Origin: an uncultured Candidatus Peribacteria bacterium | Lineage (GTDB): Bacteria > Patescibacteriota > Gracilibacteria > Peribacterales > Peribacteraceae | Assembly: GCA_964513925.1 (NCBI GenBank) | Contig: CAZENR010000009.1 | Coordinates: 476-64,475 of the forward strand | Direction: 5' to 3' | Length of the DNA stretch: 64,000 nucleotides | In this document: positions 1-64,000 of the stretch, piece by piece | Layout: each line of letters starts with the position of its first letter | Position numbering within the stretch: position 1 is the first letter of the stretch | Program-made: the position numbers and the translations under genes | The notes under the pieces: generated by a model | Seen by the model: the letters and a program-made list of their open reading frames with translations, nothing else | Databases searched by the model: none | What the model was told of the DNA's origin: nothing

Positions 1-16
1 GGAGCAACTGCATCCG

Positions 17-418
17 GTGCAGTTTTCCGGCAGACGTTTTAAAAAAGGTTTAGTGCGCGGCTACATGCAATATGCAACCGGATTCAGCGTGAAGTTCATG
101 CTGCGCCGAGAGCGCGTCATCTTGCAGGTAGTCGACAACAATGGCGAGCCGGTAGATAACGACGGCGCGCTGATGCCCGTACTGCGCGAAGTGCTGTTGC
201 GAGGACTGCGCAAAGTCGGCTCGACCACCGGCGCGACAATCAGCAAAGCCCGCAACACGACGACTGCCACTATTCGCAAGGCCCGCAATACAACAACAGC
301 GACTATCCACAAAGCACGAACAACAACGACTGCAACCATACGAAAAGCACGTAATACAACCAGGGCCACCATTGGTAGGGCGCCGTTTCTGTCCCGAAAG
401 AAGAAGGGCGGTTCATGA
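17..418 (+). CDS. hypothetical protein (possibly 5'-partial) ending in 11-aa tandem repeats
   Basis: Frame is open to the window edge. Third positions are G/C-rich in 17-220. TGA stop at 416-418 is followed by hairpin 418-447. The opposite-strand ORF 61..483 looks less protein-like. Confidence 0.4.
   Translation: MQFSGRRFKKGLVRGYMQYATGFSVKFMLRRERVILQVVDNNGEPVDNDGALMPVLREVLLRGLRKVGSTTGATISKARNTTTATIRKARNTTTATIHKARTTTTATIRKARNTTRATIGRAPFLSRKKKGGS
224..382 (+). repeat. 33-bp tandem repeat, about 4.8 copies, in frame (TTGATISKARN/TTTATIRKARN/TTTATIHKART/TTTATIRKARN/TTRATIGRA)
   Basis: Direct reading of units 224-256, 257-289, 290-322, 323-355 and a partial fifth unit. Confidence 0.85.
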
Positions 419-447
419 AGGCCCGGCAGCACAGGGTGCGCTGCCGG
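418..447. terminator. conserved hairpin AAGGCCCGGCAGCACAGGGTGCGCTGCCGG, identical copy at 949-978
   Basis: Stem CCGGCAGC/GCTGCCGG. Lies downstream of minus-strand gene 495..842 and of plus-strand ORF 17..418. The U-tract is weak. Confidence 0.45.
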
Positions 448-494
448 AGGTTTCGCCTTTGGTGGGTGCCCTTGCGAAGGCACCCGATTGGTTT

Positions 495-842
495 CTAGAG
501 ACCGCTGACGCGCACGCCCGTCATGGGCGGGCCGTCGCCGTTTTGGTCGTCGTACTCGGTGACGATGTACGCACCGACGACGACGAAGTAACTGACGACC
601 GAGATCAGCACGGCCGGGACGATCGAATCGTCACCCGGCACGCAGTAGTACATCAGCGTGCCACCGGCGGTGGACAGGATCGCCGCGACGATGGCGCCGC
701 GACGCTTGTGCCGCAGGTGGGCGGACAGCTTCTTGCTCTGCTTGGAACTGCTGCGACAGCGCAGAAAGACGGGCAGGCCGGCGACCAGCGTGATGGACAG
801 GCAGACACACGCGTACACGAGGGTCAACACCGGGCGGTCCAT
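495..842 (-). CDS. small membrane protein (about 115 aa)
   Basis: ATG at 842 (MDRPVLTLVYACVCLSITLVAGLPVF...). Hydrophobic segments are present. A promoter and a conserved leader lie upstream. Confidence 0.55.
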   Translation of the reverse strand: MDRPVLTLVYACVCLSITLVAGLPVFLRCRSSSKQSKKLSAHLRHKRRGAIVAAILSTAGGTLMYYCVPGDDSIVPAVLISVVSYFVVVGAYIVTEYDDQNGDGPPMTGVRVSGL

Positions 843-879
843 TTCGATGTTCCTTGAAGGATCGGCGAAACCGCGCGGC

Positions 880-907
880 AGTATAGGAATAATCCGCCAC
901 ATGACAA
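880..907 (-). promoter_or_regulatory. sigma70-like promoter TTGTCA-N16-TATACT for 495..842
   Basis: Minus-strand -35 at 902-907 and -10 at 880-885. Confidence 0.45.
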
Positions 908-948
908 GTATATATGACTAGTAGCTCCGGAAGATCTGCATGCATAAA

Positions 949-978
949 AAGGCCCGGCAGCACAGGGTGCGCTGCCGG
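949..978. terminator. second copy of the 30-nt hairpin; intrinsic terminator of 1029..1487
   Basis: Identical to 418-447. On the minus strand the hairpin is followed by GCCTTTTTA; on the plus strand by a T7 run. Confidence 0.55.
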
Positions 979-1028
979 TAGTTCCGCCTTTTTTTAGGGT
1001 AGCCCGTGGGCCACCCAGTTTTTAGTGC

Positions 1029-1487
1029 TTACTTGCCGGGTTTACCCGGCCAACCGTACTTGCGGATGTTCGCGTGCTTCTCACGCGCGCGCACAAGCCA
1101 CGCGCCTTGGTCGTTGAGACCGGATTCCGGTGTGAAGATGGGGCTGAAGACGGCCCCCAGCACCACCACCAGTACGGCGACGATGAGGCAGGCACCGCCT
1201 GCATTCACGACACCGTTCACCGGACCAGAGACCGAGAAGATGTAACCGGAAATGGCCGCGGACAGGAGGGTGATAATGACTGCGTACCCCCGCGTCCACT
1301 TCTGCTGGAAGGTGAGCACGATCCGGATGCTGCCCGGGTCGTCGCCGCGGCGAACCGCGTCTTGCACGTCTTTGTTGTACTCGTTGAGCTGGAACTGGTT
1401 TGGGCCCGTCATGCGCCACGCGAGGTAGAGCAGGGGCAAGCCCCACACCAGCGCGAAGCTGAGGCCGTACAGGAGCGAATCCGTCAT
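1029..1487 (-). CDS. membrane protein (152 aa)
   Basis: ATG start, three or four hydrophobic helices, own promoter and terminator. Confidence 0.6.
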   Translation of the reverse strand: MTDSLLYGLSFALVWGLPLLYLAWRMTGPNQFQLNEYNKDVQDAVRRGDDPGSIRIVLTFQQKWTRGYAVIITLLSAAISGYIFSVSGPVNGVVNAGGACLIVAVLVVVLGAVFSPIFTPESGLNDQGAWLVRAREKHANIRKYGWPGKPGK

Positions 1488-1526
1488 GAGAACACCGTTG
1501 GTTGAAGGATCGGCGGAACTACTCTT

Positions 1527-1554
1527 AGGATATGAAGTACGGAATACTTTACAA
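1527..1554 (-). promoter_or_regulatory. sigma70-like promoter TTGTAA-N16-TATCCT for 1029..1487
   Basis: Minus-strand -35 at 1549-1554 and -10 at 1527-1532. Confidence 0.4.
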
Positions 1555-1628
1555 TACTGGAAAGGATGTTCTGGTGCGTTTTTCGCGTGGGAGGTGAATT
1601 TATGTGTTTTTTGTCCGAGCTTCTATTT

Positions 1629-2016
1629 CCCACTTTTTTAAAAAAGTGGGGTAAAACGTCGCGCGGCAGGCTGGCCTGCGCTCCACGCGCCTTGTGATCC
1701 TAAATTTCTTCGAAATTTCACGGATCACTTCGGCGGGAGCACGACGGCACCAGTCAGATGCGCGACACATCCCTCCGTGTCCAACAATCGAACAGGAACG
1801 AAGGACAAGAATCTGAGCTGCTTCCTTTAGGAAAGAACTCAAGCCACCAAAGGGCGGCGCGCAATGCGCTCGGGGGCCGGAGGTCTGTCCCGCCTCAGCG
1901 GGACGTGGTGGCTCATTGCGCACGCGCTTTTGGTTCTTTTGTCGCTCGGACAAAAGAACGCCTGTATGGATGCCCATCGCCAAGATCAAGGCGGAAGCGG
2001 AGGCTTAATATTTTTT
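1629..2016 (+). ncRNA. structured non-coding element, unknown family, copy 1 (paralogue of 58714-59214)
   Basis: Lies in a 535-nt gene-free gap. Shares with copy 2 a 5' hairpin, a ~190-nt spacer and a ~120-nt core (1841-1959). Stems show compensatory changes, and a 7-nt indel breaks all reading frames. Ends at T-run 2011-2016. Confidence 0.55.
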
Positions 2017-2023
2017 AGCTTTT

Positions 2024-2761
2024 CTAAATCAGCTTTGCAATGTGAAGTAATTCCTCACAAGCAATTCTAAGGCCACCCTGCACCTGATCTATGTCCACTT
2101 TGCGAGCGTTAAATCTACGATTGTGAGCAGAGAGATCTCCCAACTTCTTAAAATCTTGCAATCCCTTTTTAGCATTTCTACTGACAGTAAATGTGGAGTC
2201 CGCCTCAAAAATTTTCAGCAAGTCTGCCAACATATAAAAATGTCCATCACTTCCCTTAATATCAATCGTCCGAGTTTTACTCTCGTATATTTCAATAATC
2301 AGGGTCTCAACAAGACGCCTGCACATAACTGCACAGCAATCATAAAGACCGGAGTCATAACTGGCATTTATCTGTAAAACTACCTTTTCTATGTAGCCCC
2401 TGGTTCCGAGAAAAAGCGCCTTAGGCAAAACACTGTCAGTTGCCTTTGGCTGTTTTGGCAAACCGAGAGTTGACTCGTATGAGATATCTAGCTCTTTTCT
2501 GCCACGAGGGTGCAACCTCCAGTCGTCTTTTTTGCCAGGCACCCGGCTAAACATTTTTTTGTTAGCAGAAAGATTGGCATTAATTCTTGAAATATTCTGC
2601 TTAGGATGACCCAAGTCCAAAAAAACTTTGCAAATCTGCGCAGCCGACATTCCCTGTGTTATATCTTCGCGACCCACATACCACAAAATAGCAGCGGCTC
2701 GGTCAGTAGCTGACAGGTTTATTTCGTCAATTGCCTTAAGGAATGAAATCAATTCAGTCAT
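2024..2761 (-). CDS. wHTH-like N-terminus plus C-terminal DUF4145/HEPN-like domain protein (Abi-like)
   Basis: 245 aa. C-terminal pattern ...CCAVMCRRLVETLIIEIY...LQDFKKLGDLSAHN... resembles the R..GN.aaH signature of DUF4145. Low-GC gene overlapping the upstream ORF by 4 nt (ATGA). Confidence 0.5.
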   Translation of the reverse strand: MTELISFLKAIDEINLSATDRAAAILWYVGREDITQGMSAAQICKVFLDLGHPKQNISRINANLSANKKMFSRVPGKKDDWRLHPRGRKELDISYESTLGLPKQPKATDSVLPKALFLGTRGYIEKVVLQINASYDSGLYDCCAVMCRRLVETLIIEIYESKTRTIDIKGSDGHFYMLADLLKIFEADSTFTVSRNAKKGLQDFKKLGDLSAHNRRFNARKVDIDQVQGGLRIACEELLHIAKLI

Positions 2762-3399
2762 TCATCATTGGAACCCCATTTTTGTGTGCAAAAAGATTTC
2801 GCAATACCTTCTGCTTGCGAAATTTTAGCCGGATTCAAAGTAATGACTCCACCTGGCCTTGCTTGTAGCCACTTAGCATTTTTCACGGCACGACTTGCAT
2901 TGCGATCTGTAATATCAATAGTGAGCAATACGTCAGCAGCATTTGCCTGCGTAGCGTTGCCAAGTCCGGCCTCCTTAAACCAAAGTGCCAATAATGTACC
3001 TGCAAGCGTCGTAGGATTGACTGCATAGGCACCGCGTTCTGGAGTACTTTTCTTCATCGCCTCCCAACAATGACGATCAAGCTGCAAAAAGGGTTTGGTC
3101 TTTGTCGGGTTGATTGCTCCAACCAGCTCAGCCTCTGTAATTCCCAATTTTTTTGCAAATGCAGTAACTGAATTTGCCGGATTCTGATTTGTCGACTGCG
3201 GAGAAAGCTTAGGTGACACTGAGACCTGATTTGCATTGTTCGGCAATGCTACAGGAAATTCTGGCGATTCTGATGTGCTATAAATCACTCCAAGAATTTG
3301 ACGCCAAAGAGCTGGGTCTTCGACTTCTGCAATGACTTTTTCTCCTGCTTTTAGGAGGACTACAAGTTTCTCCTTAGTGGATTTCTGCTTGTTAGACAT
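2758..3399 (-). CDS. hypothetical protein (213 aa), first gene of the low-GC pair
   Basis: ATG start, intact ORF, overlaps the downstream gene by ATGA. No family recognised. Confidence 0.55.
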   Translation of the reverse strand: MSNKQKSTKEKLVVLLKAGEKVIAEVEDPALWRQILGVIYSTSESPEFPVALPNNANQVSVSPKLSPQSTNQNPANSVTAFAKKLGITEAELVGAINPTKTKPFLQLDRHCWEAMKKSTPERGAYAVNPTTLAGTLLALWFKEAGLGNATQANAADVLLTIDITDRNASRAVKNAKWLQARPGGVITLNPAKISQAEGIAKSFCTQKWGSNDE

Positions 3400-3422
3400 A
3401 ATTAATAGTGGAAATTAGCTAT

Positions 3423-3451
3423 AGACTATTAAACGTACTCATCAATGTCAA
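3423..3451 (-). promoter_or_regulatory. possible promoter TTGACA-N17-TAGTCT for the low-GC pair
   Basis: Minus-strand -35 at 3446-3451 and -10 at 3423-3428, inside an AT-rich spacer. Confidence 0.3.
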
Positions 3452-3475
3452 ACATAATGTCTTATGATTTTTGAG

Positions 3476-5509
3476 TCAGATAATTTGCTCCACCGCCCTC
3501 CTCGCCCTCACAACCATTTCCGGGTTAAGGAGTGACCCAAACCGTAGCTCCGGCAGACCGCTCTGGCGGTAGCCATACAACTCTCCTGGGCCGCGCAGTT
3601 TTAGGTCAATTTCCGCCAGCATGAAGCCGGAATCATGCTGCTCCATGGCCTTCAGGCGTTCGGAACGTGCTTGCTCGGGCGTGGTGGTAAAGAGGAAGCA
3701 ATGACTTTGGTAGTCGCCGCGACCCACGCGACCCCGGAACTGGTGCAGCTGCGACAGGCCGAAGCGCTCGCTTCCTTCTATGATGATAAGCGTTGCGTTG
3801 GGTACGTCTATACCCACTTCGATTACCGATGTGGACACAAGGATATCGAAGTGCTTCTCTTTGAATGCGAGCATGACTCTATCCTTCTCTTCAGGCGTCA
3901 TTTTGCCGTGCAGCTTGGCGATTTTGCGGTGCGCGAACGCCTCCTTCAGGCGCTTCTCCTCCGCGTCCACGCTCTTTACTTCGGCCATGGTATCCTCGGT
4001 AGATTCCGTAATGAGCGGGCAGATGACAAATACCTGCCTTCCCTCCCCTATCTGCTGGTCGATAAACAACTCCACCGTCTTGCGACCCGACGGCGGTACG
4101 ACTTTGGTATGAATTGGCTTGCGGTTGCCAGGCTTCTCGGTCAACACGGAAAGATCGTGATCTCCAAAGGCCGTCAGCGCCAGCGTGCGCGGAATGGGTG
4201 TTGCCGTCATGCTGAGGAAGTGAGGACTCCCCTTGTCCTTTAGCCGCTGTCGTTGCGCCACACCGAAACGGTGCTGCTCATCGACGATGGCAAGCACGAG
4301 GTTCGCAAATGTCACCGAATCCTCTATGAGCGAATGCGTGCCGATGACAACGTCCGTCAAGCCCGCACCCAAACTACGGCGAATTGCCTGCGCCTCGGAA
4401 GCCGGGGTAGAGCCTGTAAGCAGCGCCACCGTTGGCAGGCGAATGGAGCGCAAGTGTGCGTACGCCGGGTTCGTGGTTTTTTGGACGAAGCTATGAAAGT
4501 TGAGCAGCATGCGCGTCACACCGCTCATGTGCTGCTTGGCCAGCACCTCGGTAGGAACCATGACTGCACTCTGTCCACCGTGGCGTATGGCATGCAGTAT
4601 CACCGCCACGGCAACCAGTGTTTTTCCGGAGCCGACATCGCCTTCCAGCAAGCGCGACATAGGCTTGTCTTGTTCCATGTCTTTCAAAATCTCGTAAATT
4701 GCCACCTTCTGCCCGCCGGTGGGCTTAAAGGAAAGCGAATCAAAGAATGCCTTAATCACCTCCGGATCCATGGGGATTTGCAGGCGCTTCTGCCGTTCGC
4801 CCTGCCACTCTTTTTTGCGCTCCAATGCCTCGCGCTGGATGGCGAACATCTCCTCGAACGCAAAGCGGTCTTTGGCTGCCGCAAGCTTCTCAGGTGTGGT
4901 TGGATAGTGCAGTTCGAGTATCGCTTCGCTCCTGGAAAGCAGCTGCTCAGATGCAACGACCTCCTCGGGCAGCGTCTCGCGAAACTCTGCAATTGCATCC
5001 TTCACCAGCGCAATCTTCTCACGCAGCCAGCGGCTGGTAATACCTTCGGTTTGGGGATACACCGGCACTATGCGACCGGCATGCAGCAACTGCGTTCGGT
5101 TAGACTGCTCGAACGTCGGGCTTTGTATTTGCAGTTTATAGCCACTCTCCACCACCTTTCCGGTAAGCGTAATGTCCTGCCCGTCGGTGAGCATGCGTTT
5201 AATGTGTGGCTGGTTGAACCACACCACTTGGGCTGCATTCCCTTCCTCGTCTGTAAACTGCCCCTGCACCAGCACCTTACGGGTGCGGGTACGCACCATC
5301 TTCAACTTGGATATCGTGCCGCGCAGGGTCACCTTCTGTCCAAGCGGGGCCTGGAGCAGGGTCATCATCTGGCTTAAATCCTCATGATCGCGCGGAAAAT
5401 GCAGCAAGAGCTCCTCCACGGTTTCTATATCCATGGATTGTAGCCCATCGATAAACGCATCGGTGGTCTTGAGCAGCTTGGCCGTAAGCGTATCGCGCAG
5501 GCGTGGCAC
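3476..5509 (-). CDS. recG: ATP-dependent DNA helicase RecG
   Basis: 677 aa, GTG start. Helicase motifs GDVGSGKT and DEQHRFG with a RecG-type N-terminal wedge region. Confidence 0.92.
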   Translation of the reverse strand: MPRLRDTLTAKLLKTTDAFIDGLQSMDIETVEELLLHFPRDHEDLSQMMTLLQAPLGQKVTLRGTISKLKMVRTRTRKVLVQGQFTDEEGNAAQVVWFNQPHIKRMLTDGQDITLTGKVVESGYKLQIQSPTFEQSNRTQLLHAGRIVPVYPQTEGITSRWLREKIALVKDAIAEFRETLPEEVVASEQLLSRSEAILELHYPTTPEKLAAAKDRFAFEEMFAIQREALERKKEWQGERQKRLQIPMDPEVIKAFFDSLSFKPTGGQKVAIYEILKDMEQDKPMSRLLEGDVGSGKTLVAVAVILHAIRHGGQSAVMVPTEVLAKQHMSGVTRMLLNFHSFVQKTTNPAYAHLRSIRLPTVALLTGSTPASEAQAIRRSLGAGLTDVVIGTHSLIEDSVTFANLVLAIVDEQHRFGVAQRQRLKDKGSPHFLSMTATPIPRTLALTAFGDHDLSVLTEKPGNRKPIHTKVVPPSGRKTVELFIDQQIGEGRQVFVICPLITESTEDTMAEVKSVDAEEKRLKEAFAHRKIAKLHGKMTPEEKDRVMLAFKEKHFDILVSTSVIEVGIDVPNATLIIIEGSERFGLSQLHQFRGRVGRGDYQSHCFLFTTTPEQARSERLKAMEQHDSGFMLAEIDLKLRGPGELYGYRQSGLPELRFGSLLNPEMVVRARRAVEQII

Positions 5510-5560
5510 GTGGATGATTGTACACCCATGCAGTGCCGCCTCGCACTACGATCAACGCGC

Positions 5561-6358
5561 CTAGTAACCTCTGGAACTTGCCGTCGCAGCTTCGCAGTAC
5601 CTGACCGAAGTACAATCGCCCTTTACGGTCGCAGTAGTGGAGTACGACTTTCCTCCGGGACAGTTCATAATGTCATCGGCCCTGTGCTCGGCATCCTTGA
5701 AAGTGATCTTTGGCGGATCTGGGTTGTACTGGAAGCGCAGACCCTTGCTGTCACAGCCTGTCTTGCAAGAATCCGGCAAGCCGCAGCTGTTTTTGAATGC
5801 CTCCAGTCCATCCAGCTTTGCCGAAAGTTGCGCATCGGATAACGCACAACGCTGGGCGATTTTCTTCTGCGCACGACCCTTGGTGTAGGTGCGCAGAATG
5901 GTCCTGCCCGTAGCGTTTACGTCGCGCTTTACCGTTGTGTTGCTGCAGGTTGCCGTGCCGATGTACTCATACCCGTCTTGGCTACTTTGGTGCGAAGAGG
6001 GAATATCACCCTCCTGCACCTCTCCATCCAGCAAAATCTCGCCTTCGAATGGCGAAGCAGCTTCGCTCGGCTCATCGCTGTAGGAGTATGCATCGCCGTC
6101 AAACTCGTCAGCCGTCTCCGTCTCAAGCACCTCGTCTGCGGTCGTTTCGGTGTCGACCAACACGTCATCGGTATTCACCGCTACCTCGGAGGAATACTCG
6201 CCCTCGGTCATCATGTTGAGATCGGTGGTGTCGACAAGCAGATCCGCTTTGTACGACACGGTGCGGAATGCGCCTACGCTGACGGCACCGACCGCCAGCG
6301 CCGTAATGACGAAGGCAGTGGATTGAACGGAGAATGATGCTTTCTTGTTCTTGCGCAT
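5561..6358 (-). CDS. membrane-anchored or secreted protein: acidic linker plus C-terminal 8-Cys domain
   Basis: N-terminal hydrophobic anchor and a D/E-rich linker. The C-terminal ~130 aa align to the C-terminus of 6385..7527. Confidence 0.6.
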   Translation of the reverse strand: MRKNKKASFSVQSTAFVITALAVGAVSVGAFRTVSYKADLLVDTTDLNMMTEGEYSSEVAVNTDDVLVDTETTADEVLETETADEFDGDAYSYSDEPSEAASPFEGEILLDGEVQEGDIPSSHQSSQDGYEYIGTATCSNTTVKRDVNATGRTILRTYTKGRAQKKIAQRCALSDAQLSAKLDGLEAFKNSCGLPDSCKTGCDSKGLRFQYNPDPPKITFKDAEHRADDIMNCPGGKSYSTTATVKGDCTSVRYCEAATASSRGY

Positions 6359-6384
6359 ACAGAGAAGGTGTAGGAGATGGATGT

Positions 6385-7527
6385 TTATCGACGAGAGAAG
6401 TCCTTATTTTCGCAAATACGAGTGGAGGTACACTCGCCTTTCACCGTGGCGGATGCCGCATATGCCTTGTTATCCGCACATGCCATGGCAGTAACCGCAC
6501 GATACTCGGTGACCTTGGTGTCATACACCAGCGGCTTTGGTGACAAATCATGAACAACCCCCTTGTCGCGACAGAGCGTGTCGGACACACACGGGCCCGG
6601 ATTTCCGCAGGAGTTGATAAATGCCTCCTTTGCCTCACGCTGAGCGGAAGCCTCGGCCTCGAGTCGGCTGCAGCGCATGGCTACGTTATCTTCGATCGTA
6701 CGCTTCACAGGAGGGCCAGGCGCCTTGGGCTTTTCACCAGGGCGTGTCGGTGGCCGGGTTGGCGGAGCAAGAAAAATGGTTCGCGTGTATTTCCTCATTC
6801 CCGTCCTGCCAGCGGCGGATACCTTCACTGTCCTGTCGACGTTGGCGCAAATGGCGATGCCGACGAACTCGGATGACGCCCCTCCGGAAATCTGCGAAGA
6901 CGAACTTCCAGCATCGTGGTACGGGTCGTTGGACCACGAGAACAAATCATCCTTGGTAAGTTGATACTCGTTTCCGTATTCGTCTGTGACAACTGAGACA
7001 ACTTCATTGTCATACGGAGCCAGGCCGCACACTGCGGAGTCGGACATGACCAGCTCGTCTTCGTTGATGGTGTCGAATTCTTCAGAAGACGATACGGACG
7101 AGGACATCTGTTCCGACGAGGATTCGGAGGAGGCTACCTGAGAAGAAGACTCCTGTTCGGACGATGAAAACGACGATTCGGACGAATACTCCGAAGAAGA
7201 TTCCGAAGAGGACCAGTACCACCCCCAGTCTGAAGAGGAGTACGAAGAATCTGAAGACGCGTAGGAGTACCACTCGGAAGACGCATACGAGGAGTAGTCG
7301 GAGGAGGAGTAGTCGGAGGAGGAGTAGCCGTAGTCCGAGGAGTAGTCGGAGGAGGAGTAGCCGTAGTCCGAGGAGGAATCCTCGGAGGAGGAGCTGGAAT
7401 CACCGCCAAGGTCACCGGTAAGCCGAAGCGACTGCATCATGCTGACCACAACGACAGAGACGGCAATGAACGCCAGAATCCCAGTAGTCACGCGTACGGA
7501 TGTCTGAGACCGCTTTGCGGTAGGCAT
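6385..7527 (-). CDS. membrane-anchored Ser/Tyr/Asp-rich repeat protein with the same C-terminal 8-Cys domain
   Basis: N-terminal TM segment, SSDYSSDYGYSSSDY-type repeats, a Pro-rich insert, then the shared Cys pattern. Confidence 0.6.
   Translation of the reverse strand: MPTAKRSQTSVRVTTGILAFIAVSVVVVSMMQSLRLTGDLGGDSSSSSEDSSSDYGYSSSDYSSDYGYSSSDYSSSDYSSYASSEWYSYASSDSSYSSSDWGWYWSSSESSSEYSSESSFSSSEQESSSQVASSESSSEQMSSSVSSSEEFDTINEDELVMSDSAVCGLAPYDNEVVSVVTDEYGNEYQLTKDDLFSWSNDPYHDAGSSSSQISGGASSEFVGIAICANVDRTVKVSAAGRTGMRKYTRTIFLAPPTRPPTRPGEKPKAPGPPVKRTIEDNVAMRCSRLEAEASAQREAKEAFINSCGNPGPCVSDTLCRDKGVVHDLSPKPLVYDTKVTEYRAVTAMACADNKAYAASATVKGECTSTRICENKDFSRR
7080..7410 (-). repeat. coding low-complexity tandem repeats (Ser/Asp/Tyr/Glu)
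   Basis: Reiterated GTAGTCGGAGGAGGA / GTAGCCGTAGTCCGAGGA units on the plus strand. Confidence 0.8.
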
Positions 7528-7572
7528 AATTGGGTGTTGGTATTCGGCTTATTATAGCACAATTTTGCATTT

Positions 7573-8889
7573 TTATGCAACCCACAGCCAATTGGCGTAG
7601 CGGAAGAGGAGCAGGCCCTGGAGCAAGGCTGCACACACGAACATTGTCGCAAGGGACACTTCTAGCGTGGCACGCAACGCAGGGCTTGGCCGCCAGCGCA
7701 TCAGCAATGGTGCTGCGAGCAGCGTCAGCAGTGCAAAAACCGGGAATGTATGACGCACCATGGACTCCATGCCCATGGGCGCAAAACTGGCGCCCGAAAT
7801 ATACAGAATCCATCCGGCACACCAATACAAGACAATGCGAGGCAACCAGTCGCTGCTACCCGCTTTCCGAGAAAGCGCCCGCACCGCATCGGCTACGACA
7901 ATAGCCAAAAACACCCAACCGATGACAGCGGCGGTAAAACGCCCCAGTTGAGCCGGGTCCAAGAGCGGCCCCTGCACTTCTGGAACCAACAGTCTCGGCG
8001 GCCAACGCAGGGGAAAGAGGTAATCCGGATGAATTCCCCAGCCCAGCCGCTGACGCCAGATGTACAAATCCCAATGCCCGAACTGCAACTGGCAATACAA
8101 CAGGAACCCCAAGCCTCCGCAGGCAGCGAGGACGCTGTCCCACAAGGCAAACGAATACAATCCTTTCTGTGACTGCATACAACGCCTCCACAGCGCAACG
8201 ATCAACGGCAGTGCGGCAAGCGGCAACGCAACAAACTTTGTTGCAGTCATAACGACTCCATGCAGCGTTGCCAATACGCCGGATGCATCTCGGCGATCCA
8301 GCGTCCAGTAGGCAAATCCCAGCAACGATGCCAGAAACAAGGATTCGGAATACGGCATCACCATGAAGAATGCTCCCGGGTGTACTGCAATCGCCAGTAT
8401 GCACAATGCCTGCAGGAGCGCCGGAATACGCAAACGCGCAAGCCAAGCAAGAATGTACGCCCACGCCACCACCGCTGCGCAGCGGCTGACAAGCAGCATT
8501 GCGGTAACCAGCGGTGCAACGCCCAACAATCTCAGCACTCTCACAAACAACGGATACGCCGGGTAGAACGCGATATCGGTTCCGGCTTCTATTTGGCTAC
8601 GGGTTAAAGATGACGGCTCCACTTCATGCGGAATGCTGCTGTTGTATCCGTTCAACACGATGCCGCCGTAGAACTTGGCATCCCACTTCAGCAACATGTG
8701 ATCGGCCTGCCAAAGCGTGGTGCCCAACGCCAGCGGAACACAGAGTGTCTGAACGGTAACGATTACCAATGCCAGCAGCAACCGTTGTGCACAAACCTGC
8801 GCGCGTTCGGGCAGTAGCACCCACGGATACGTCAGGAGAGCCGGAACCGGTGAGCACTGCGCGAAAGGCATCTCCACAGTATACCGCAA
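7573..8889 (-). CDS. polytopic membrane glycosyltransferase-like protein (PIG-V/GT-C-like)
   Basis: 438 aa with more than 8 TM segments. WDAKFYGGIVLNGY...IAFYPAYPLFVR resembles the PIG-V mannosyltransferase signature. Confidence 0.5.
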   Translation of the reverse strand: MRYTVEMPFAQCSPVPALLTYPWVLLPERAQVCAQRLLLALVIVTVQTLCVPLALGTTLWQADHMLLKWDAKFYGGIVLNGYNSSIPHEVEPSSLTRSQIEAGTDIAFYPAYPLFVRVLRLLGVAPLVTAMLLVSRCAAVVAWAYILAWLARLRIPALLQALCILAIAVHPGAFFMVMPYSESLFLASLLGFAYWTLDRRDASGVLATLHGVVMTATKFVALPLAALPLIVALWRRCMQSQKGLYSFALWDSVLAACGGLGFLLYCQLQFGHWDLYIWRQRLGWGIHPDYLFPLRWPPRLLVPEVQGPLLDPAQLGRFTAAVIGWVFLAIVVADAVRALSRKAGSSDWLPRIVLYWCAGWILYISGASFAPMGMESMVRHTFPVFALLTLLAAPLLMRWRPSPALRATLEVSLATMFVCAALLQGLLLFRYANWLWVA

Positions 8890-8918
8890 AATTCATGTTT
8901 CCCCTACCGCTTCAGCGC

Positions 8919-9332
8919 TTACGCATGTGCATGGCCGCGATGCTTCTCGCCCTGCAAGGCCTTGTGCAGCAATTTCTCCTCTTTGGCGTCACGCTCAACT
9001 TCCTTCAGCTCACGCTGGAGGAAAATGGTGAGAATGGTGCGCAGTACGATGATTGCTGCAAGCTTTCCAAGATCGTCCCAGGTCGGGTTTACCAGCGATT
9101 CAATAATGTCCTTACCCACCAAAAACTCCAATCCAAGGGCCAAATGCTGACCCAACTCTATGCGAATTGCAGAGAGGATGTCTTCTTGCCGAAGCAGCTG
9201 GCGGGAAACAAACAGCCACAAGCTCTTCACCAAGCCTACAAGCATGATGACAATGCCCACATAACCGATGATTTCGCCTAGAAACAAGCTGGTACTACTT
9301 AAATCCAAAATGTTGATCGGCAGATGATCCAT
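8919..9332 (-). CDS. DUF1622-like small membrane protein
   Basis: Start taken at MDHLPINIL (9332). ...IRIELGQHLALGLEFLVGKDIIES... matches the DUF1622 pattern. Confidence 0.5.
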   Translation of the reverse strand: MDHLPINILDLSSTSLFLGEIIGYVGIVIMLVGLVKSLWLFVSRQLLRQEDILSAIRIELGQHLALGLEFLVGKDIIESLVNPTWDDLGKLAAIIVLRTILTIFLQRELKEVERDAKEEKLLHKALQGEKHRGHAHA

Positions 9333-9450
9333 AGCTGCTATGAAGGGAATGTATGTTAAGCACATTATACACGAAAACAACCCAGGGCGCACGCGGCTGA
9401 CAAAACGACGCACTCCCAAATGAACGCAAATTCTGGTATACTAACGAGGT

Positions 9451-9840
9451 ATGGCGGATTTCTCGACATACATCACACAGCAACCCTCACTCACCGAAGA
9501 GCAGCAGAAGAAGGCCGGTCAGCCCATTCCGGGCGACATGGACGACGATCATAAGAACTTCTGCAAAACCATCTCCACGCTGCTCGAGTCGGGCACTATC
9601 GATGTCACAAAGCCCGAAACATTCTTAAACCAAAGCGTGTACGATTCGCTGCCGGACGAGTGGAAGGCAAAAACCGATCTGATCATCGTGAACATGGCCA
9701 CCCTCCTCGACCATATCTACGGCTTCTACAAATCTAAGCAAACTCCCGATGCCTGCCCGCAGCTTGCAACCATGATCGAGCAGTTGTGGGAAATGAAGCA
9801 ACGCATAGAAGCCCACGGCCACGACGTGTTTAAGTTCTAG
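9451..9840 (+). CDS. hypothetical protein (129 aa)
   Basis: ATG lies 8 nt after an extended -10 (TGGTATACT, 9434-9442). Confidence 0.55.
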   Translation: MADFSTYITQQPSLTEEQQKKAGQPIPGDMDDDHKNFCKTISTLLESGTIDVTKPETFLNQSVYDSLPDEWKAKTDLIIVNMATLLDHIYGFYKSKQTPDACPQLATMIEQLWEMKQRIEAHGHDVFKF

Positions 9841-9887
9841 AACCGAACGTCAATCCACACACACATCAATCCCCTACCCAAACCCGT

Positions 9888-10826
9888 ATGAACCGCTTCA
9901 ACCCAGATGCGCTTCCCGCTCCCGATACAGGCGCGGAATTCCTAGACCCACGCGACCGACTTGCCTCGCTGCGCGACCAGGTGAACATGGCCGACCCGCG
10001 CGCCATTGCCGATCGTGCCATCAACAGCATTCGCAGTAACCCCAATATGTCCACGCGCGACGCCGTGGCGCTGCTGCGCCAAGCGGCCGACTTGCTATCG
10101 GGCATTACGGACCGCGCAACGGGATCCCGTCGTTTTGCCGCACTGCAGTCTGAAGGACGCGTTCTTGATAATCTCAATCCGCGACTGGCCCTGCGAACCA
10201 ACCGCCTCGCCATTTCGGGCGAACCGGTGACCGTACCGGTGCGCACTCGCCCATATATGGGTAACCCCGAAATGCTTTCACGCGAACTGGCAGGCCGCAC
10301 TATGGCCACGTTCCAGGGGATGAACAACGCCGAACTAACCGACCTGCACGAGCAAATGATGGCCATTAACCGCAGCTGCGGAACCAACTGGCGTCCGGTA
10401 CGCCTGCGCGGGTCCACCGGCCCGGACGGAGAGGCGATGCACGACTGTATTTGGGTCAACGATCCGCGCCAGCAGGGTGCATATCTCATCATTCCCGACA
10501 TGCACACCCAGGAATTCATGCGCAACGATGCAGAGTTTTCGGCGCGCGGGTTCCGCATCCGCGAGCACAGCACCTGGAACGCGCCAAACGGTGAGCTGAT
10601 TCACTGGGTACTGTGGGAGCAGGTACCGCGTGCCTACCCTGGCGCATTCATGACCGGCGGCATGGGTATGTACCCGCAGCCGCTCATCCGCGCCGACCGC
10701 ACATTCCCAGGCATCGGCCCAGTACCGCCTCCGGGTGTTCGCGGTCCGCTACCACCGCCGCCTCCTGGATTCAGGCCTGGCTTCCCTGGCGGGCCGGTAC
10801 GGTTCCCAGGAACTCGCGGCCTCTAA
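9888..10826 (+). CDS. hypothetical protein with Pro/Gly-rich C-terminus (312 aa)
   Basis: Intact ORF followed by a bidirectional terminator. Confidence 0.55.
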   Translation: MNRFNPDALPAPDTGAEFLDPRDRLASLRDQVNMADPRAIADRAINSIRSNPNMSTRDAVALLRQAADLLSGITDRATGSRRFAALQSEGRVLDNLNPRLALRTNRLAISGEPVTVPVRTRPYMGNPEMLSRELAGRTMATFQGMNNAELTDLHEQMMAINRSCGTNWRPVRLRGSTGPDGEAMHDCIWVNDPRQQGAYLIIPDMHTQEFMRNDAEFSARGFRIREHSTWNAPNGELIHWVLWEQVPRAYPGAFMTGGMGMYPQPLIRADRTFPGIGPVPPPGVRGPLPPPPPGFRPGFPGGPVRFPGTRGL

Positions 10827-10835
10827 ATTGGATAC

Positions 10836-10861
10836 AAAAAACGGCCCTCGGGCCGTTTTTT
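10836..10861. terminator. bidirectional intrinsic terminator
   Basis: AAAAAACGGCCCTCGGGCCGTTTTTT between convergent genes. Confidence 0.8.
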
Positions 10862-10887
10862 AAATCTTGGACAGAACGGACTCTGGA

Positions 10888-11811
10888 CTACGGCCTCACC
10901 CACACAATCCTGTTGTCGTGCTTCCACCATGTCATCTGGCGCTTGGCATACTGACGGGTCTTTGCGGCAATGACCGGCTCTACCGAAAGCGGATCTATAC
11001 CGTCTTGTAAGGCGCGCACAAGTTCAGGATACCCATGACTCCGCATGCCGGGGCTCTGCAAAGTATACCCCTGCTTCAGCAGCTGCCGTACTTCGTCGAT
11101 CCAGCCGCCTCGTAGGAGAAGCGGGGTGCGTGCGTCAATCCGCTTTGTTAGTTCTTCTCGTTGCCAATGCATGCCGAAGATAAGCACGTCATAGCGGCAC
11201 GAAACCGTCACCAACTGTGCTGACTTCGGCTTTCCAGTCAGTCGGTGAATTTCCAGCGCACGTATCACATACGGCTTATTCTCTCGTGGAATGACTTTGG
11301 CGGACTCTGGATCTCTATCCGCAAGCTCAGCAAACAACTTCGCCCCGCCATCCTTGTCGTATGACGCCTCCAGCTCCGCCCGAAGCGCCGCATCTTTTGC
11401 AGGCAGCGGCTGCAAGCCGTCGATAATCGCACTGATGTACAGCATAGATCCACCAACTAGTAATGGAACTACATTGCGTGCGTGCATCTCCTCTATGGTC
11501 TCTGTAGCCATGCGCTGGTACCGGGCGGCCGTAATTTCCTCCGAAGGATCAACCACTGAGAAGAGATGGTGGGGTACGCCTGCGGTTTCCGCCGGAGTGA
11601 TCTTTGCAGTTCCAATGTCCATTCCTTTATACAACTGGCGTGAATCGGCGTTGATAATCTCCGCTGTATATCCAGCTGTCTTTAAGGAGAGTGCCAGCTG
11701 CACCGAAAACGCGGTCTTGCCGCTGGCCGTCGGTCCTAATACCACGACAAGCGGACGCTTGGCCGTAGCAAGGAATGCCTTGGTGGTTTGTAGTACGGAT
11801 TCCACAGGCAA
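10888..11811 (-). CDS. miaA: tRNA dimethylallyltransferase
   Basis: 307 aa. P-loop GPTASGKT and MiaA-type sequence throughout. Confidence 0.9.
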   Translation of the reverse strand: MPVESVLQTTKAFLATAKRPLVVVLGPTASGKTAFSVQLALSLKTAGYTAEIINADSRQLYKGMDIGTAKITPAETAGVPHHLFSVVDPSEEITAARYQRMATETIEEMHARNVVPLLVGGSMLYISAIIDGLQPLPAKDAALRAELEASYDKDGGAKLFAELADRDPESAKVIPRENKPYVIRALEIHRLTGKPKSAQLVTVSCRYDVLIFGMHWQREELTKRIDARTPLLLRGGWIDEVRQLLKQGYTLQSPGMRSHGYPELVRALQDGIDPLSVEPVIAAKTRQYAKRQMTWWKHDNRIVWVRP

Positions 11812-12115
11812 AGAATAGCGGATTTACTGCAAGATGCACTGAGCGTGACCGCGGTGTGCGCTGCGCGCGGGGTCTACTGGAGGTCGCTCAGCGGACGCAA
11901 TTTCTTGGCCACTTCTTTGTCGCAAACAACGTATTCATACCCGCAGAAGAATCCACCTCACTTTGACAAGTTTTCTATTCTTTTCAGTACAACAACATTT
12001 TTTCCACACAGTGAAACTGCCGCAGAGTGTCGTTTTTCGCTATACTGATATCGAAACGTGATTTTCAAAAGACTATACACATAGCCCTCACTTCCTTTCC
12101 ATTCTCTCTCGTCCC

Positions 12116-12769
12116 ATGCACCCGCAAATTCAGTCGATCGCTCAACAGATTTCCCGCGGCCATTTGACGCCGCAGAACAACGTACTTGTCCCCACCGTGA
12201 TTGAAAAAACCCAGTTCGGTGAGCGTGTGTACGATATCTACTCTCGACTGCTGGAGGAGCGCATTGTCTTCTTGGGAACGCCCATCAACGACGCAATCGC
12301 CAACACGGTGATCGCTCAGCTGCTGTTCTTGGAAAAGCAGGATCCGAAGAAAGACATCATCTTCTACGTGAACTCTCCGGGCGGACAAGTCAGCTCCACC
12401 ATGGCCATGTACGACACCATGCAGCTGGTCAGCCCCGATGTTTCCACCGTGTGCTTGGGAATGGCTGCATCCGGCGGCGCCATCATTCTTATGGCTGGCG
12501 CCAAGGGAAAGCGTTTTGCGCTCCCCCACTCCGAAATCATGATCCACCAGCCTCTTGGCGGCACCGAGGGACAGGCAACCGACATCGCCATTCATGCCGA
12601 GCACATCATCCGCATGAAGGATATGCTGAACGAAATGATCGCCAAGCACTCCGGTCAAAAAGTGGCCAAGGTAAAGGTGGACACGGAGCGTGACAAGTTT
12701 CTCACGGCGCAAGAAGCGCTGGACTACGGCCTGATCGATAAGATTATCTCCGGCAAAACCGCCGCGTAA
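12116..12769 (+). CDS. clpP: ATP-dependent Clp protease proteolytic subunit
   Basis: 217 aa. ClpP signatures around [11 protein letters not shown] and IMIHQPLGG. Confidence 0.95.
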
Positions 12770-12788
12770 ACACTCTTCGAGCCGCAAC

Positions 12789-12821
12789 AAAAAACGGCGC
12801 CTCGCTCCGAGGCGCCGTTTT
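12789..12821. terminator. bidirectional intrinsic terminator
   Basis: AAAAAACGGCGCCTCG-ctc-CGAGGCGCCGTTTT. Confidence 0.85.
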
Positions 12822-12841
12822 CATAGTCATGCCGTACAAGT

Positions 12842-13264
12842 TTACTCAACCGATTCCGTTTGCTGGAACGCAAAATCAGGCTGCGGGTTGAGCGCAAAGA
12901 AGAATACGAGCAGCCAGACGAGAGGTGGGAAACAGGCCGAGATCATGTCTGGCAGCGGTATGCCGGTCATCAGGGTTTTCAGGAGCAATCCAACGGGGAT
13001 GGATGCCAACGCGGCACCGCCCACCCAAGCTGTTATGTACTGGTAGCGCCCTACCAGGAGCATGCCGCCACCGAAAATAAACAGTGCGGGTAAGAAGTAC
13101 GCCCATACTGTCCCGACAAGCTCCAGTGCGCCAAGACCGTCTATGACATTTGCAACGAACGGTGCGAAATCGCGGTATTCCGCAATGCCGATGAGGAGCA
13201 TCGGCACGCCTACTGCAATGCGCAGAGCCAGGTTGGAAATCTCTGATGGCGACTTGTAGTTCAT
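12842..13264 (-). CDS. DoxX-like 4-TM membrane protein
   Basis: 140 aa, hydrophobic. Paralogous to 13286..13777. Confidence 0.5.
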   Translation of the reverse strand: MNYKSPSEISNLALRIAVGVPMLLIGIAEYRDFAPFVANVIDGLGALELVGTVWAYFLPALFIFGGGMLLVGRYQYITAWVGGAALASIPVGLLLKTLMTGIPLPDMISACFPPLVWLLVFFFALNPQPDFAFQQTESVE

Positions 13265-13285
13265 GAAAGATGGGAGTGACTTAAA

Positions 13286-13777
13286 TTACTTCTTGGGACA
13301 GATGCAAGGCCCACCCTTGCTGCAGGTGCAACCAGGTGCGCAACCAGCGGTGCTGCCGCAGCAGAACATTTTCTGAATGACCCAGAACGTGATCAGCATG
13401 ATGCTGGCGTTTTGAATTGCTGCGCCCGCATTGCCCATAACAGATACATCACCAACCATCACCGACAAGCCAGCGTAACCCAAAATGCCTCCGAGCGAAG
13501 CCAGGATACAAATCTTGGCGATGCACTTCAGCTGGCCAATTGCGAACAATAAGCCGCCAGCAATCTGCAGCGCGGGAACAATGTATGCCAATACTCCTGC
13601 AGCCATGGCCAACGCCGGTACTGTGGGGAAAGCGCCCTTGGCCATTTCAACGAATCCTCCAAGGTTGCGGTAATGGTTTACGCCAAATCCGGCCAAAGCA
13701 AGACCGAATCCAATGCGGGGCAACCACTTTGCGTACGTGGACGGACAGGGTTGTACGGGACATTTGCAGCACGACAT
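13286..13777 (-). CDS. DoxX-like membrane protein with Cys-rich N- and C-terminal tails
   Basis: Start at MSCCKCPVQPCP (13777); ATG 13831 is an alternative. C-terminus is CCGSTAGCAPGCTCSKGGPCICPKK. The longer ORF to 14077 would overlap tgt. Confidence 0.5.
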   Translation of the reverse strand: MSCCKCPVQPCPSTYAKWLPRIGFGLALAGFGVNHYRNLGGFVEMAKGAFPTVPALAMAAGVLAYIVPALQIAGGLLFAIGQLKCIAKICILASLGGILGYAGLSVMVGDVSVMGNAGAAIQNASIMLITFWVIQKMFCCGSTAGCAPGCTCSKGGPCICPKK

Positions 13778-13907
13778 GGGAAATGAGAGAAGGAATAAGG
13801 TGTCGCAATTATCGCATTGGGCAGTGCACATTGGACTATCAGTTGGGTGTACTTGCAACGCGAATCGCGCACTGCCATCTCTACCGAAGCACGCTACAAT
13901 CTCCGAG

Positions 13908-15044
13908 ATGTTCACCCTGCACAAGAGCACCGGCCTCGGAAGGCGCGCCACGCTCAGAACCGCGCATGGCGATATAGAGACTCCGTTTTTCATGCCGGTT
14001 GCCACTGCCGGCGCCATGAAAGGCATCACACTGCCGGATCTTGAGGAGCTAGGAGCACAGATTCTGCTCTGCAACACCTACCATCTGCATGTACAGCCCG
14101 GAGAAGCCATTGTCCGCGACGCCGGAGGACTGCACGGATTTCTGCACTGGAACAAGCCGATTCTCACCGACTCCGGGGGGTTTCAAGTGTTTTCGCTCAA
14201 GAGCATTAGAACCATTACCGACGAGGGTGTGCGATTCCAGAACCATCGCAACGGCAGCCCGCTGTTCATCGGGCCTAAGGAATCCATAATCATTCAGCAT
14301 GCATTGGGGGCCGACATCATCATGTGCTTTGACGAATGTCCGCCTTCCACTGCGGCACGCGTTGACCAAATGAAAGCGGTGGATAGGACGCTTCGTTGGG
14401 CCAAGGAATGCAAAAGGGTTCATGAAGAGTTAAAGACCATGAAAGCAGGACTCCAAGACTCCAAGATTCCGGTTGCCAAGGGTAGAAAGGAGGCAAAACA
14501 AACAACTGACTCGCCACTCCTGTTCGGCATCGTCCAAGGCGGCCTGGAGCGAGATTTGCGGGAGAAGTGCGCCAACGAGCTGATTGCCATAGGCTTCGAT
14601 GGGTACGCCGTGGGCGGGCTGGCAGTAGGCGAAACTGAGAGCGAGATGATGGATGTTCTTGATGTGGTGTGCCCGCTGTTACCGGAAAACAAGCCGCGCT
14701 ACCTGATGGGTGTTGGCGAAATACACCAACTGCAGGAAGCCGCCAAACGCGGCATCGATATGGCCGATTGCGTCTCGCCAATGCGCGAAGCTAGGCACGG
14801 CAACGTATGGCTGAGCACGGGCAAAAAGGTGCGCATTCACCGCAGCGAGTACCGCACCGACTATTCTGCCATAGACGAGCATTCCCCCACCCGCTACGGA
14901 CGAGAGCACTCTAAAGCATACGTGCATCATCTCATGCGCTTGGGTGAACGTTACGGTGAAACCATCGCCTGCATGCAAAACATGGCGGTCATGCTGGACG
15001 CCATGAAAAAGCTGCGCGGAAAGATCGACGAATTCACCCACTGA
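13908..15044 (+). CDS. tgt: queuine tRNA-ribosyltransferase
   Basis: Start at MFTLHKSTG. TGT motifs include LTDSGGFQVFS and GYAVGGLAVGE. Confidence 0.92.
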   Translation: MFTLHKSTGLGRRATLRTAHGDIETPFFMPVATAGAMKGITLPDLEELGAQILLCNTYHLHVQPGEAIVRDAGGLHGFLHWNKPILTDSGGFQVFSLKSIRTITDEGVRFQNHRNGSPLFIGPKESIIIQHALGADIIMCFDECPPSTAARVDQMKAVDRTLRWAKECKRVHEELKTMKAGLQDSKIPVAKGRKEAKQTTDSPLLFGIVQGGLERDLREKCANELIAIGFDGYAVGGLAVGETESEMMDVLDVVCPLLPENKPRYLMGVGEIHQLQEAAKRGIDMADCVSPMREARHGNVWLSTGKKVRIHRSEYRTDYSAIDEHSPTRYGREHSKAYVHHLMRLGERYGETIACMQNMAVMLDAMKKLRGKIDEFTH

Positions 15045-15089
15045 CCCCTTGCGGAGCCAGTGGGCGTATGAGTACCTGCTGTAGCTGTT

Positions 15090-15239
15090 CTAGTAACGTG
15101 GGACGTCTAGCTCCTCAAGACGCAATCGGGTGTAACCCGGCTTCGTAGGAGGTTCGTCCTCGATAGCTAGTAGAGCTTCAAGGAACAGCAGGATGAATCG
15201 CAGGACTACGCCTACGATGATGAGTAACAAGAGTCCCAT
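15090..15239 (-). CDS. 49-aa single-pass hydrophobic peptide (below the ORF-track cutoff)
   Basis: Sequence MGLLLLIIVGVVLRFILLFLEALLAIEDEPPTKPGYTRLRLEELDVPRY. GGAGGG lies 8 nt before the ATG, and a consensus promoter lies upstream. Confidence 0.55.
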   Translation of the reverse strand: MGLLLLIIVGVVLRFILLFLEALLAIEDEPPTKPGYTRLRLEELDVPRY

Positions 15240-15290
15240 GGTGGAACCCTCCGACAACTAGTGCACTATTGCACGTAGATGCCTGTTTTC

Positions 15291-15318
15291 ATTATAATAA
15301 TTTTAGAATTTTTGTCAA
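15291..15318 (-). promoter_or_regulatory. consensus sigma70 promoter TTGACA-N16-TATAAT
   Basis: Minus-strand -35 at 15313-15318 and -10 at 15291-15296. Confidence 0.65.
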
Positions 15319-15584
15319 GTTTTGCGCCTAACCCACCAACACTTGATTGCTGGGAGCGAAAGCGTGGATAACAGATAACCTCCTGTCGGCACGCATGCGT
15401 GCACCCAAGGCTGCGACACGCCGATTGTGAATAAGAAGACGCAGGCGACCACATACGTCGCACTCGCTATCAGCATGCGCCGAAATACGCTGGTCTCCCA
15501 AGCCTTGTCCGCCTCCACGCGGGCATTGCGAAACTGCAGCGACCGGATCTCGGCCTCTATACGATCCAGACGGTCGTCGGCCAT
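15315..15584 (-). CDS. small membrane protein (89 aa) downstream of rplU
   Basis: ATG lies 1 nt after the rplU stop. Amphipathic N-terminus followed by two hydrophobic segments. Confidence 0.5.
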   Translation of the reverse strand: MADDRLDRIEAEIRSLQFRNARVEADKAWETSVFRRMLIASATYVVACVFLFTIGVSQPWVHACVPTGGYLLSTLSLPAIKCWWVRRKT

Positions 15585-15585
15585 A

Positions 15586-15903
15586 CTACTTACCGGCGAC
15601 GGCAGTCACTTCGATCTCGGTGTAGTCCTGGCGGTGGCCGCGCAGAATCTTGTGGTAGCGCTTGCGGCGCTTGAATTTGCGAACCACGATCTTCTCGCCC
15701 TTGCTGTGAGCCAAGACCTTGGCAGTCACGGAAGCACCGGAAACGTACGGCTTGCCGACAGTGGCATCCGAACCGCTGGAGAGCAGCAGCACTTTCTCGA
15801 ACTTCACGCTGTCGCCAACCTTGGCATCCAGCTTCTGAACCTTCAATTTCATTCCTTTCTCGGCCTTCTCCTGAAAACCGGCGATATCGACAATTGCGAA
15901 CAT
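15586..15903 (-). CDS. rplU: 50S ribosomal protein L21
   Basis: 105 aa from MFAIVDIAGFQEK; bL21 family throughout. Confidence 0.9.
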   Translation of the reverse strand: MFAIVDIAGFQEKAEKGMKLKVQKLDAKVGDSVKFEKVLLLSSGSDATVGKPYVSGASVTAKVLAHSKGEKIVVRKFKRRKRYHKILRGHRQDYTEIEVTAVAGK

Positions 15904-15927
15904 GGGCAGTGCGTAAAAAGCTGGGAG

Positions 15928-15956
15928 AGTGTAGCTGGACACGAAAAGGCACGCAA
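15928..15956 (-). promoter_or_regulatory. possible rplU promoter TTGCGT-N17-TACACT
   Basis: Minus-strand hexamers at 15951-15956 and 15928-15933. Confidence 0.35.
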
Positions 15957-16083
15957 TACCTTCTTGGCACCCCCGTATCGGAGGGAAAAGCGGTTTTTCG
16001 GCTGGGAGTAACGAAAGAGCTGCCACGGAAGCATATTTGCTTGTCAGACACAGGAAAAGTTGAGTACAGTCCTCCCCTTCCCT

Positions 16084-18609
16084 ATGGCCCAAAAAGTACT
16101 CGCAACAAACGGCTTACGCCCATCCGTAGACATGACCCCTGTAAAAGGAAGGGGGGCGTCTTCGACGGCTGCGAGAAAAATTTTCGACGCCATGCGGGCG
16201 CAAATTCGCGATGTATTTCCCGACGACGACCAAGAGGCATGGACGTGGACGGGCGAAGATTTCGTGCGGCATGAAATCGAGCGTCCGGGAGACGACTACC
16301 TTGTATGGCTGAAGGAGCAATACGAACCTTCCAACGAGTTTGCGCAGCGCATGGTGCGCCGCATGTTCACCATGTGGCAGGAAATGGAGGAGCAGGGCTT
16401 TTGTGCCAACGACCTGGAATTGTACGAACATCAAAAGGCGCTCTTTGCCTGGATGGCGCTAAACATTGCCAACGGAACGCACGACCAAATCGCAAACCTG
16501 CTCATTCGCTCTCCGTATGGCAGCGGCAAAAGCTTGACTGCCGGTCTTGCGGTGCGCGCGTTCACCGAGGTGCAAGCGGAACTGGAGTCCGAGGGCATTG
16601 CCGCAAACAAGCTGCCAACCGGCGTGCTGCTTGGGCTGCGCAAGGAACATATGCTGCAAAACGCCGTCGGCCAGCAGTACGCTGTGCTACAGCCGCCCTA
16701 CACCGTGGAACGTGCCGATATCAACGTCTACTGGAAGAACTTGGAAACCATGTTCGGGGACGATTTCGCCAAGCATTTTAAGAAGCCAGGAGGAAAGACG
16801 CATCCGTTCTACGACTTATTCGCTACCGATGAGTCCGACACGGAGGAAACGCTGCCGACACCAGCACGAGTGGAGCGCCTCATTGGCACCATGGATGCCA
16901 ACCAGCAGCGCACGTGGACTGCCATGTCTGCAAAGCGTCGAGGCGAAATCACCCGCATGCTCACCATGCTCGCAGCAGGCGAGGTAGTATTGGTGCCGGA
17001 TATCTACAACGTACCGCAGCCGGAGCGTCCGCTGCCACGCGAAGAAAACGAAGACAATGCAGAACAACGGTATCGCGGCGACAGCGCACACGCCTTGCGC
17101 GAATCCGCCACCTACCGTGTAAAAGCAACGCACAAACACCTTGCCCTGGACGCAAGTACGTACACCACCAAACCGGATACGACGAATCCGGCGCAGTTCT
17201 GCATTGCGTATGGATCCATGGTGACGCGGCATACCGAGAATATCCGCGCCGACATCCGCGAGGAGGTTCTGCGTCGGGCGCGGTTTTTGTCCGTGGACGA
17301 AGCCGGCGCATACACCCCGGGCTCGCTTGCCGATTCCATGGGAGAGTTAAGCGAAGAGTGGCCATTGGTATTGGGCTTTACCGGACAAGACCGCGGCATA
17401 GAAGGTTGGAGTCAGCGATCACCGGTGCTATCGGTGCAGCAGATGATTCGACTAAAGCTGATGAAGCCCATCGCCTTCATGGGATTGGGCAGTGCCGAGA
17501 GTCCCCCGCCGGTAGGAACCGAAGAGGCGTGGAACGCATACAAAGACCGTATGTTCTCGCCAGAAGCCACCGCCGAAGCATTGGGCTTGCCGCAACCGTA
17601 CGAGTTGGACTCGGTGGTCATTGCGCCACCCAAGCACCTGCGCGAATACGCACATCGCATTCGAAAGGCACATGAAGAACAAGGGATACCGGTGAAAATT
17701 TGGTGCTTCGACCCCGATGCCCGTGACAGTCGTTGGTCGATTGTGGTCAACGGCTTCAATGCCCCAAAGGAACAGGGTGAACCGCGTCGTATTCTGGTGG
17801 CTCCACCTTCGCAAATGGCCGAGGCGCTGCACTTGCACGCGGAGTGCTACGACGTGCTGGCGCCCATGAACAAGTTCGCCATCGACCAGGCACGGGGGCG
17901 CTTGGGCCACATCCGAAACAACGGCAGCGCTAGCCAGCAGGCAAAAGCACGAACGTATTTCCGCGTACAGTGGCTGCAGGGCACCACCGGCGAGCCGTAC
18001 ATTCGCGAAGTGGCTAAAATGATGGGCTATGCCTTGCCCGACGAAAACGCCACATGGCAGCCGCTGCGCTGCATGATCGATGCCGCCGCATACCATGCCG
18101 ACGCCAGACGCAAGGGCCTGAGTGATCCCGAGCCGATTCCAGATGCATCCAAGGTACAATTACGCAAGCGCCGTATGGCGGCAAAGCGGACATGGACTCC
18201 TATCAAGTCCACTAGCCCCTTCGTCTTGGAAAAGGAACGCCGACGCGCCGAGCGGGAATCGAAAAAAAGAACATCGGCCTACGTGCCACCAAAACAAGGA
18301 TTGGACCCCGCCCTGGAGCGAACTATGGGCGGAGGACTCCTTCCGAGCAGGCAAACATTTGTCATTCAGCGGGGCAAGATGCGCGCGAGTGTTGAGACGA
18401 CTGGCGAAGGCAAAGTAAGCAACTTGTATGAGATCGTGGTGCAATTCGGCATTCACTCGTATCAGGCATCGCTGCAAGTGAAAGCAGACAACGAATTCCG
18501 TGCTGGAAAACGCGGCGATGCACTCGCCAACGCTGTCATAGACGAAGCGGTGCGTTTGCGCGGAGTGGCAGACCGCCGTGCCGGTCGAACGGAGGAAGAC
18601 TACGAGTAG
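16084..18609 (+). CDS. SF2 (DEAD/DEAH-like) helicase-family protein with basic C-terminal extension
   Basis: Motif I SPYGSGKS, motif II LSVDEAG, motif VI QARGRLGH. Start is uncertain (TTG 16060 or ATG 16084). Confidence 0.65.
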   Translation: MAQKVLATNGLRPSVDMTPVKGRGASSTAARKIFDAMRAQIRDVFPDDDQEAWTWTGEDFVRHEIERPGDDYLVWLKEQYEPSNEFAQRMVRRMFTMWQEMEEQGFCANDLELYEHQKALFAWMALNIANGTHDQIANLLIRSPYGSGKSLTAGLAVRAFTEVQAELESEGIAANKLPTGVLLGLRKEHMLQNAVGQQYAVLQPPYTVERADINVYWKNLETMFGDDFAKHFKKPGGKTHPFYDLFATDESDTEETLPTPARVERLIGTMDANQQRTWTAMSAKRRGEITRMLTMLAAGEVVLVPDIYNVPQPERPLPREENEDNAEQRYRGDSAHALRESATYRVKATHKHLALDASTYTTKPDTTNPAQFCIAYGSMVTRHTENIRADIREEVLRRARFLSVDEAGAYTPGSLADSMGELSEEWPLVLGFTGQDRGIEGWSQRSPVLSVQQMIRLKLMKPIAFMGLGSAESPPPVGTEEAWNAYKDRMFSPEATAEALGLPQPYELDSVVIAPPKHLREYAHRIRKAHEEQGIPVKIWCFDPDARDSRWSIVVNGFNAPKEQGEPRRILVAPPSQMAEALHLHAECYDVLAPMNKFAIDQARGRLGHIRNNGSASQQAKARTYFRVQWLQGTTGEPYIREVAKMMGYALPDENATWQPLRCMIDAAAYHADARRKGLSDPEPIPDASKVQLRKRRMAAKRTWTPIKSTSPFVLEKERRRAERESKKRTSAYVPPKQGLDPALERTMGGGLLPSRQTFVIQRGKMRASVETTGEGKVSNLYEIVVQFGIHSYQASLQVKADNEFRAGKRGDALANAVIDEAVRLRGVADRRAGRTEEDYE

Positions 18610-18614
18610 CCCTC

Positions 18615-20825
18615 ATGCCCAAGCCACAACTCCCCATCGGCATACACGAGAAGCTTGAGCTGCAAGAGCCAGATACGTGGAACGTCGACGATTTCGAAGG
18701 GTACGAGCGAATGGCGGTATCACGCGGCAATACTGTGCTAGAAACAATTTTTCACGAAACGCGCACCCCGCTTCCAAAGCTGATTGCATCGGTTCGCTGG
18801 TCGCAACTCAGGTTTCCCTACAGAGAATTCGCGATAGCCTGCGGCATGAGCCCAAACGGCTACAAGCCAATGGAACAGGATCTACAACCGCGTGCGGTTC
18901 CACACCGCGAAAAGTACACCAAGCTGCTGCGCTTCTGGGAAAAGAAGGGTGTGGCTTCCGGCATCCGAGAGCAACTGCTCGACCTGCTTACCATCCCCGA
19001 GCTGCTCGATACGTATGACGAATCTGCGGATTTACTCGATATCGTGCAGCACATGCGCTCGGAGACCGAGCTGGTACTTGGCATAGACCAGATGACAGCC
19101 TTCTACCACCGGATCGGTTACGACGTTGGGCATGAAGCAGTTGAGAAGCAGTTCCATAGCTTCTACAACACGGCGTGGCAACGCGAACGTACGGGTACGG
19201 TTCCGGATTACCGCGCCTTGCTTGAGCTAGTGAACACCATGTACGCGGGACGCGGTGATGCCAAAACCCGCATGCGCACGCTGCGCCTACAACAGGCTGA
19301 AGCAGTATGGGAAGGGGTGAAGCGCCAGCAGTACTTGGATCGCGAGCTCGAGCTGCCGCTTGCCGACATGCTCATTGCCATGGAGCGCCACATTGCCACG
19401 GTGCAAGGTGCCACCCTTACCGCAGAAACGCTGCGGGACACCTTCGGTTTTGGCCCAATGCACGCGCAACATCTTATTCAATGTGAACTCATAGAGCCCG
19501 AAGCGATGTCGCAGGTTATAGTCACATGCGTGCCGGCAAAAGGCCGAAAGGACATGCAAGCTGCATGGGCCACAGCATTCGAAGCTGAACAGCAGCGTGG
19601 CAGCTTCCGCAGACTCTGCCAAGAAGCCATGGCCGAACGCGGCTACACCGCCGCCGATGTGGCAAACATTCTAGGGGTAACAGCGCCCGAAGACCGGGGT
19701 AAAGAACCTGTAGACCGTGAATACCGCTATCGCCCGGATTCAGAGGTACGCGGCGTACTGCTGCACAACCAGGTAAGCCGACAAATCGCTGTGGAAGCCA
19801 TGGTGCAAGTTGTCGCGCGGGATCCTGCGCACGCAAGCATGTTGAGACAGGCGTACATTGATGACCGTACACGATTTTTTAAGCGCACGGGCGCACGTTT
19901 AAGCGGCGACGGACTGCGCATGCGCATCGCCCGGGAATTGGCAAATGTCTCCATGTCCGAACTGGCACTGCATTTCTTGCGCAAAAAAGATCATGGTAAC
20001 GCGGCCGTGGTGCGCGCCAAAGATTTAGAATTACAGCGTCTGGAACGCAACGAAGGGAAGACGCACGCAATCACCCACGGAAGAGTAAACCGCATCCTGC
20101 ACGAGGTTGCATTGACGCGCGCGCAAGAGGCGCTGGATCGGGCGGCCAGCTACGGAGAACTTTCCCCCGAGACACTCTCGTCTGATGGCGTGCAATCGTT
20201 CGCGAAACAACTCATAGCCGCACTCAAAACCGGTGCCGGCGGCATTTCCGACGCCATGCGCGACATGGCCCGAAAAGACGACGAATGGCTGCGATCGGAC
20301 CTCATTACCGCCATGGCTGAAGGAACGTTCGTCCCGACCCTGCCGCAATTGCGACTCATGGCAAAGTCGACTGCCGATGCAGCGCTTCCAGAGCAAGTCC
20401 TCGCCGACTGGCACGCTCGTTTTCCGCAGGCGCTGACCGGTGGCGTCATGCAATTCGGCACCGTTACCAAGCCGTTGCCACGCGTGCTGTGCACGCTCAT
20501 CGCCATGAGAGAGTCCAATCCCATCGACTTCTTTAAAGACCGGGTACCAGGCGTGGTACCGACCATTGGCACCAAGCACCTACGCAGCCTGGAAGCCGGA
20601 CAGAACGTGGATTGGAAGTATCTTCACAAATACCTGCTGGCATGCGGACTGCAACCCGGTCAAACGTCATACCGACTGGCAAACCTGCTCTACAACAATG
20701 GCGGCGACACTGCCGCGGCAATCCGTGAACTCAAGCCAGGTCTCGAGAAAGCGCGCCTGCAGCCAAGCGCGCTCACGCTCCCCGGCCTACTGCCAGAAGA
20801 GCTAGGTCGGAAAAAGAAGAGCTGA
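18615..20825 (+). CDS. large hypothetical protein with several HTH-like modules (736 aa)
   Basis: Starts 5 nt after the helicase stop. Repeated segments resemble Xre-type HTH (FAIACGMSPNGY, TAADVANILGV, MSELALHF). Confidence 0.55.
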   Translation: MPKPQLPIGIHEKLELQEPDTWNVDDFEGYERMAVSRGNTVLETIFHETRTPLPKLIASVRWSQLRFPYREFAIACGMSPNGYKPMEQDLQPRAVPHREKYTKLLRFWEKKGVASGIREQLLDLLTIPELLDTYDESADLLDIVQHMRSETELVLGIDQMTAFYHRIGYDVGHEAVEKQFHSFYNTAWQRERTGTVPDYRALLELVNTMYAGRGDAKTRMRTLRLQQAEAVWEGVKRQQYLDRELELPLADMLIAMERHIATVQGATLTAETLRDTFGFGPMHAQHLIQCELIEPEAMSQVIVTCVPAKGRKDMQAAWATAFEAEQQRGSFRRLCQEAMAERGYTAADVANILGVTAPEDRGKEPVDREYRYRPDSEVRGVLLHNQVSRQIAVEAMVQVVARDPAHASMLRQAYIDDRTRFFKRTGARLSGDGLRMRIARELANVSMSELALHFLRKKDHGNAAVVRAKDLELQRLERNEGKTHAITHGRVNRILHEVALTRAQEALDRAASYGELSPETLSSDGVQSFAKQLIAALKTGAGGISDAMRDMARKDDEWLRSDLITAMAEGTFVPTLPQLRLMAKSTADAALPEQVLADWHARFPQALTGGVMQFGTVTKPLPRVLCTLIAMRESNPIDFFKDRVPGVVPTIGTKHLRSLEAGQNVDWKYLHKYLLACGLQPGQTSYRLANLLYNNGGDTAAAIRELKPGLEKARLQPSALTLPGLLPEELGRKKKS

Positions 20826-20905
20826 ACACTGGATGCCGGAAAGCACATCTTGCAAATTGCCGTGCGCCGGAAGCGTCCTAGGCATGGCGCCAGCCTCGGG
20901 GGTTT

Positions 20906-20983
20906 GGGGCGTCTACTAAAAAAGGGAAGACGCGACTAAAAATGTACTGTATTCTCTCGCGCACGGGCGCCTAGCTCAGTTGG
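20906..20983 (+). repeat. diverged duplicate of the tRNA-Val(TAC) promoter/leader plus first 19 nt of the tRNA
   Basis: About 85% identical to 21001-21077 (offset 94-95 nt). The tRNA-like part 20965-20983 breaks off in the D-loop. Confidence 0.8.
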
Positions 20984-21058
20984 CCTAGCCTCGCAGATGC
21001 GGGGCGTCTGCAAAAAAGAGAAGACGCGACGAAACATGTGATGTATCCTCATGCGCAC

Positions 21059-21135
21059 GGGCGCCTAGCTCAGTTGGTTAGAGCGACGAGCTTACACCTC
21101 GTAGGTCAGGGGTTCGAATCCCTTGGCGCCCACCA
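21059..21135 (+). tRNA. tRNA-Val (anticodon TAC), CCA encoded
   Basis: Cloverleaf read by hand: GGGCGCC/GGCGCCC acceptor, loop CTTACAC, T-arm AGGGGTTCGAATCCCTT. Confidence 0.9.
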
Positions 21136-21191
21136 TCGCATTCCGCTGCGGCTTGCTCCGGATGCAACACATCCTCTACACTCTGCCAGCT

Positions 21192-21410
21192 ATGCAGAAC
21201 ATCCTCATGACCATCGAAACGGTGATCGCCATCCTGATGTCGCTGTGCATCCTGTTGCAACACCGCGCCTCCGGGTTGTCTGCCACTTTCGGCGGAAGCG
21301 GCGCCACGTACGTACAGCGCCGTGGAGCAGAAAAGGCGTTGTTCGTGTTTACGATCTGGTTGTCGGTGGCGTTCTTCGCCATCGCACTGGCACTCATGTA
21401 TCTCGGATAA
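21192..21410 (+). CDS. secG: preprotein translocase subunit SecG
   Basis: Two TM segments. LLQHRASGLSATFGGSG motif. Confidence 0.7.
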   Translation: MQNILMTIETVIAILMSLCILLQHRASGLSATFGGSGATYVQRRGAEKALFVFTIWLSVAFFAIALALMYLG

Positions 21411-21486
21411 GGGAGAGTTGAGAGCCGCGGGCGCACAAGCATGGAAAGCGCGCACCCACGGCCCGCGTACGGTTCTTCGTTAACCC

Positions 21487-23724
21487 ATGCTGCGTTCCAT
21501 CCTCCGAATCCTCGCGGCCATGTCGCGCATCGAGCGCATTGCACTCGGTGGTTTGCTGTTCGTGCTTGTAGTCAGCCTGTCGATGCTGCTGCGCGAATTT
21601 TACATCGATAACTCCGTTCAGGTGCCCGTGGCAGGAGGTACGTATATTGAAGGATCCGTCGGCGAACTGCTGCCGCTAAATCCCTGGTTTACGGTTGCAA
21701 ACGACGTGAATCGCGACATCGTCTCGCTGGTTTTTGCGGGGCTTTTGAAATACGACCCATCCACCGGAAAAATCGTCGAGGATCTGGCAACCATGAACGT
21801 CTCTTCGGATAACCGCATCTACACACTCACGCTCAAGCCGGGACTACAGTGGCACGACTCAACAAAAGAACACCCGCACCCCGTCGTCGCAGACGACGTC
21901 GTCTTCACCTTCACCATGGTGCAAGATCCCGAGTTCCCCAATGCCATGCTGCGTCAGAACTTCCGTGGTGTGCAGGTAGACAAAATCGATGACCGGACGG
22001 TGCGTTTCCGCTTGGAGAAGCCATACTCGTTCTTCACCAGCAATCTGACTCTCGGCTTGCTCCCACAGGCATCGTTTAAAGATGTGCCTGCAGCGGATTT
22101 AGACCAGGTCCTGGATTTCGGCTTCAACCCGGTCGGCGCAGGACCGTACAGCTTTGTCAGTTTGCTGCAGACGGATTTATCGACCGAGGTCACACTCAAG
22201 CGTTTCGCACGACCGGGAATGCCCGAGTATCACTTGGAACGGCTGGTATTCCGCATCTTCCCAGACTATCAAGCGCTGCTTTCGGACATCATTAACTTAA
22301 ACGGCGTACGATTGGTCCCCAGAAACGAACACGGCCAACCTATTATTCCCAAGCGCTTCACGGCGGTACCGTACACATTGCCTCAGTACGTGGCGCTGTT
22401 CTTCAACCTAAACCGGGATGTACTGTCAGACCGTCAATTACGCTTGGGCCTGCAGCTGGCAACGGACAAGAGCGCCGTGGCCGGCGTAGCCAACGAAACG
22501 AACATCGTCGACACTCCCCTGCTCGAAATCGACCTAGGCGACTGGAGGTACAAGTACGACCTGACCTCTGCACAGGGTGCGTTGTTTGAGTCCAACTGGA
22601 ACATGCCGGAAAAGTTGAAGCTGCAACGATTACTGGAACTGCGCGAAGCCAACTCCGTCGGACCGCTGAAGGCAATCCCCAACGTCGTTTTGCTTGAGAC
22701 GGGTGCATCGCTGGTACTGACCGGGGCACTGGCGGACATTGGCAAGGAACACGTATCTATCAACGGCATTCTTGCCAGTACCGGAAGTGCTCTGCCGGCC
22801 GGAACGCAAACCGGAACCTGGCTAGTAAAGCTACCTACCGACCGCAGCAACAGCGGAGCGCTGAAAATGGGAATGAACATCATCAAGATGACCCTGGCCG
22901 ATGGAGACATTATCGACTCTGCCTACATGTTGCGCGTTTCAGACGTACAGACGTACGAGCGCGCAGTTCGCGAGCAGCAGCTTGTCGATGAATTCCTGCG
23001 CACGAAGCAACTGGCCGCAAACGACCCAAAGCGTCTCACTGCCGACCAGTTGTATCTGGAAAACGGCTACTTGCGGCGCAAGGTCGAGGGCGACGCCCCG
23101 CATCGACGAGTCAACGCACAAGGCAAGGAACTGGTGTTAACGCTGTTGACCAGCAACAAACCTGAGACGTATCCCTTGGTGGCCGAGAAGATCAAGAAGC
23201 AGTGGGAATCTCTCGGCATCGGCGTAAAAATCGAGGTGCCAAAAACACGCAAAGAATTCGAGCAACGCATGCTGCTGCGCGATTACGACGTACTGCTCTT
23301 CGGCCAATCATTGCTGGATAACCTAGACAGCTATCCGTACTGGCACTCCAGCCAAACGCAGGAAAGCGGCGACAAGCAAAAACTGAAGCTGGATGCGTTC
23401 AACTTATCTCAGTACGCATCACTGGAAGCCGACTTGCTGCTTGCGCGCATTCGCGAAACCAGCGATGGCAAGACGCGCGAAAAGGCGCTAAAAGAACTGA
23501 ATGAGATCCTCAAGCGCGATGTTCCGGCGGTGTTCCTCTACTCGCCGCTGTACGTGTACGCATACGACGAGAGTATTTCGGGCATTCAGCCCGGCGCACT
23601 GTCGCTGCACTCCGATCGCTTCCTCACGCTGGAGCACTGGTACATAAGCACCGAACGTCGCTTCAAAGAGGGAAAGAGCTGGCTTTCGTTGCCTGGCTGG
23701 CTACTGCGACTGGGCAGGTCTTAG
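21487..23724 (+). CDS. membrane-anchored family-5 (peptide/nickel type) solute-binding protein-like
   Basis: 745 aa with an N-terminal TM anchor. SBP_bac_5-like N-terminal region (LKYDPSTGKIVEDLA..., LKPGLQWHD). Confidence 0.6.
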   Translation: MLRSILRILAAMSRIERIALGGLLFVLVVSLSMLLREFYIDNSVQVPVAGGTYIEGSVGELLPLNPWFTVANDVNRDIVSLVFAGLLKYDPSTGKIVEDLATMNVSSDNRIYTLTLKPGLQWHDSTKEHPHPVVADDVVFTFTMVQDPEFPNAMLRQNFRGVQVDKIDDRTVRFRLEKPYSFFTSNLTLGLLPQASFKDVPAADLDQVLDFGFNPVGAGPYSFVSLLQTDLSTEVTLKRFARPGMPEYHLERLVFRIFPDYQALLSDIINLNGVRLVPRNEHGQPIIPKRFTAVPYTLPQYVALFFNLNRDVLSDRQLRLGLQLATDKSAVAGVANETNIVDTPLLEIDLGDWRYKYDLTSAQGALFESNWNMPEKLKLQRLLELREANSVGPLKAIPNVVLLETGASLVLTGALADIGKEHVSINGILASTGSALPAGTQTGTWLVKLPTDRSNSGALKMGMNIIKMTLADGDIIDSAYMLRVSDVQTYERAVREQQLVDEFLRTKQLAANDPKRLTADQLYLENGYLRRKVEGDAPHRRVNAQGKELVLTLLTSNKPETYPLVAEKIKKQWESLGIGVKIEVPKTRKEFEQRMLLRDYDVLLFGQSLLDNLDSYPYWHSSQTQESGDKQKLKLDAFNLSQYASLEADLLLARIRETSDGKTREKALKELNEILKRDVPAVFLYSPLYVYAYDESISGIQPGALSLHSDRFLTLEHWYISTERRFKEGKSWLSLPGWLLRLGRS

Positions 23725-23833
23725 GGGTGTAAAAGTGCCTCGTTGTAATTGGACTTGTCATAGCTCCAGACTTTCCCTATGCTTTTGCGGCTCTCTGCTT
23801 TACCATATCGTTTCAGTAGAGACACTTCGACCC

Positions 23834-24292
23834 ATGGAAGTCCTTCTTCTTACCGACATTCCCGGCATTGGCAGGCGCAGCGACGTCATCGTTGTTGGCA
23901 ACGGCTTTGCCTTGAACCACCTCCTGCCTCAGCGCAAGGCATTGGTTGTCACACCAAGCGTGCGCCGCCGCTACGCCGAGCAAATCAAGCAGCGCGCAAT
24001 CCAGCGCGATCAGGAGAAGAGCTTGCAGGCAACCGCAATGGACGCCATTAAGGGCAAGACCGTCCTGCTCACCAAGAAGGCAAGCAAGACCGGCAAGTTG
24101 TACGCCGGTATTACCGAGAAGATGATTTCCGATGCTATTGCCACGCAACACAGCCTTGCTATCGGCGAAGGCAACATTAATTTGGATGAGCACATCAAGA
24201 CTGCAGGCAAGCACTCCATCACTGTGAAGATGGGTGACCAGACCGCCACGTTCACGCTGGATGTGAAGGGCGACGTCAAGGCCGCCGAGTAA
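23834..24292 (+). CDS. rplI: 50S ribosomal protein L9
   Basis: MEVLLLTDIPGIGRRSDVIVVGNGFALNHLLPQ... Confidence 0.88.
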   Translation: MEVLLLTDIPGIGRRSDVIVVGNGFALNHLLPQRKALVVTPSVRRRYAEQIKQRAIQRDQEKSLQATAMDAIKGKTVLLTKKASKTGKLYAGITEKMISDAIATQHSLAIGEGNINLDEHIKTAGKHSITVKMGDQTATFTLDVKGDVKAAE

Positions 24293-24354
24293 TGCGACCA
24301 TTTCGCATTGCCGCTAGACTGGAGCAAGCACCGTAAGCCTGTTACTCTGCGCGT

Positions 24355-25059
24355 ATGTTGATGTTGCAAGAAATCGGCGGCCTAGAATCTTCCGCACCTT
24401 CAGAAGGCGCCGGCAGTGCTTCCGAGCAGCTGTCCGAGGCTGCTAAGGAGCGTTTTGCGCAGGCTAGTAAGCAAATAAAGCAAATTATTCGTGAGGAGAA
24501 GAAGGCTCGGAAGCGCGACGACAGCGTCGCGCGCACAATCATGCAGTTTCTGGGTGACGAGAAGTACACAGCATTCTTTCCGTTGATCTCTCATCTTTCT
24601 GCCCGCGATTGCCCATCCATCTTCATCCTGGCGCTGCTATCGCTTATTCACGACCCTTCCTCGGCATCGGTGGAAGACTACATTCGCGACAACCGTATCG
24701 CCATCGACGAATCCTCTACGGAAAACATCGCAGGCATCGATTCTGGGCTTCCGCCAGATCTCCGCAAGCGCCTGCTCTCCTGGATTTCGCGTCTTGAGCT
24801 TGTCATGAGTATCGATGCGCGCAAAATCCTGGTACGGCTGATGGTCGATGAGGAGAACATAGACGGAACGGTGCTGGAGCTAACTACCACGGTACTCGTA
24901 GAATTCTTCGCACGCGCAGAACGCCCCATTCCCTATGACGATCTGCAGCCGTTGACCATGGGCATTCTGCAAACGGTTATCGAGCCATACGTGGATATCA
25001 TCGAAGAGCACTTCAGGCAGCTAAAAGAAGAGGAGCGCAAAAAGCAGGAAGAGGAATAG
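24355..25059 (+). CDS. hypothetical protein (234 aa)
   Basis: Intact ORF with charged termini. No motif recognised. Confidence 0.5.
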   Translation: MLMLQEIGGLESSAPSEGAGSASEQLSEAAKERFAQASKQIKQIIREEKKARKRDDSVARTIMQFLGDEKYTAFFPLISHLSARDCPSIFILALLSLIHDPSSASVEDYIRDNRIAIDESSTENIAGIDSGLPPDLRKRLLSWISRLELVMSIDARKILVRLMVDEENIDGTVLELTTTVLVEFFARAERPIPYDDLQPLTMGILQTVIEPYVDIIEEHFRQLKEEERKKQEEE

Positions 25060-25611
25060 TCACCCTGCAAACAAGGCATCCTGCAGCGGCGTTTGCTTTT
25101 GGCCGCCGACATTTCCATACAGCCGCAATCTCTGGCAAGGAATGGAGAACGCGGCCTCGCTGAAATGTTTCAATGCCCGTTTTTTTGCTATGGAAAAACG
25201 TTCCGGATGCGAGACGCGCGCAAGCGTTATGTGTGGATGGAACGCGCGCCGGTCGGTCCACGGGCACGCCTTTTTCAGTAGAGCCAACTCAGGGGAAAAC
25301 GCCACGGCGAAGAAGACCACCGCATCTCTCCCCTTCTCTCCGAAGGTCCCAGTTCCGGTAACAGTGAGTGAGAATCTCTCGGTCTTGCGTGCAATGGCTT
25401 CTGCCTGAGCTGCAATGCCTTGGTACTCCAATTCCCCCACTTCCGGCCAGAACATCAGTGTCAGGTGAGCGGTGTCCGGATTCTGCAATGACAAGCAGTC
25501 ATCGTATCCGGCAAGCAATCGCTGGTACCGAAGAAACTCCTGCTGCGCTTCGTTCTCAAGCGGCAAGGCAAGGAACGTGCTGCGGAGGGGAAAGGAAGGC
25601 GCTAGTGCCAT
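25060..25611 (-). CDS. thpR: RNA 2',3'-cyclic phosphodiesterase / 2'-5' RNA ligase family
   Basis: Two H-x-T-x motifs (HLTL, HITL). Start at ATG 25611 is preferred over 25719. Confidence 0.65.
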   Translation of the reverse strand: MALAPSFPLRSTFLALPLENEAQQEFLRYQRLLAGYDDCLSLQNPDTAHLTLMFWPEVGELEYQGIAAQAEAIARKTERFSLTVTGTGTFGEKGRDAVVFFAVAFSPELALLKKACPWTDRRAFHPHITLARVSHPERFSIAKKRALKHFSEAAFSIPCQRLRLYGNVGGQKQTPLQDALFAG

Positions 25612-25701
25612 GCCAGAAGTATACCGTGGCAAGGCTCCCCAACAGTCCGAAAACACGCGAAGCTCTTTCGGATTCCAAGGCCCACAGCAAGATCGAACTT
25701 T

Positions 25702-25735
25702 AGGAATCCTGGAATCCAAGGAGTCTTGGAATCCC
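25702..25735. repeat. GGAWTCC array (4 units, 4 GANTC cores)
   Basis: AGGAATCCTGGAATCCAAGGAGTCTTGGAATCC, starting 3 nt from the lepA stop. Confidence 0.8.
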
Positions 25736-25737
25736 GT

Positions 25738-27579
25738 TTATCTTTTCAGTACCGCCAAAAAAGCTTCCTGCGACAACGACACCTTACCCATTTGCTTCAT
25801 GCGCTTCTTGCCCTTCTTCTGCTTGTCCAAGAGCTTGTTCTTGCGGGTCACGTCACCGCCGTACAGGTAGCCCGTCACGTCCTTGCGCATAGCGGCAATA
25901 TTTTCTCGCGCGACGACCTTGCCTCCAATGGCAGCCTGAATCGGAATTTGGAACTGCGCCTTGGGAATAACCTCCTTTAGCTGCTTGCAAATCTTCATGC
26001 CAACGTCATGCGCTTCGCTGCGGTGAACGATGGTAGAAAGTGCATCAGAAGGCTCTCCAAGCAACAGAATGTCCATTTTTACCAATTCACCGGAACGGTA
26101 GCCAAGGTGTTCGTAGCTCAGCGAAGCGTATCCAGAACTCGCCGACTTCAGCTTGTCGAAAAAGTCCAATACGATGCTCTGCAGCGGCACTTCGAAATGC
26201 ATGATGACGCGCTGGTCTATATGCTCCATGTTCAGGTAGATACCGCGACGATCCTGTACCAGCTGCATGCAAGCGCCGACATCCTGCTCGCGACAAACGA
26301 TTTCCAGCTTTACCCAAGGTTCACGAATGTCCTCGATATAGGTGGGATCCGGAAAATCGGAGGGATTACTGATGAGCGCCACCTTCCTGTCATCTTCTTT
26401 CAGCAGGCTGGCCCGCACGATCTCGGCCGGATTACGGGCGCGCAAATGGACTTCGTACAACACGCTCGGGGCGGTAATGACCAAATCACAGTCATATTCA
26501 CGCTCCAGGCGCTCCTGAATGATGTCCATGTGCAGCAATCCAAGGAAGCCGCAGCGGAAGCCGTTTCCAAGCGCAGTATTGTGCTCGTAGGAAATCTCCA
26601 GCGCAGCATCGTTAAGCGACAGCTTCTCAAGCGATACGCGTAACTTCGGATACTCGTCTGCCTCGCTGGGGTACAAGCCGGCAAAGACCATCGGTTGGAC
26701 TTTTGTGTAGCCGGGCAACGGAGCTTGCTGCGGATCCGAAGCGATGGTGTCACCCACGCGCGCTTCGGCGACATTTTTCAGACCGGTCACGATGTAGCCA
26801 ATCTCGCCTTCGTGCAGCACGTCGGATGAAATGTACTTTGGAGCGAAGAATCCGACATCCTGCACTTCAAAATCCACCTTTGAACCAAGTAAGCGCACTT
26901 TTCTACCCTTGCGGAACTCGCCATCGATCACGCGCGCATAGGCCACCACCCCCCGATATTCATCCATAACCGCATCGAAGATCAGTGCACGGGCGCTGCC
27001 AGGCGCAGACAGCGACTTCTTTGGAGCTGGAATGCGATCAATAACCGCTTGAAGCACCTCCGGAACGCCGGTGCCGTTCTTGGCGGAAATAGAGAGGATC
27101 TCCGACGGGCTGCAGCCCAGCATCTTTACCACCTCGCCAGACACACGCGGCACATCGGCTGCAGGCAGGTCGATTTTGTTGAGCACGGGGATAATTTTCA
27201 AATCGTGCTCCATGGCCATGTACAACACGGCAAGCGTTTGCGCCTGAATGCCCTGGGACGCATCTACAAGCAGAATCGCCCCTTCGCAGGCAGCCAGCGA
27301 CCGACTGACTTCGTAACGGAAGTCGGTATGCCCTGGCGTATCAATAAGATTCAACTGGACGCCGTTGAACTCCATGCGAACAGGCGTGAGCTTAATGGTA
27401 ATGCCGCGCTCGCGTTCCAGCTCCATGGAATCCAGCAATTGCTCCTTCATTTCACGCTTTTGTAGCGTGCCAGTTATTTCGATCATGCGATCGGACAGCG
27501 TGGATTTGCCGTGATCGATATGCGCGATGATGCAGAAATTACGAATATCCATAGCCGAAAGCTCGCCCATGGTACCCAA
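25738..27579 (-). CDS. lepA: elongation factor 4
   Basis: AHIDHGKST and DTPGH motifs plus the LepA C-terminal domain. The start could be a downstream ATG. Confidence 0.95.
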   Translation of the reverse strand: MGTMGELSAMDIRNFCIIAHIDHGKSTLSDRMIEITGTLQKREMKEQLLDSMELERERGITIKLTPVRMEFNGVQLNLIDTPGHTDFRYEVSRSLAACEGAILLVDASQGIQAQTLAVLYMAMEHDLKIIPVLNKIDLPAADVPRVSGEVVKMLGCSPSEILSISAKNGTGVPEVLQAVIDRIPAPKKSLSAPGSARALIFDAVMDEYRGVVAYARVIDGEFRKGRKVRLLGSKVDFEVQDVGFFAPKYISSDVLHEGEIGYIVTGLKNVAEARVGDTIASDPQQAPLPGYTKVQPMVFAGLYPSEADEYPKLRVSLEKLSLNDAALEISYEHNTALGNGFRCGFLGLLHMDIIQERLEREYDCDLVITAPSVLYEVHLRARNPAEIVRASLLKEDDRKVALISNPSDFPDPTYIEDIREPWVKLEIVCREQDVGACMQLVQDRRGIYLNMEHIDQRVIMHFEVPLQSIVLDFFDKLKSASSGYASLSYEHLGYRSGELVKMDILLLGEPSDALSTIVHRSEAHDVGMKICKQLKEVIPKAQFQIPIQAAIGGKVVARENIAAMRKDVTGYLYGGDVTRKNKLLDKQKKGKKRMKQMGKVSLSQEAFLAVLKR

Positions 27580-27594
27580 AACTTCAGCCTTCTC

Positions 27595-28524
27595 CTATGG
27601 CTTCCGAAAAAACGCCCGCAAGGCATCTTCACCGGCTTTGAGCAGCTGCTGACATGCATTGGCATCAAAATGGTTGGCAGCGTCCAATTTATCGCCTTGT
27701 GCTTGTGGTACGGCATGGAATGGCACTCCGTTTGCCAGAGCGGCAATTGCACCATGGAAACGCTGCGTCACTACAAACGCCGCCCCAGAAACCTCGGAAA
27801 CCAGTGTTTCGAACGAGAAGGCGTTTACAGTCCTGCATCCGTCGCCTGCAGCCTCTTTTGTCCTCGCAGCTGCCAGCACATCCGCCTCTGGTTCCAGTAA
27901 GACTACCGCAATATCTTCCCATCCTTTTGCAACCGTTGCCTGGACTTCATGAAGAAATTCCAGTGTTGTATTCGCTCTAGGAATAATGATCAATTTTTTT
28001 GAACTTTTGTGTGAAGATCCTTTGAAAACAGCTATAGCTGGGTCAAAACTTTGAATTAAAATTTTGTTCTTAAGGCCAGTTTCACCGAGAATCTCTCGTA
28101 CACGCTTGAAAGACTCCGTATCACGCACCGAGATGAATGCTGCACGACAAATTGCAAATGAAGTACAGTATTTGGCTATGCGGGTGCGAAGCGGCCCTAT
28201 TCCCTGAAACGCCAGAACGATGGGGGTTCGCGTGCACCATGCCGTTACGGCATACAGCCACCACAGTAAGGGCGCACGCCAGGATTCCGCATCGGTAAAC
28301 AGGGAGCCACCTCCAAATACCATCGCATCGGCTCGAGCAATGGCCAGAATCGTGCGCCACCACGGGCGAAAAAGTGATCGGATTCCGCAGGGCAGGCGCG
28401 GTAGCGGCCCGTCGGCAGAAACAGCCTGCCACTCTACTTCGGGGAATGCCTGCAAAAAATATGCTTTCAGCGCCTCGTCGCCCAAGTTCTTTACACCGTA
28501 GTTACCAACCAAAACACAACGCAT
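27595..28524 (-). CDS. polysaccharide pyruvyl transferase family protein
   Basis: N-terminal VGNYGVKNLGDEAL motif; 309 aa. Confidence 0.6.
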   Translation of the reverse strand: MRCVLVGNYGVKNLGDEALKAYFLQAFPEVEWQAVSADGPLPRLPCGIRSLFRPWWRTILAIARADAMVFGGGSLFTDAESWRAPLLWWLYAVTAWCTRTPIVLAFQGIGPLRTRIAKYCTSFAICRAAFISVRDTESFKRVREILGETGLKNKILIQSFDPAIAVFKGSSHKSSKKLIIIPRANTTLEFLHEVQATVAKGWEDIAVVLLEPEADVLAAARTKEAAGDGCRTVNAFSFETLVSEVSGAAFVVTQRFHGAIAALANGVPFHAVPQAQGDKLDAANHFDANACQQLLKAGEDALRAFFRKP

Positions 28525-28605
28525 AGTTGCAGCATAGAGCCAACAGCGACTGTCTGCCAGTCACGGCAAAAAAAGGATGCCTACTCGGTAGCACTAACTT
28601 CGTCC

Positions 28606-29049
28606 TTAGGCCTTTGGGGCCTCGGCTGCGGGCGCCTCTGCAGCAGGGGCTTCGGCAACCGGGGCCGGGGCAGCTGCTACAGCAAACTCCTCGGAGCTGG
28701 TAAAGCGCTCGCTGATGCGCGCGCTCTTGCCCTTGCGGTTACGCAAGAAGTTGAGCTTGGCACGGCGTACTTTAGCCACCTTCTTGACCTCGATCTTCTC
28801 GATCAAGGGAGAGTGCAACGGGAAGATTTTCTCAACGCCAACGCCGGAAGCAATGCGACGAACTGTAAAGCTGACATCGGCCGGGGTGTGACCACGGTGC
28901 ATGCCAATGACCAATCCCTCAAAAATCTGAACACGTTCTTTATCGCCTTCCTGCACCTTCTGGTGCACTCGGACGGTAAAACCTGGACGAATATCCGGGC
29001 GAGCTTTCTCGTATTTCTGAGCCTGAGTGTGGAGGGATTTTGACGGCAT
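28606..29049 (-). CDS. rplS: 50S ribosomal protein L19 with Ala/Pro/Glu-rich C-terminal tail
   Basis: bL19 core followed by the tail [22 protein letters not shown]. Confidence 0.9.
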
Positions 29050-29119
29050 GCCGACGGAAGTTACGCGAAAATGAAGACGCTGTAAAGGGCTTCTTGTGCC
29101 AGAGCCTGACTCCCCTGCC

Positions 29120-29737
29120 CTAACGACGGGCCTCTTCTATGTCCTTGGCAATGTTATTCGTAGCAACGACGTGGCGTGGATCGTCGACAATTTCCAAGAT
29201 GAAACGATCGCGCAAGCTCAAGCGGTAGAGGAAATCTGCCTTGGGAAACAGCGAGTACTTCACGTTACGCATGCTGGGATCCTGTGAAAGTAGCAACTCT
29301 ACAACCTCCTTCTTCACATCGCCGACAATAAGCAGGTCCACCTTGCTATGCGTGCCGACAAAGCTGCCGGCAAGCAGCAAATACTGCAAGCCTGGGAGGG
29401 CCTTGAGCGTTGTAACGGTAGCACTTTCCCCGCCGCGCACCTCCTTGGAGAACATGCTCTTTAACTCGTGGAAGAACAAAAACTCCGTATCTGCCTTGTA
29501 GTACTTCTTTCGGTTGCGGTGGCGCGCCTTCACCAGCCCGATGCGGCGCAGGTTCTCCAATTCACGTCGAATGGAGTTAATCTGCTCGTTGAGCAAGCGC
29601 GTAAGCTGGCGGATGAAATACTCTTCTTCCGGATGCAATAAAAACACCGACAGCAGCTTTACGCGTGTCTGCGAGCTAAACAGTGCTTTAAGCGCATCAT
29701 GCATAGGAAGTACGGGAGTACCCTGACTCACGTGCAC
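29120..29737 (-). CDS. winged-helix transcriptional regulator-like protein
   Basis: ArsR-like wHTH ([45 protein letters not shown]) plus a C-terminal domain. Confidence 0.6.
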
Positions 29738-29973
29738 AAATCTTACTCAAAATATGTGCCAGAGATCAAGAAAATTGAACAAATTAGTAATACTAAAAAT
29801 TTGTTCATATATTTTGGCTTATTATAAACAAAATTTAAATTATTAAATATAAATATTCTTCACTGTTGTACACATTATTTATTCATAATTTCACGCATTG
29901 ATCACCTTCGGTGCTCAAGCACTTTAGTGGGGCTTTGCATCTTGGGGAAAGCCCTATTTTGTGCTATACTATT
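29738..29973. promoter_or_regulatory. very AT-rich divergent control region with inverted repeat GAACAAAT-N14-ATTTGTTC (29777-29806) and extended -10 TGCTATACT (29962-29970)
   Basis: Read directly from the sequence. Confidence 0.5.
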
Positions 29974-31797
29974 ATGATGCGTTCACACAAATACTTCCTC
30001 TCAGTGTTCTGCCTGCTGCTTCTAGGAGCAATTATCACTCACGGAGGCGATGTACTTGGTGTACAGGCAGCTTACGCCCAAGCAGGTTCCACGGTGCAGG
30101 GACAGCTTGGCGAGCCGGCAGTTGGCCTAATGTCTGCGCTAGGCATTCTCATTAGCTTCTTGGAAGTACTGGCTCTTATTGGCCTATGGATCCTCCAATA
30201 CACGCTGTCCACGGATTTTTTGACGGATCCGAACATGCTGACGAACTTGAACCAAATTTGGATCTTGTCGCGCGACATCGTCAACCTGGCATTCGCGCTC
30301 ATGCTCATTGGCGTTGCCATTTACACCATTATTACCGCAAAAAAAGAGCTGATTACCGGCAAAATGGTGCACTTTGTCACTGCGGTCATCCTGGTGAACT
30401 TCTCCTGGTTTTTCCCGCGGGTGATTATCGATATCTCCAACATCATGACTTCGGCGGTGTTCTCTATTCCGAATATGCTGCCTAGCTTTAGCTGCAGCAT
30501 GCCTGGAGAACGCTCTACAGACCCGCCACGCGCCTGCCGCGTGGTATTGGACGTGCTAATTTTACCGCGATCCGAGCAAACCCAGCGTGGAAACCCCAAC
30601 TTCTACTGTAACCAACCAATTACCGACCCCACACCGGTAGTGCGCTGCGAGTGTCTTGGTGCACTTGCATGCTACAAAGAGGGTGAATTCACTGCTGCGC
30701 AATCGCTGGCACCAGGCCATGCGATGATCAACGGGCTAGCCGTAAGCTTTGCAAGAATTACCGCCATGGCCAAGGTTCCAGGCAGTGCTATCGACCCGGG
30801 ATCCGGTGCTTCGCAAAACGCCATTGTAACCTCGCTACGCGCCATGATCAGCACGATTATGGCTGCCGTCGTGCTCATGGCAGCCGGCCTGCCGCTGGTT
30901 GCCCTGGCAATCGCCATGATCATCCGCATGCTCATTTTGTGGGTGTGTGTGGCATTCATGCCGTTTGCGTTCTTGGGCTACGCATGGAACGGGAAACTCG
31001 GAATTCCTGAACCATGGCCCAGTAAATACGATGTCTGGAACAACTTCGTTACGGCTGCATTCTTGCCGGTTATCGTGGCGGTTCCCTTTGCCATCGGCTT
31101 TGTCATGCTCTCTACCACTGCACAAATTCAAGAACCTACCACCGGACTGGTATTCGGCACGCCGATACTGGAAGGAATTACCACCTGGTGGCGTTTGATG
31201 TGGCAAGGAGCCGCTATAGGCATTATCTACACCGGCGCATTCAGTGCTATGGAGAAAAACGAGTTGATAAACTCGGTGACCGGCAAAGTGAAGGGCTTTG
31301 GAGACAATATCCTTGGCGCCGCTGCTTCGGCACCGCAACTCATCCCCATCCCGTTGCCTGGCAGCGCTGGCGGCAACACCACCGTGGGCCAGCTCATGAA
31401 CCGTCCAAGCCAGATCAAACAGGCAATCCAGCAGGCAGGCCGCGAAGGCAAGTCGTTCAAAGAGGTCTTCGAAAGCATCAAGAAAGGCACCACGCAGCAG
31501 CAGGTTCTCAACACGCAGCAAGCCAGCAAGACATTGCAAGACAACGCCACGGCTTCCAACAACATCGCCAAGACGTTGGGGGAACTCAACGGTCTCAGCG
31601 GCTCTGCTCGCGATGCCAAGCTGCAGGAATTGATCAAGCACATGAACGATGCCAACGTGCCAAATGCACAGCGCCTCACATCAAACAACGTGCTTCCGGA
31701 ACTGCGCCGCATTGCTCAGCATCAGGGCAACTCCGGCACCATTGGCGGACAGCTCTCGAACATCGAAAATGCCATCAAAGCCAGCGGCACGCGCTAA
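29974..31797 (+). CDS. large polytopic membrane protein with signal peptide and Q/N/A-rich C-terminus
   Basis: Signal-like MMRSHKYFLSVFCLLLLGAIITHG followed by more than 6 TM segments. The start is probably ATG 29974 or 29977. Confidence 0.55.
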   Translation: MMRSHKYFLSVFCLLLLGAIITHGGDVLGVQAAYAQAGSTVQGQLGEPAVGLMSALGILISFLEVLALIGLWILQYTLSTDFLTDPNMLTNLNQIWILSRDIVNLAFALMLIGVAIYTIITAKKELITGKMVHFVTAVILVNFSWFFPRVIIDISNIMTSAVFSIPNMLPSFSCSMPGERSTDPPRACRVVLDVLILPRSEQTQRGNPNFYCNQPITDPTPVVRCECLGALACYKEGEFTAAQSLAPGHAMINGLAVSFARITAMAKVPGSAIDPGSGASQNAIVTSLRAMISTIMAAVVLMAAGLPLVALAIAMIIRMLILWVCVAFMPFAFLGYAWNGKLGIPEPWPSKYDVWNNFVTAAFLPVIVAVPFAIGFVMLSTTAQIQEPTTGLVFGTPILEGITTWWRLMWQGAAIGIIYTGAFSAMEKNELINSVTGKVKGFGDNILGAAASAPQLIPIPLPGSAGGNTTVGQLMNRPSQIKQAIQQAGREGKSFKEVFESIKKGTTQQQVLNTQQASKTLQDNATASNNIAKTLGELNGLSGSARDAKLQELIKHMNDANVPNAQRLTSNNVLPELRRIAQHQGNSGTIGGQLSNIENAIKASGTR

Positions 31798-31821
31798 CAC
31801 CACACTCTGCACAACCAGTAC

Positions 31822-33102
31822 ATGAACCGTCCCCAGCAACGCCAAGAACTGGCAAGTATGACACCCGAACGGCTCGATCAAGAGCGCGACAGGTGGCAGT
31901 TGCTCAAACAATCGGTGGAAGCCTTGCGCAACCACCCACTCATGCCGGAACTGGAACGCATTGGCGCGCAAGCCGGTTCGTTGTGGCAGCGCAACGCCAT
32001 GCTGATCAACATGCCAGAGTCCGGTGAACAGATTGTGGAGAACTGGCGCCGCATGAACGAACTCTACAACAGGGCCAGCGAGCTGAAGGCACGCATGCTC
32101 GGCACGCGTATGGAAGCGGTATTCGGCGCCGATGGCGCGCAGGGCGGCCAGGGCAATGTACGCGACAGCGCCATGGATCGGCTCAACACGCTGTTTTCAG
32201 TCGATGGAGGCACCGCCAACGGCTCTATGAACGCGGTCAACCGTACGCTGTCTACATACCTTCGCGGCCTGACGGCGGACCCGAATGAAGTGCTTGCCGG
32301 CAACAGTCGGGACGGGCATTTCTACGGCCGGCGCCGCGACGGGCAGTTGGGGGTAAACTGGCGCAACGTGGACCTTGCCAGGCAAAACATCGACATGATC
32401 GCAAGAAGTCCCATGGCGCAAATGAACCCCGATCAGCAGCGCCTGCTGCAGCAAATGCGCGATGGCATTCAGCAAGTAGAAAGCATCGATCCCATTGGCG
32501 CAGCCATGGCCAACTGGCGCCGCAGCGTCCCGCGCCGAGAAACGGACTACCGGCCCATCCGGTTCCTTACCGGCATTGGTGCATCGCTCATTACCGGATA
32601 CGGCTTGTACATGGGCAACAAGCACGGTTTTACCTGGCCTACAGCATTGTGGGCAGGCATCGCTGCGATTTCGGTAAATCCCGACTTGCTGCGCAACAGC
32701 ACGTACCATTCGTTGCAGCGCATGTCATATTTGGGCGAACCCTCCACGCTCAACATGTTGCAGCGGGGCGGTGTCTCCGGAGACCGGGGTGCTGCGATCA
32801 TGGAGGAGTTGCAAGAACTGCAGCGCACGAATCCCGCTGGGCTGAATGCACTGATTCGCCGAAACCAACCCGTGACCATGGCGCAGATCGGCGCGCTGAC
32901 CGAAGGCCGCAATACGCCGTTGGTACAAGCGCTTTCGCGCATGGAAAACGACATGCAGCGTAATGCGTTCCTGCACACGTTTGTGCAATCCCGCAGCCGC
33001 GACGACCAGCAAATTCTGCGCGAATTCGTCCGCAGCCGCGACCGCATAGATCCGCGCTTGGACCAGAACCGATTCCTCTTCGGAAACAACGCCAACGCTT
33101 AA
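31822..33102 (+). CDS. hypothetical protein (426 aa), same operon
   Basis: Starts 24 nt after the upstream stop. One internal hydrophobic hairpin. Confidence 0.5.
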   Translation: MNRPQQRQELASMTPERLDQERDRWQLLKQSVEALRNHPLMPELERIGAQAGSLWQRNAMLINMPESGEQIVENWRRMNELYNRASELKARMLGTRMEAVFGADGAQGGQGNVRDSAMDRLNTLFSVDGGTANGSMNAVNRTLSTYLRGLTADPNEVLAGNSRDGHFYGRRRDGQLGVNWRNVDLARQNIDMIARSPMAQMNPDQQRLLQQMRDGIQQVESIDPIGAAMANWRRSVPRRETDYRPIRFLTGIGASLITGYGLYMGNKHGFTWPTALWAGIAAISVNPDLLRNSTYHSLQRMSYLGEPSTLNMLQRGGVSGDRGAAIMEELQELQRTNPAGLNALIRRNQPVTMAQIGALTEGRNTPLVQALSRMENDMQRNAFLHTFVQSRSRDDQQILREFVRSRDRIDPRLDQNRFLFGNNANA

Positions 33103-33127
33103 GGAATCAATTGGAGTCCGGGAATCT
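33101..33127. repeat. GGAWTCC array (3 units)
   Basis: AAGGAATCAATTGGAGTCCGGGAATCT between convergent stops. Confidence 0.7.
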
Positions 33128-33140
33128 GAGATTTACCTCC

Positions 33141-35414
33141 CTACTCGGCTTTCACGAACTCTTTGGTGTACGCCTCCAGCGTGTCACCCATTTCTACGGG
33201 TACGGATGTGGAAACGCGCATACCGCACTCCATACCTTCTTTGGCCTCTTTAATGTCTTTGTCGACGTTCTTCAGCGACGTAATGCGACCGGTGCCAACT
33301 ACCTGGCCCGCTCGCACCAGGCGGAACGGAGTGCGCTTGAGGTAACCGTCGGTCACCTTGCCACCAATAATCTGCTCGCCCTTCTTGCTTAAGAACACGC
33401 CGCGAACTTCCAGGTGTCCGGTTACCTTTTCTTCTTCTACCGGCTGAATAAGACCCTTGAGCAGCAACTCCATTTCCTCAAACAGCTTGTAGATGATGTC
33501 GTAGTTCTGAATCTTGACCCCCTCGCGTTCGGCGGTCTTGGCTACAGACTGCGGCACGTCGACATGGAAGCCAACCACGATACCGTTGCTCGCCGCGGCC
33601 ATCATGACGTCGTTCTCTGTTACAGCGCCAATGGCTCCGTGAATCACCTTGGGCTGCACCTTGTCGGTCACCAGCTTCTTCAAGCTCTCTTGAATGGACT
33701 CGAGCGATCCTTGGGCATCGGCCTTCAGAACGATTTTCAGCTGCTCCAGCTTGCCTTCGGTCAGACGGCTGACCAAGTCGGCAAAGCCGCGCTTCTGCTC
33801 GTTCTGCTTGGATTGCGCGTATGCATCCATGAACGCCTGCAATTCACGATCGGAGGAGAACACCTGCAAAATGTCACCAACGCGCGGCAGAGCGTCCAAG
33901 CCGGACACGACTGCAGGGCCGGATGGCAGCACCAGCTTCATGCGCTTGCCGTCGGGTCCAAGCAGTGCCTTCACCTTTCCAGACGCGGAACCGGAAGCGA
34001 TAAGATCCCCTACCTTCAGGAGGCCTGCATTCACGATGACGGTGGCAAGCGGCCCGTGTGATTTGTCCAAGTGGCTCTCGATGACAGTGGCAATGGCAGG
34101 ACGGTCTGGATCGGCCTTCAGCTCTTCCATTTCGGCAAGCAGCAAGACGCTGTCTAACAGATCGTTGATGCCCTGCTTGGTCACAGCGGAACACGGCACC
34201 ATGGGCACCTTGCCTCCCCATTCTTCAGCCTGCAGGCCATGACCGGCCAACTCCCCTTTCACGCGATCTGGGTCTGCATTGGGCTTATCAATCTTGTTAA
34301 TGGCAACCAGAATCGGCACTTCTGCATCTTTCACGTGGTCGATTGCCTCGATAGTCGTCGGCTTTACTCCTTCCTCTGCAGAAACAACCAGGATCGCAAC
34401 GTCTGTCACCTGTGCGCCACGGGCGCGCATGGCGGTGAACGCCTCGTGACCGGGAGTGTCCAGGAACGTTATAAGTTTGCCGTCGTGCATTACCTGGTAC
34501 GCACCGATGTGTTGGGTAATGCCTCCGGCCTCGCCGGCAACCACGTTCGTAGAGCGAATGGCATCGAGAATAGATGTCTTGCCGTGGTCGACGTGACCCA
34601 TGACGGTGACAATGGGCGCACGCGGCTTGAGCTTGGCAGGGTCTTCGTTCTTCAGAAGCTCGGACAAGTCGTTATGGATAAGCGCCTCCACCGATACGCC
34701 TCCAGCCTCGCGTTGCACCTCCACTCCAAGCTCCAAAGCAACAATGGCAGCCGTGTCGAAGTCGATTTGCTGGTTGATGTTGGCAAGAATGCCGTTCTTC
34801 ATGAGCGCCTGGATGACCTTGGGCACCTGCACGCCGGTCTTCTCGGCGAACTCCTTCACTGAAATTTGCGGCGGAATCAAGACCGGGCCTTCTTTCCTTT
34901 TAATCTGCGTTTGATGCTCGGTACCTATGCGCTTCTTGGGCTGCTGTTGCAGCTTCTGCATCGCCTTAATTTCCGCACGGCGCGCATCGATATCCTTCTT
35001 ACTCATCTGCCGCTGACGGGCAATAACCTGCTGCTGGCGGACAATGGCTTCGCGCGGCACATCGTCGAGTGTCAGCTTGCGCAGCACGTTCAAGTTGGCA
35101 TCGGCGGCTTTCTTGGTTTCGACTTCCGGCGTTGCTGACGCGGGCTTCTCGACAGATTCCTCCTTGGTCTCGGATACCTCATCCTCTTCCTCTCCCCCAC
35201 CCTGCTGTACGGTAGCCCAATCGATGGCGATGCCCTTCTTGTTGGCAATGAAGCGGATGATGCCCATCGCCAAACTCTGCGACACCTCGCGATCGGTAGG
35301 CTTGACTCCGAAATCGACCGTCGTCAATTCCTTGCGAAGTTCCTGACCGGTCATGCCGAGAATTTTTGCAACCTGAATGAGCCGCATGTTCTTGTGCGAG
35401 TCGGATCGTAACAC
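33141..35414 (-). CDS. infB: translation initiation factor IF-2
   Basis: [13 protein letters not shown] and NKID motifs. GTG start at 35414 or ATG nine codons downstream. Confidence 0.95.
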
Positions 35415-35446
35415 AAGGAGCCGTGTTTTACCAAGCAGAAGCGCCG

Positions 35447-36778
35447 TTATGCGCCGCCCAAACGTTGCACCACGTCCACGCTCGATGACGAACTCTCGCT
35501 GCCTTGCTTCCCGGTGCTCGACGATGTGTCACCTGCAATGTTGCCGCGATTTGCCGCAGCCGCCTCTCGCTGCTTGGGCGTTGGTGCACTGGTAATCGGC
35601 AGAGGCTCATTTGCCTCATCGCGCTGACGCCGTATTTCCTCTTTCAGTTTTTGCACGCACTCCAAGACCCCCAGCTGGAAGTTGGCATAATTCTTCACCT
35701 TGAAGCCGGACGCTCTTGCATGGCCTCCTCCGCCAAACAGACGTCCCGCAGCCATATTGACGTCCACGATGGGCGATGAGCGCAAACTGGCTTTGAGTAC
35801 GCCGTCTTCCGTCTCGGTAAAGAGTACGTGCACATCGGCATCCGGAATAGTGGAGATGAGCTCATCGAGAATACCGGCAGTCTCTTTGCTGCTGGCACCC
35901 ATTTCCTGCAAATCCTGTTTGCTGATGGCGGACCACACGATGCGTGCCGATGGATCGATTTGAATGCCGTTGAGCGCACGTCCCCAAATTTTCAGCGTGG
36001 ACAGCGGCTTGGTCTTGTAAATATGCTTAATGATTTCCTGCTGCCGCGCACCGTAATCGAGCAAGTTGGCCGCAACTTCCAGCGACTTGGGAGTGGTGTT
36101 GGGATTCTGGAAACTGCGAGTATCCGTGATAAGGCCTGTAAGAAGTAGCGTGGCCACATCGGGCGTGATGTGCTGCTTCCATTTCTCATCCGATGTAAAC
36201 CAGCCATACAACACCTCGGTCGCACTGGCAGCCGTTGCATCGATAAGGTGCAGCTGCCCGAACTGGGTATTACTTACGTGGTGATCGATATTCAGAATTG
36301 GCACTTCCGTAAATAAGTCGACATTGTCGGAGTACACCGACCCAAGCAGGCTGAGCTCGGCACTGTCCACCACGACCAGCAGATCGTAGTTCAGGCCGCC
36401 CTCCAGAATGCTGACTTGCTGCTTTTTTAACTTCCCCTTCTTGGGCACCACGATGATATTCACCTTGTTGTCCTCTACCGTGTAACGCAGCTTGTCGACC
36501 TCCACCCCGTCGCTGCAGTCGAGTGTGATGACAAACTCCTGCTCGGCACCCACGGATGTAGAGAGGTGCTCGAATCCCGGCAGGAACTTCAGCGCCTCCG
36601 GCGGAGTATCCGGACAGATGACTGTGCAGTCTTTGCCGAGTGCTTTGAATACGGAATAGCAAGCCAAAGCGCTGCTCAAACCGTCTGGATCGACGTTGGC
36701 ATGCGGAACAATGAGTAGCCGGTGATGGCTCTCTATTGCTTTGCGTGCGTCGGCGATGGCGGCGGGATTGAGTGGCAT
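35447..36778 (-). CDS. nrnA: DHH/DHHA1 phosphoesterase (NrnA-like)
   Basis: NIDHH and GGGGHARASG motifs with a Ser-rich C-terminal tail. Confidence 0.65.
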   Translation of the reverse strand: MPLNPAAIADARKAIESHHRLLIVPHANVDPDGLSSALACYSVFKALGKDCTVICPDTPPEALKFLPGFEHLSTSVGAEQEFVITLDCSDGVEVDKLRYTVEDNKVNIIVVPKKGKLKKQQVSILEGGLNYDLLVVVDSAELSLLGSVYSDNVDLFTEVPILNIDHHVSNTQFGQLHLIDATAASATEVLYGWFTSDEKWKQHITPDVATLLLTGLITDTRSFQNPNTTPKSLEVAANLLDYGARQQEIIKHIYKTKPLSTLKIWGRALNGIQIDPSARIVWSAISKQDLQEMGASSKETAGILDELISTIPDADVHVLFTETEDGVLKASLRSSPIVDVNMAAGRLFGGGGHARASGFKVKNYANFQLGVLECVQKLKEEIRRQRDEANEPLPITSAPTPKQREAAAANRGNIAGDTSSSTGKQGSESSSSSVDVVQRLGGA

Positions 36779-36983
36779 TTGACTTACGTTTCGTATTATT
36801 ATCTCATAACATTATTAGAAAATCAAGTCTTATTATTGTCAAGAATAGAGCAAAAAGGACGAAGTATAGGCATGGCAGTAGTAAAACGCCAGAGATCTTC
36901 ATTTGGAAAGGGCGGTAACATCCGTTGCGCACTGCACAGCGATCGAGCCGCCAACTCGTACCTCCGGCAGGATGTTGAGAAAA

Positions 36984-37047
36984 GCCGACTGGCGCTTCTT
37001 GTAAGAATCGATCAGAATCCACATCGTCGGGGTGTAGCTTAGTTGGC
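36984..37047 (+). repeat. duplicate of the tRNA-Pro upstream region plus first 20 nt of the tRNA
   Basis: 62 of 64 nt identical to 37083-37146 (offset 99 nt). The tRNA-like part is 37028-37047. Confidence 0.85.
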
Positions 37048-37126
37048 CCAAGTCCTGCCCCAGCGGGACGCTAATAAAAAAGGCCGACTGGCGCTTCTCG
37101 AAAGAATCGATCAGAATCCACATCGT

Positions 37127-37202
37127 CGGGGTGTAGCTTAGTTGGCAAAGCGCCAGGCTGGGGGTCTGGAGACCCAGGGTTCGAGTCCCTGCACCCCGAC
37201 CA
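37127..37202 (+). tRNA. tRNA-Pro (anticodon GGG), CCA encoded
   Basis: CGGGGTG/CACCCCG acceptor, loop CTGGGGG, T-arm CAGGGTTCGAGTCCCTG. Confidence 0.88.
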
Positions 37203-37208
37203 TTGCAT

Positions 37209-37409
37209 TCAGCAGGTCCATGCGTAACTATCCGGCCCTTCTTTAGTAAGCGTCCACACAGACCCATCGGACTTTTTGCCCGACCATACCTTTCCCATGG
37301 GCGCATCTTCGGCGGTCTTGGGCTTAGGCAAAACAGGAGCGCCTGCTGCCTTCAGCTGCTCTAGCGCCGTCTTGAGACTATCATCCATGGCGGGGAGTAA
37401 TTCTTCCAT
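37209..37409 (-). CDS. small hypothetical protein
   Basis: ATG at MEELLPAMDD, downstream of the methyltransferase gene. Confidence 0.3.
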   Translation of the reverse strand: MEELLPAMDDSLKTALEQLKAAGAPVLPKPKTAEDAPMGKVWSGKKSDGSVWTLTKEGPDSYAWTC

Positions 37410-37422
37410 ATGCAACAGTGTA

Positions 37423-37968
37423 TCAGGCCTTCTTTTTATACAAGACAACCTTCTCCCCTATTACGTCGGGCTCTATGCCTTCCATACGAAACGAGTGCGA
37501 TACTACGCGGCATCCGGGCCGTAATTGCGGCCAAACAGTCGTCTTAAAGGTCTTCATGGTATCGGTAAGCAAGTAGCAAAAGATAACGTCCGCATCGCTC
37601 AGATCCTTCTTCCAAAAATCCCCGTAGCGCACCGAGACCTTCCGGTGAAGCGCGCAGCGAATGGCGCTCCAGAGGTACATGGGTATCGACAATTCATAGC
37701 CAATGGCAGTAGCACCCTTGGCTGCGGCCGCAAGCAATATTCGACCATCACCGCAGCCCAAGTCGTAACACACCTCCCCGGGTTGCAGCTGCGCCAAGTC
37801 AATCATTCGCTTGAGAATAGGCCCTTTGGTTGGAAAAAACGGCGCTCCGACAACGGTGGCGTACGCGCCGGGCAGGCAGACTGCAATGACCGCAACGCAA
37901 ATCAGCAGCAGCCAGCCGTTCTGCGGGGCAAAGACCAACGCAAGTAGCAGAAGTACGATTTCAAGCAC
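37423..37968 (-). CDS. class I SAM-dependent methyltransferase with N-terminal TM segment
   Basis: Motif I VCYDLGCGDGRILL. Confidence 0.65.
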   Translation of the reverse strand: MLEIVLLLLALVFAPQNGWLLLICVAVIAVCLPGAYATVVGAPFFPTKGPILKRMIDLAQLQPGEVCYDLGCGDGRILLAAAAKGATAIGYELSIPMYLWSAIRCALHRKVSVRYGDFWKKDLSDADVIFCYLLTDTMKTFKTTVWPQLRPGCRVVSHSFRMEGIEPDVIGEKVVLYKKKA

Positions 37969-38019
37969 GTATCCATGTATACCGGAGTATGCGCATGAGC
38001 GCGATGACTTCGTTCATTT

Positions 38020-39111
38020 TTAGCTATGTCGCGGTGCCTCGAAACGACCGACTAAGTAGGTAAAGTATTCATGGAACTCGTGAAGAACCTTTTTCTTGCC
38101 AGAGACACCGCGAGCAAGCGGTGCCGGACACACAAACGGCATGGGAGTATCCGGACGCGGACGCGTATCTGCGGAGCGCAAAGAGTCGCCGCCATCGCGC
38201 CGTACTATTTTTGTTCCTTCCAGCGCATACTTGCTCGGATCTAACATGAACGAAAAGTGATGGGGGTGATCTACAACATCTGGCACTGGCATCAGTCCAT
38301 CATGCAACTCTGGAAATACCGTGCGCTTCTCGCCTCTGGCCGGCTTGGAAAACATTTGGCCATAACTGCCTTCGAGTATTGCTCGATAGGTATCGGCATC
38401 AATGGCACGTCCATTGTGCGCTGCTTGGTGTAGTCGAGGTAGCGCCAAGCAAAGTGCAACCTTGCTCTGTAAATCGGTGCGAAAACCACTTAAATAGTAC
38501 TCGCTTGGCGTGAGGAGTCGTCCGTACTGGTTGATGTTGTAGCAATTTGTCATGGCGTGCAAACGTGCGTACTGGCGCGAAACAGGGCTTTCCCTGTCGC
38601 CAGACCGCACTTGTTGCTCGCGCGTACCCTCCCAGTCCTCCAATGTCCAACCAAGCATTTGATACATGGAGTTCACAATTTGTGACAGCGGACTCTTGGC
38701 TGTTCGAAGGGCATCTGCCGTAATGACTTTTTCAGTCTGGAAAGGCCATTTCTCGATAAGTCCAGTCGGTGAACGACGAGAGATGGCATTCATGTGTCGC
38801 CATGCATCCTCCAGAAGCACGATGCTTAGGCCAATGCGCTCTGGTTGCAACCGATCCCACATTCTATCTTTTTCTTCACCTTCCAGTGGCTCTTCGCTAA
38901 GCAATACTTCGTCTGGTACTCCAGATTGCCCGACGACTCCAGCTCGCATGTCTTCCAGCATTGTTATTAACCCATTCATGCGATCCGCGTTTGCGCGAAC
39001 TGAATCTGCGATTGTGACTGGCGCAGGTCGATGCACACCCTCTTCCCGCTCAGGCAAGATTACCACCTCGCCTCGTCCAAGTGTGCGTTGTCGATAATTA
39101 GTATGGTCCAT
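38020..39111 (-). CDS. hypothetical protein (363 aa)
   Basis: Intact ORF. No motif recognised. Confidence 0.5.
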   Translation of the reverse strand: MDHTNYRQRTLGRGEVVILPEREEGVHRPAPVTIADSVRANADRMNGLITMLEDMRAGVVGQSGVPDEVLLSEEPLEGEEKDRMWDRLQPERIGLSIVLLEDAWRHMNAISRRSPTGLIEKWPFQTEKVITADALRTAKSPLSQIVNSMYQMLGWTLEDWEGTREQQVRSGDRESPVSRQYARLHAMTNCYNINQYGRLLTPSEYYLSGFRTDLQSKVALCLALPRLHQAAHNGRAIDADTYRAILEGSYGQMFSKPARGEKRTVFPELHDGLMPVPDVVDHPHHFSFMLDPSKYALEGTKIVRRDGGDSLRSADTRPRPDTPMPFVCPAPLARGVSGKKKVLHEFHEYFTYLVGRFEAPRHS

Positions 39112-39310
39112 GGAGCGGTAGAATGATGCGAAGCACGTTTGACACGTAAAAAAAAGATGTCAGATTATTATCGAAATAGTTCTGACGCACACCAGGTGGG
39201 TACATCGAAGTCTATTCATGTCTTTGGTTATGCTTTATTAAGCCATATTTTCGGGTATGCCGAAGCCGGGATCTACCTCTTGGAAGACCCCGGAACAACG
39301 GCAACGATGC

Positions 39311-40582
39311 TTACTTCTTGAACGGAGACTGGTACTTGGCCTTGGAGCCAAGCTCTTCTTCGATGCGCAGCAACTGGTTGTACTTGGCAACGCGGTCGGT
39401 GCGGGAAAGCGAGCCGGTCTTGATTTGTCCGGTGCGCAGCCCAACTGCCAAGTCGGCGATGAAGGCATCCTCAGTCTCGCCGCTGCGATGACTGGTAACT
39501 GCGGTCCATCCGGCAGCCTGGCACATTTGAATGGTGGCCACGGTCTCGGACACGCTACCGATTTGGTTGAGCTTAATGAGCACGGAGTTGGCGACCTTCT
39601 TCTCAATACCCTGCTTCACGCGCTGGGTGTTGGTGACAAACAGATCATCGCCCACAAGCTGCAGCTTGGAACCGAATTTCTGGTTCATCATGCCGAAGCC
39701 CTCCCAGTCATCCTCTGCAAAACCGTCTTCAATGCTGACAATGGGATACTTGGCGATCAGCTTGCCGTAGAACTCCACCAACTCGGCAGACGTAAACGTC
39801 TTGCCGTCCACGGTGTACTTGCCGTCCTTGTAGTATTCGTTCGCGGCACAGTCGAGAGCCAATTGGATCTTTCCCTCGTATCCTGCCTTCTTGATGGCTT
39901 CCATGAGTACGCCCAATGCCTCGTCGCTGTCTTTGACGTGAGGGGCAAAACCTCCTTCATCGCCGACTGCGGTAACGTGGCCTTTGTCCTTCAGGATCTT
40001 CTTGAGTGCATGGAACGTCTCGGCACCTGCGCGCAGAGCATCGGAGAACGTCTTGAAGCCCGTGGGAATAATCATGCATTCCTGGAAGCTCAAGCCCGAG
40101 TCGGCATGTGCACCACCGTTGATGACGTTCATCATCGGTGTTGGCAGCAAGGTTGCGTCCTTCACGCCGTACTGCTTGGCAAGCGACTGCCACAGCGACT
40201 GCTTCTCGGAGGCGGCGCGGGCCTTTGCCACAGCCATGGAAACACCAAGAATAGCATTGGCGCCAAGCTTGGACTTGTTCGGAGTGCCGTCCAAATCCAA
40301 CATGATTTGATCGACGTCCTTCTGGCTCTCTACAGGCTTGCCTGCAAGCGCCTTGGCAATGGGGCCGTTGACGTTGGCCACGGCCTTCTCGACCGACTTG
40401 CCCAAGTACTTAGCCTTGTCTCCGTCGCGGAGCTCGAGTGCCTCATGCGTACCGGTGGAAGCTCCGGAGGGAACGGCTGCACGACCGAACGAACCATCGG
40501 AGAGCGTGCAATCTGCTTCGAGGGTGGGGTTACCGCGCGAGTCCAGAATTTGGCGCGCGCGAAGAGTGGTGATGGTAGTCAT
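39311..40582 (-). CDS. eno: enolase
   Basis: 423 aa; enolase family throughout. Confidence 0.97.
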
Positions 40583-40634
40583 AGTGCGGAGATGCTACAG
40601 CAAGGCCACAGGCAACGAAAGTGAAGTGGAATTT

Positions 40635-40677
40635 AGGAATCCTGGAGTCCAAGGAGTCCTGGAATCATCGAGATTCC
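40635..40677. repeat. GGAWTCC array (5 GANTC cores)
   Basis: AGGAATCCTGGAGTCCAAGGAGTCCTGGAATCATCGAGATTCC. Overlaps the stop of 40665..41444. Confidence 0.8.
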
Positions 40678-41444
40678 CCCACCACCACAACCACCTTCGC
40701 GCCTCTCTCCACCTCTCCCCCGTTCCAATCGTGAATCGCATGCAGTAGCACATCGAACCGGTAGACAAAGTTTTTGCCGTGCTTTGTGCCGGGGTCGTTA
40801 GTGATGACATAGCCGTCCTTGGTGTATCCGCGCAAAACAAGCATGTGGTACGGAGGGCCCGGGCGACGGAAGTACGGGTTGCCAAGCTGACGACCTGCAG
40901 CCGGAACAATGACAAGCTTTCCTTGGGACAACGCCTTCTTCAGTCCGGCTTCGTCGGGGTTCCATAGCAGCGAAACATCCAGCGTTGGGCGCTGCGCTTT
41001 CAGCGTTGCAGCAACCTCCGCAGCGGTTTCATCTGGTACTGCACCGGTCAAGCCGGATAACCGCATCATTTCGGCATCCGCCTCTTCGGGCGAAGGAATA
41101 CCCTCTCCGGCAAAGTAACGAAGCACCATGAGCATGCTTGCCTCTTCGCAAAATTCCTCATGTGCTTCATCCCAATTCGCAAACGGAGCTTGAACGGTAA
41201 ACGGCACATCCCAGTTGACCTCGGCGGCTACTGCAGGCTGTTTCGACGATGATGCGGACTGCTGCGAGGGCGCCGATGCCGAAGCTGTAACAATGGATGT
41301 GCGAGACGTTGCTGCAGGAACGGAAACGCTCGCTGCCTCGCTCATGCGCGCCTGCCTCTCCAGACGATCTTGCAGCAGACGAATGCCTTGCCAGGACACT
41401 GCAAAAAGCACCACGGCCAGCAACAGCAGCAATATGCGCTTCAT
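40665..41444 (-). CDS. peptidase C39-like domain protein, membrane anchored
   Basis: N-terminal TM segment. VPFTVQAPFANWDEAHEEFCEEASMLMVLRY fits the C39_2-type pattern. Confidence 0.6.
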   Translation of the reverse strand: MKRILLLLLAVVLFAVSWQGIRLLQDRLERQARMSEAASVSVPAATSRTSIVTASASAPSQQSASSSKQPAVAAEVNWDVPFTVQAPFANWDEAHEEFCEEASMLMVLRYFAGEGIPSPEEADAEMMRLSGLTGAVPDETAAEVAATLKAQRPTLDVSLLWNPDEAGLKKALSQGKLVIVPAAGRQLGNPYFRRPGPPYHMLVLRGYTKDGYVITNDPGTKHGKNFVYRFDVLLHAIHDWNGGEVERGAKVVVVVGESR

Positions 41445-41453
41445 GAGATCAGC

Positions 41454-42311
41454 TTACACGGCACAGCGCCTGCGCGCACGGGCGTGCAGAACGCCACAAT
41501 AGCCGGCAAGCACGGCCGCCAACAGGGCAGCGGCAGTTTCCTCGGGTCCGGTCTTGGTAAGGCGGCGGGGCTTTGTTCCGTTTAAGACATCGGCAATGGT
41601 TGTCGTGGCATCGGACGAAGTTGCCGTGGAAGAAGACAGTGTCGAGCGTTTTGCGGAGGCGGACGACATGCTCTCTGAGGCAGCGGACATGGCGGAGGAA
41701 GCGCCTGTCGCTACCGATGCCGATGAAGACGTTGTATCCGCACTTCCCGGCATGCGCACTGCAGCCAACAAGCCGGTAAGGCTCCGGTACCCATTCCCTG
41801 CGATTCGTGTGATATCGGTTTGCGGGAAGAGTGCGGCCTGTAACGCCGGGTTCCAATCCATGGCATGCGACGCGATCGACGCAACGGCAAACGCTGCCAG
41901 CAATACAGAAAGGAAGGGAATGCGGACGTTACGGCGACGAATAACGTGCGCGGCAAACGCGATAGTCAGCACGATGCCAAGCGCAACCAACGGCAAAGAC
42001 CAGAAAGAGAAGAAACCCAGCTGCACCGTATGAGCGACCGAGAAGCGGTACGACAGCAGCTCCAAAAGCAGCCACAGCGCCGCCATTGCAGCCGGAAGCC
42101 AGTGCAGAATGCGGAATTCGTAATCGGCACGGTTGCTTCGCAGCGTATGGGTAAGCAGCAACGGATAGACAACCGTAACCGCAAAGACGATGCACCAGTA
42201 CGCAATGCCTGCCGGGAACGCCGGCAACAGGCCGAGTGCGAAACCGGTTATCGCGAGCAGTATGCCCAAAACGAGCATGAGGGCCGTTTCTGTGTGATGC
42301 TTCAGCGGCAC
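41454..42311 (-). CDS. polytopic membrane protein with Ser/Ala-rich segment
   Basis: 285 aa with multiple TM segments. Confidence 0.5.
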   Translation of the reverse strand: MPLKHHTETALMLVLGILLAITGFALGLLPAFPAGIAYWCIVFAVTVVYPLLLTHTLRSNRADYEFRILHWLPAAMAALWLLLELLSYRFSVAHTVQLGFFSFWSLPLVALGIVLTIAFAAHVIRRRNVRIPFLSVLLAAFAVASIASHAMDWNPALQAALFPQTDITRIAGNGYRSLTGLLAAVRMPGSADTTSSSASVATGASSAMSAASESMSSASAKRSTLSSSTATSSDATTTIADVLNGTKPRRLTKTGPEETAAALLAAVLAGYCGVLHARARRRCAV

Positions 42312-42398
42312 AGGATCGTGGATTCTCCCTGTCCGAGAAGCCTATGTCAAGAGAAGGTTACCGGGGGCAATCCTTCACGAACCCAGGTACGCGGCAAA

Positions 42399-42803
42399 CT
42401 AACGCTTTTTGCGCGGCAGATACTTATCCCGCTCGTCTTCGGTGCGCTTACGGTCCAAGACCACGTAGTGTCGGTTTCGAAAGGCAAGCAGCTGCGCAAC
42501 AATATAGAGAGCAAAACACAGAGCCCACAGCAGCCACAGCGCGCGCATCGAGAAGAATTGAATGGTCTCTACGCGGCTGACTGCCATGACGAGGGCCACG
42601 ATGCCGAATGTGAGCACCGTTCCCGACCAGCTAGCTGACAATGAGCGAGTTACCGGATTCTTCTGTCGGGAGCGCCACATACCAATGACAAACGACAACG
42701 CAATAAGCGCAACGCACGCACCAAGTACCAGCTGCACCTTCGGGTCGTTGTAGTGCCATCCGCCCGGATTGGGCCAGAACCAGTGGGAGAGAAATTGTTT
42801 CAT
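42399..42803 (-). CDS. membrane protein (134 aa)
   Basis: Three TM segments and a basic C-terminus. Confidence 0.5.
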   Translation of the reverse strand: MKQFLSHWFWPNPGGWHYNDPKVQLVLGACVALIALSFVIGMWRSRQKNPVTRSLSASWSGTVLTFGIVALVMAVSRVETIQFFSMRALWLLWALCFALYIVAQLLAFRNRHYVVLDRKRTEDERDKYLPRKKR

Positions 42804-42859
42804 AGAGGCAAATGTAGTGTGGCGTACGATAGTGCAGCGGAGAGCTGCAAGTAAAGGCG

Positions 42860-43171
42860 TTATGGCTGCTTATTCTTCTGACCGTGCTGCTTGTTGTGAT
42901 GATGCTTTTTGCCCTGGTGTTGCTGCTGCACCGCAGGCTGATGCGCTCGCTTCAGCAGCTCGTGTACATCGCGCTCCAACTTGCGTTGGCGATTGGTGGT
43001 AGCCGGGCGAATGAGCATGTAGAGCAAGAAGCCCAAAACCGGCAGCAACGACACCAAAATGATGACAAATACCTGGAACACAAACGAATGCGTGCGCAGC
43101 AAAATGTCGCGGGTGGCGTACAACACCAGGTACACCAACAGCACGCCGACCACGACCATGCAAATCTGCAT
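42860..43171 (-). CDS. small membrane protein with PLD-N-terminal-like motif and His/Gln/Lys-rich tail
   Basis: IILVSLLPVLGFLLYMLIRP motif. Start at ATG 43171 is a minimal estimate. Confidence 0.45.
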   Translation of the reverse strand: MQICMVVVGVLLVYLVLYATRDILLRTHSFVFQVFVIILVSLLPVLGFLLYMLIRPATTNRQRKLERDVHELLKRAHQPAVQQQHQGKKHHHNKQHGQKNKQP

Positions 43172-43260
43172 GGCCACAAGAGATGGATTCTCGGCAAACA
43201 GCTGCGAGAACGCTTCGAAACTGGGAAGAGAGAGCTGCACGGGAAATTGCGGGGAAAAAC

Positions 43261-44184
43261 TTACAGATGCGGATACTTCCGCCGATGGACGACAACGTAT
43301 ACCACCGTCGCCAGCAGTGCAAGAATGGCTAGCACCTGGCTGAAGCGCAGTTGGAATTCGCCAAAGGTAATCCACTGACGCGAAACAACGTAGGCCACTG
43401 TTGCCAATGCAACGCAGCCGCCGTAGATGGCATTTGCCCGCTCGCTTAACTTCAACTCGATTGCGGCAAGTACACCAAGACTGACAAACAAGCAGAACAA
43501 GAATAGGAAATCCGTGAACTTGGCAAACACAGGAATGCCAAAGTCGCCGCGCATGAATTCAAACAAGAACACGGCAACTCCTGCCGCAACGATGCCAAAC
43601 AGCGTTTCGGCACCGGCGCGCTTGGCATTCTTACGAACCACCAGCAAGATGAACGTCAGCGCAAAATAGAAGAGTGCGTAGTACAGCTGCACCGGATGAA
43701 TGGGCACTGCGTAGCGGACGTTGAACGTGTCGATGATCACGCCCCAAGGCATGTTTGTTGGTTTGCCGTACGCCTGCGCGCCGGCGAACATGCCTACCCA
43801 GTCGAAGCCCAGACCCAGTGTCATGGCGGGCAACAGCGCATCCAACCACTGCAAGTACGTGGCACGCTGATTTCGCGTCGTGACGAACAGAACGATGGCA
43901 ATGCCGAGCGCCGCCCCGATGAAGCTGAATTGACCGTCCCAGAAAATAACCATGCGGATAGGCTGCTTGAGGTACGACTGGTAGTTGGCGAGTACGGCAA
44001 TCAACCTTCCACCAGCAAAGAATGCCAATGCAAACCACTTTGCGTTATCGCGGATACCCTGCACGCTTAGGTTTGCAGCTGCCGCAATGCGGAAGAAAAA
44101 CTCGCTACTGACCCACACTCCTATAAGGAGGAAGAGCAAGCGCATCCAAATGACTGCGGGGCCGATTTCGAATGCTTCGAACAT
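43261..44184 (-). CDS. lgt: prolipoprotein diacylglyceryl transferase
   Basis: 307 aa. Lgt-like segments GAQAYGKPTNMPWGV and IHPVQLY. Confidence 0.8.
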   Translation of the reverse strand: MFEAFEIGPAVIWMRLLFLLIGVWVSSEFFFRIAAAANLSVQGIRDNAKWFALAFFAGGRLIAVLANYQSYLKQPIRMVIFWDGQFSFIGAALGIAIVLFVTTRNQRATYLQWLDALLPAMTLGLGFDWVGMFAGAQAYGKPTNMPWGVIIDTFNVRYAVPIHPVQLYYALFYFALTFILLVVRKNAKRAGAETLFGIVAAGVAVFLFEFMRGDFGIPVFAKFTDFLFLFCLFVSLGVLAAIELKLSERANAIYGGCVALATVAYVVSRQWITFGEFQLRFSQVLAILALLATVVYVVVHRRKYPHL

Positions 44185-44235
44185 GCGGAGGAAAGGATAC
44201 CAGTCGAAACAAGTCGTAGGAAAGAAGACCTTGTA

Positions 44236-44272
44236 GATTCATACGAAGGATTCCATGACTCCCTGGATTCCG
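44236..44272. repeat. GGAWTCC array, opposite orientation (4 GANTC cores)
   Basis: GATTCATACGAAGGATTCCATGACTCCCTGGATTCC in the lgt / LysE-family divergent spacer. Confidence 0.7.
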
Positions 44273-44364
44273 CATCGCGCACAAGCCTGTTGGCAATGGA
44301 AGTAAGACCTCTACTGCAATTACGTCGACAGATGCTAGAATACAGCCTCTGCTACGCAATCTCT

Positions 44365-44982
44365 ATGTCCGCATTTCTCACCATTGTTGTCATTCATCTG
44401 CTTGCCGTCATGAGTCCAGGGCCGGATTTCGCACTAGTTACACGAAATAGCCTGTGTCTCTCACGACGTAGTGGAATCTTCACAGCGTTAGGGTTGGGAC
44501 TTGGCATTTTGGTGCATTGCGCCTACTCACTCCTTGGTATTGGCCTCGTTATTTCACAATCAATCCTGCTCTACAACGCCATAAAATGGATTGGCGCACT
44601 GTACCTTATGTACATTGGCTGGAAGGCACTTACACACAAACCCAACAAAGTAACTACTGTGGACTACAAGCATCGCCAAGACATATCGTGCTGGTCAGCA
44701 TTGAGCCAGGGGTTTCTCTGCAATGTGCTCAACCCCAAAGCAACACTGTTCTTCTTGGCACTGTTTACTCAAGTCATTAGCGCAAGCACTCCCCTGCTAG
44801 TACAAGCGGCATATGGACTGTGGATGAGTTTTGCAACGTTCGTGTGGTTTGGACTTGTTTCTTCGGTACTATCACTAGAAGTAATCCGCATTCGCTTCGA
44901 AAGAGTGCAAGGCGCATTTGAGCGCGTCATGGGTGCACTGCTTATTGCACTGGGCCTCAAAATTGCTCTCTCTCATCGCTAG
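44365..44982 (+). CDS. LysE/RhtB-family amino-acid exporter
   Basis: MSPGPDFALV N-terminal motif and six TM segments. Confidence 0.75.
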   Translation: MSAFLTIVVIHLLAVMSPGPDFALVTRNSLCLSRRSGIFTALGLGLGILVHCAYSLLGIGLVISQSILLYNAIKWIGALYLMYIGWKALTHKPNKVTTVDYKHRQDISCWSALSQGFLCNVLNPKATLFFLALFTQVISASTPLLVQAAYGLWMSFATFVWFGLVSSVLSLEVIRIRFERVQGAFERVMGALLIALGLKIALSHR

Positions 44983-44985
44983 CTC

Positions 44986-45369
44986 ATGTTCCGAATTAGT
45001 CGCCTGCCACGCTTTGTACGCCTGTGTTTGCTATCGCTTGCACTTGCCGTGTTCGGCTTCATTCCAGGACTGGGCATTCCCGGCGCTCTGGTACTGGAAC
45101 TATGCGATCCCCTGCTGTGGCTACTGCGTCCGGTACTGGCGTATCCCGGCATTCCGGTAACGCCCAGCGTGTGGGGTGCCGCCATCCTGACAACACTCCT
45201 GTGGCCCTGGAGCATTCCGGCAGGATACGCATTCGGCTTCGTTGCATTGCGCAAGCAACCGAAAGGGCTGCGAATTGGCGTGTTGCTCGGCACCATGTTG
45301 CTGTGGGGCATGGCACTTACCTACGCTATGGCGCTGCAATTGGCGGCGATTCCCAAGCTCGGCGCTTAG
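44986..45369 (+). CDS. membrane protein (127 aa)
   Basis: Four hydrophobic segments. Confidence 0.45.
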   Translation: MFRISRLPRFVRLCLLSLALAVFGFIPGLGIPGALVLELCDPLLWLLRPVLAYPGIPVTPSVWGAAILTTLLWPWSIPAGYAFGFVALRKQPKGLRIGVLLGTMLLWGMALTYAMALQLAAIPKLGA

Positions 45370-47183
45370 CCGATGGAGCTGCTGATGCGGCGCTCCTTGA
45401 TGTCATCCACGGTCTTGGCGATGAACTCGGCACGAGACAAGACATCCTGCTTTTTCGTCAGCGTATTGCGCACGGCAGCGGTCTTCGCCTCCACCTCTTT
45501 GTCGCCGAGTACCACCACGTACGGAACCTTCATCTTCTCACTCTCACGCACGCGCTTACCGAGCGATTCATCGATGGCCAGATACTGGGTGCGAACGCCG
45601 TGTCTCTTCAACTCGTCTTCCAGTTCGTGCGCATAGGCCTCGTGCGGACCGGCAACAGGCACAATGGCCACCTGCACCGGAGACAGCCACAACGGGAAGT
45701 GTCCGGCAAACTGCTCGATGAGGAAGCCCATCAGACGTTCGTGCGTGGAAAGCGGCGCGCGGTGAATGCACAGCGGCACCTGCTCTTTCCCGTCTTTATC
45801 CACGTACTTCAGGCCCACTTTTCCAGGAACGTCGAAGTCCACCTGATTCGTCGCCAGAGTGAATTCGCGGCCGATTGCGCTCCAAATCTGTACATCGATT
45901 TTCGGGCCGTAGAACGCAGCCTCGTCGGGCACTTCCACAAAGTTCACGCCTTTCTTCTTCATGGCATCTCGCACCATTGCTTCCGTCTTTAGCCATAGCT
46001 CCGGCTTGTCGACGTATTTCTTGCCGAGTTGGGACTTCTCGTGGAGCGAAAGCCGCATGACGTACTTCTGAATATCGAAGAGCGCGAAGTACTTCAGATA
46101 CATGTCGATAACGGCATTGAATTCGTCTTGGAACTGCTCTTCAGTACAGTAGATGTGCGCGTCGTTCATGGTAAGCGAACGCACGCGCATAAGCCCGAAC
46201 AGCGCGCCGGAATCTTCGTAGCGGTAGCAATGCCCGTATTCGGCCAAACGGATGGGTAGGTCGCGGTAGCTGCGCGGCTGGCAGGCAAAGATTTGGTGGT
46301 GGTGCGGACAGTTCATCGGCTTCAAGTAGTACTCCTCTTCCTCGCCATCGAGCTTCATTGCCGGGAACATAGATGTCTTGTAGTGCGCGAGGTGGCCGGT
46401 TTGCGCATACAACTTGCCTTTGGCAATGTGCGGCGTGCGCACGCGGCTGTAGCCGCCGGCAGCCTCGGTCTCGCGGGCAAGGCGCTCCAACTCATCCACG
46501 ACAATGGTTCCGCGCGGAGTCCACAACGGCAACCCGGGGCCCACCATGTCGCTGAAGGTAAACAAATCCAACTCTTTACCGAGCTTGCGGTGGTCGCGGC
46601 GCTTGGCTTCTTCCAGTAATGCCAAGTGTTTCTGCAACTCCTCCTTACTCTCAAATGCAGCCACATACACGCGCGTCAGCTGCTCGCGGTTTTCGTCGCC
46701 GCGCCAATATGCACCAGCCAAACTCATGATCTTAAAACCATCTGCGGGAATCTGCTTAAAGTTCTCCACGTGTCCTCCACGGCACAAATCCACGAATGTC
46801 TCCTCGCCTTTTGGACCCAAGTTTGCATAGTGCGTCACCTCTTTCACGTTGTCTTTCTTTTCCAAGTCATCAATAAGCTCCACCTTGAAGCGCTGTCCGC
46901 GCTCGCGCCAGAACTTCTTGGCATCGGCAACCGAAAGCGTGTCGCAACGAAATGTTTGGCCCTGGTTGATGATCTTGCGCATCTCTTTCTCGATCTTGCC
47001 GAAATCGGCATCGGTGATTGGCTGCGCGAAAAGGAAGTCGTAGTAGCAACCGTTCTCCACCGGAGGACCGATGGTAACAAGCGTGCCCGGCCACAGCTTG
47101 AGCACAGCCTGAGCAAGGACGTGGGCAAGCGAATGACGTAATTTGTACAGGTCGTCGACGATTGGTTCTGCGGCGTGTGCCAT
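45366..47183 (-). CDS. thrS: threonine--tRNA ligase (no N-terminal TGS domain)
   Basis: 605 aa. Starts at the HSLAH editing-domain motif and continues through a class II catalytic core and anticodon-binding domain. Confidence 0.93.
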   Translation of the reverse strand: MAHAAEPIVDDLYKLRHSLAHVLAQAVLKLWPGTLVTIGPPVENGCYYDFLFAQPITDADFGKIEKEMRKIINQGQTFRCDTLSVADAKKFWRERGQRFKVELIDDLEKKDNVKEVTHYANLGPKGEETFVDLCRGGHVENFKQIPADGFKIMSLAGAYWRGDENREQLTRVYVAAFESKEELQKHLALLEEAKRRDHRKLGKELDLFTFSDMVGPGLPLWTPRGTIVVDELERLARETEAAGGYSRVRTPHIAKGKLYAQTGHLAHYKTSMFPAMKLDGEEEEYYLKPMNCPHHHQIFACQPRSYRDLPIRLAEYGHCYRYEDSGALFGLMRVRSLTMNDAHIYCTEEQFQDEFNAVIDMYLKYFALFDIQKYVMRLSLHEKSQLGKKYVDKPELWLKTEAMVRDAMKKKGVNFVEVPDEAAFYGPKIDVQIWSAIGREFTLATNQVDFDVPGKVGLKYVDKDGKEQVPLCIHRAPLSTHERLMGFLIEQFAGHFPLWLSPVQVAIVPVAGPHEAYAHELEDELKRHGVRTQYLAIDESLGKRVRESEKMKVPYVVVLGDKEVEAKTAAVRNTLTKKQDVLSRAEFIAKTVDDIKERRISSSIG

Positions 47184-47353
47184 GATGGAAAGGAGAATGA
47201 TGAGAGAGTAGCAGACGAAGTTGATAACGGCGAAGCTCCCCCGCTCCGTACGAGGAGGGAGGATGCGCGCTCTTGCTTACGTGCACGCTAGCACCCGCCC
47301 TCCAAGGAGGTCGTAGTGATCGTGGTAGTGGTGCAGAAGCGAATCACGGAGCC

Positions 47354-47382
47354 AGTATACGAAGGAACTGCTGTTTTGACAA
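47354..47382 (-). promoter_or_regulatory. thrS promoter TTGTCA-N17-TATACT
   Basis: Minus-strand -35 at 47377-47382 and -10 at 47354-47359. Implies a ~165-nt leader. Confidence 0.5.
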
Positions 47383-47400
47383 CGACAGGCAAGCTACCAA

Positions 47401-47460
47401 GACTCCATGATTCCTCAAAGCAAGATCGATGATCCGGAAGCCTTGGAGTCCAAGGAGTCA
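47401..47460. repeat. GGAWTCC-type array (4 GANTC cores)
   Basis: GACTCCATGATTCC...CCGGAAGCCTTGGAGTCCAAGGAGTCA, 30 nt after the dnaA stop. Confidence 0.7.
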
Positions 47461-47489
47461 GAAAGACGCTTTGCGGCTTTTGGGAGTCT

Positions 47490-48926
47490 CTACTTCCCCA
47501 ACCCCACTTCCCTCTCAATAGCGCGCACTTCGCGAAGCAGCTGTGCATCTTCCTGCATGCGCTTCTCTATCTTGTCCACCGCGTGCATGACCGTGGTGTG
47601 ATCGCGGTGACTGAACGATTCGCCTAAGCGCACATAGCTCATACGCAAGTAGCGCTTGGCCAGGAACATGACGATTTGGCGGGGCACCAATACCTCGCGC
47701 ACGCGAGATTGGCCGATCATATCCGGCACCGATACCGAATAGAACTTGCTTACGCCTTCCAGCACATCTTGGAACGACACAGCTTTTACCGCGGCGGGAA
47801 TAAAGCCTACATCGTCCTTCCTTGCCTGCTCTGCAGGATCGGTAATGAGCTTATGCATGATGTCCGAAATGCTGCCCACGGTGGGCATACGGTGCTCCAG
47901 TTCGTACTGCGCTACGGCCTGCATCAGAATGCCCTCCAGTTGGCGAACGTTCTTATCGGCATGCTCGGCAATGTAGCTCAGTACCTTGGCGTCGATGAAC
48001 AGTTCGTACTCCTTTGTTTTTTCGGCAAGGATTGCCAAGCGCGTCTCGTAGTCCGGCGCGCCGACGTCGGCGATCATTCCGCGCTCAAAGCGGGATACCA
48101 GACGATCTTGCAGGATGGACAATTCCTTAGGCGGACGATCGGAACTGATAATCACCTGCTTGCGCTCCTCGATGAGCGTGTTGAAGGTGTGAAACAACTC
48201 TTCCTGCGTGCGCTCCTTGTTGGCCAAAAACTGCACATCGTCGATGATGAATACATCCACCTCGCGGTAACGGCGGCGGAACTGTTCCATCTTCTGGTGC
48301 TGAATAGCCTCGATGACCTGGTTGGTAAAGTCCTCGGTGGTGGTGTAAATGATCGACGCGTTGGCCACCGTCTTTAAGATGGCGTTGCCAACCGCTTGCA
48401 ACAGGTGGGTCTTGCCAAGACCTACACCGCCGTACAGGAACAGGGGGTTGTACTTGCCGCCGGGCTGGTTGGCTACCGCCATGCATGCCGCATGCGCCAA
48501 GCGGTTATTTGGGCCGACTACAAAGTTTTCCAACGTGTATCGCGGGTTTAAGAGCTTGCTGGTCAGACCCTCCGCCAATTTAATTTCGGCGCGGTTGGGC
48601 AGCTTGCGCGGCTTCTTCTTCTCGGGGAAGTGCTCGAGGAGCTTCAGTGTGCGCTGCACGTCATCCTTCAGGCCTACATCCACCTGGTACACGATTTGCT
48701 CAATAGATTCATCGAGCTCCTTGAGCGCATTCAGCGTCATGACGCGGTAGTGCTCCAAGTGCCAGTTCAAGAACATGGGCAGCGGCAAGCCGACCACGAC
48801 GGTGTCCTTCTCCCGACCAAGGATGGTCGTGTCTTTAAACCAGGTGATGAACTGACTGCGTTGCAGCTGCGGCTCAATTTTGCGCAGTACTTCCAGCCAA
48901 AGGACGGTGTCGATAGATGAGGTCAT
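47490..48926 (-). CDS. dnaA: chromosomal replication initiator DnaA
   Basis: 478 aa. AAA+ motif GGVGLGKTHL and DnaA domain IV at the C-terminus. Confidence 0.96.
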   Translation of the reverse strand: MTSSIDTVLWLEVLRKIEPQLQRSQFITWFKDTTILGREKDTVVVGLPLPMFLNWHLEHYRVMTLNALKELDESIEQIVYQVDVGLKDDVQRTLKLLEHFPEKKKPRKLPNRAEIKLAEGLTSKLLNPRYTLENFVVGPNNRLAHAACMAVANQPGGKYNPLFLYGGVGLGKTHLLQAVGNAILKTVANASIIYTTTEDFTNQVIEAIQHQKMEQFRRRYREVDVFIIDDVQFLANKERTQEELFHTFNTLIEERKQVIISSDRPPKELSILQDRLVSRFERGMIADVGAPDYETRLAILAEKTKEYELFIDAKVLSYIAEHADKNVRQLEGILMQAVAQYELEHRMPTVGSISDIMHKLITDPAEQARKDDVGFIPAAVKAVSFQDVLEGVSKFYSVSVPDMIGQSRVREVLVPRQIVMFLAKRYLRMSYVRLGESFSHRDHTTVMHAVDKIEKRMQEDAQLLREVRAIEREVGLGK

Positions 48927-48934
48927 GAGACAGA

Positions 48935-48973
48935 TGAATCCGGAATCCTAGGAATCCTGGAACCTAGGGAATC
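48935..48973. repeat. GGAWTCC array (4 GAATC cores) between rseP stop and dnaA start
   Basis: TGAATCCGGAATCCTAGGAATCCTGGAACCTAGGGAATC. Confidence 0.8.
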
Positions 48974-50084
48974 AAAACAGATGGATAACGTCGTTAAAGG
49001 TGATGATCACAATGAGCCCGATGAGTAGGAAGAAGCCGACCGCGTTCACCATGAGCTCGAACTGTTGGTTGAGCGGGCGACGCAGCACCATTTCACACAG
49101 CACAAACAGAATGCGTCCGCCGTCGAGTGCCGGCAGCGGCAGCACGTTGAGAATAGCAAGACTAAGCGACAGCAGGGCCACCAAGCGCAAGTACGTCATG
49201 AAACCTTCCTGCACCGAACTGTGCGTGAGCACCGCAATACCGACAATGCCGGTAATCCCCTCGGGTACGTGACCTTGGGTCACCAAACTGCGTACCAAGT
49301 TTCCCATGCCGATCACCGTCTGCTCGGTCATGAACCTCGTCTCCTCCAGGGCCAGCATTACTGCTTTCCCAACCGAACGCTGCGGCGCGGAAAGCTCGGC
49401 GGCATAGGCTGAAATGGACACGCCGGATTTGCCGTCCTGCAGACGGATAACCACCTGCTCCACCGGCGCCTTGCGGGTGGGGCGAATGTCATACGTCACG
49501 GATGACTTTCCCTGCTGCAGCTCAATCAACTGCTCCGGCCTTTCCACGTACACACCATCCACCGCAACGATCACCGAGTCCTTGCGCATGCCCGCCTTCT
49601 CGGCCGGACTGCCGGCAAGCACGTCGTTTACGTACACGCCGGTCTTGAGCGTAATTTCCCCTGCCTGTGCCGCTGCCTCCATTTGCTCGATTGTCTGGTA
49701 GAAATTCGGCACCCAGCGACCAACGGAGAAGCCAAAGGTAAGTAAGACGAATGCGAGTACGAAGTTCATGGCAACGCCTCCAAACAGAATGACGAGCCGC
49801 GCGAAAATACTCGCCTTGGCAAAGCTGCCTGCCGAGTAGCGCTTTTCTAGGTCGACCTCGTTTTCCCCCTTCAGGCGGACGAATCCGCCGAACGGCACCC
49901 AGTTAAGGGTGAAGTTGGTCTTGCCGCTGCGGAAAAGTGTGGTTGCCTTGGGAGGCAGTCCGAAGCCGAATTCCTCGACCTCAACCTTAAAGAACAGGGC
50001 GGACAAGTAGTGACCCAATTCGTGAATGATGATGAGTAATGTCAGCAAGACGATAAACGCCAGTGCGGAGATGAGAATCGTCAT
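48972..50084 (-). CDS. rseP: RIP metalloprotease RseP (M50)
   Basis: IIHELGHYL zinc motif in TM1, PDZ-like middle region and C-terminal TM segments. Confidence 0.88.
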   Translation of the reverse strand: MTILISALAFIVLLTLLIIIHELGHYLSALFFKVEVEEFGFGLPPKATTLFRSGKTNFTLNWVPFGGFVRLKGENEVDLEKRYSAGSFAKASIFARLVILFGGVAMNFVLAFVLLTFGFSVGRWVPNFYQTIEQMEAAAQAGEITLKTGVYVNDVLAGSPAEKAGMRKDSVIVAVDGVYVERPEQLIELQQGKSSVTYDIRPTRKAPVEQVVIRLQDGKSGVSISAYAAELSAPQRSVGKAVMLALEETRFMTEQTVIGMGNLVRSLVTQGHVPEGITGIVGIAVLTHSSVQEGFMTYLRLVALLSLSLAILNVLPLPALDGGRILFVLCEMVLRRPLNQQFELMVNAVGFFLLIGLIVIITFNDVIHLF

Positions 50085-50140
50085 GCAAAACAGTCGGAAG
50101 GAAGCCTCGGAATTCCCGAGGGCGCGACCGTATCATGGGG

Positions 50141-50166
50141 TGTGGATATCTTCAAAGTTTTCCACA
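50141..50166. promoter_or_regulatory. convergent pair of DnaA-box-like 9-mers (TGTGGATAT / TTTTCCACA)
   Basis: Boxes at 50141-50149 and 50158-50166, upstream of rseP-dnaA. Confidence 0.35.
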
Positions 50167-50233
50167 TCACTTGGACTTGCACCGAAAGAACAGGTAGTTC
50201 GTGACAGCATTTTTATCTAGAATTCCACCTACG

Positions 50234-50779
50234 TTATTTTCGCTTTCTGCCCGAAAAAAGCAGCTCTTTGTACAGTCCGCAATACCTGCGAATAGCCTGT
50301 TGCCATCCGCACAATTCGTACGGCTCCTTTCCAGGCTTATGAAAAACAACGTGCGTGTCGCACGCGTTGTCCGGAGCAAGAATGACAGCCGTATGCACCA
50401 CGCTCACGCCACCGGGCTCGGCATTCACCAATTGGGCGCGAAACGGGTATTCGAATGCCGCACCGGCGCTCTCCAGCGTTAGCACTTCGCCGGCAGGCAT
50501 AACCGGGCCAATGGCCTGCAAACGGTCAACTTCTCCGAGTACATATGCGGCCGCCCCATGACAGTTGGCTCCGATACGCTGCCGCAGCTGGTCTGCGGCA
50601 TCATCGAGTAAATGCGCAATACGGCTGCCGGTTGGGTTGGACACTGGCGCGACCAGGCGACTGCCCTCGTCCACGACAACGCACTGGCTCAATCCATCTG
50701 GATAGAGCCTGTACGCCGCTTGCCGAAATGCAGAGGAGGAAGCGAGCATGTAAGGCTGGGTATTGTCGCACGCACGCAA
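50234..50779 (-). CDS. hypothetical protein (181 aa), possible Cys-His papain-like fold
   Basis: ANCHGAAAYVLG ... VSVVHTAVIL resembles an NlpC/P60-type Cys/His spacing. The support is weak. Confidence 0.4.
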   Translation of the reverse strand: MRACDNTQPYMLASSSAFRQAAYRLYPDGLSQCVVVDEGSRLVAPVSNPTGSRIAHLLDDAADQLRQRIGANCHGAAAYVLGEVDRLQAIGPVMPAGEVLTLESAGAAFEYPFRAQLVNAEPGGVSVVHTAVILAPDNACDTHVVFHKPGKEPYELCGWQQAIRRYCGLYKELLFSGRKRK

Positions 50780-50804
50780 AAGCAGTCAACCTGGGACTGC
50801 TGCA

Positions 50805-50833
50805 TTGACCACTCAGCCGATTATCCGTACTCT
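50805..50833 (+). promoter_or_regulatory. promoter TTGACC-N17-TACTCT for tRNA-Val(GAC)
   Basis: Hexamers at 50805-50810 and 50828-50833. Confidence 0.45.
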
Positions 50834-50844
50834 TTCCGGGCTGT

Positions 50845-50921
50845 GGGCAATTAGCTCAGCTGGCTAGAGCGTCACATTGACATTGTGAAGGTCACTGGTT
50901 CGAGTCCAGTATTGCCCACCA
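50845..50921 (+). tRNA. tRNA-Val (anticodon GAC), CCA encoded
   Basis: GGGCAAT/ATTGCCC acceptor, loop TTGACAT, T-arm ACTGGTTCGAGTCCAGT. Confidence 0.9.
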
Positions 50922-51132
50922 TCTGCTCTGTACACACATGCTCATCGCAGCATACTGCTGTTGTTCGTGCGCTTCAGAAGTCTTTCTGGGATAAAAGTTG
51001 CATGCGTAAAACACGTATGGCACATTTACACCTTGTTCTTTCATAAGCCACTTCTTCTTATCGAGAGCTTTGTGAGCTTTCGGCTGGGAGAAGAAAAGCG
51101 GCATTGGCAATCATGCATGAAAGGGGCTGGAC

Positions 51133-51471
51133 ATGAGACCAGATGAGAACGATCGTACTTGTGCCGAGCAGTGGATTCACACCCTCTTGCTCGAACACGC
51201 CTCGGATGTGCGGGAATCGGGTGTACTTGAATTCCTTACATCTGCTTCCAAAGCGGACTGGATGAATGGCGCATTAGAGGCAAAACGGATAGGGCTTTAC
51301 CTATTGCTAAAGGAGACTCGGGCCACTTTCGCGCCCGTAATGTACAAGATTAGGCGCGTACTCAAGGCAATGGGCGTTTGCACGCCCGTTATGCGTAAAC
51401 GTGAAGATTTTCTAGCATTTATCGATGCCGCGATTGAGGCGCTGGAGCAGCAGGTGCATGAATGCCTGTGA
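51133..51471 (+). CDS. hypothetical protein (112 aa)
   Basis: Intact ORF in a lower-GC stretch. Confidence 0.4.
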   Translation: MRPDENDRTCAEQWIHTLLLEHASDVRESGVLEFLTSASKADWMNGALEAKRIGLYLLLKETRATFAPVMYKIRRVLKAMGVCTPVMRKREDFLAFIDAAIEALEQQVHECL

Positions 51472-52037
51472 TCTCAGCCCTCCTTGCTCTCGCTACGACC
51501 CCAACCGCGCGAGTTGTTGGGGTCATTTTAGGAATCCGGCTCCAGAGCAAAGAGCTGTCACAGTGGATCTTCGGACTCACAATCTCAATTCGAGCGTGGT
51601 ACAGTATCGTTCATCGTTCTCCCCTTCCAACCATAGCCACCGCCATCTTCGTCAGTTTGCCCGTCAAAGACCCGCAGAAGTCGAAGGCGTTTTATGAAGC
51701 GCTGGGCTATAAAGTGAATCCAAATATGGGGGATGCATCCACAACGTGCATCATGATCAGCGACACGATTTCGGTCATGTTCGCCACGGAAGAAGTCTTC
51801 AAGACCATCTCGCCAAAACCGATGTCCGATGCGAAGAAGACGTGCCAAGTGCTGCTCAGTCTTACGTGCGACAGCCGCGAAGAGGTAGATGCGCTCGTGG
51901 CCAAGGCGGTCGCCGCCGGTGGTACCAAGGCGCACGAACCGGAAGACTACGGCTTCATGTACCAGTGCGGCTTCTATGACCCAGACGGGCACGGATGGGG
52001 ACTGACATGGATGAACCCGAACCACGCTGCTGCGTAA
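51462..52037 (+). CDS. VOC/glyoxalase-family protein with N-terminal extension
   Basis: C-terminal ~125 aa (IFVSLPVKDPQKSKAFYEALGY...DPDGHGWGLTWM) are VOC-like. No canonical start lies near the domain, so ATG 51462 was used. Confidence 0.6.
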   Translation: MPVISALLALATTPTARVVGVILGIRLQSKELSQWIFGLTISIRAWYSIVHRSPLPTIATAIFVSLPVKDPQKSKAFYEALGYKVNPNMGDASTTCIMISDTISVMFATEEVFKTISPKPMSDAKKTCQVLLSLTCDSREEVDALVAKAVAAGGTKAHEPEDYGFMYQCGFYDPDGHGWGLTWMNPNHAAA

Positions 52038-52044
52038 GACCTTC

Positions 52045-52995
52045 CTACCGCCTGCGCTGACTATTCCATCCGGCAAGCAAGCGTTCTTCGTGTGGAAGAA
52101 TTTCCGATTCCAAGCGGCGAGCCATGGGATCGTTTGGCCCGTTTGTTGCACGCAAGCGTTCCACGAGCGCCCGCAACCGAATAAGGGAACCGCTAAAGAC
52201 GGCGATTTCCTCTTCGGTAACATCGATCATGGCACCCGATGTGTTGCGAGTTTTCACGTGGCCTAACTCGTGATCTATGGCGACGCCAAGCTTCAGCGGA
52301 TCTGCCACCAACTTCTCTTCCAGCATCATCAAGTGCTTCATGGGCTCTCCCGCTCGCTTGGTCGAAAGCGTCATGGCATCCCCAGACCAGGTACGTAAAT
52401 CGACTCCCTTGCCCGCGCCCTTGCCTGCCCCCATACGCTCCAACGCAGCCTGGGCCGTGCCTCGTATATCCGGCGTAACCATGATGTCGATATCGGAAAT
52501 TCGATACGTCTCCGCCATGTCCGGGTGCTGCAATGCCAACTTCAATGCCTCCCCTATTTTGTCGTGCAAGGCATCGACCGCTTTTTGGTCTTCCGGAAGA
52601 TTCACGATGACGAATGTTTTCATCATGCCGGGTCGATCGAAATCAATCTTGCGAATGCCTGACTCACCATCTCTCTCCACGCGGCCTGCCTGACCCGATT
52701 GCGCCGGAGTGCCATGCAATACTCCCGAGAGTTTTGCAGCGGTCGCGGCGATGAGAGTACCAAGAAGCACAAGCTCGGTTCCCAGTCGCAGCCAAATCGT
52801 CCTGCGCAGGCGGTCGCGTTCGGCCAGTACATGCTGCTTCGGACTGCGGTTGCCCGCCTCCCTATTGGCAATGCTCTCACGCACTTGGGCCAAACGCTCC
52901 CGCTCGTCTGCGGCGGTGACCCAGCGTAGAATGTTGCGCATAGACATAGACAAGGAATGGAAATGGGCGCCGATGATACTGCGCTTCGTTGGCAT
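52045..52995 (-). CDS. single-TM protein with HExxH (HELGH) zincin-like motif
   Basis: AIDHELGHVKTR near the C-terminus; TM segment around residues 75-95. Confidence 0.45.
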   Translation of the reverse strand: MPTKRSIIGAHFHSLSMSMRNILRWVTAADERERLAQVRESIANREAGNRSPKQHVLAERDRLRRTIWLRLGTELVLLGTLIAATAAKLSGVLHGTPAQSGQAGRVERDGESGIRKIDFDRPGMMKTFVIVNLPEDQKAVDALHDKIGEALKLALQHPDMAETYRISDIDIMVTPDIRGTAQAALERMGAGKGAGKGVDLRTWSGDAMTLSTKRAGEPMKHLMMLEEKLVADPLKLGVAIDHELGHVKTRNTSGAMIDVTEEEIAVFSGSLIRLRALVERLRATNGPNDPMARRLESEILPHEERLLAGWNSQRRR

Positions 52996-53140
52996 GTCAA
53001 TTTCTGCGCATGCGCACCAGGGTTCCGACAGAAAGCAGAACCGATTTTCACTCTCTTGTTAGCCAAGAATCAGCATAAGGTGACGCAAGGATTTCTACAG
53101 AGGATCGCATTGGTGACATCGGCATGGTGCACTGCTTGCC

Positions 53141-53809
53141 ATGCATCTCCTCGCTTTCTTGCTAGACCTCTTCTTCCCCAGAAGATCGCTGACGGGCGAA
53201 GAGGGAATATGGGTTACTGCCGAGGAGCTGCAGGGCTTTCAGCTCTTTCCGTTCGTGCTGACCGATTGCGCGCTGCGCAGGAGAGGAATGGTCTCGCTGG
53301 ATCACATCGTGGCGGCCGGGAAATACGACTCCTCTCCCCTGTTTCAAAAAACGATACGGAACTTGAAGTACGGGCGAATCGATGCGCTGGCCGACATTCT
53401 CGCATCCATTATGCTCAAGTCATTGCCGGGCCTCCTGCCCGATTTCCGCGCCCAGGGCGAAGAAGCCCCCGTGGTGTGCGCGGTACCCCTGCATTGGACT
53501 CGGCGGTTTGCGCGCGGGTTCAACCAAAGCGAGTTACTGGCGCGCGGCATTGCACGCAAACAACGTTGGCATTGCGCACCGCTACTCAAGCGCATGCGCC
53601 CCACGGGTCACCAAGCCCACAGACCGCGCAAAGAGCGCCTGGTCGCTGTACGTAACGCTTTTTGCTACGTCGGGCCAAAGCCTGTGCCTAAGCGTGTGCT
53701 GCTGGTTGACGATGTGCTGACAACCGGTGCCACTCTGCAGGCGTGCGCCGAGGCGTTAAAACAGGCCGGAGTGCTGCGTGTAGAAGCCGTAGTCGCGGCC
53801 TACGACTAA
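53141..53809 (+). CDS. comF: ComF-family phosphoribosyltransferase
   Basis: PRTase motif VLLVDDVLTTGATL with ComF-like layout. Confidence 0.75.
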   Translation: MHLLAFLLDLFFPRRSLTGEEGIWVTAEELQGFQLFPFVLTDCALRRRGMVSLDHIVAAGKYDSSPLFQKTIRNLKYGRIDALADILASIMLKSLPGLLPDFRAQGEEAPVVCAVPLHWTRRFARGFNQSELLARGIARKQRWHCAPLLKRMRPTGHQAHRPRKERLVAVRNAFCYVGPKPVPKRVLLVDDVLTTGATLQACAEALKQAGVLRVEAVVAAYD

Positions 53810-53904
53810 TAGAAACGCATCAAACTACTTTCAATATTTTGCAACTATGACGGCGTGCCGAATTTCGTGTTTTCGTGTATAATAAACAGATTTCTCATAC
53901 ACAC

Positions 53905-54381
53905 ATGCAAAACGATATCAGACAACCCATTCTGGAATGGCAGGCACCGTCGCGCATCTCGCATGACCGTGGTCGCGGATGGTACGTAGGGGCCAGCGTG
54001 GTAACGCTAGGACTCATTGTCTACGGCATACTGAGCAGCTCATGGCTGTTTGCCATCACCATTGCCATTCTTGCAGGACTGTTCTTCTTGGTGCGCAACG
54101 AAGCACACCCCATTCACACCGTTCGTATCTTACAGCTGGGTTTTGAATTCGACGGCAAGCTTCGCCCATGGAACGAACTGAAGGAATTCTGGATGCTGTC
54201 CGGGCCAAAACATTGCGAGCTGCATGTGGAGCTGAAGAAAGGCTACATGCCGAATTTGGTGGTGCATACGGCAACCATGGACCCATTGCTTGTCCGCGAT
54301 GTCTTGCTGCAATTCCTCCCACAGAATCCGCACAAACGGGAGAGATTGCTTGACACCATTATCCGCATTTGTAAACTATAG
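53905..54381 (+). CDS. small two-TM membrane protein
   Basis: ATG 53905 lies downstream of TATAAT (53878-53883). Its stop TAG abuts the next ATG. Confidence 0.5.
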   Translation: MQNDIRQPILEWQAPSRISHDRGRGWYVGASVVTLGLIVYGILSSSWLFAITIAILAGLFFLVRNEAHPIHTVRILQLGFEFDGKLRPWNELKEFWMLSGPKHCELHVELKKGYMPNLVVHTATMDPLLVRDVLLQFLPQNPHKRERLLDTIIRICKL

Positions 54382-57300
54382 ATGCTGCGGCACCTTGCCA
54401 ACGCTCGCCTTGCACCCAAGCACTCTCCCCTTACGGAGCAGCGGCTCGTCTTTTTGCAGAAAACGGGCAATGTGATCCCCGGCTCTGCCCCCGAGGGCGA
54501 AGCTCGCGGACTGGTAGAACTGAGCCGATCTCCAGAGTTAGTCGTACGCAAAATCGGTCGCGATACCCGGTCTCACCTGGGCTTCTTAGACGATGCAGCC
54601 GGCGTGAAAATCGATACGCTCACCGATGCAGAGGTGCAGGCTCTGGCTACACGCAACGTGAATGTGCTGCAGGGCCAGCAACCGGAGCTGCTGCGCGGCA
54701 ACGTCCGGGACGCAGTGACAAACGTGCTCAATGCCGACGCGGGCAAAGAAGGCAGCGTCATGGAACTTTCGCGGGAGACGCGCGACATGATGGACGCGCT
54801 GGAGCAGCTGGACTGGAAGCACGACGCAGCCATTGCAGGCTTTTACGATCGCCACGAGAAGTTGCTGCGCCAGGTGCTGGCACTGCAAGCGGCAACAACG
54901 CGTGTGAACAAAACCGAGCTGGTACTGCAGCTGCGCTACCTCCCGGAAGTGGATGAAGTGCTGGCAAGGCGCAGGGAACGTGCCGAGGAGCTAGCAATTG
55001 CAGAGCAAGAAAAGAAACTTCAGGGCCCTGCGGTAGCAGCGCTTATCGAAGATCTTGCAACGCTCAACTGGCAGGAAGGAGTGCAGGTGGCCACCGCATT
55101 GAGTCGTCATGAGAAACTGCTAGCGCAACTACTTGCTCCGCAGACCTTTCAGGCAAGATTTTCAAACGATCCTTTTGCGCAGCTCAAGTGGGCTCTTGAG
55201 CAGTTACCGCAGCTGCAGGCTCGTGTAACCCGTGCGCATATTGCCGCAGAAGAGCTGCAATTTACTCGCCTTACCGCAGAGAATGATTCCCTTGTCGATT
55301 TGACCGAAGCCCTGGCACAGGCGCCGATTGGAGATGAGCAGGCATTCGAGCGCATACACGACGAGTACCGAAAAACACTGGAGGTGATTTTTGAGAAAAA
55401 TAGCGCATTCATTCCTACCAACTTTTCCAAAATTGATGTTATTACCTGGGCCATTCAGGCGATTCCAGGAATGGCTGCAACAATTGAGCGCAAAAGACAG
55501 GCCTTGCATGAGGCAAAGGAATTCGACGAGCCAGGATGCCAGTACCTCTATGCCGATGAATACCTGGAGCAGTACAGGCAGATGGTTTCTCGCGACAAAA
55601 GCCGCCAGCAGGAGGAAATTGACGCAATGTTGCGAACTCCCCCCTCTGCCTTTCAGTGCGGAAATACCGTGTACTTCAACATCGACCATCCCGAAAGCGC
55701 AGACCCAATTATGGGACCAAGAAGCGCCGCGCACGAGTTAACGCACTTCGCTATTCGCAAGGAAAAGCACGCAAACGCATCGTTCTTTGCAGATATGCAA
55801 AGCGCACTTGAGCAAGTAGGGGCGTGGAGCGATGTACAGCGCGTTGTACGCGCCAGTTTTGGAGAACGAGGAGCTGCGATGAGCGTAGAGGAAATTATCG
55901 AAGAGGCAGCAGCAATCTACGTCGGAGGAGAAAAGGCTCCGTACACGCGTGTCGGCAATGACGGCGAAGCCTCGCAGCTCTGGGAGATTCACCACATGCT
56001 AGCGCAAGCAGCAGCAACAGACGGCAACGTTGCACACTTGCTTCAAGCTATTTCTCGAGAAGTTGATGCGCACTACGACAATGTGCGAGAAAAGCTTGCA
56101 CAAAGCACGGAACAGAGTCAGTACGCAGCGAAGCAACAACGTGAGTACGATGACTTTGTACGCACGAATGCAAAAGAAACCGAAAAAGCAAAAAAAGATG
56201 CCACCGCTGCCATTGAAGATGAAGAAGAGGAGGAAAAGAAAGTCACGCTACATGATGTGCAAATGAAGATCAGTGCGGCAAAGCAAGCATGTGAATCGGC
56301 CAGAGCGAGCTTGCCACTAGTAATGAAGTCGTTGCCCCTCATGAGCAAGGAACAGCAGAATGAAGAGCAAAAGGGCTTGGATTTCGTGCGTAACTTCTTG
56401 GACGAGAACGATAAAGATCTACTCCTTGCCGAGCAGTCTGCAAGTGCATTGGAGCGCTGGGATCTGCCTGAAAACAAGGGTGGCCTTACGGCAAAAGAGA
56501 AGGAGTATTACACCAAGCTATGGAATTTTGGCCCGGATGAGGCAATGAACAAAGAGCTGACAACCAAGGCGTTGAACGAATATGTATCTGGCGTGCAAAG
56601 TGGCATTAAAGAAATTGGGGAATTTATTAACCGAGAGCGCCCAACGGCCAGCGAGAAGGAAGATAAGGGGATATGGGGCAACCTGAAAGAGGTGTTCTTT
56701 AGCAACGGAAAGAATGTTGAATGGGTTTCCTGGAGTGATGCCGTAAAAATCGTTGGCATTTTCAAGGAAGCCATTGTAGCCAAATGGGAACAAGGCAAAG
56801 AACGAAAGGCACACCGCATTGCCGATAAAATCGCACAAGGATCTTGGCTGGCCAAACCCATAGAACATACCCTGAGAAAGCAAGCTCGTGCCGCAAATGA
56901 GAAGCAAACCAGTGAATTCGCTGACTACTTGAAAACTGCAGGTTTGAACTTCGATAGGCTCATGGGGCGTCCGGACGGATTGTACTGGCGATTGAGCAAC
57001 ATCAACGAAAAGAAGGCCGTGCTGGAATATGCGGCAGAAAAAGCCTGGTTGTACGACCTAAGTCCGGTGAACGGAGCCGATGTATACGGCATAGATTTCG
57101 TAAGTGAATTCGGGCCAGAGGCGTTCAGCGAATTGGTGCAGCACTACGAAGAAGGAAAGAAAAAGGAAAGTAAGCGCGGCTACGCCAAGGTGAACCAACG
57201 TCCGGATATTCCGCCGATGATCGAAGATCTCATTCACGAAATGCGCGAGCGCAACATCTTTGCCGCGCACGGTATTTTCCAGCGTATTCAAGAAAAAGCG

Positions 57301-58176
57301 AAGTACACCCACAGCCATACCTGGGCAATTACCACCTTCATCTCCGAGTTGCGAAAAGACCCTCAATTGCTTGCCATCTTGGACAAAGGTCTTCTGGACG
57401 ACATCGGTAACATCGGCATCGGCCAAACAGCATGGTCCATGACAATGTTCAAGTTGTTGCGCACGGAAATGATGGAATGGAAGGCAGGTGCTAAATGGGA
57501 CAATAACGTGCTAACCCGAACAATTAAAAAGATTGAGGAGCGACTGAGTAAGCTCCCGAATGGCATCAAGGAAAAAACAAAAGAAGAGGCTGTTGCCATC
57601 ATTTTGGCTGGAAAGACGTACCAAGACGGAGACGTTACTATTTCCATCTTCCAAAAGGACTTCGACGAGTACCGCAAATGGTGGAAAGAAAACTCTCAAA
57701 GCACAGTGTCTGCAGCCAAAACCGACGATGACTTCTTCCATCCAACTGGATCGGACATCCTTCTGGCGAGCAGCACGATTCTTGACGAACTTGGAACCCG
57801 TGACTCTACCGGTCGTCCAACACATCAAAGCAAGGCGCCGAAATTCTTCAGCATGGTTCGTCAGAGATACGACGAACTGAAAAAGGTAGATCCAGTTGCA
57901 AAAGAGCGGTTCCGCTCAGAAATGCAGGCAAAGTTGAAAAACTGGTTCCGCACTCGCATTTGCTCAAACGCAGCATCTGCACTGCAATTTCCGAATGAGA
58001 CAGACAGTGAGAACAAAAACGTTTTAGAAGAAATGTTGCGTCGAAGGCTCATTATGAAAGAAGATATCGTGGCTAACCTTGGCGGAACGCTTACAAAAAA
58101 AGATGAAAAGACCGGAGACACCAAACTTACTGACTTCGGAAAGTTTGTGGAAGATGCCTGGGCACGACCGCTGTAA
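54382..58176 (+). CDS. giant (1264 aa) largely helical protein with HExxH motif
   Basis: SAAHELTHFAIRKE near residue 450. Long charged or coiled segments and an EEEEEKK tract. Confidence 0.6.
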   Translation: MLRHLANARLAPKHSPLTEQRLVFLQKTGNVIPGSAPEGEARGLVELSRSPELVVRKIGRDTRSHLGFLDDAAGVKIDTLTDAEVQALATRNVNVLQGQQPELLRGNVRDAVTNVLNADAGKEGSVMELSRETRDMMDALEQLDWKHDAAIAGFYDRHEKLLRQVLALQAATTRVNKTELVLQLRYLPEVDEVLARRRERAEELAIAEQEKKLQGPAVAALIEDLATLNWQEGVQVATALSRHEKLLAQLLAPQTFQARFSNDPFAQLKWALEQLPQLQARVTRAHIAAEELQFTRLTAENDSLVDLTEALAQAPIGDEQAFERIHDEYRKTLEVIFEKNSAFIPTNFSKIDVITWAIQAIPGMAATIERKRQALHEAKEFDEPGCQYLYADEYLEQYRQMVSRDKSRQQEEIDAMLRTPPSAFQCGNTVYFNIDHPESADPIMGPRSAAHELTHFAIRKEKHANASFFADMQSALEQVGAWSDVQRVVRASFGERGAAMSVEEIIEEAAAIYVGGEKAPYTRVGNDGEASQLWEIHHMLAQAAATDGNVAHLLQAISREVDAHYDNVREKLAQSTEQSQYAAKQQREYDDFVRTNAKETEKAKKDATAAIEDEEEEEKKVTLHDVQMKISAAKQACESARASLPLVMKSLPLMSKEQQNEEQKGLDFVRNFLDENDKDLLLAEQSASALERWDLPENKGGLTAKEKEYYTKLWNFGPDEAMNKELTTKALNEYVSGVQSGIKEIGEFINRERPTASEKEDKGIWGNLKEVFFSNGKNVEWVSWSDAVKIVGIFKEAIVAKWEQGKERKAHRIADKIAQGSWLAKPIEHTLRKQARAANEKQTSEFADYLKTAGLNFDRLMGRPDGLYWRLSNINEKKAVLEYAAEKAWLYDLSPVNGADVYGIDFVSEFGPEAFSELVQHYEEGKKKESKRGYAKVNQRPDIPPMIEDLIHEMRERNIFAAHGIFQRIQEKAKYTHSHTWAITTFISELRKDPQLLAILDKGLLDDIGNIGIGQTAWSMTMFKLLRTEMMEWKAGAKWDNNVLTRTIKKIEERLSKLPNGIKEKTKEEAVAIILAGKTYQDGDVTISIFQKDFDEYRKWWKENSQSTVSAAKTDDDFFHPTGSDILLASSTILDELGTRDSTGRPTHQSKAPKFFSMVRQRYDELKKVDPVAKERFRSEMQAKLKNWFRTRICSNAASALQFPNETDSENKNVLEEMLRRRLIMKEDIVANLGGTLTKKDEKTGDTKLTDFGKFVEDAWARPL

Positions 58177-58605
58177 TTAGCCCGTACTCCCAAACCCTCC
58201 CCTGCTCTGCACTCCGTGATTCTCTACCTCCTGCCACTGCGCGCGGTCTATTTTGACAAATAACCCCTGTGCAATGCGTTCACCGCGCTCCACGGTCACG
58301 GGGGCATCTGTCACATTGCGTACCTGTACGAAAATCTCATCCTTAGGACCGTGGTAGTCCTGGTCTATAAGCCCCAAGGAATGCGGGCAAATGAGGCCTT
58401 TTTTTCGCGGCAACGATGACCTGGGGAGAATAAGCAGCGCGTACCCCTCCGGCACTTTGACGATGATATTGCCCGGAACCAAGCCCAGCTGGCCGGGCTG
58501 AATGACGGTGGTTTCGCGAGTGACGAAATCGAAGGCTGCAGCCCCGCTGGAATGGTATTCGGGCAGCGGCAACGTGGGGTCTATGCGTTGGATGGAGACG
58601 TGCAT
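58177..58605 (-). CDS. dut: dUTP diphosphatase
   Basis: Motifs AAFDF, LPRSS, GLIDQDYHG and RGGFGSTG. Start at MHVSIQRID. Confidence 0.82.
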   Translation of the reverse strand: MHVSIQRIDPTLPLPEYHSSGAAAFDFVTRETTVIQPGQLGLVPGNIIVKVPEGYALLILPRSSLPRKKGLICPHSLGLIDQDYHGPKDEIFVQVRNVTDAPVTVERGERIAQGLFVKIDRAQWQEVENHGVQSRGGFGSTG

Positions 58606-58713
58606 AAGATCAGTATATGTGAAGTTGCAGATTGATGCTGCCAAAGATTCTCTCTCGGAGAATTAGGGAACCCTGTTCGGTTCCGCATGTTCTTTTTCCC
58701 AAGCGAACATATT

Positions 58714-59214
58714 CCACTTTTTTGGCGCAAAAAAGTGGAGCAAAAAACATGCCGCTGGTGAAAGCGTTCGGCGGTTCTTTTTCGTGCATCGGGGCCTGCA
58801 AACGTGAACTCGCCGCTTCGTCCCCACGAAAGCGGCTCAAACAGGCACGTTTGCTTGCGGCCCCTCTTCACGAAGAACCGCAACGAACCCTTTCAAGGCG
58901 GCGAGAACGAAGAGACTCTGAGTTATATTTTCAAGCCACTAAAGGGTGGCGCGCAATGCGCTCGGGGGACGGAGGTCTGCCTCGGCGGTCGCAACCGCCG
59001 GGCGTGGTGGCTCATTGCGCACGCGTTTTTGGTTCTTTTGCCGCTTGGGCAAAAGAACATATGTCGTGCACAAAGAAGTGGCGGTATGTACCCTCTACCG
59101 GCAGGAGAATAGAGCGCCGCAGTGTTAAAACATCGGCGAAGGCAGGCTTTGCCTGCCTGGAGCCGCACAATCTCAGGGAGAGTCCGCGAGAGGGGTGTAA
59201 CCCCTTTCGCGAGC
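58714..59214 (+). ncRNA. structured non-coding element, unknown family, copy 2
   Basis: Lies in a 672-nt gene-free gap between dut and ftsZ. Has the same 5' hairpin (58714-58738) and core (58933-59058) as copy 1, plus nested helices at 58775-58880 and 3' hairpins. Confidence 0.55.
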
Positions 59215-59220
59215 GTAAAG

Positions 59221-59248
59221 AAAAAACCGGCCTCTTTTGGCCGGCTTT
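59221..59248 (-). terminator. intrinsic terminator of ftsZ
   Basis: Minus strand reads GCCGGCCAAAAGAGGCCGGTTTTTT. Confidence 0.8.
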
Positions 59249-59277
59249 CTCCACATTTCCCGTGTGGCTATGTTGGA

Positions 59278-60546
59278 TTATTTCCCCCCAATCTTCTTGC
59301 GCATGAAGGTGGGAACCTCCAGCTCCTCTTCGTTTAACTGCGTGCCAGAAAGCTTGATGACGGCGTCATCACCGCGGGCCGGAGCGGCATCTGTTGCAGT
59401 CTTGGCGCTCTCCTGCTTCTTGTACGAGGGCAGCTGGCGCATCAGCGGGGCTGCGGCGGCAGAAGACATGGAATCCTTCTTCTCATCGAAGCCGGTTGCG
59501 ATGACCGTGCACTTCACCTGGCCGGTGAACGCATCGTCGATCACTGCACCGAAGATGATGTTGGCCTCTGGGTCGGCAGCCTCGGTGACGATGCGTGCAG
59601 CCTCGTCCACCTCGAACATGCTCATATCGTTCCCACCCGTGATGTTGAAGAGAATACCCTTGGCACCGCTGATGGAAAGCTCGAGCAGCGGGCTGTCGAT
59701 GGCCGCGCGTGCGGCCTCTGCGGCGCGGCTGTCGCCGGTACCGTAACCGATACCCATGAGCGCGGAACCTGCATCCTGCATGACCGAACGTACGTCGGCA
59801 AAGTCGACGTTCACCAAGCCGTGCACGGTGATCAGGCTGGCAATACCCTCGATACCATGGCGCAGGATTTCATCTACGATCTGGAACGCCTCGGTCAGCG
59901 GGGTGGTCTTGTCGATGAGCGACAAAATCTTATCGTTCGGAATGGTGATGAGCGTGTCTACCTTGCCACGAAGCGCCTCCAATGCCTCCTCTGCCTGCTT
60001 GCGGCGACGCAAGCCCTCGAAGCTGAACGGCTTGGTCACAACACCCACCGTCAGCACTCCCATGGAACGTGCCAGCTCGGCAATGTACGGTGCCGCGCCG
60101 GAACCGGTACCGCCGCCAAGTCCTGCGGTGATGAACACCAGGTCGGCACCCTCAAGCGCCTTCTTGATCTCCTCAGAGCTCTCCTTCGCAGACTGCAAGC
60201 CCACGTCGGGGTTTGCACCGGCGCCCAGTCCGCGGGTGGTGCCGCGGCCGATGTTCACCTTCGTGGTAGCCGGGCTGTGGAACAGCGCCTGCGCATCGGT
60301 GTTGACGGCAATGAACTCCACGCCTCCCACCTTGCTGCTAATCATGCGGGAGACGGCGTTGCTACCGCCGCCACCAACACCCACCACGCGGATCACCGCG
60401 TTCGGGGCAATGTCGGGGCGCACTTCCTGGTATCCGCTGCTGGACGAGGTGGAACCATCGGCCTTGGCGGGTGCGGAGGGGGTAAACCCGTTACCGCCCG
60501 AAGACGACTTCGAGCCGGAGAACAGGGAGCGCAACGTGTCTGACAT
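59278..60546 (-). CDS. ftsZ: cell division protein FtsZ
   Basis: GGGTGSGAAP tubulin signature; 422 aa. Confidence 0.97.
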   Translation of the reverse strand: MSDTLRSLFSGSKSSSGGNGFTPSAPAKADGSTSSSSGYQEVRPDIAPNAVIRVVGVGGGGSNAVSRMISSKVGGVEFIAVNTDAQALFHSPATTKVNIGRGTTRGLGAGANPDVGLQSAKESSEEIKKALEGADLVFITAGLGGGTGSGAAPYIAELARSMGVLTVGVVTKPFSFEGLRRRKQAEEALEALRGKVDTLITIPNDKILSLIDKTTPLTEAFQIVDEILRHGIEGIASLITVHGLVNVDFADVRSVMQDAGSALMGIGYGTGDSRAAEAARAAIDSPLLELSISGAKGILFNITGGNDMSMFEVDEAARIVTEAADPEANIIFGAVIDDAFTGQVKCTVIATGFDEKKDSMSSAAAAPLMRQLPSYKKQESAKTATDAAPARGDDAVIKLSGTQLNEEELEVPTFMRKKIGGK

Positions 60547-60588
60547 GGGAACTGGGGGAAGGAAGACTGAGGAGGTAAAGAAATGAAA

Positions 60589-61833
60589 TTACGGAAGCAA
60601 GTTTTTAAACCAGGAACCGACCTGGCTAATGGCACGCTTCATATCGATGGAACCCATCGAGAACGCGAAACCACCTTTGCGACTGCCCTCGCGCACGCCC
60701 CATAACAGGGTACCGAGTGCTGTGGCATAAGCCGGATCGTCAACTTTCTCAATGACTCCACCCACCTCCACCGGGAAGCCCATTTGTACGGGCAGACCCA
60801 GCACCTCGCGTGCAATGTCCAGAACGCCTGGAGCCTTAACCGCAGCTCCGGTGAGCAGTGCTCCAGCAGGCAAAAGACCATCGCGGCCGATGCGCTTGAG
60901 CTCCTCCTTGACCAAGGAGAAGATCTCGTAGTAGCGGGCCTGCATGATCTCGGCCATGTACTTCTTGCTGACAGTCTGGGTGTCCATCTTGGAGACGGTC
61001 GACAAATCGATCATTTCTCGCTCCTGAATCTCTGCGGGCAGAACCGAACCGAATTCAATTTTGATCTTCTCTGCGGTGTCGATGCTGGTGCGTAGTCCAA
61101 TAGCAATATCGTTGGTGACGTTCTCACCACCCACGGGCAAGCAAACGGAGTGTAGAATCGTCCCCTCCTCGAACACGGCCACGCTGGTGGAGCCTGCACC
61201 GACGTCGATGGTGACAACACCCAGTTCCTTCTGGCGCTTGGTGAGCACTGCTTCGGAGATGGCGATGGTGGCTGGAACCAGAGCGTCGATGTCCACACCT
61301 GCCTGGTCGATGCACTTCTCAAGGTTCTTTACGTGCTGGATCTGGCCGGTGATGATGTGGGCTTCCACCTCCAGGCGGATACCCGTCATGCCAACCGGAT
61401 TCTTGATACCGCGCTGCTCGTCTACGGCGTAGCTCTTCGGCTCAATATGCAAAATGCGGCGGTTGCTCGGAATACTAACTGCCTGTGCGGCCTCCAGTAC
61501 GCGGGCAATGTCATCTACCGTGATCTCGGAACCAGAGATGGCAATGACGCCGCGGCTATCGAAGGACTCGATGTGCGAGCCGCTCATGCCGACAAAGACG
61601 TGGTTGATGGGTACGCCAGCCATGCGCTCGGCGTCCTCCAGTGCGGAAATAATGTTGTGGATGGTCTCCTCAATGTCGATGACATGGCCCTTGCGCATGC
61701 CAAGCGATGGCGAGATGCCAACGCCAATGACACTGGGAACCTGGCCGCCCTCGGCGCCGTCTACTACTGCTACGACTGTACGGATCTTGGCGCTTCCGAC
61801 ATCGAGACTGGATACAACACTTTCTTTGGCCAT
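60589..61833 (-). CDS. ftsA: cell division protein FtsA
   Basis: Actin-like ATPase of 414 aa, directly upstream of ftsZ. Confidence 0.93.
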   Translation of the reverse strand: MAKESVVSSLDVGSAKIRTVVAVVDGAEGGQVPSVIGVGISPSLGMRKGHVIDIEETIHNIISALEDAERMAGVPINHVFVGMSGSHIESFDSRGVIAISGSEITVDDIARVLEAAQAVSIPSNRRILHIEPKSYAVDEQRGIKNPVGMTGIRLEVEAHIITGQIQHVKNLEKCIDQAGVDIDALVPATIAISEAVLTKRQKELGVVTIDVGAGSTSVAVFEEGTILHSVCLPVGGENVTNDIAIGLRTSIDTAEKIKIEFGSVLPAEIQEREMIDLSTVSKMDTQTVSKKYMAEIMQARYYEIFSLVKEELKRIGRDGLLPAGALLTGAAVKAPGVLDIAREVLGLPVQMGFPVEVGGVIEKVDDPAYATALGTLLWGVREGSRKGGFAFSMGSIDMKRAISQVGSWFKNLLP

Positions 61834-62081
61834 GGGAACGAGGGGTGAAGTGGGAACAAATCAACAGGAAGTCGTGATGAACACGACGAAGCAAATCGCA
61901 GTCTAAAGGGCGAGATTTTGGCTGCAATAGATCATTGTTCATCTTTGGTGATCAAGAGTGATGAAAACTGACTAAAAAATGTTCTCATCATTTGTTGAGT
62001 AGATGCTGAAAGAAAATTGAGAAAACAATTTTTGTATTCACCTCAAAAAATCTGTATACAAAAAATACTCAATACCTTGCG

Positions 62082-63071
62082 TTATAGCAGAGATAGTTGC
62101 AAAGATGCATCATCTGCCGAGCCCTTCTGCTTGCGAACTTTACTTTGTGAGCTTAGAGAAGGAGTGGGAGCTGCCGGAGCAAAATGACGTGCGCCATACG
62201 GCTCCTGTGTAAGCGCAATTAAGCGCTTGGTTAGCAGTACGAAGCCAAGATCTGCGAATACATCCAGTGCCGCCTGGGTAGGCAGCTGCTCAAGTCGTAA
62301 CGCATCCAGCCCCAACGGGAGCGGAACATCGCAAACCAGTTGCGCCATGCGTTCACAGAAAAATGCTGATTCCCTATCCTTCTCCAACTTCGTCTTCCAG
62401 GCGTCTTTGATCTGATCAATGTTGGCATACACGCCTTCCAACGTGCCGTATTTTTGGAGCAATGCCTCTGCTGCCTTGGGACCAATGCCTAACACACCGT
62501 GCAAGTTGTCCGACGCGTCTCCCACCAATCCTTTGTAGGAAGGAATTTGCCGCGGAGTTACCCCGTACTTCTTCACTACCTCGCCCGGACCAAAGTATTC
62601 CGGTACCTGGTAGCCCTTGTGCGGCACGGCAACGCGGACGTTGTCGTTTACAAGCTGCAGCAAATCGCGATCTCCTGAGATAATCGTCACCTTACTCCCC
62701 TGCCGTTCCGCGGCCTTGGCGTACGCACAAGCAAAGTCATCCGCCTCGAATCCGCCGCCTTCCACACGCTTAAGACCCAGCGAATCGATGACCCGTAATA
62801 CATGTGGAACCTGGGGATAAAAATCATCGGGCGTGGCTGCGCGCCCAGCCTTATACTCCTCATATTCCTTGTGCCGAAACGTCTGCTCGTCGGCATCGAA
62901 GCAAAACAGCAAGGCATCTGGTTGTTCGATTCTCAGGATGTTGATAAGCATGGATGTAAACCCGAATGCGGTATTCACCTGCTCGCCTTTCTTATTACGC
63001 ATAGTCCGCGGAATAGCCCAGTAAGCGCGATATAAGAGGTGATGCCCGTCGATAATGACCAGATGCTGCAT
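62082..63071 (-). CDS. stand-alone 5'-3' exonuclease (Pol I N-terminal/FEN-like), no polymerase domain
   Basis: MQHLVIIDGHHLLYRAYWAIP...; H3TH region GDASDNLHGVLGIGPKAA. Confidence 0.85.
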   Translation of the reverse strand: MQHLVIIDGHHLLYRAYWAIPRTMRNKKGEQVNTAFGFTSMLINILRIEQPDALLFCFDADEQTFRHKEYEEYKAGRAATPDDFYPQVPHVLRVIDSLGLKRVEGGGFEADDFACAYAKAAERQGSKVTIISGDRDLLQLVNDNVRVAVPHKGYQVPEYFGPGEVVKKYGVTPRQIPSYKGLVGDASDNLHGVLGIGPKAAEALLQKYGTLEGVYANIDQIKDAWKTKLEKDRESAFFCERMAQLVCDVPLPLGLDALRLEQLPTQAALDVFADLGFVLLTKRLIALTQEPYGARHFAPAAPTPSLSSQSKVRKQKGSADDASLQLSLL

Positions 63072-63252
63072 AGGCGAAGGAAGAAGGGCTCTGTAAGAAC
63101 TGGGCCGAGCCAACGTCGTCTGTAGGGTACGACAACATTGCATGGGCGCCTACCCCTCACAGCCACAGCCTGGAAATAAACATGCTATTACAAAACAATA
63201 CAGCAATTTCCACAACACCGCCCGCGAGCGTGGAAGCCAAAAAAAGGGTATA

Positions 63253-63900
63253 ATGATGGGAACACTCAAACACACCATGACACAGCTCTCCCCAGCGTAC
63301 GACAACAAGATTCCGCGCAAATACTGCGCCAGGACCATTGAGCATAAAATGGAAAACAAGAAAGCCTTGCAGGAGCAGCTTGGATGGCCCGTGGAACCCA
63401 AGCAACCGATTCTCTGCATTTCCACCGGCATGACCGATGCGCTTGGCGGCGAACTGATGGAGCAAGTACTGGACGGCGTGCTGGAGCTGCCGGTCGCATT
63501 ACTCATCCGAGGACGCGGATCTTCCAAGTACGGCGAATTTTTCACCAAACTTGCCAAGAACAACGGCCATCGTATTAAGATCATCCCGGACGACGAGGTA
63601 AACCTGCGACGTATGCTTGCAGGCGCAGACATCGCTCTGTTCTTCTCTACACAACAGGACCCGGATGAACTGGAAAACGCGCTGCGTTACGGCGTAATTC
63701 CGGTGGCAATGCCGGCAGACGTGCTGGAAGACTACAACCCGGTACAGGAAAGTGGCGGGGCATTCATTTACCAGGAAGCAACGCCATGGCAATGCTTTGC
63801 CAGTCTGGTTCGCGCACTGGAAACATTCAAGTTTCCGTACGACTGGAAGACCATTCAGCGCAACGCCATGGAGGCCATGGAAGAGCGTGACGGCAAGTAG
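63253..63900 (+). CDS. glycogen-synthase-like C-terminal (GT-B half) domain protein
   Basis: Resembles only the C-terminal half of GlgA (...RMLAGADIALFFS..., RYGVIPVA...). Start is uncertain (63253/63277/63340). Confidence 0.5.
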   Translation: MMGTLKHTMTQLSPAYDNKIPRKYCARTIEHKMENKKALQEQLGWPVEPKQPILCISTGMTDALGGELMEQVLDGVLELPVALLIRGRGSSKYGEFFTKLAKNNGHRIKIIPDDEVNLRRMLAGADIALFFSTQQDPDELENALRYGVIPVAMPADVLEDYNPVQESGGAFIYQEATPWQCFASLVRALETFKFPYDWKTIQRNAMEAMEERDGK

Positions 63901-63909
63901 TCAGGGAAA

Positions 63910-64000
63910 CTAGTAGTCCTCGCCAATACCCTCGATACCCAGCGGGTTCTTTTCGTCGTCGTCTTCTTCGCCCTCGTCATCGAGATCGAGTTCATCATCC
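63910..64000 (-). CDS. 3' end of a gene with acidic C-terminus (...DDELDLDDEGEEDDDEKNPLGIEGIGEDY*)
   Basis: Open frame running in from the window edge. TAG stop is at 63910-63912 on the minus strand. Confidence 0.35.
   Translation of the reverse strand, partial: DDELDLDDEGEEDDDEKNPLGIEGIGEDY

Follow-up and report, generated by a model that had tools for sequence, protein, structure and literature searches.

The window, that is, the whole stretch of 64,000 nucleotides analyzed here, is core chromosome carrying recG, miaA, tgt, lepA, infB, thrS, dnaA, dut, ftsZ and ftsA, and the best relatives of its FtsZ and RecG proteins are those of Candidatus Peribacteria/Peribacteraceae, of the CPR lineage. 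It contains three copies or relics of a repeat element, all copies of which are intergenic: copy 1 (about 1604-1965) lies between the gene for a 152-aa membrane protein and a low-GC insert of two genes located downstream of recG, about 46 kb from dnaA; copy 2 (about 58687-59085, the latter its probable right end) lies between dut and ftsZ, about 10 kb from dnaA; and copy 3, a relic (11853-11929), lies downstream of miaA. The genes that neighbor copies of the element encode Dut, FtsZ, the membrane protein, a DUF1622 protein and a DUF4145-like protein.

A prior sequence-only reading of the window described two look-alike stretches that share a near-identical core and a 5' hairpin, here termed H. 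Exact repeats bear this out: palindrome H (CCACTTTTTT..AAAAAAGTGG) has exactly two occurrences in the 64 kb (1630-1649 and 58714-58738; 0.00 expected), and two blocks of the core, 21 and 23 nt in length, each have two exact occurrences in the window against an expectation of at most 0.01. The same reading started the element at 1629 and counted two copies; the unit opens with a leader some 25 nt ahead of H, copy 2 probably runs to 59085, and a third, truncated and decayed core is found at 11853-11929. In 5' to 3' order the modules are the leader, palindrome H, a long hairpin V, a linker, a core hairpin of about 95 nt and a terminal hairpin. The V hairpin combines a base conserved in sequence with a replaceable tip, occurs as types V1 and V2, and is at times joined by an extra module of 77 nt; the core is an imperfect hairpin, likewise with a replaceable tip, and occurs as types A and B. 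The features of the three copies are given below, L-numbers denoting loci of relatives.

Copy 1:
1604 to 1620, plus strand: leader or left terminal inverted repeat GTGTTTTTTGTCCGAGC, pairing with 1944-1957 (14 pairs, one of them G-T).
1629 to 1650, plus strand: palindrome H, CCCACTTTTTT/AAAAAAGTGGG (exact motif search and repeat search).
1657 to 1790, plus strand: long hairpin V1, with a conserved base and a hypervariable tip helix (folds).
1791 to 1838, plus strand: linker, comprising a conserved GAACGAAG..TCTGAG and a copy-specific small hairpin TTCC-TTTA-GGAA; a homologous stretch is present in L028 and L131.
1839 to 1935, plus strand: type A core, a long imperfect hairpin (covariance-model match of 86.6 bits), with a helix of 1857-1866 with 1914-1923, basal CCAAA/TTTGG, a purine-rich CGGGGGCC..GGAGG and an apical variable hairpin at 1888-1903.
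1933 to 1961, plus strand: terminal hairpin GTTCTTTTGTC-GCTCG-GACAAAAGAAC, whose loop and 3' arm constitute the right inverted repeat.

Copy 2:
58687 to 58705, plus strand: leader or left terminal inverted repeat ATGTTCTTTTTCCCAAGCG of 19 nt, with 95% complementarity to 59042-59060.
58713 to 58739, plus strand: palindrome H with a loop of 3-5 nt (exact motif search and repeat search).
58749 to 58908, plus strand: long hairpin V2, whose sequence has no relation to that of V1 but is about 79% identical to the V2-type copy of L130.
58909 to 58930, plus strand: linker, GAACGAAG..CTCTGAG (alignment with copy 1).
58931 to 59034, plus strand: type A core with a different, longer apical hairpin at 58980-59002 (covariance-model match of 85.5 bits).
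59032 to 59060, plus strand: terminal hairpin and right inverted repeat (repeat search).
59062 to 59085, plus strand: tail ATGTCGTGCACAAAGAAGTGGCGG, half of an H-like palindrome.

Copy 3:
11853 to 11929, plus strand: relic, comprising a 5'-truncated, decayed type B core and a decayed H-like hairpin (covariance-model match of 68.8 bits).

Comparison of copies 1 and 2 revealed core arms with identities of 94% and 97% and a 3' hairpin with one of 83%, besides parts that are nearly unrelated in global alignment (V region 48%, linker 38%, apical hairpin of the core 48%). The V1 of copy 1 is 80-91% identical to the V1-type copies of L028, L131 and L031, and copy 3 matches the L130 core with 86% identity over 80 nt. 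Six occurrences of the motif AAARAAGTGG were counted in the window, where 0.3 are expected, and all six fall within the three copies of the element, which implies that H is not a free-standing, REP-like unit.

Examination of the ends revealed that the leader base-pairs with the 3' end, as a terminal inverted repeat or a closing stem: the inverted repeats are 1609-1620/1944-1955 in copy 1 (12 of 12 positions complementary), 58687-58705/59042-59060 in copy 2 (18 of 19) and a 20-nt pair in L130 (18 of 20, or 90%). The full-length folds, including that of L130, close end to end by way of different sequences: in copies 1 and 2 the leader pairs with the terminal hairpin (its loop and 3' arm), and in L130 the leader and H arm pair with distal right-end sequence. 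L130 is also the one copy seen with H-type palindromes at both ends (CCACTTTTTTT..AAAAAAGTGG and CCACTTCTTT..AAAGAAGTGG). The half palindrome AAAGAAGTGG at the right end of copy 2 (to 59085) is common to L130 and, given that the same sequence closes a complete H-like hairpin at the right end of L130, the tail of copy 2 is probably its true right end.

The middle regions had been described as unrelated in sequence yet self-complementary and, alongside the 48% identity of the V regions, copies 1 and 2 both fold far better than shuffled sequences, on either strand (z of -5.3 to -9.5); copy 3 folds no better than shuffles (z of +1.6). The H-V1 part of four copies (copy 1 of the window, L028, L131 and L132) was aligned. 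In this alignment 98% of the cells are paired and nine pairs have changed on both sides, against 4.2+/-1.3 compensated pairs in shuffled alignments (none of 500 reaching nine) and a single one in every slid control. The variation in V1 clusters near the tip, with invariant basal helices: its helix 6, of 7 bp, has four different sequences with five of the seven pairs compensated across the four copies, and the V1 tip of L132 is entirely different and longer. For V2, copy 2 and L130 differ by three compensated pairs. The core forms one long imperfect hairpin (in copy 1 about 1847-1869 with 1911-1933, the variable hairpin at its tip), in which the helix GCGCAATG/CATTGCGC of type A has GTGCGCTG/CAGCGCAC as its counterpart in type B; three of the pairs are compensated, against 0-1 in the slid controls. 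The closing stem adds two compensated positions between copies 1 and 2 (G-C to A-T and T-A to C-G), and the T-A to C-G change earlier noticed in the 3' hairpin is confirmed. An AGCCACY/GGTGGCT pairing that had been proposed competes with the better-supported long core hairpin, and a pseudoknot of AGCCACC/GGTGGCT with GCGCAATG/CATTGCGC was also set aside, the nested long hairpin accommodating all substitutions. Together, the compensated changes show that the pairing of a folded single strand has been maintained in evolution, the paired molecule being either RNA or single-stranded DNA.

The element is known from a narrow clade, namely a few close genomes of Candidatus Peribacteraceae (assemblies of relatives: GCA_964434575.1, GCA_964448405.1, GCA_964458645.1 and GCA_035438175.1), and our sample amounts to just seven copies or fragments in five genomes. 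Orthologous intergenic sites in these close relatives may have the element, lack it, carry another subtype or carry it inverted. The spacer between ftsZ and dut, which holds copy 2 in the window, has the following states:

L029 (FtsZ 83% identical): no element; 25 nt from the ftsZ terminator to the dut start codon.
L027 (FtsZ 91%): no element; about 150 nt with other small hairpins.
L028 (FtsZ 93%): H, the 77-nt extra module and a V1-type hairpin, core-less, oriented as in the window.
L031 (FtsZ 97%) and L132 (FtsZ 92%): H and V1 inverted, H adjoining the ftsZ terminator.

The L028 hairpin is 86% identical to the V1 of copy 1 and does not match the V2 of copy 2, which occupies the same spacer in the window. 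A site downstream of a DUF1622 gene behaves alike: in the window it has no element (the mechanically called ORFs are 29 nt apart, or about 47 nt if measured to the likely ATG), L130 has a V2-type copy with a type B core, and L131, from the same genome as L028, has a V1-type copy with the extra module from which most of the core is deleted. The modules are hence found as V1 with A (copy 1), V2 with A (copy 2), V2 with B (L130) and a relic of B (copy 3), and V1 occurs with or without the extra module and the core. This polymorphism at orthologous sites points to a mobile or recombining repeat family and not to a fixed housekeeping RNA gene. Between genomes the element is about 79-86% identical and recG DNA about 76% (the window against L130 or L131), and the two copies in one genome, L028 and L131, are 88% identical to each other, which argues for an old family and against a recent burst.

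In the same strain, contigs assembled from short reads end at the element, and unitigs from several samples end exactly at H + 4 nt at both loci, the junction of H and V falling at 1653 and 58742. A check for target sites found ATGT/ATGT at copy 2, where it overlaps the inverted repeat, ATGT/CTGT at copy 1 and none at L130; no convincing target-site duplication was found at these three copies, and no exact empty site could be aligned. The left flanks of copies 1 and 2, L131 and L130 likewise revealed no common motif and no conserved tetra- or pentanucleotide before the left end. The sequence-only reading had taken terminal inverted repeats together with target-site duplications, in the absence of stem covariation, as the mark of a plain MITE; the inverted repeats are indeed present, but a convincing duplication is not and the covariation is strong.

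The neighborhood of copy 1 has features of its own. The low-GC island that had been remarked upon beside it is real (GC 0.42 at 2001-3000), and the insert at 2024-3399 (GC 0.42) codes for a weak DUF4145/PtuB-like protein and an unknown protein. The slot downstream of recG is variable, being occupied by a KAP NTPase in L130 and a GmrSD-type protein in L131, and the names of these Pfam domains suggest that it holds defense genes. That the low-GC insert adjoins copy 1 fits a spacer prone to recombination; there is no evidence for a functional link to the element.

Searches of databases recovered no counterpart beyond these relatives. Rfam 15 scans of the whole window at the gathering threshold returned three tRNAs only, and scans of the relatives' loci likewise returned only tRNAs; permissive scans of copies 1 and 2 gave noise (E of at least 0.76; the best score 20.7 bits against a gathering score of 55). 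The earlier reading could not match the element to RNase P, tmRNA, SRP, 6S, group I/II intron or T-box signatures, and no Rfam family, riboswitches and HEARO included, matches it either. No credible ORF had been reported for the gap that holds copy 1. ORFs do cross it (one of 129 aa on the minus and one of 86 aa on the plus strand), and that statement does not stand in full; what stands is that a six-frame chimeric protein query, designed to pick up spurious ORF calls spanning further copies, recovered no homologue among 5.8 billion proteins. BLAST searches of plasmids and phages gave no match, and a literature search on repeats and MITEs of Peribacteria or CPR bacteria returned nothing relevant. 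A covariance model of the core, of the kind proposed in the earlier reading, was run against about 200 kb of Peribacteraceae DNA and recovered only copies already found by BLAST, copy 3 at 68.8 bits among them. Scans with exact 18-mers of the core gave 14 hits in GTDB genomes, 98 in JGI metagenomes and 4 in IMG/VR, all chance matches upon BLAST extension; the element is accordingly absent from these collections, diverged, or lost at contig breaks, and breaks of contigs at the element probably explain the lack of true matches.

Taken together, these observations lead us to conclude, as a probable though by no means certain reading, that copies 1 and 2 are members of a gene-less, hairpin-rich, lineage-specific family of non-coding, non-autonomous repeat elements, about 360-400 bp in length and built as a MITE- or BOX-like mosaic. 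The small size, the lack of detected coding capacity and the presence of three copies or relics in 64 kb are all features of MITEs. The element is thus best assigned to a known kind, the non-autonomous structured intergenic repeat, of which it would form a new lineage-specific family, and not taken for a new housekeeping RNA. Such an element would be moved or rearranged in trans, either by the action of an enzyme whose gene lies elsewhere or through recombination among copies, and the property kept in evolution would be the fold of a single strand, be it of a transcript or of a single-stranded DNA intermediate; any influence on neighboring genes, such as termination or stabilization of transcripts, would be a by-product. 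Several points weigh against this reading. Beyond the lack of a convincing target-site duplication, the inverted repeats differ in sequence between members, which is unusual for ends bound by a transposase and rather resembles a structural closing stem; the approximately 50 window proteins scanned included no transposase, integrase or reverse transcriptase; the same-genome copies L028 and L131 are old and diverged; the replacement of subtypes and the inversion at one locus could come about by recombination between copies instead of transposition; and the sample is the small one given above.

An alternative is that the element is an expressed structured non-coding RNA family read from the plus strand, in which the bases of the hairpins would bind protein and the replaceable tips confer copy specificity in an antisense- or guide-like manner, with mobility being secondary. 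We consider this possible but unlikely. It would account well for the strong covariation, with stem bases invariant and hypervariable tips that are always compensated, for core arms that stay 94-97% identical while the tip is replaced, and for end-to-end pairing that is kept with different sequences in different members; also in line with it, three C/T differences in the core stem are compatible with G-U pairing on the plus strand, and a T run follows the core hairpin, flagged as terminator-like in copy 2 only. However, template switching can likewise produce compensated changes in DNA palindromes, especially near the tips of hairpins, with no selection on an RNA required. A plus-strand RNA had earlier been favored on account of T-G pairs, but this argument is weak: an unbiased count of the 1x1 mismatches in Watson-Crick-only folds of five copies gives two G-T against two A-C, and whole-element fold energies show no strand preference, favoring different strands in copies 1 and 2. 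Moreover, neither copy has a sigma-70-like promoter, decay and internal deletion of copies are tolerated, as seen in copy 3, L131 and, both lacking a core, L028 and L132, and the interior of the element has no 9-mer complementarity to its flanks. The last result also led us to reject a bridge-RNA-like complementarity to the flanks, and a diversity-generating (DGR) template/variable repeat was rejected as the differences between copies are not adenine-specific. A bolder variant, which strikes us as rather improbable, holds that the element is a mobile expressed RNA of a programmable or antisense type, spreading within a CPR lineage as a gene-less cassette, in which the V tip and the core tip would serve as specificity determinants swapped between copies by way of H, the linker and the core arms.

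Comparably doubtful is a domesticated cis-acting module of the REP/BIME/BOX type that would be transcribed along with its neighbors, from the minus strand, and serve to terminate transcription, to insulate or to stabilize mRNA. The intergenic position of all copies would suit such a role, as would the fact that, by the gene maps, the plus strand is antisense to co-directional flanking genes in six of eight copies or fragments, which would place the minus strand in an operon transcript. Other small hairpin modules occur in the same spacers and recur in relatives (a segment A and the 77-nt extra module), giving a mosaic that resembles BIMEs, and the spacer of copy 2 further contains a tRNA-trailer-like unit with a terminator at 59086-59219. 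Yet L031 and L132 have the opposite orientation at ftsZ-dut, ftsZ has its own terminator outside the element, spacers of tens of nt suffice in relatives, and the downstream start codon lies at varying distances (about 143, 109 and 30 nt). A riboswitch or leader of the downstream gene was rejected, given that both the orientation and the distance to neighbors vary.

We regard as very unlikely a gene-less PATE of the IS200/IS605 type, whose ends would be the H hairpins and whose core and terminal hairpin would be the omega RNA scaffold of TnpB or IscB, with the guide in the right flank. The likeness lies in hairpins near both ends, with the H-type palindromes of L130 in these positions, in the absence of a convincing target duplication, and in a conserved structured end block of about 125 nt, the core plus terminal hairpin, right after which the similarity between copies stops. 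The difference is that the ends here are inverted repeats, which IS200/IS605 elements lack, and that there is no conserved target motif, the tetra- or pentanucleotide expected before the left end being missing; no Y1 transposase, TnpB or IscB is encoded among the window proteins scanned, the HEARO/omega-RNA family of Rfam gave no match, and core-less copies persist. An inverton, in which a site-specific recombinase would flip what lies between the inverted repeats, is hardly credible: the flanking inverted repeats, the occurrence of both orientations at the ftsZ-dut spacer among close relatives and the unitigs ending at H + 4 nt at both loci would agree with it, but no invertase is encoded among the window proteins scanned, no promoter was detected, the two orientations come from different genomes and not one population, and sequences outside the repeats also differ between genomes.

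The non-autonomous repeat family that we favor has practical and biological bearings. CPR bacteria have small, streamlined genomes, and to our knowledge little is known of their repeats and non-coding RNAs. This family displays an unusually clear conservation of structure, in which stem bases are kept and tips are replaceable; it breaks short-read assemblies and makes variable intergenic spacers beside core genes (ftsZ-dut and recG). If it is transcribed, we would be dealing with a mobile structured RNA whose specificity modules resemble cassettes; if not, it would still be useful as a strain-level marker and as a warning to those who bin these genomes or analyze their synteny.

Among known systems, retrons resemble the element in that their msr-msd has paired ends (a1/a2-like), a structured part that is conserved and a long hairpin that varies; nevertheless, no reverse transcriptase adjoins any copy, on which ground a retron was rejected, and the element is about twice the usual size of a retron. 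Bacterial MITEs, such as the Correia/NEMIS elements of Neisseria and bcr1 of the Bacillus cereus group, have terminal inverted repeats, lack ORFs, are a few hundred bp in length, display insertion polymorphism and fold strongly with compensatory changes. The element shares with them its inverted-repeat ends, small size, lack of an ORF, several copies, insertion polymorphism and compensated fold; unlike them, it has no clear target-site duplication, an inverted repeat that is not conserved in sequence, old and mosaic copies, and no known parent IS. The REP/BIME and ERIC repeats of enterobacteria are intergenic mosaics of palindromic units and short motifs that vary between strains at orthologous sites and have structural effects on transcripts; REPs themselves are units of 20-40 nt, present in hundreds of copies and linked to RAYT transposases. 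Our element is similarly an intergenic mosaic whose composition varies at orthologous sites, but its unit is about tenfold larger than a REP, H never stands alone in the window, and a RAYT was not encountered. Gene-less, intergenic and modular, the BOX elements (boxA-boxB(n)-boxC) of Streptococcus pneumoniae are regarded as MITE-like and are transcribed with their neighbors; their terminal modules are mutually complementary, so that the whole unit forms a long stem-loop, and their internal modules are variable. There is no relation in sequence and, in contrast to the variable number of boxB modules, the middle module here is a replaceable long hairpin, joined by a second conserved hairpin, the core, in an element of apparently low copy number in a CPR host. 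Being modular, gene-less, intergenic and paired at its ends, the element would nonetheless find its closest known architecture in the BOX elements together with the BIME/REP arrays.

The element, a hairpin-rich, non-coding intergenic repeat with two longer copies in the window, is also represented there by a third, truncated and decayed copy, and other small hairpin modules are found in the window and in Peribacteraceae relatives:

Window 11853-11929: copy 3, with a core of type B, downstream of miaA and 86% identical to the copy in the relative locus L130.
Window 59086-59219, minus strand: unit of ~100 nt with a terminator, GGCAGGC..GCCTGCC, at its end, flanked by copy 2 on one side and by the ftsZ terminator on the other.
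L029 18500-18590 and 4640-4730: the same ~100-nt unit, after tRNA genes.
L028 2720-2796 and L131 6850-6926: 77-nt 'extra' module of two hairpins.
L029 18440-18500: a relative of the 77-nt module, after a tRNA.
Window 58623-58684: segment A, a hairpin module (GGGAACC..GGTTCC), adjoining dut.
L028 2371-2433: segment A, inverted, adjoining the ftsZ terminator.
L130 1-57: a longer version of segment A, upstream of miaA.

The ~100-nt unit may be a further small mobile module or an sRNA. In L028 and L131 the 'extra' module interrupts the element precisely at the junction between H, the A/T-rich palindrome near the left end of the element, and V, the long hairpin that follows it; both copies of the module come from a single relative.

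Logan contigs of the window's own strain from several samples (L001/L002 and L022-L024) terminate exactly at H + 4 nt at both loci (window 1653 and 58742), and further contigs end at different hairpins, namely at window 59142 and in the V1 loop in L031. These contig ends could reflect either heterogeneity of the junction in the population or a hairpin-linked effect on coverage or assembly.

Repeats and duplications of other kinds are also found in the window, together with a large protein beside dut:

25701-25725, 40634-40658, 47435-47459 and 48949-48973: 25-nt motif TAGGAATCCTGGAATCCAAGGAGTC.
418-460 and 949-991: 43-nt direct repeat (93% identity) with the internal hairpin GGCAGCACAGGGTGCGCTGCC, on either side of the 495-902 ORF.
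7273-7404: degenerate tandem repeats of 15-21 nt, GGAGGAGTAGTCGGA-like, within the minus-strand ORF 6385-7527.
20918-20983 vs 21012-21077, and 36965-37047 vs 37064-37146: tandem duplicates upstream of tRNA-Val(tac) and tRNA-Pro(ggg).
54382-58176: 1264-aa protein adjoining dut, with no Pfam domain.

The 25-nt motif occupies four short intergenic spacers and flanks dnaA on both sides. The internal tandem repeats suggest that the predicted product of the 6385-7527 ORF, which has no Pfam match, is a low-complexity repeat protein. At the two tRNA genes the duplication (88% identity) takes in the promoter region together with ~19 nt at the 5' end of the tRNA, and both ARAGORN and Rfam call only the complete downstream tRNA. 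The large protein keeps its place beside dut in every relative examined, at lengths of 1261-1511 aa.

The slot directly downstream of recG differs in gene content from genome to genome:

Window 2024-3399 (GC 0.42): a weak DUF4145/PtuB-like protein and an unknown protein.
L130 8866-10164: a KAP NTPase.
L131 12085-13359: a GmrSD_N protein.

This slot looks like a small hot spot of defence genes.

Follow-up and report, generated by a model that had tools for sequence, protein, structure and literature searches.

A horizontally acquired two-gene cassette that pairs a winged-helix protein with a DUF4145-like HEPN-fold protein, possibly of toxin-antitoxin type

The window analysed here is a stretch of 64 kb, and within it a cassette of ~1.45 kb (positions 2024 to 3475) adjoins recG. 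The cassette consists of two small genes, which we call A and B, together with the spacer that separates A from recG (Table 1). All three genes lie on the same strand, and the window holds only one A and one B. The two reading frames overlap as ATGA at 2758-2761 (...GAT GAA TGA / ATG ACT GAA...), in agreement with the translational coupling proposed in the initial annotation, which had also described the pair as an A+T-rich island. The GC content of the cassette is 42.5% against 54.8% for the window, and when all 64 kb were scanned it proved to be the 1.45 kb stretch with the lowest GC (z = -4.9 against other stretches). The windowed GC and codon-usage profile that had been suggested as a check both set the cassette apart: GC is 0.40-0.48 in 300-nt windows across 1950-3450 and 0.54-0.64 in the flanks, and the GC3 of A (0.355) and of B (0.415) is well under the 0.684 of recG.

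Table 1. Positions in the 64 kb window of the cassette, its neighbours and the parts of its two proteins.
Feature	Positions	Strand	Length	Description
recG	3476-5509	-		Gene adjoining the cassette
Spacer, recG stop to A ATG	3400-3475	-		AT-rich, candidate promoter/operator
Operator-like site AGACATTATGT	3462-3452	-		Degenerate
TTGACA	3451-3446	-		Candidate -35 box
Operator-like site GAGTACGTT	3440-3432	-		Degenerate
TAGTCT	3428-3423	-		Candidate -10 box, 17-nt spacer from TTGACA
Gene A	2758-3399	-	213 aa	From the open reading frame list
A residues 10-40	3280-3372	-		Small beta-hairpin and helix module, KLxVxLKAGExVVAEVEDxxLWQxVLxxI
A residues 41-72	3184-3279	-		Linker, poorly conserved, low model confidence
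A residues 73-208	2776-3183	-		Helical domain with winged-helix core, pLDDT >90
Gene B	2024-2761	-	245 aa	From the open reading frame list
B residues 1-95	2477-2761	-		Winged helix-turn-helix
B residues 114-245	2027-2422	-		HEPN-fold helical bundle
Motif K-x2-GD-x2-AH-x-RR-x-NA (B K205-A219)	2105-2149	-		From the alignment of the B family
Structured RNA-like element, copy 1	1839-1959 (core)			~65 nt past the B stop
Structured RNA-like element, copy 2	58931-59058			No A or B nearby

Protein A had been described as an uncharacterised partner, and so it remains: searches of Pfam, PADLOC, NCBIfam and PHROGs gave nothing significant, the sole listed match being to NCBIfam at E 0.16. Its homologues number 24, rising to 132 with a profile, and form 285 clusters at 50% identity. 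The AF2 model of A opens with a small module built of two strands (residues 14-18 and 21-26) and a helix (29-40), in which the homologue alignment shows L12, L16, A18, L31, W32 and L36 to be conserved. The linker that follows varies in both length and sequence across the homologues and falls below a pLDDT of 50 at residues 51-68; it is probably disordered. For the helical domain, Foldseek returned the winged helices of the FOXN1 forkhead, MarR and DtxR proteins with probabilities of 0.8-0.9 and TM to target of 0.54-0.62, at weak E-values of 0.1-1. We infer that A is a winged-helix protein of an unannotated family, and propose that it may neutralise or regulate B.

Protein B has homologues in at least 773 clusters, and its AF2 model (pLDDT 94.4) comprises an N-terminal winged helix-turn-helix (wHTH) and a C-terminal helical bundle. 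The first of these is formed by helices 2-11, 18-29, 40-49, 57-66 and 85-95 and strands 71-73 and 80-83; it resembles MarR, Fur, ArsR and forkhead domains in Foldseek, and four of 116 family members match Pfam MarR_2. The bundle is composed of helix 1 (122-136), helix 2 (140-161), an insert (165-187), helix 3 (195-213) and helix 4 (221-241). Its Foldseek matches include 2hsb, with a probability of 1.00, a TM to target of 0.74 and an rmsd of 2.5 Å over 121 columns, as well as 1ufb (TM to target 0.66), 2q00 (0.69), 1o3u, Csm6 and HepT (6m6u). Used as a query in its entirety, two-domain B gave weak E-values (0.06-1) and also returned PaaX- and FadR-like regulators with low TM. As modelled, the C-terminal domain of B has the HEPN fold. 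A sequence search of the PDB with the profiles of both protein families gave chance-level matches only (E > 0.5). Common ancestry of A and B was also considered and set aside, as comparing the two profiles with each other gave a negative result (probability 0.4%).

The Pfam family DUF4145 (PF13643) aligns with residues 140-222 of B at 18.8 bits (E 0.0017), below its gathering score of 23.1. It is the only recurrent Pfam family among the relatives of B, with matches (E<=0.01) in 35 of the 116 close homologues and stronger ones (E<=1e-4) in 16 of 39 distant B-like proteins, and in a Nostoc relative (L066) it reaches 26.9 bits, above the gathering score. The wHTH plus DUF4145/HEPN-like architecture put forward in the initial annotation is thus upheld by the AF2 model, Foldseek and the DUF4145 family link, while the profile search that it recommended succeeds at the level of the family and leaves B itself under the Pfam threshold. 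For B, neither NCBIfam nor PHROGs produced a significant match, and the matches in PADLOC to PtuB (E 0.004) and AbiJ (E 0.014) were both at chance level, with none to PD-T7-4 or to a retron effector.

Conservation within B is concentrated in a motif near the end of helix 3. Across the 116 family members G208, A212, H213, R215 and A219 are invariant, D209 is aspartate in 115, and K205 is lysine in 115 and never arginine; the string S-A-H-x-R is likewise invariant among the 39 distant B-like proteins. The segment ...KKLGDLSAHN... had earlier been read as the R..GN.aaH signature, which does not hold: the actual segment is K205-x2-G208-D209-x2-A212-H213, and compared with R-x2-G-N-x3-H of DUF4145 the B family keeps the spacing and the histidine but replaces R by K and N by D. 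In the AF2 model H213 falls precisely where helix 3 ends, a location that fits the HEPN motif position as described (Rx4-6H at the helix 3 end or the start of the 3-4 loop; PMC3710099). There is no arginine 5-7 residues before it; K205 lies at -8, and the histidine is followed by R215 and R216. Helix 2 contributes an invariant E160 and R164 (arginine in 107 of 116), matching the E-x3-[KR] pattern described there for many HEPN families (PMC3710099), and E152 and E157 are invariant too. In close and distant members alike, H213, R215, R148, E152, E157 and E160 do not change, at a mean column identity of 31-54%. Given the Arg to Lys and Asn to Asp replacements, the sub-threshold Pfam score and the weak Foldseek E-values, it is possible that the HEPN domain of B is non-catalytic.

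The association between the two genes is strict. Using tblastn to locate close homologues of B (at least 36% identity), we found A directly upstream in 34 GTDB loci, with a gap of -4 to +31 nt. The hosts belong to at least seven phyla, and include Alpha-, Beta- and Gammaproteobacteria, Acidobacteriota, Gemmatimonadota, Actinomycetota, Planctomycetota, Verrucomicrobiota, Bacteroidota and Patescibacteria; with one genome per species, 185,579 GTDB species contained 187 matching stretches over many phyla. No third gene is conserved, the 291 ORFs around the 34 loci being heterogeneous and mostly housekeeping. Having nothing else to regulate is a hallmark of selfish or conflict modules. Some neighbours are IS110 transposases or integrases, certain copies lie inside integrative or conjugative elements, and in some the neighbours are an integrase, an Abi_C protein and a large methyltransferase. 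PADLOC applied to the 291 ORFs, all within 5 kb, gave a handful of scattered matches to mad2/3/8, SspH, ShosTA, MTase_II, AbiO, Nhi and PDC-S41; no family occurred in more than three ORFs and none recurred as a partner. Judged by these raw counts, the defence-island enrichment for which the initial annotation had proposed to look appears at most weak.

Plasmids gave no match to the DNA of the cassette by blastn, nor did 72,556 plasmids and 50,697 phages give one to B by tblastn, and the 2.9 million contigs of IMG/VR contained one distant HEPN-only match to B. Based on this, the cassette is not typically plasmid- or phage-borne in the collections searched. In a syntenic relative (~85% nt identity) the ~80 nt downstream of recG contain nothing of the cassette, and ~45 nt past recG the sequence matches the region just 5' of the second copy of the RNA-like element; its contig stops ~80 nt beyond recG, so that the empty site is visible from one side only. 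Metagenome contigs, searched with an exact 32-mer for other strains that span the recG junction, gave no match. The GC z-score, the shift in GC3 and the relative that lacks the cassette after recG suggest that the cassette is probably a recent insertion, and horizontal acquisition, as proposed earlier, is supported by the anomalous composition, by the lack of cassette sequence just after recG in the relative and by the occurrence of the same pair amid unrelated neighbours in at least seven phyla. Decay, seen at three loci in total, is biased towards B: B alone is frameshifted or truncated beside an intact A in two (L050 and L043), both genes are broken in the third (L059), and A alone is broken in none.

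More distant B-like proteins are paired with other partners, namely DUF5343 proteins, zinc-ribbon proteins and, in a Parcubacteria genome, a different protein of 193 aa. Judged by eye, the partner families share two features, a linker of low complexity and a segment that resembles a winged helix, and the winged-helix domain of A is weakly similar by HMM to partners of distant B-like proteins (E 2e-3 and 6e-3 among 64 sequences). A likeness between the N-terminal module of A and beta-hairpin/helix segments in the other partner families was noted by eye only; an HMM of that module did not detect those segments. Relatives of B that consist of the HEPN domain only, at 170 aa and without any DNA-binding domain, also exist. 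Across this wider clade the HEPN domain recurs with swapped partners, which resembles antitoxin swapping in toxin-antitoxin networks. Our literature search returned no paper that mentions DUF5343 and nothing relevant for wHTH-HEPN.

The spacer upstream of A may function as promoter and operator. The final 80 nt ahead of the A ATG have a GC content of 28%, and the layout of the spacer aligns with the GAC-N3-GTC / TTGACA / GAC-N3-GTC arrangement of proteobacterial cassettes, in which the sites of the Burkholderiales are clean. The pattern GAC-N2-5-GTC has 15 matches in 10 of 32 upstream regions, mostly of related proteobacterial cassettes, compared with 2.6 +/- 1.6 in shuffles. A more general enrichment of palindromes upstream of A was rejected, for it exceeds shuffles but hardly the genomic background (mean best arm 5.47 over all loci, barely above 5.15). 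A consensus promoter scan called nothing in 3400-3475, and a terminator scan found none after B.

We favour the interpretation, to which we give a probability of roughly 0.5, that this segment is a horizontally acquired, self-contained operon of the toxin-antitoxin or abortive-infection type, in which A would restrain B and the pair would repress its own transcription. As in type II-like systems, two small co-directional genes overlap in an autonomous unit, and their distribution is patchy and horizontally transferred. The argument for a toxin and antitoxin draws on the HEPN fold, whose invariant histidine closes helix 3 at the place of HEPN catalytic residues, on the strict linkage of A and B with no third gene, on the B-biased decay, and on the operator-like palindromes that flank TTGACA in several loci. 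An RNase as effector is suggested by the link to DUF4145, whose domains are experimentally shown RNases in RAZR, and masking of B by A has a precedent in the type IX retron, where a winged-helix (WH) protein blocks a HEPN nuclease. In the proposed mechanism A would be translated first from a shared transcript, with translation of B coupled to it. B would be the effector, its DUF4145-like HEPN domain dimerising and cleaving RNA without metal through the invariant H213 and the nearby basic and acidic residues K205, R215, R216 and E160, while its N-terminal winged helix is predicted to bind nucleic acid. We predict that A binds B and masks the HEPN site, which it might contact through its beta-hairpin/helix module or its flexible linker, and that the winged helix of A and the wHTH of B repress the cassette promoter via GAC-N-GTC-type palindromes around the -35 box. 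Should A be lost or displaced, whether by loss of the cassette, by proteolysis or by a phage or plasmid trigger, B would be freed and growth would be arrested.

Several described systems share parts of this arrangement. RAZR (PD-T7-4), BxaP and Ishtar1 carry, like B, a divergent HEPN domain that is recognised by DUF4145, fused to an N-terminal nucleic-acid- or metal-binding domain, and are patchily distributed. In RAZR the DUF4145 domain is an experimentally shown RNase effector with basic-x7-His spacing (PMC13017515): R146 and H154 are spaced as K205 and H213 are, with the histidine where helix 3 ends and a basic residue eight positions before. These are, however, single-gene systems (with a zinc finger in RAZR, a HEAT-like domain in BxaP and a beta-rich C-domain in Ishtar), whereas B carries a wHTH and belongs to an obligate pair; their motif is R..GN..aH and that of B is K..GD..AH.RR.NA, and PADLOC gave B no match to PD-T7-4. 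HepT/MntA is likewise mobile and made of two genes, its toxin being a small HEPN RNase (an activity predicted for B), and the C-domain of B superposes on HepT and on minimal HEPN proteins (6m6u, 1o3u, 2hsb). Its antitoxin, though, AMPylates the toxin and has the nucleotidyltransferase fold, which A lacks, and HepT has the motif Rx4HxY and no wHTH, differing from B in both. Csx1 and Csm6 place an HTH before HEPN in one chain as B does (Foldseek of B against Csm6 and CARF-truncated Csx1 gave probabilities of 0.6-0.93 and TM to query of 0.33-0.39), but they carry CARF; B has neither this sensor nor a CRISPR context. Similar in layout to A is the partner in the type IX retron Retron-Kva2, a WH protein of ~245 aa that wraps around a non-canonical HEPN nuclease and occludes the active site; it joins small alpha/beta HEPN-binding domains to a winged-helix/HTH and is encoded by a gene that overlaps that of the nuclease. 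A has the analogous order of small beta/alpha module, linker and winged helix. The two systems differ in that the partner gene comes first in A-B, B has its own wHTH, and PADLOC detected no sequence similarity between A or B and the type IX retron proteins.

We also weighed other explanations of the pair. It might be a sensor-effector defence system, in which B is inactive alone and A, through its winged helix, senses a protein or nucleic acid of a phage or plasmid and then activates or assembles B. DUF4145 or HEPN effectors do act in RAZR, BxaP and Ishtar, and phage proteins activate the RNase of RAZR; the patchy, horizontally transferred distribution, the copies near an integrase, large methyltransferase and Abi_C or in a conjugative element, and the few neighbours that are MADS, SspH, ShosTA, AbiO or Nhi proteins are all compatible with such a role, as is a HEPN domain that stays conserved while partners vary, which would be expected of sensors under arms-race pressure. 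However, housekeeping genes make up most neighbourhoods and no defence gene recurs in them, no PADLOC system model matched beyond chance level, and a small DNA-binding gene placed first, overlapping the effector and preceded by promoter palindromes, fits an inhibitor and autoregulator better; we regard sensing by A as less likely. Less probable still is a non-toxic regulatory pair, in which B would be a transcription factor whose HEPN-like domain has lost catalysis and serves dimerisation or ligand binding, A would be a co-regulator, and the two would control only genes of a mobile element. Winged-helix domains in both proteins, the replacement of the canonical Arg and Asn and the low-TM resemblance of whole-chain B to PaaX- and FadR-like regulators point in that direction, and MtlR, from the DUF4145-like group of HEPN families, illustrates that the fold can serve regulation (PMC3710099). 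Yet the mannitol operon that contains MtlR is conserved and some MtlR proteins lack the motif, whereas B retains an invariant histidine and has no conserved operon partner but A. The invariance of H213, R215, R148, E152, E157 and E160 would be hard to explain in a mere scaffold, no conserved neighbouring genes offer themselves as targets, and the HEPN-only relatives of B have no DNA-binding domain at all.

The RNA-like element next to the cassette raises the further possibility of a retron-like or RNA-antitoxin system. Copy 1 begins soon after the B stop, the element folds into conserved stems with three compensatory changes between its two copies, and type IX retrons join an ncRNA to HEPN and WH proteins. 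Such retrons also have an RT and msr/msd; beside A-B there is no msr/msd, and the ORFs downstream of B are short, none reaching reverse-transcriptase size in the ORF list. Rfam gave no match, PADLOC gave no retron effector match for A or B, and the sequence downstream of the pair is unrelated at the 34 other loci. The second copy stands in the window without A or B, and the relative shows the 5' flanking sequence of that copy after recG where the cassette is absent. The element therefore exists independently of the cassette; the functional tie suggested in the initial annotation is contradicted, and the retron or RNA-antitoxin idea is largely refuted and very improbable.

Returning to the toxin-antitoxin interpretation, HEPN RNases are among the commonest effectors in prokaryotic conflict systems. 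The pair described here is compact, widely transferred and in neither half annotated, with A present in no family library and B under the Pfam threshold. Although the practical gain is modest and there is no conceptual surprise, if A cages B the cassette would provide a simple two-protein model of HEPN regulation and partner swapping, and would add a family that present defence and toxin-antitoxin annotation pipelines miss. More tentatively, A-B may be one branch of a large undescribed two-gene superfamily in which a DUF4145-like HEPN protein, with the core TRGYIE...RRLxETLIIE...GDxSAHxRRxNA, is combined with an interchangeable upstream partner that both cages it and reads a nucleic-acid or protein signal. 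Such a partner would consist of an N-terminal module that varies, a linker of low complexity and a segment resembling a winged helix, the A family, DUF5343 and zinc-ribbon proteins being the types known, and these modules would be the free-standing counterpart of the type IX retron HEPN-WH effector pair. If this is true, they would form a new and widespread toxin-antitoxin or immune family in which the swappable partner sets the specificity of the trigger.

The low-GC two-gene island described in the initial annotation consists of genes A and B, which together with the spacer upstream of A make up the cassette considered here. It is flanked by the recG stop codon on one side and by a repeated GC-rich element on the other, and an ATGA is common to the stop codon of A (TGA) and the start codon of B (ATG). 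Sliding GC values lie at 0.40-0.48 in the cassette versus 0.54-0.64 outside, its overall GC content is 42.5% versus 54.8% for the window, and no other 1.45 kb stretch of the 64 kb has a lower GC content (z = -4.9). GC3 is 0.355 in A and 0.415 in B, compared with 0.684 in recG, and the 76 nt spacer 5' of A is AT-rich. These values therefore confirm the original observation, far beyond the window's own variation.

Coordinates of the cassette genes, the neighbouring recG gene and the modelled parts of proteins A and B
Feature	Position	Strand	Remarks
recG	3476-5509	minus	Upstream neighbour of cassette
A	2758-3399	minus	ORF, 213 aa
B	2024-2761	minus	ORF, 245 aa
B, winged helix-turn-helix	residues 1-95		AlphaFold2
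B, helical bundle (linker before)	residues 114-245		AlphaFold2
A, beta-hairpin + helix	residues 14-40		AlphaFold2
A, low-confidence linker	residues 41-72		AlphaFold2
A, well-predicted helical domain	residues 74-205		AlphaFold2

We compared the window with two related contigs. One (L001) is 99.9% identical and comes from the same organism. The other, a Logan contig from a different sample (L092), is syntenic with window positions 3488-17798 at ~85% nucleotide identity, which extends to the final few recG codons and then ends. Some 45 nt past the recG stop, L092 carries CCGCCACTTCTTTGTGCGCGACA, a match to 59085-59060, which in copy 2 of the repeated element immediately precedes the core on the 5' side. 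The window counterpart of that region starts just past the B stop, and by eye the similarity seems to resume near 2022. Thus, the cassette, made up of the promoter and genes A and B alone, appears to lie between recG and the repeated element; the L092 contig ends there, and the empty site is visible from one side only. Together with the foreign composition, the presence of this element-flanking sequence after recG supports the proposal that the cassette was horizontally acquired.

The repeated element itself (1839-1959 and 58931-59058, minus strand) is ~125 nt long and GC-rich, and its two copies are 84% identical. Its predicted, conserved structure comprises two hairpins, one of 11 bp and one terminal, and a long-range GCGCAATG/CATTGCGC stem; three compensatory pair changes distinguish the copies. 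It has no match in Rfam, and probably represents a small RNA or repeat element that is specific to the host and unconnected with the cassette. A functional tie to the cassette is contradicted by copy 2, where this host repeat occurs without A or B nearby, and by L092, where the sequence flanking the copy 2 core follows recG with no cassette; the suggested functional juxtaposition with copy 1 is therefore not supported.

Several other repeats were seen in the window. Direct repeats lie just 5' of tRNA-Val(tac) (20918-20983 and 21012-21077; 88% identical, spacing 94 nt) and of tRNA-Pro(ggg) (36965-37047 and 37064-37146; 88% identical, spacing 99 nt), both including ~18 nt of the tRNA 5' end, so that leader and tRNA start are partially duplicated in front of each gene. 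To the left of the cassette, a 43 nt direct repeat (418-460 and 949-991; 93% identical, 531 nt apart) lies in GC-rich sequence. Two adjacent minus-strand ORFs (5561-6358 and 6385-7527) share an N-terminal hydrophobic segment and similar Cys-containing C-terminal regions, and one of them contains long Ser/Tyr/Asp-rich low-complexity repeats (DNA period 15 nt; tandem repeats at 7273-7404). This region spans ~1.1 kb in L092 versus 3.4 kb in the window, and so varies between relatives.

Protein B gave a single, sub-threshold Pfam match to DUF4145 (E 0.0017, 18.8 versus 23.1 bits, residues 140-222), chance-level PADLOC matches to PtuB and AbiJ only, and no match in NCBIfam or PHROGs. Its homologues form at least 773 clusters at 53-64% identity, nearly all without a name or Pfam annotation. 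The AlphaFold2 model of B (116-sequence alignment) has a pLDDT of 94.4. Foldseek searches of the PDB matched its helical bundle to the minimal HEPN proteins 2hsb (probability 1.00, TM to target 0.74, rmsd 2.5 A), 1ufb, 2q00 and 1o3u, and also to Csm6 and HepT, while the N-terminal domain matched winged helices of the MarR, Fur, ArsR and forkhead types. E-values for the query as a whole were weak (0.06-1), in line with its two domains and ~10% identity. DUF4145, assigned to the HEPN superfamily by Anantharaman et al. (PMC3710099), was the sole recurrent family among close B homologues (35/116 at E<=0.01), was matched by 16 of 39 more distant relatives at E<=1e-4, and is exceeded at its gathering score by one Nostoc relative. 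Judged by these sequence matches, B is a divergent offshoot of DUF4145, and the wHTH plus DUF4145/HEPN-like make-up first proposed for it is supported by model, fold and family.

The invariant or near-invariant residues of B are R148, R149, E152, E157, E160, R164, R195, K205, G208, D209, A212, H213, R215, R216, N218, A219, D223, R232 and E237. H213 ends helix 3, the exact place of the HEPN Rx4-6H motif, and E160-x3-R164 agrees with the helix 2 Ex3[KR] motif. At K205, eight residues N-terminal of H213, 115 of 116 sequences have Lys and none has Arg, and the motif Asn of DUF4145 is replaced by Asp. The R..GN.aaH signature initially read here is thus right in its His and spacing and wrong in its R and N; the real motif is K..GD..AH followed by an invariant RR.NA. 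In the DUF4145 RNase RAZR, R146 and H154 have been validated by mutation (PMC13017515); their spacing equals that of K205 and H213, but B has Lys where RAZR has Arg. Residues kept this strictly speak for a functional site in B, which may be catalytically equivalent.

Protein A, in keeping with its description as an uncharacterised partner, had no significant match in Pfam, PADLOC, NCBIfam or PHROGs. Single-sequence and profile searches found 24 and 132 homologues, respectively, and a profile search run exhaustively over 1.84 billion representatives gave 285 clusters at 50% identity, nearly all of ~200 aa. Its AlphaFold2 model (118 sequences, pLDDT 85) has three parts. The core of the helical domain resembles forkhead, MarR and DtxR winged helices (probability 0.8-0.9, TM to target 0.54-0.62, weak E-values); no close match was found among solved or viral structures, and homology between A and B was not detectable.

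A scan of one genome per GTDB species (185,579 species) gave 187 stretches with B-like proteins, from which 80 loci were kept. Their hosts are Patescibacteria, Alpha-, Beta- and Gammaproteobacteria, Acidobacteriota, Gemmatimonadota, Actinomycetota, Planctomycetota, Verrucomicrobiota, Bacteroidota, Cyanobacteria and Bacillota. In 34 loci, a close B homologue (at least 36% identity by tblastn) is immediately preceded by an A homologue (E 1e-53 to 1e-88), with a gap of -4 to +31 nt. Exceptions to this order are contig ends, fragments, one 447-aa protein and one Parcubacteria genome. The 447-aa ORF (L042, 9113-10456) carries B's HEPN domain C-terminally, after a long N-terminal region unlike B's, and could be either a genuine fusion or an artefact of assembly or frameshifting. 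In Parcubacteria bacterium C7867-007 (L015/L008), a full-length B homologue (56% identity) is found with an unrelated 193-aa upstream protein replacing A, a natural partner swap inside the close B clade.

Two copies lie on mobile elements, one arranged as integrase ... A-B - DUF2924 - large methyltransferase ... Abi_C and the other as relaxase/TrwB ... A-B - serine recombinase; in gene-context look-ups, three further copies stand alone amid housekeeping genes. Around the 34 pairs (5 kb limit), 291 ORFs fall into heterogeneous Pfam families, the commonest (including IS110 transposases) with 3-5 ORFs each, and PADLOC matches among them were few and scattered. No B homologue was found in 72,556 plasmids and 50,697 phage genomes, and 2.9 million IMG/VR contigs held one distant relative.

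In distant B-like proteins the HEPN core (TRGYIE...RRLxETLIIE...GDxSAHxRRxNA) is retained and the N-terminus varies; they occur as ~170-aa HEPN-only forms or as 259-300 aa proteins with other helical N-domains. Nearly all have a different upstream partner of 190-400 aa, including DUF5343-family (one at E 1e-29), double zinc-ribbon and several unannotated types. By eye, these partners consist of an N-terminal module (often a beta-hairpin then a helix), a low-complexity, often Lys-rich linker and a winged-helix-like segment as in A, to which they are linked weakly by HMM (E 2e-3 and 6e-3). A conserved effector with swapped partners is a described pattern in toxin-antitoxin networks. Four A-family proteins (P0331, P0346, P0353 and P0363) carry one or two additional wHTH-like repeats of ~70 aa at the C-terminus, resembling the C-terminal wHTH of partners in Nostoc L066 and L079 and in L064, which suggests domain shuffling among partner families. 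HEPN-only relatives of ~170-185 aa each follow a 210-245 aa protein in L057, L065, L067, L068, L071, L075, L076, L078, L082-L084, L086 and L088-L091. Pfam DUF5343 was matched by both of these partners that were scanned (L065, L090), the rest being alike by eye, and they share a conserved C-terminal segment (...INLxIHIS..A.PDQIDQIF...). This arrangement appears to be a second unannotated two-gene family on the same HEPN core.

In five proteobacterial cassettes, a pair of GAC-N2-3-GTC palindromes lies upstream of A on either side of TTGACA (about -72 and -48), and some other cassettes have a single GAC-N-GTC-type site. In total, 15 sites occur in 10 of 32 upstream regions, compared with 2.6 +/- 1.6 in shuffles and 4.0 predicted from the loci's own background. 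The window counterpart consists of degenerate sites in an aligned layout, AGACATTATGT-TTGACA-N5-GAGTACGTT. As the signal is partly phylogenetic, the general palindrome statistic is marginally above background and a consensus scan called no promoter upstream of A in the window, autoregulation by A/B would be plausible rather than established.

Because the two genes form a tight unit that is autonomous and mobile, with foreign composition and no conserved neighbours, and because the effector domain has RNase relatives shown by experiment and the DNA-binding partner encoded upstream of it differs across the clade through swapping, our results point to a selfish or conflict module. We favour, with a probability of about 0.5, a toxin-antitoxin-like mechanism, in which A would hold the predicted RNase B in check and the two together would repress their own promoter. 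Decay in three loci points the same way: L050 and L043 have a broken B only, L059 has two broken genes, and no locus has a broken A only. By analogy, the best mechanistic precedent for A restraining B would be the type IX retron, in which the HEPN nuclease is wrapped by a WH protein (small HEPN-binding domains plus HTH) that blocks the nuclease active site (bioRxiv 10.64898/2026.07.14.738597). The retron, however, has a reverse transcriptase and msr/msd, whereas the cassette flanks contain no RT-size ORF and no msr/msd.

A sensor-activator defence system, which overlaps biologically with the toxin-antitoxin-like reading, is a less probable alternative. Less probable still is a purely regulatory, non-catalytic pair, which is disfavoured by the invariant polar site in B, by the lack of a regulon and by HEPN-only relatives without a DNA-binding domain.

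HEPN toxin and defence modules are of a well-known kind, and the novelty here is the A-B gene pair: literature searches found no description of it, no source queried gives A or B a function name, and the pair is left unannotated by Pfam (where B is sub-threshold), NCBIfam, PHROGs and PADLOC. Rather tentatively, these families may represent a superfamily in which winged-helix partners cage HEPN modules and the triggers can be swapped.

Follow-up and report, generated by a model that had tools for sequence, protein, structure and literature searches.

Several intergenic spacers of the DNA examined here carry short tandem units with a GANTC core, and the locus raises the question of whether these clusters form a genuine repeat family and, if so, with what they are associated. 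The analyzed window is a stretch of 64,000 nucleotides (C9:476-64475) of the genome G000, which, as shown by LepA neighbourhoods, belongs to a member of Candidatus Peribacteria/Peribacteraceae (CPR), is 95% complete, and consists of 1.44 Mb in 40 contigs with a GC content of 56%. A preliminary description of the window placed arrays at 25702, 33101, 40635, 44236, 47401, and 48935, and all of them are present. It also proposed that GGAWTCC is clustered in intergenic regions, and this was confirmed and found to extend to the whole genome. The window contains 18 GGAWTCC motifs versus 7.2 ± 2.9 in dinucleotide shuffles, and none of the 100 shuffles reached 18. The total number of GANTC sites in the window showed no such excess (218 versus 242 expected), and outside the arrays GANTC was neither over-represented nor avoided. 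Since GANTC is not enriched overall, the signal of the arrays is one of clustering and not of abundance.

Genome-wide, the distances from one GANTC to the next peaked at 8 and 9 nt, each of these distances occurring 73 times where the background was about 10, and no spike at 8/9 nt was found for seven control palindromes. Chaining of GANTC sites located 7-10 nt apart, with at least 3 units required, identified 44 arrays of 3-7 units in G000, spaced by 8/9 nt. Forty-two of these 44 arrays were intergenic (p = 2e-34), the genome being 86% coding according to a crude home-made hexamer caller that predicted 1231 genes. Searches with TRF showed that arrays with the GANTC core are practically the sole family of intergenic 7-10-nt arrays in G000.

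Within an arm, the central base of the units is consistently a pyrimidine on one strand, and the core is therefore GA(C/T)TCC. The symmetric GGAWTCC with a free W or N centre, as originally proposed, has to be abandoned, since the unit is asymmetric and its centre is strand-specific, with the pyrimidine on the sense strand. After orientation by the central base, the 3' C was present in 146 of the 158 units (92%) and the 5' G in 92 (58%). The most common linkers are TTG, AA, and AG. An arm comprises 3-5 units, and runs of units in the same orientation reach a maximum of 5 and mostly consist of 3-4.

The strand with the pyrimidine centre is the sense strand of the gene ending beside the array. 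The GAYTCC core shows a peak 0-50 nt past stop codons (81 and 56 occurrences per 25-nt bin versus about 12), and the arrays begin approximately 0-30 nt past the stop codon. In G000, 26 of the units nearest to a stop were in sense orientation and 4 in antisense orientation (p = 6e-5), while no orientation bias was found upstream of start codons (5:6). In convergent gene pairs there is one arm per gene, with the orientation of each arm following the gene to which it belongs, as at C4 78204/78267 and C35 4830/4880, where both arms are sense. Arrays occupy 6.8% of convergent spacers versus 2.1% of tandem and 1.9% of divergent ones. Complementary partner arms were found on the downstream side only (mean score of 16.5 versus 12.0 upstream and 11.6 for random positions), and about half of the arrays (~45%) have such an inverted downstream partner. 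Several array pairs enclose an ordinary terminator composed of an A-tract, a hairpin, and a T-tract. Paired arms would be able to form a long stem.

The arrays of the window illustrate these properties. The array with which the study began, 40635..40677 (-), has five units, of which four are sense to the gene of a C39-like peptidase (40665-41444, -) and one (40672) is inverted; the stop codon of the peptidase gene lies inside the array, and the start of the enolase gene is at 40582. The four-unit array at 25702..25735 (-), which starts 2 nt past the stop of lepA (25738-27579, minus strand), reads GATTCC-AA-GACTCC-TTG-GATTCC-AG-GATTCC in the lepA sense. The sequences at 25702 and 40635, described as essentially the same 33-mer, are indeed close but agree at 30 of 33 positions. 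A single inverted unit at 25669..25680 (-), which is CGGATTCCAAGG on the + strand, is the complement of the lepA array's first unit and represents a weak distal partner arm (partner score of 20 versus a random mean of 11). The three-unit array at 33101..33127 (-) is located in the convergent spacer between a 426-aa ORF (31822-33102, +) and infB (33141-35414, -), 13 nt past the infB stop codon and in the sense orientation of that gene. Past the dnaA stop (47490), a proximal arm, GACTCC-TTG-GACTCC in the dnaA sense, was found at 47444..47459 (-), together with an additional single unit at 47482-47488 near the stop; the distal inverted arm at 47401..47414 (+) reads GACTCC-AT-GATTCC on the + strand, and in the predicted fold it pairs with 47444-47459 (-22.7 kcal/mol, z = -1.3). 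An array of 4-5 units at 48935..48973 (-) takes up the 45 nt that separate the stop of rseP (48972) from the start of dnaA (48926). The array of 3-4 units at 44236..44272 (+), with the pyrimidine centre on the + strand, is one of just four located in divergent spacers, here between lgt (43261-44184, -) and lysE (44494-44982, +). Finally, the three-unit array GACTCC-AA-GACTCC-AA-GATTCC at 14446..14471 (+), inside the TGT coding sequence (13713-15044, +), is one of just two within a coding sequence. The neighbours given in the preliminary description required correction: the array at 40635 has the C39-like gene upstream and enolase downstream, and dnaA corresponds to 47490-48926. A further proposed member, GAATCGATCAGAATCC upstream of tRNA, does not belong to the family: its units have a 10-nt spacing and are part of a duplication of about 99 nt.

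The distribution of the word was analyzed in 61 genomes, including four sister genomes of the same genus (G001-G004), using the triple pattern GAYTCC-N2-3-GAYTCC-N2-3-GAYTCC. It had 43 matches in G000, 9, 1, 10, and 42 matches in the sister genomes, and 0-1 matches in each of the 56 genomes of other genera, except for a probably coding repeat in G028; the reversed triple pattern, used as a control, had no matches in any of the 61 genomes. The GAYTCC word is thus restricted to one genus. The lepA loci of 80 named genomes contained no GANTC arrays, and other words were found at the lepA loci of relatives. A metagenome scan with enolase, directed at strain-level variation, gave at best 72% identity. 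The GGAWTCC clusters represent a real, genus-specific, strand-polar repeat family at gene ends.

The order of genes from enolase to rseP is conserved throughout the genus, allowing the same spacers to be compared. The spacer between the C39-like gene and enolase contains an array or hairpin in all five genomes, in different words: a single arm of GAYTCC-N2-3 in G000, and inverted arms of GAANCCGAR in G002 and G004, of GAANCCAAR in G003, and of CAGGNGANN in G001. The rseP-dnaA spacer harbors an array in G000 only; in G001 and G003 the orthologous spacer lacks it. Arrays of the sister genomes were called de novo in 255-400 kb per genome, and each genome was found to use one dominant word with a common GANNCC-N3 skeleton. 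The sense polarity past stop codons was repeated in G002 (15:1) and G004 (14:2); the words of G001 and G003 match the pattern on both strands, so the polarity counts rest on G002 and G004. The GGAWTCC arrays are therefore one genus "dialect" of a tandem-repeat family residing in the gene-end spacers of Candidatus Peribacteraceae.

The word is also found around a particular gene. G000 contains a single, intact gene of the PF05635 family (C4:7841-8197, 118 aa, 109.7 bits), bracketed by two arrays at 7778-7811 and 8204-8229 of the same contig, the first being a pyrimidine-centre arm 30 nt upstream and the second a purine-centre arm 7 nt downstream. An intact PF05635 ORF thus lies within inverted repeats, as in hairpin cassettes of this type. 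The cassette is located between protein-coding genes and not in helix 25 or 45 of 23S rRNA; the rRNA operon, which may hold a further copy, is missing from the assembly. There is one PF05635 copy per genome in the genus and two in G004 (six in total), and all are bracketed by inverted arrays. The sister genes occupy the same syntenic locus and are bracketed by the word of their own genome, and the second copy in G004 is bracketed by a different, ACGAG-type word. Across the genus, the word and the arms of the PF05635 hairpin cassette change together.

The same arrangement was observed beyond the genus. PF05635 was found in 36 of 41 genomes of the family, with 1-24 copies each, and in one of 14 control genomes. 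Among 26 loci from 26 other genera, about 24 have inverted tandem arrays of 6-9-nt units bracketing the PF05635 gene, each with its own word, and the inverted-repeat score of the flanks was 35.7 versus 18.6 for the direct-repeat control. A G- or purine-rich 5' arm was found in 31 of the 32 cassettes, irrespective of the strand of the gene. Of the five PF05635-negative genomes, sampled at 23-80 kb each, four were without genuine arrays and one (G020) had a single inverted pair. Array density was compared in 10 genomes, with 20-80 kb per genome: those with 8-10 PF05635 copies mostly contained 12-17 arrays per 100 kb, in several words, and lower densities were found in G065 (7.5 arrays per 100 kb) and G008 (4.9, with 20 kb sampled). 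In G013, with 24 copies in 1.1 Mb, most PF05635 copies have their own word, and several of the bracketing words recur as gene-less pairs at other loci.

The PF05635 protein of G000 matches PDB 2GSC, the Xanthomonas campestris protein XCC0516 (E = 1e-24). The structure of this "23S rRNA IVS protein", also called S23p, has been solved (2GSC). No role of PF05635 proteins is known outside diversity-generating retroelements, and they are not known to bind specific sequences or to have catalytic activity. Avd, a pentameric nucleic-acid-binding protein of diversity-generating retroelements, is a homologue of the PF05635 family (PMC10053308). In Coxiella, a PF05635-family ORF is located inside the 23S rRNA intervening sequence, and RNase III cuts the stem formed by its inverted repeats (PMC4990558).

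These data suggest the following explanation. The dispersed arrays may be gene-less derivatives, half or whole, of the PF05635 hairpin cassette, from which they would derive or together with which they would be maintained, and their uniformity within a genome could be kept by repeated seeding or gene conversion. They would be transcribed as the first part of the 3' untranslated region and could exert their effect at the transcript level, by way of double-stranded RNA stems, of bound PF05635 pentamers, or of both. The stems formed by paired arms would lend themselves to cleavage by RNase III or to protection of the 3' end, in the manner of 23S rRNA intervening sequences; a gene for RNase III was found in each of the five genomes of the genus. 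The PF05635 pentamer appears to be the best candidate for recognition of the repeated word, with one unit per subunit, and the GANTC core would be incidental. Taken as a whole, we consider this explanation, with derivation from the cassette and action at the transcript level, somewhat better than an even proposition. The PF05635 gene could be either a partner or a passenger of the arrays, since it could land in pre-existing hairpins.

The passenger role is central to one alternative, namely that the arrays are neutral or selfish simple repeats, generated by slippage and gene conversion and tolerated just past stop codons, with PF05635 being a mobile ORF inserting in hairpin loops. Turnover is indeed fast: the rseP-dnaA array is found in G000 only, and the words differ between species whose enolases are 94% identical. 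PF05635 reaches 24 copies per 1.1 Mb, and a selfish nature has been attributed to the intervening sequence of Coxiella (PMC4990558). Moreover, no correlation between the similarity of PF05635 paralogues and sharing of the flank words was detectable in G013 (Mantel p = 0.49), where above-median protein similarity was limited to the two most similar flank pairs. On the other hand, this alternative is opposed by the same arm polarity in 31 of 32 unrelated words, the post-stop sense polarity replicated in three genomes, the uniform arm length of 3-5 units, and the array or hairpin that each of the five species has kept in the spacer between enolase and the C39-like gene although the word has changed. 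We consider this alternative unlikely.

About equally improbable, in our opinion, is that the arrays are self-standing 3'-end hairpins that terminate transcription or block 3' exonucleases in a Rho-less genome, like REP elements, PF05635 being irrelevant. Of the options offered in the preliminary description, a REP-like mRNA-end element or terminator came nearest to the data: the arrays are stop-proximal, strand-specific (26:4), and enriched in convergent spacers. Self-standing hairpins are also favoured by the downstream inverted partner of about 45% of the arrays, by the absence of the Rho RNA-binding domain from the 95% complete G000, and by the 22 of 31 array-bearing spacers that lack a canonical terminator. 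However, the predicted folding energies of the arrays of the window, -3 to -23 kcal/mol, correspond to z-scores between -1.3 and +0.6 relative to shuffled sequences, so that the hairpin of about 10 bp previously drawn between adjacent units does not exceed shuffled expectation, and no U-tract follows the arrays. They therefore do not have the features of Rho-independent terminators, which combine a stable GC-rich hairpin and a U-tract. Solo arrays folded no better than shuffled sequence, and among the 43 arrays tested the antisense RNA was slightly more stable than the sense RNA and neighbouring linkers showed no systematic complementarity. An RNA hairpin was accordingly rejected as the constrained feature, and it is probably not what is constrained in solo arms. 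It is the core sequence that is conserved and not complementarity, with the linkers varying; a conserved word with polarity is the pattern that would be expected of recognition by a factor.

The relation of the arrays to terminators was also evaluated. G000 contains 917 canonical terminator-like sites, 446 of them outside coding sequence. A canonical terminator was present in 9 of the 31 array-bearing spacers and in 112 of the 541 others (odds ratio 1.6, p = 0.26), and this absence of mutual exclusion does not support the arrays as substitutes for canonical terminators. Some arrays flank terminators of the A-tract/hairpin/T-tract type rather than replace them, and arrays occur in just about 3% of spacers, which also argues against self-standing 3'-end hairpins. 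Rho rut sites were rejected because no Rho RNA-binding domain was found in the 95% complete genome.

Much less probable still is recognition by a protein other than PF05635, either CsrA acting on the repeated GGA of the RNA or a regulator or nucleoid protein binding double-stranded DNA. A conserved core with variable linkers is what binding sites are expected to look like, and CsrA has a strong match in G000 (72 bits). CsrA sites are characterized by an invariant GGA, in most cases in the loop of a hairpin, and are found close to a ribosome-binding site or within a sponge RNA. However, the first G of GGA is conserved in 58% of units, less than the TCC end, the sister genomes with the same arrays have borderline CsrA matches (26-27 bits), and the sites lie past stop codons, away from ribosome-binding sites and promoters, with the 5:6 orientation upstream of starts. 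As for an array of sites for a dimeric DNA-binding protein, which had been suggested earlier, the asymmetry of the unit, its orientation following the upstream gene, the 8.5-nt period, and the avoidance of divergent, promoter-containing spacers all argue against a symmetric operator on double-stranded DNA. Two mobile-element origins were considered and rejected: a RAYT-driven REP system, because the RAYT/Y1 transposase (PF01797) is absent from G000, G001, G003, and G004, and a retroelement (a diversity-generating or "copy-and-replace" one), because reverse transcriptase is absent from all five genomes of the genus.

The idea that a GANTC (CcrM/HinfI-type) DNA methyltransferase has its clustered targets in the arrays, tempting because GANTC is found within every unit and one N6_N4 methyltransferase gene lies 3 kb outside the window, can be practically dismissed, since the homologous arrays of G001, G002, and G003 occupy the same spacers mostly without GANTC, making it incidental to one dialect, the enzyme is missing from most sisters, GANTC occurs elsewhere in the window at the expected frequency, and a palindromic target leaves the strand-specific central base unexplained. 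The search for the corresponding enzyme in G000 revealed no CcrM/HinfI-type methyltransferase and no beta-class (DPPY before FxGxG) N6-adenine methyltransferase. The sole N6_N4 methyltransferase (PF01555), encoded in an islet with 44% GC, is a permuted 226-aa protein with FxGxG before SPPY, which resembles CcrM (25 bits) at the SAM-binding motif only. It is absent from G001, G002, and G004, and G003 has a weak partial match with 36% identity, yet all four sister genomes carry GAYTCC arrays. A tempting reading, CcrM-like GANTC methylation in a CPR bacterium, is thereby removed.

Comparison with known systems places the arrays among the short tandem repeats of the STRR and Xanthomonas GGGAATC type: their units of 8/9 nt are repeated in tandem at many sites, which are intergenic and close to stop codons. 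Such gene-end arrays of 7-9 nt (STRR, GGGAATC, TAACTGA) have been described for decades, and a function or origin has been established for none of them. The genus studied here offers an unusually clean case, with a single PF05635 gene, a single word, and some 44 arrays, and with the word changing between sisters in step with the arms of the gene. REP/BIME elements (REPINs) are single imperfect palindromes of 20-40 nt, and the RAYT gene is itself flanked by such repeats. They resemble the arrays in being lineage-specific extragenic words past stop codons, often in inverted pairs, which flank the gene of an associated protein; they differ in that the arrays consist of tandem 8/9-mers, G000 has no Y1 transposase, and the flanked gene encodes a small four-helix-bundle protein. 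Cyanobacterial STRR heptamers and the TAACTGA repeats of Beggiatoaceae are likewise dispersed intergenic tandem 7-mers with an orientation bias relative to genes, but TAACTGA arrays are located just upstream of start codons (MacGregor 2015, PMC4679880), whereas the arrays described here lie past stop codons and show no bias upstream of starts. The 23S rRNA intervening sequences of Coxiella and Leptospira (Warrier et al. 2016, PMC4990558) share the PF05635 ORF enclosed by terminal inverted repeats forming a long stem, and the RNase III gene is present here as well; in the genus studied, however, the arms are tandem arrays of a short word, which is also found at about 40 other gene ends.

The closest counterparts are the Xanthomonas GGGAATC and Nostoc GGGGAYT repeats (Rehm et al. 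2015, PMC4692102). The Xanthomonas repeats are 89-93% intergenic, have a mean distance of 28 nt to the upstream ORF, often overlapping its stop codon, prefer about 4 units, and form 70-75 convergent inverted pairs, and transcripts tend to start or stop at them (PMC4692102). Common to these repeats and to the arrays of G000 are short head-to-tail units with a GAATC core, a roughly 90% intergenic location 0-50 nt from the upstream stop codon or overlapping it, about 4 units per array, convergent inverted pairs, and restriction to a genus. The period is 7 nt there and 8 or 9 nt here. The G-tract and the G-quadruplex are stressed for the Xanthomonas and Nostoc repeats, but the GGAYTCC unit has no run of at least three G and no quadruplex is possible. 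In addition, the strand past the stop codon carries the pyrimidine centre here, and the host is a CPR bacterium without Rho.

One of the Xanthomonas arrays also lies beside a PF05635 gene. According to the gene tables of PMC4692102, GGGAATC array #15 of Xcc and #10 of Xac are located 6 nt after bccP and extend over the annotated start of XCC0516/XAC0531, whose PF05635 product is the protein of structure 2GSC; the text and supplements of that paper make no mention of the PF05635 family, and the adjacency was read from its gene tables. About 6% of Xcc genes are associated with repeats (PMC4692102), and the adjacency of XCC0516 therefore provides modest, independent support. Tentatively, and as a conjecture more apt to fail than to hold, PF05635 proteins might be the missing partner of heptamer-to-nonamer intergenic arrays in general, with each PF05635 gene lying in a hairpin made of its own word, the pentamer binding that word on RNA or single-stranded DNA at one unit per subunit, and gene-less arms populating gene ends, in a range of hosts spanning CPR bacteria, Xanthomonas, and probably cyanobacteria and Bacteroidota. 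If true, this would be a protein-plus-repeat system with a logic comparable to that of RAYT and REP or of TRAP and its GAG repeats.

The arrays of tandem GAYTCC units, mostly intergenic in the source genome, in places reach into coding sequence in the window. A three-unit array at 14446-14471 lies within the queuine tRNA-ribosyltransferase ORF (13713-15044, plus strand), and since the Pfam match of the protein (aa 76-440) spans it, it looks like an in-frame insertion into a housekeeping enzyme. At 40665-40700, the ORF of the C39-like peptidase has its stop codon inside a repeat array and is longer at the C-terminus than its four orthologues. The "tRNA-Pro leader" motif, counted as a member of the array family in the preliminary description, does not belong there: it is part of a direct duplication of ~99 nt (window 36980-37140) that takes in the 5' part of a tRNA, and Rfam finds only one complete tRNA at the duplication (37127-37199).

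An N6_N4 methyltransferase of 226 aa is encoded ~3 kb past the window end (contig C9:67561-68241; 3162-3842 of locus L084, which covers this region). The enzyme is circularly permuted, with FxGxG preceding SPPY, and its gene sits in an islet of 44% GC. No partnering restriction enzyme was noticed, and three of the four sister genomes lack the methyltransferase.

In the sister genome G003, five TTTTCCAC-type 10-mers in tandem (locus L158:13316-13365) make up a DnaA-box-like cluster, a candidate mark of oriC there. In the source genome, the assembly of the 16S rRNA gene is limited to its 3' end (contig C7, ~85302-85352, at the contig end), and because this end carries GGAACATCTCCTT in place of the usual GGATCACCTCCTT, it hints at a variant anti-Shine-Dalgarno tail.

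The sole second repeat word of the source genome, the heptamer GTGAGTA, forms a solo array of six copies outside the window (contig C3:99278-99321). The same word brackets PF05635 (23S-rRNA-IVS protein) genes of G013 and G018, family members outside the genus, and is arranged as a pair in a third, G020. Family-wide, PF05635 was found in 36 of 41 Peribacteraceae genera, with a maximum of 24 copies in the 1.1 Mb genome of G013, an expansion that is unusual for genomes so reduced.

Follow-up and report, generated by a model that had tools for sequence, protein, structure and literature searches.

A modular, hairpin-rich non-coding element between dut and ftsZ in a Peribacteraceae genome, probably one copy of a lineage-specific repeat family

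The dut-ftsZ gap and its parts

The window is the whole stretch of DNA that was analysed, 64,000 nucleotides long. Its FtsZ matches name Candidatus Peribacteria / Peribacteraceae. Positions 58606-59277 form a gap of 672 nt, bounded by the ATG of dut (58605, minus strand) and the stop of ftsZ (59278); in Pfam terms the flanking proteins are a dUTPase and Tubulin/FtsZ_C. On a crude gene map the majority of gaps are below 150 nt, and the largest two are 58606-59277 and 1488-2023. A preceding sequence-only reading had called the dut/ftsZ gap unusually long, which agrees with this map.

That reading also had one element filling 672 nt up to the ftsZ terminator. The size is right, but the terminator lies inside the gap and not at its edge, and the gap is composite. 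From the dut side it comprises the dut promoter, an unrelated hairpin that is truncated, the element itself, another conserved hairpin and the terminator of ftsZ (Table 1).

At the dut end, a -10-like TATACT (58613-58618, minus strand) ends exactly 6 nt ahead of the ATG, a leaderless-type layout. TAnnnT, 6 nt and ATG are also found at dut in the relatives L082, L083, L085 and L139. Segment A, the next part, has its 3' arm cut off at the start of the main element. It matches L082 2371-2433 at 79%, and in L082 the 18-bp hairpin is complete and adjoins the ftsZ terminator, which is the opposite end of the gap.

At the other end, the ftsZ terminator is 87-94% conserved in L081, L082, L083, L138 and L139, and weak Rfam matches align a stem and U-run of the terminator type. 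In the hairpin next to it, CGCGAGAGGGG (59187-59197) pairs with CCCCTTTCGCG (59203-59213). L138, with an FtsZ identity of 99%, has CACGAAAGGGAAAC-TCC-GTTTCCCTCTCGTG at this position, where two-sided changes keep the stem.

Table 1 Features of the dut-ftsZ gap, and the second copy of the element in the window.
Feature	Position	Strand	Description
dut promoter region	58606..58642	-	sequence reading, promoter function inferred; outside the element
Segment A	58643..58685		remnant of a separate hairpin; GGAACC 58667-58672 / GGTTCC 58679-58684
Left segment ATGTTCTTTTTCCCAAGCG	58687..58705	+	complementary to 59042-59060; inverted repeat I1, 19 nt, 95% complementary
AT palindrome/hairpin TCCACTTTTTTG-GCG-CAAAAAAGTGGA	58713..58739	+	'head'; left edge of the repeated unit
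Domain D2	58751..58902	+	long imperfect hairpin (MFE fold); 92% identical copy in L144
Core E1	58931..59031	+	conserved TCAAGCCAC, then long hairpin 58940-59031
Terminal hairpin GTTCTTTTGCC-GCTTG-GGCAAAAGAAC (+AT)	59032..59060	+	inverted repeat I4
3' extension of the repeated unit	59061..59172	+	hairpins including GGCAGGC-TTT-GCCTGCC (59142-59158)
Hairpin CGCGAGAGGGGT-GTA-ACCCCTTTCGCG	59187..59213	+	adjoins the ftsZ terminator; locus-resident, outside the repeated unit
ftsZ intrinsic terminator	59221..59246	-	GCCGGCC-AAAAGA-GGCCGG-TTTTTT on the minus strand (sequence reading)
Copy 1	1603..1962	+	left segment 1605-1621, AT palindrome 1629-1650, D1 1655-1769, E1 + terminal hairpin 1834-1962

The bulk of the gap, roughly 58713-59172 with the associated left segment, is on balance one copy of a family (copy 2). 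An AT-palindrome head is present in every family member, that is in both window copies and in L081, L082, L139/L140, L143 and L144. The palindrome CCACTTTTTT..AAAAAAGTGG is common to both gaps, with 2 matches in the window versus 0 in 100 shuffles. Its loop varies from 0 to 5 nt among family members, which favours a hairpin over a protein site of fixed spacing. On comparison with the consensus sequences, the palindromes were rejected as parS, NrdR-box, CIRCE, attC or dif.

Domain D2 holds nested helices and a conserved internal loop, AACTC / TCAAACAGG. In the outer helix, GGTTCT (58773-58778) and TCGTG (58782-58786) pair with CACGAAGAACC (58869-58879). The further helices are GGGGCC (58791-58796) with GGCCCC (58859-58864), GCAAACGTG (58798-58806) with CACGTTTGC (58847-58855), and GCCGCTT (58812-58818) with AAGCGGC (58831-58837). 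All helices listed earlier are present, although the outer one had been placed about 2 nt off.

In E1, the helix GCGCAATG/CATTGCGC surrounds a hypervariable inner hairpin. The terminal hairpin carries one compensatory C-G to U-A change compared with copy 1 and L144, and its 3' arm is able to pair alternatively with the left segment. This I1 pair is the closing helix in the MFE fold; it could be a true closing helix or something like a pair of terminal inverted repeats. In the 3' extension, GGCAGGC (59142-59148) pairs with GCCTGCC (59152-59158), and 59061-59217 folds with z = -3.7.

The other large gap holds copy 1. Positions 58931-59058 match 1839-1959 with 83.6% identity (E = 1e-34), a shared core of 128 nt. 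This match and the shared palindrome bear out the earlier claim that the dut/ftsZ gap contains a second copy of a structured non-coding element. Copy 1 scores 131 bits for R1 (D1) and 153 bits for R2 (E1). Its closing pair, 1605-1621 with 1944-1960 (17 nt), has two compensatory differences relative to copy 2, and a low-GC island directly adjoins its terminal-hairpin end. The GC content of the element equals that of the genome.

As read from these sequences, the family plan appears to be an A/T palindrome head, a long hairpin domain D (D1 or D2), an optional E1 of some 130 nt, and terminal hairpins. The combinations found are D1 with E1, D2 with E1, D1 only, D1 with other modules, and the AT head with other modules. 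A comparison of D2 from copy 2 with D1 of L139, copy 1 and L082 finds the two unrelated in helix sequence; they share the apex loop, the nucleotides at the junctions and the helices H4 and H5. E1 has blocks of 21-23 nt that are identical in 3/3 copies.

Structure, strand and coding potential

The helices are maintained by compensatory substitutions, and the element is structurally constrained. In three sequences of D1, the 41 pairs are 97.5% paired, and 7 of the 41 have changed on both sides. Only 1 in 500 shuffles reached this number of double changes; in slid controls it is 1-2 pairs. The helix sequences of D2 and D1 differ, and every position of H4 and H5 pairs in both. In E1, 100% of cells pair, with variation too small for significance. 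The covariation in D1 and the recurrence of the same architecture in homologues with different helix sequences confirm the nested helix set proposed from the sequence.

The region 58680-59070 folds with -184 kcal/mol, at z = -8.9 on the plus and -8.3 on the minus strand. By far the most structured of the 17 gaps of the window is 58606-59277 (z -7.9/-9.3); the only other one with structure on both strands is 1488-2023 (z -3.2/-4.8). For 858-1028 a z of -4.2 is confined to the minus strand, and the others range from about -2 to +2.

Copy 2 has 8 G·U pairs on the plus strand versus 1 on the minus strand. In D1, one G·U pair is kept in 3/3 sequences, and four further pairs are G·U in one sequence. 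All three one-sided changes in E1 go from G·U to G-C on the plus strand. The sole non-Watson-Crick position of hairpin 59187-59213 is G·U on plus and A·C on minus, both in the window and in L138. Since the non-Watson-Crick positions are mostly G·U on the plus strand, this strand is supported as the constrained one, in line with the initial assignment.

The gap is not a gene for a protein. ORF 58632..59306 is 12.5% Arg, 4% Cys and 2.7% Trp, versus 6.2%, 0.5% and 1.0% in the window's confidently called genes, and it has no Pfam match; the view that it is Arg-rich and not protein-like thus holds. At E up to 10, Pfam matches none of the ORFs in either gap. A 7-nt indel in the core sets apart the reading frames through E1 in the two window copies. 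Composition, the Pfam result and this frame-breaking indel rule out a protein-coding reading. Six-frame translations, searched against 5.8 billion proteins for spurious ORFs of other copies, gave no match at E up to 10. A resemblance of 'AARNAL' to the RuvC-III motif of TnpB was ruled out as a remnant, having no Pfam support.

Nucleotide searches did not place the element in a known family either. On the window, Rfam finds three tRNAs only at the gathering threshold and nothing relevant at E up to 10; the best matches below the threshold in 58100-59400 have E above 1 and resemble terminators. The element holds no tRNA, tmRNA or tandem repeat, and phage and plasmid BLAST gave no match to it. 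An 18-mer of the core occurs at 71 loci in 185,579 species genomes, all chance matches in GC-rich genomes. In viral contigs, core 18-/19-mers and a D1 17-mer have no true match, the AT palindrome has 19 matches in unrelated low-GC viruses with similarity confined to the palindrome, and the loop-motif pattern has more than 120 unspecific chance matches with no extended similarity.

A consensus scan found no sigma-70-like promoter in either gap, and two weak terminator-like sites only. No direct repeat that could be a target-site duplication was found at 58687/59060, at 58713/59172 or at copy 1, judged on the filled sites. The 64-kb window contains no transposase, reverse transcriptase, integrase or Y1 enzyme. 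The idea of a CsrA sponge, suggested by GGA in the E1 hairpin loop, was dropped, as L144 has lost the GGA.

Relatives, module exchange and copy number

The adjacency of ftsZ and dut is kept among relatives, and the content of the gap differs. In L084 and L091 the gap is 35-40 nt. L083 (FtsZ 91%) is without the element, and both L083 and L085 carry other repeats there. L141 has an inserted ORF (PF05635), and L086 an apparently inserted ORF that was not typed. L081, L139 and L140 have the AT head and D1 in sense orientation, while L082 has a composite element, antisense and without E1. The E1 core is present in none of L081, L082, L139 and L140. In this clade, the interval from the ftsZ terminator to the dut promoter with its leaderless-type layout tolerates and gathers insertions.

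The sequence-only reading implied a resident structured RNA of dut/ftsZ, and proposed checking if the gap is always occupied. It is not: more distant relatives have 35-40 nt or unrelated insertions there, closer ones have differing module combinations in one orientation or the other, and the element is missing at this locus in L083, L084, L091 and L141, so that a resident RNA finds no support. The element is antisense to both flanking genes in the window, as was stated, but it is sense in L081, L139 and L140; the relation is not conserved because orientation and modules vary among relatives.

L144 belongs to the same species judging by its flanks (recG 96%, downstream genes 97.5% nucleotide identity). 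At the locus of copy 1 it has a 92% copy of window copy 2 (D2 + E1), with a terminal hairpin like that of copy 1 and the recG terminator directly after it. Comparison of the relatives shows that copies at different loci have exchanged modules and that orientation flips between close relatives. To explain the D1/D2 swap by a large inversion of the chromosome between the copies was ruled out, since flanking synteny is unchanged in L144 and L081.

Copy number is low where it can be counted. In 245 kb of related DNA, elements occupy two loci only, ftsZ-dut and recG-152aa, and covariance model R2 matches only 58926-59062 and 1834-1963 of the window and 1926-2063 of L144. A metagenome scan with FtsZ added synteny information and no additional element.

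Assembly breaks add to this. In 2-3 independent samples, Logan contigs break off at the same positions, 58742, 59142 and 1653, each 30 nt inside an edge of the element. This puts the edges at 58713 and about 59172 for copy 2 and, on the left of copy 1, at about 1624. Three of them end at 58742, which is 30 nt into shared sequence; ftsZ-side contigs from two samples end at 59142, so that the shared sequence extends to about 59171. Identical stops at element edges imply further copies or variants. Beyond the two copies in 64 kb, at least 1 more context per type is implied, an estimate that assumes k = 31 for these contigs, as do the edges.

Interpretation and known systems

The reading that accounts for most of this, and probably the correct one, is a lineage-specific, multi-copy, modular, non-coding family of hairpin-rich repeats in a genus of Peribacteraceae (CPR), with copy 2 as one member. 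Such an element would be maintained as an interspersed repeat like BOX, ERIC, BIME or MITEs, selfish or close to neutral, and would be spread and homogenised by recombination or by a trans-acting enzyme. Selection would act on a single-stranded form of plus polarity. Most simply, this form would be a transcript whose stable stem-loops follow one another in a chain, with the conserved RACUC/UCAAACAGG loop as a possible binding site. There would be no conserved regulation of dut or ftsZ, and local effects, such as insulation or stabilisation of transcripts, would be incidental.

Some data count against the repeat reading. Neither L144 nor short forms such as L139 have the 19-nt inverted repeat, and its left arm (58687-58705) falls outside the unit delimited by contig ends. 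Only two loci carry elements in 245 kb, which makes transposition to new sites no more than putative. A functional RNA, too, would be expected to show covarying helices on both sides of a conserved internal loop.

A trans-acting structured ncRNA gene family of some 375-460 nt, on the plus strand at 2 or more paralogous loci and with the D loop as a platform for binding protein or RNA, is therefore to be weighed, and is judged unlikely though not negligible. The double-changed pairs of D1 (7/41), the architecture and loop sequences shared by very different D1 and D2, the G·U bias, the invariant E1 blocks of 21-23 nt, the absent coding signal and the occupation of the same two loci in several species all speak for it. 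But the plus-strand unit has no promoter- or terminator-like signal, its orientation relative to the flanks flips, L139 and L082 do without E1, and D1 and D2 are exchanged within one species. The element is moreover missing in relatives at FtsZ identities of 91% or less, has extra contexts in the same samples, and matches no Rfam family even at E up to 10. There is a modest chance that it is a large structured RNA of several domains, of a class so far undescribed and restricted to Peribacteria, with few paralogous loci, domain exchange by gene conversion and a D loop (RACUC / UCAAACAGG) presented to a protein or nucleic-acid partner; here the RNA would be selected rather than a DNA repeat. It is improbable that the element is a non-autonomous derivative of the IS200/IS605 type, with subterminal hairpins at the ends and E1 as a leftover omega-RNA-like 3' region. 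There are hairpins at or near both inferred ends (58713-58739, and 59142-59158 about 13 nt from the edge), a structured block of around 130 nt near the right end, strand-specific structure that tolerates G·T pairs, and neither a target-site duplication nor a universal terminal inverted repeat. The two end hairpins are dissimilar, however, no TnpA/TnpB gene or remnant exists (gap ORFs have no Pfam match at E up to 10, and the neighbours are without one), and the sequences of seven contexts reveal no target motif that is conserved on the 5' side of the element. The two window copies share a strand even though dnaA lies between them, and relatives have both orientations, which argues against a lagging-strand bias. 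GC skew failed to place the origin precisely.

Regulation in cis of dut/ftsZ, as a leader, attenuator, 3'-UTR stabiliser or antisense RNA, is very unlikely. The position between the genes suggests it, as does the stable hairpin 59187-59213 beside the ftsZ terminator, kept with compensatory changes in the closest relative. But in every relative dut has its own -10 box 6 nt ahead of the ATG, and the element lies upstream of that box. The element also occurs at an unrelated locus, it is missing or inverted in relatives, and its constrained strand is antisense to both genes here and sense in L139 and L081. The comparison of synteny has largely refuted regulation in cis. Least likely of all is a retron-like or type I toxin-antitoxin (hok-like) locus, an idea that comes from the fold-back of 5' and 3' ends around the hairpins. 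Both window copies have a closing helix of 17-19 bp, and the long hairpin resembles an msd stem. Yet L144 lacks the closing helix, and a reverse transcriptase is found beside neither copy, the neighbours being dut, ftsZ, a membrane-like protein of 152 aa and two low-GC ORFs that have no RVT domain. Nor is a small ORF common to the copies: the 7-nt indel puts them in different frames, and D1 and D2 show no sequence relationship.

If the repeat reading holds, and the element is selfish, it is a useful marker for recombination and strain variation; if it is a true RNA with a partner, a large ncRNA class is added from a phylum without cultured representatives. The element also explains why short-read assemblies of Peribacteria break at these points, and it marks ftsZ-dut and recG-152aa as hotspots for the entry of foreign DNA. 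CPR bacteria have very small, tightly packed genomes. In a literature search, neither interspersed structured repeats nor structured RNAs restricted to one lineage turned up for this group. This CPR host has a genome of about 1.2 Mb (PMC4736985), which still carries recombining, structure-constrained non-coding modules.

With IS200/IS605 elements, the element shares strand-specific hairpins near both ends, and neither requires a terminal inverted repeat or target-site duplication. It differs in its dissimilar end hairpins, in having no trace of Y1 transposase or TnpB, and in showing no replication-strand bias.

GOLLD, ROOL, HEARO and OLE are large structured bacterial ncRNAs of unknown function that are often linked to mobile DNA. 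Like these, the element is several hundred nt long and multi-domain, with helices supported by covariation, a narrow phylogenetic range and variable regions. Unlike these, it matches no Rfam model, its orientation and module content are unstable, and it has no defined transcription unit.

The likeness to MITEs lies in a non-coding, multi-copy, highly base-paired element of 375-460 nt, with a 17-19-nt inverted repeat in two copies. These inverted repeats are however neither universal nor at the inferred ends of the unit. Neither a target-site duplication nor, in the 64-kb window, a cognate IS or transposase was found, and module swapping outweighs clean insertion and excision. Classical MITEs are also AT-rich, which the element is not.

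BOX is a modular pneumococcal repeat, boxA-boxB(n)-boxC, and ERIC, Correia/NIME and BIME are related small repeats (PMC3049150). Such families have terminal inverted repeats, tight secondary structure and modularity, are transcribed, and affect neighbouring transcripts (PMC3049150). The element has no sequence similarity to them (and no Rfam, phage or plasmid match), its modules are much larger (hairpins of 130-160 nt) and not AT-rich but GC-neutral, a search for a target-site duplication found none, and the observed copy number is low. Its host is a CPR bacterium, and it has a conserved asymmetric internal loop with covarying flanking helices. In other respects it is much like BOX, ERIC, Correia and BIME: it is intergenic and non-coding, has chance ORFs on both strands, has ends that can pair, and folds very stably as a whole. 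Its modules vary in number and kind among copies, and its presence differs between close relatives. The element is a mosaic of intergenic hairpin modules, found in both orientations and variable between relatives, as is characteristic of BOX, BIME and ERIC. The family is best read as new in sequence and, in kind, as resembling these three.

Anatomy of the two copies

The gap between dut and ftsZ (58606-59277) and the gap at 1488-2023 each hold a copy of the same structured element, here called copy 2 and copy 1. The sequence-only reading had claimed such a second copy. It is real: 1839-1959 aligns to 58931-59058 at 83.6% identity (E = 1e-34). The palindrome CCACTTTTTT(N)AAAAAAGTGG is also common to both gaps, which is more than chance predicts. 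It is present in IMG/VR viral contigs too (L111-L129, GC 0.26-0.48, including giant-virus MAGs). There it occurs several times per contig, often near iteron-like tandem repeats (L125, L126, L128), and is followed by AGCAAAA in about half of cases, as in copy 2 and the relative L139.

Both copies fold into one architecture, consisting of a left segment, an AT hairpin (the AT head), a domain D, a core E1 and a terminal hairpin. The left segment and the terminal hairpin's 3' arm form a helix, 19 bp long in copy 2 and 17 bp in copy 1, and the two versions differ by two compensatory changes. Domain D is a long hairpin of type D1 in copy 1 and D2 in copy 2, and BLAST cannot align the two. E1 is also a long hairpin, in which the helix GCGCAATG/CATTGCGC surrounds an inner hairpin that differs copy by copy.

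All helices listed earlier for copy 2 were found, with the outer one about 2 nt off. The gap size of 672 nt also holds, but not the boundary: it had been described as running from the dut start to the ftsZ terminator, while that terminator and the putative dut promoter fall inside it. The ORF spanning the gap is indeed not protein-like, with 12.5% Arg, 4% Cys, 2.7% Trp and no Pfam match. A coding reading of the element was rejected.

Features in the window and in relatives (L numbers denote contigs or loci of relatives; gap rows refer to the ftsZ-dut locus)
Feature	Position	Strand	Remark
dut	58177-58605	minus	Pfam
ftsZ	59278-60546	minus	Pfam
ftsZ terminator	about 59221-59246	minus	inside 672-nt gap
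dut promoter			within 672-nt gap, apart from element
dut TAnnnT box, window	58606-58625	minus	
dut TAnnnT box, relatives	L082 ~2828-2845; L083 ~11470-11488; L139 ~1915-1932; L085 ~2860-2877		
Left segment	58687-58705 (copy 2); 1605-1621 (copy 1)		
Segment A	58643-58685		truncated hairpin, unrelated to element; homologue is a complete hairpin in L082
3' extension of copy 2	59061-59172		further hairpins
Locus-resident hairpin	59187-59213		stem kept in L138 (FtsZ 99%) despite changes on both sides
Second hairpin-repeat family	L083 11347-11464, 16276-16395; L085 ~2740-2840; L143 ~2550-2600		
Gap in L084, L091			FtsZ 85-87%; 35-40 nt
Gap in L085			FtsZ 86%; ~190 nt, other hairpins
Gap in L086, L141			FtsZ 86%, 90%; ORF inserted
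Gap in L083			FtsZ 91%; different 122-nt repeat, second occurrence 5 kb away in same genome
Gap in L139, L140			FtsZ 92%; AT head + D1, sense to ftsZ, no E1
Gap in L081			FtsZ 97%; AT head + D1, sense to ftsZ; contig stops within D1
Gap in L082			FtsZ 93%; AT head + 80-nt insert + D1 + unrelated block, antisense

In the window and four relatives the TAnnnT box ends exactly 6 nt before the dut ATG; the boxes read TATACT, TACAAT, TACACT, TATAGT and TATGCT. This layout suggests that the dut mRNA may be leaderless. About 10 kb from the gap, between the two copies, lies dnaA (47490-48926). Cumulative GC skew is lowest near 52-56 kb, which probably puts the replication origin within the window.

Helix conservation and strand polarity

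Among the window's gaps, the dut-ftsZ gap is exceptionally structured, folding with z = -7.9 on the plus and -9.3 on the minus strand. Other gaps range from about -2 to +2, except for the copy-1 gap and the 171-nt gap at 858-1028, where z relative to shuffles is -4.2 on minus versus +0.6 on plus.

D1 is known from three full sequences. It has 41 pairs, 97.5% paired, of which seven changed on both sides. That number was matched in 1 of 500 column shuffles, and slid controls gave 1-2. D2 and D1 are homologous over the long arm. For helix H4, copy 2 has GGGGCC/GGCCCC, L139 ACAGCCC/GGGCTGT and copy 1 GTGATCC/GGATCAC; for H5 the sequences are GCAAACGTG/CACGTTTGC, AAAAGTCAG/CTGACTTTT and AAATTTC/GAAATTT respectively. 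Both are fully paired in all three, and the junction between them always has a single U in the 5' strand and a bulge of 3-5 nt in the 3' strand. An apex module, in which a loop RACTC / TCAAACAGG surrounds a hairpin of differing sequence, is common to copy 2, L144 and L139. The nested helices reported earlier are H4, H5 and the apex of D2, and since they are kept in D1 with other sequences, they have comparative support. In E1, 100% of cells pair, but variation is too low to support a test.

G·U pairs in copy 2 number 8 on plus versus 1 on minus. In D1, one pair is G·U in all three sequences and four more are G·U in one; A·C does not occur. The three one-sided changes in E1 each turn G·U into G-C on plus, and the hairpin at 59187-59213 has G·U on plus in the window and in L138. 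This one-strand pattern marks plus as the constrained strand, in agreement with the earlier assignment; copy 1 by itself is ambiguous. Such constraint fits RNA, or single-stranded DNA of plus polarity.

Relatives, module exchange and unit boundaries

The window belongs to Candidatus Peribacteria / Peribacteraceae (Candidate Phyla Radiation, CPR), as its best FtsZ relatives are named. Adjacency of ftsZ and dut is conserved among relatives, and gap content varies. The element is therefore a trait of one subclade, without fixed orientation or module content. The idea that it belongs to the dut/ftsZ neighbourhood did not survive this comparison, as it is not conserved there.

The ORF in the L141 gap (2149-2607) encodes a 23S_rRNA_IVP family protein (PF05635), and a PhdYeFM/ParE toxin-antitoxin pair immediately follows dut. 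The L086 ORF (~3400-3790) has AACCATTT-type direct repeats on both flanks. A second, unrelated hairpin-repeat family, of motif type CCTCACCCC...GGGGTGAGG, sits at the same intergenic sites, and in L143 directly adjoins the AT palindrome. The ~80-nt insert TCCCCAAGG...GCTTGGGCCTG of L082 (2725-2795, reverse) lies between AT palindrome and D1. Its CCCAAGC/GCTTGGG and GCTCGGAC motifs resemble the terminal hairpins of copies 1 and 2, which suggests a mini-element nested at the palindrome.

By its flanks, L144 is the same species (recG 96%, downstream genes 97.5% nucleotide identity to the window). Between its recG and a 152-aa gene lies a full element with 92% identity to copy 2, comprising an AT head with GGCGC loop, D2 and E1. 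Its terminal hairpin is copy-1-like, and its left segment has diverged so that the closing helix no longer forms. L143 (81% nucleotide identity) has left-segment-like sequence and the AT head alone, inverted, then another module. Modules thus move between loci within species-level divergence. Since the order of the flanking genes stays the same, gene conversion is the most likely route.

On the minus strand, window 2024-3399 contains a pair of ORFs of 245 and 213 aa (GC 0.42-0.45 versus about 0.55) with no Pfam or NCBIfam match and a weak PADLOC PtuB-like match (E = 0.004). They are missing from L144, where the element directly follows recG, and the junction of their insertion falls where the terminal hairpin of copy 1 ends. 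Across the 152-aa gene and the sequence upstream of it (window ~850-1650, L144 2247-3046) identity is only 81.6%, versus 96-97.5% for flanking genes; this tract beside the element was possibly imported by recombination.

Contigs end at 58742 on the dut side in three independent short-read samples, at 59142 on the ftsZ side in two, and at 1653 from the 152-aa gene side. For these Logan contigs we take k to be 31. Coinciding ends then mean graph branching where 30 nt also occur in another context, which would put the limits of the shared unit at 58713 and about 59171, and in copy 1 its start at about 1624. The left edge falls on the base that opens the AT hairpin stem, and identity between copy 2 and L144 begins at that point. 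The window copies differ over the branching 30-mers, so further copies or variants should exist in the same populations, bringing copy number beyond two. Scanning with covariance models of D1 and E1 brought up no additional copy, either in the window or across 245 kb of related loci.

What kind of element this is

Copy 2 is real, beyond a chance hairpin cluster. We consider it somewhat probable that both copies belong to an interspersed, recombining repeat family. This rests on modular mosaicism, presence/absence and orientation polymorphism, module exchange between loci within the species, extra contexts in the same samples, a gap prone to unrelated insertions in sister lineages, and the lack of transcription signals: neither a sigma-70-like promoter nor a convincing terminator was found for the plus strand unit.

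Covariation, the conserved internal loop and the one-strand G·U pattern argue for selection on a single-stranded form, most simply read as a transcript. The same would be expected of a genuine trans-acting RNA gene family, which is given a minor chance. The element matches no Rfam family and contains no tRNA or tandem repeat. That it derives from a single-strand transposon is improbable. Single-stranded DNA would fit the polarity; the neighbourhood has no transposase, reverse transcriptase or recombinase. Regulation of dut/ftsZ in cis, where copy 2 sits, is very improbable given the variable locus, and a retron or type I toxin-antitoxin look-alike slightly more so. The anatomy, the kinship of the two window copies, covariation in D, the polarity, the lack of conservation at the locus and the module exchange are established by the data, whereas mode of spread, transcription, a copy number beyond two and the lack of a regulatory role are inferred.

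A core 18-mer search of species-representative genomes did not find it, it is absent from phage and plasmid collections, and no target-site duplication was found. The most fitting description of the element is a new form of a known type of bacterial genome component, specific to this lineage and notable mainly for its streamlined CPR host and clearly maintained helices. BOX, ERIC, BIME and Correia elements exemplify this kind of repeat, whose general properties are described in PMC3049150.
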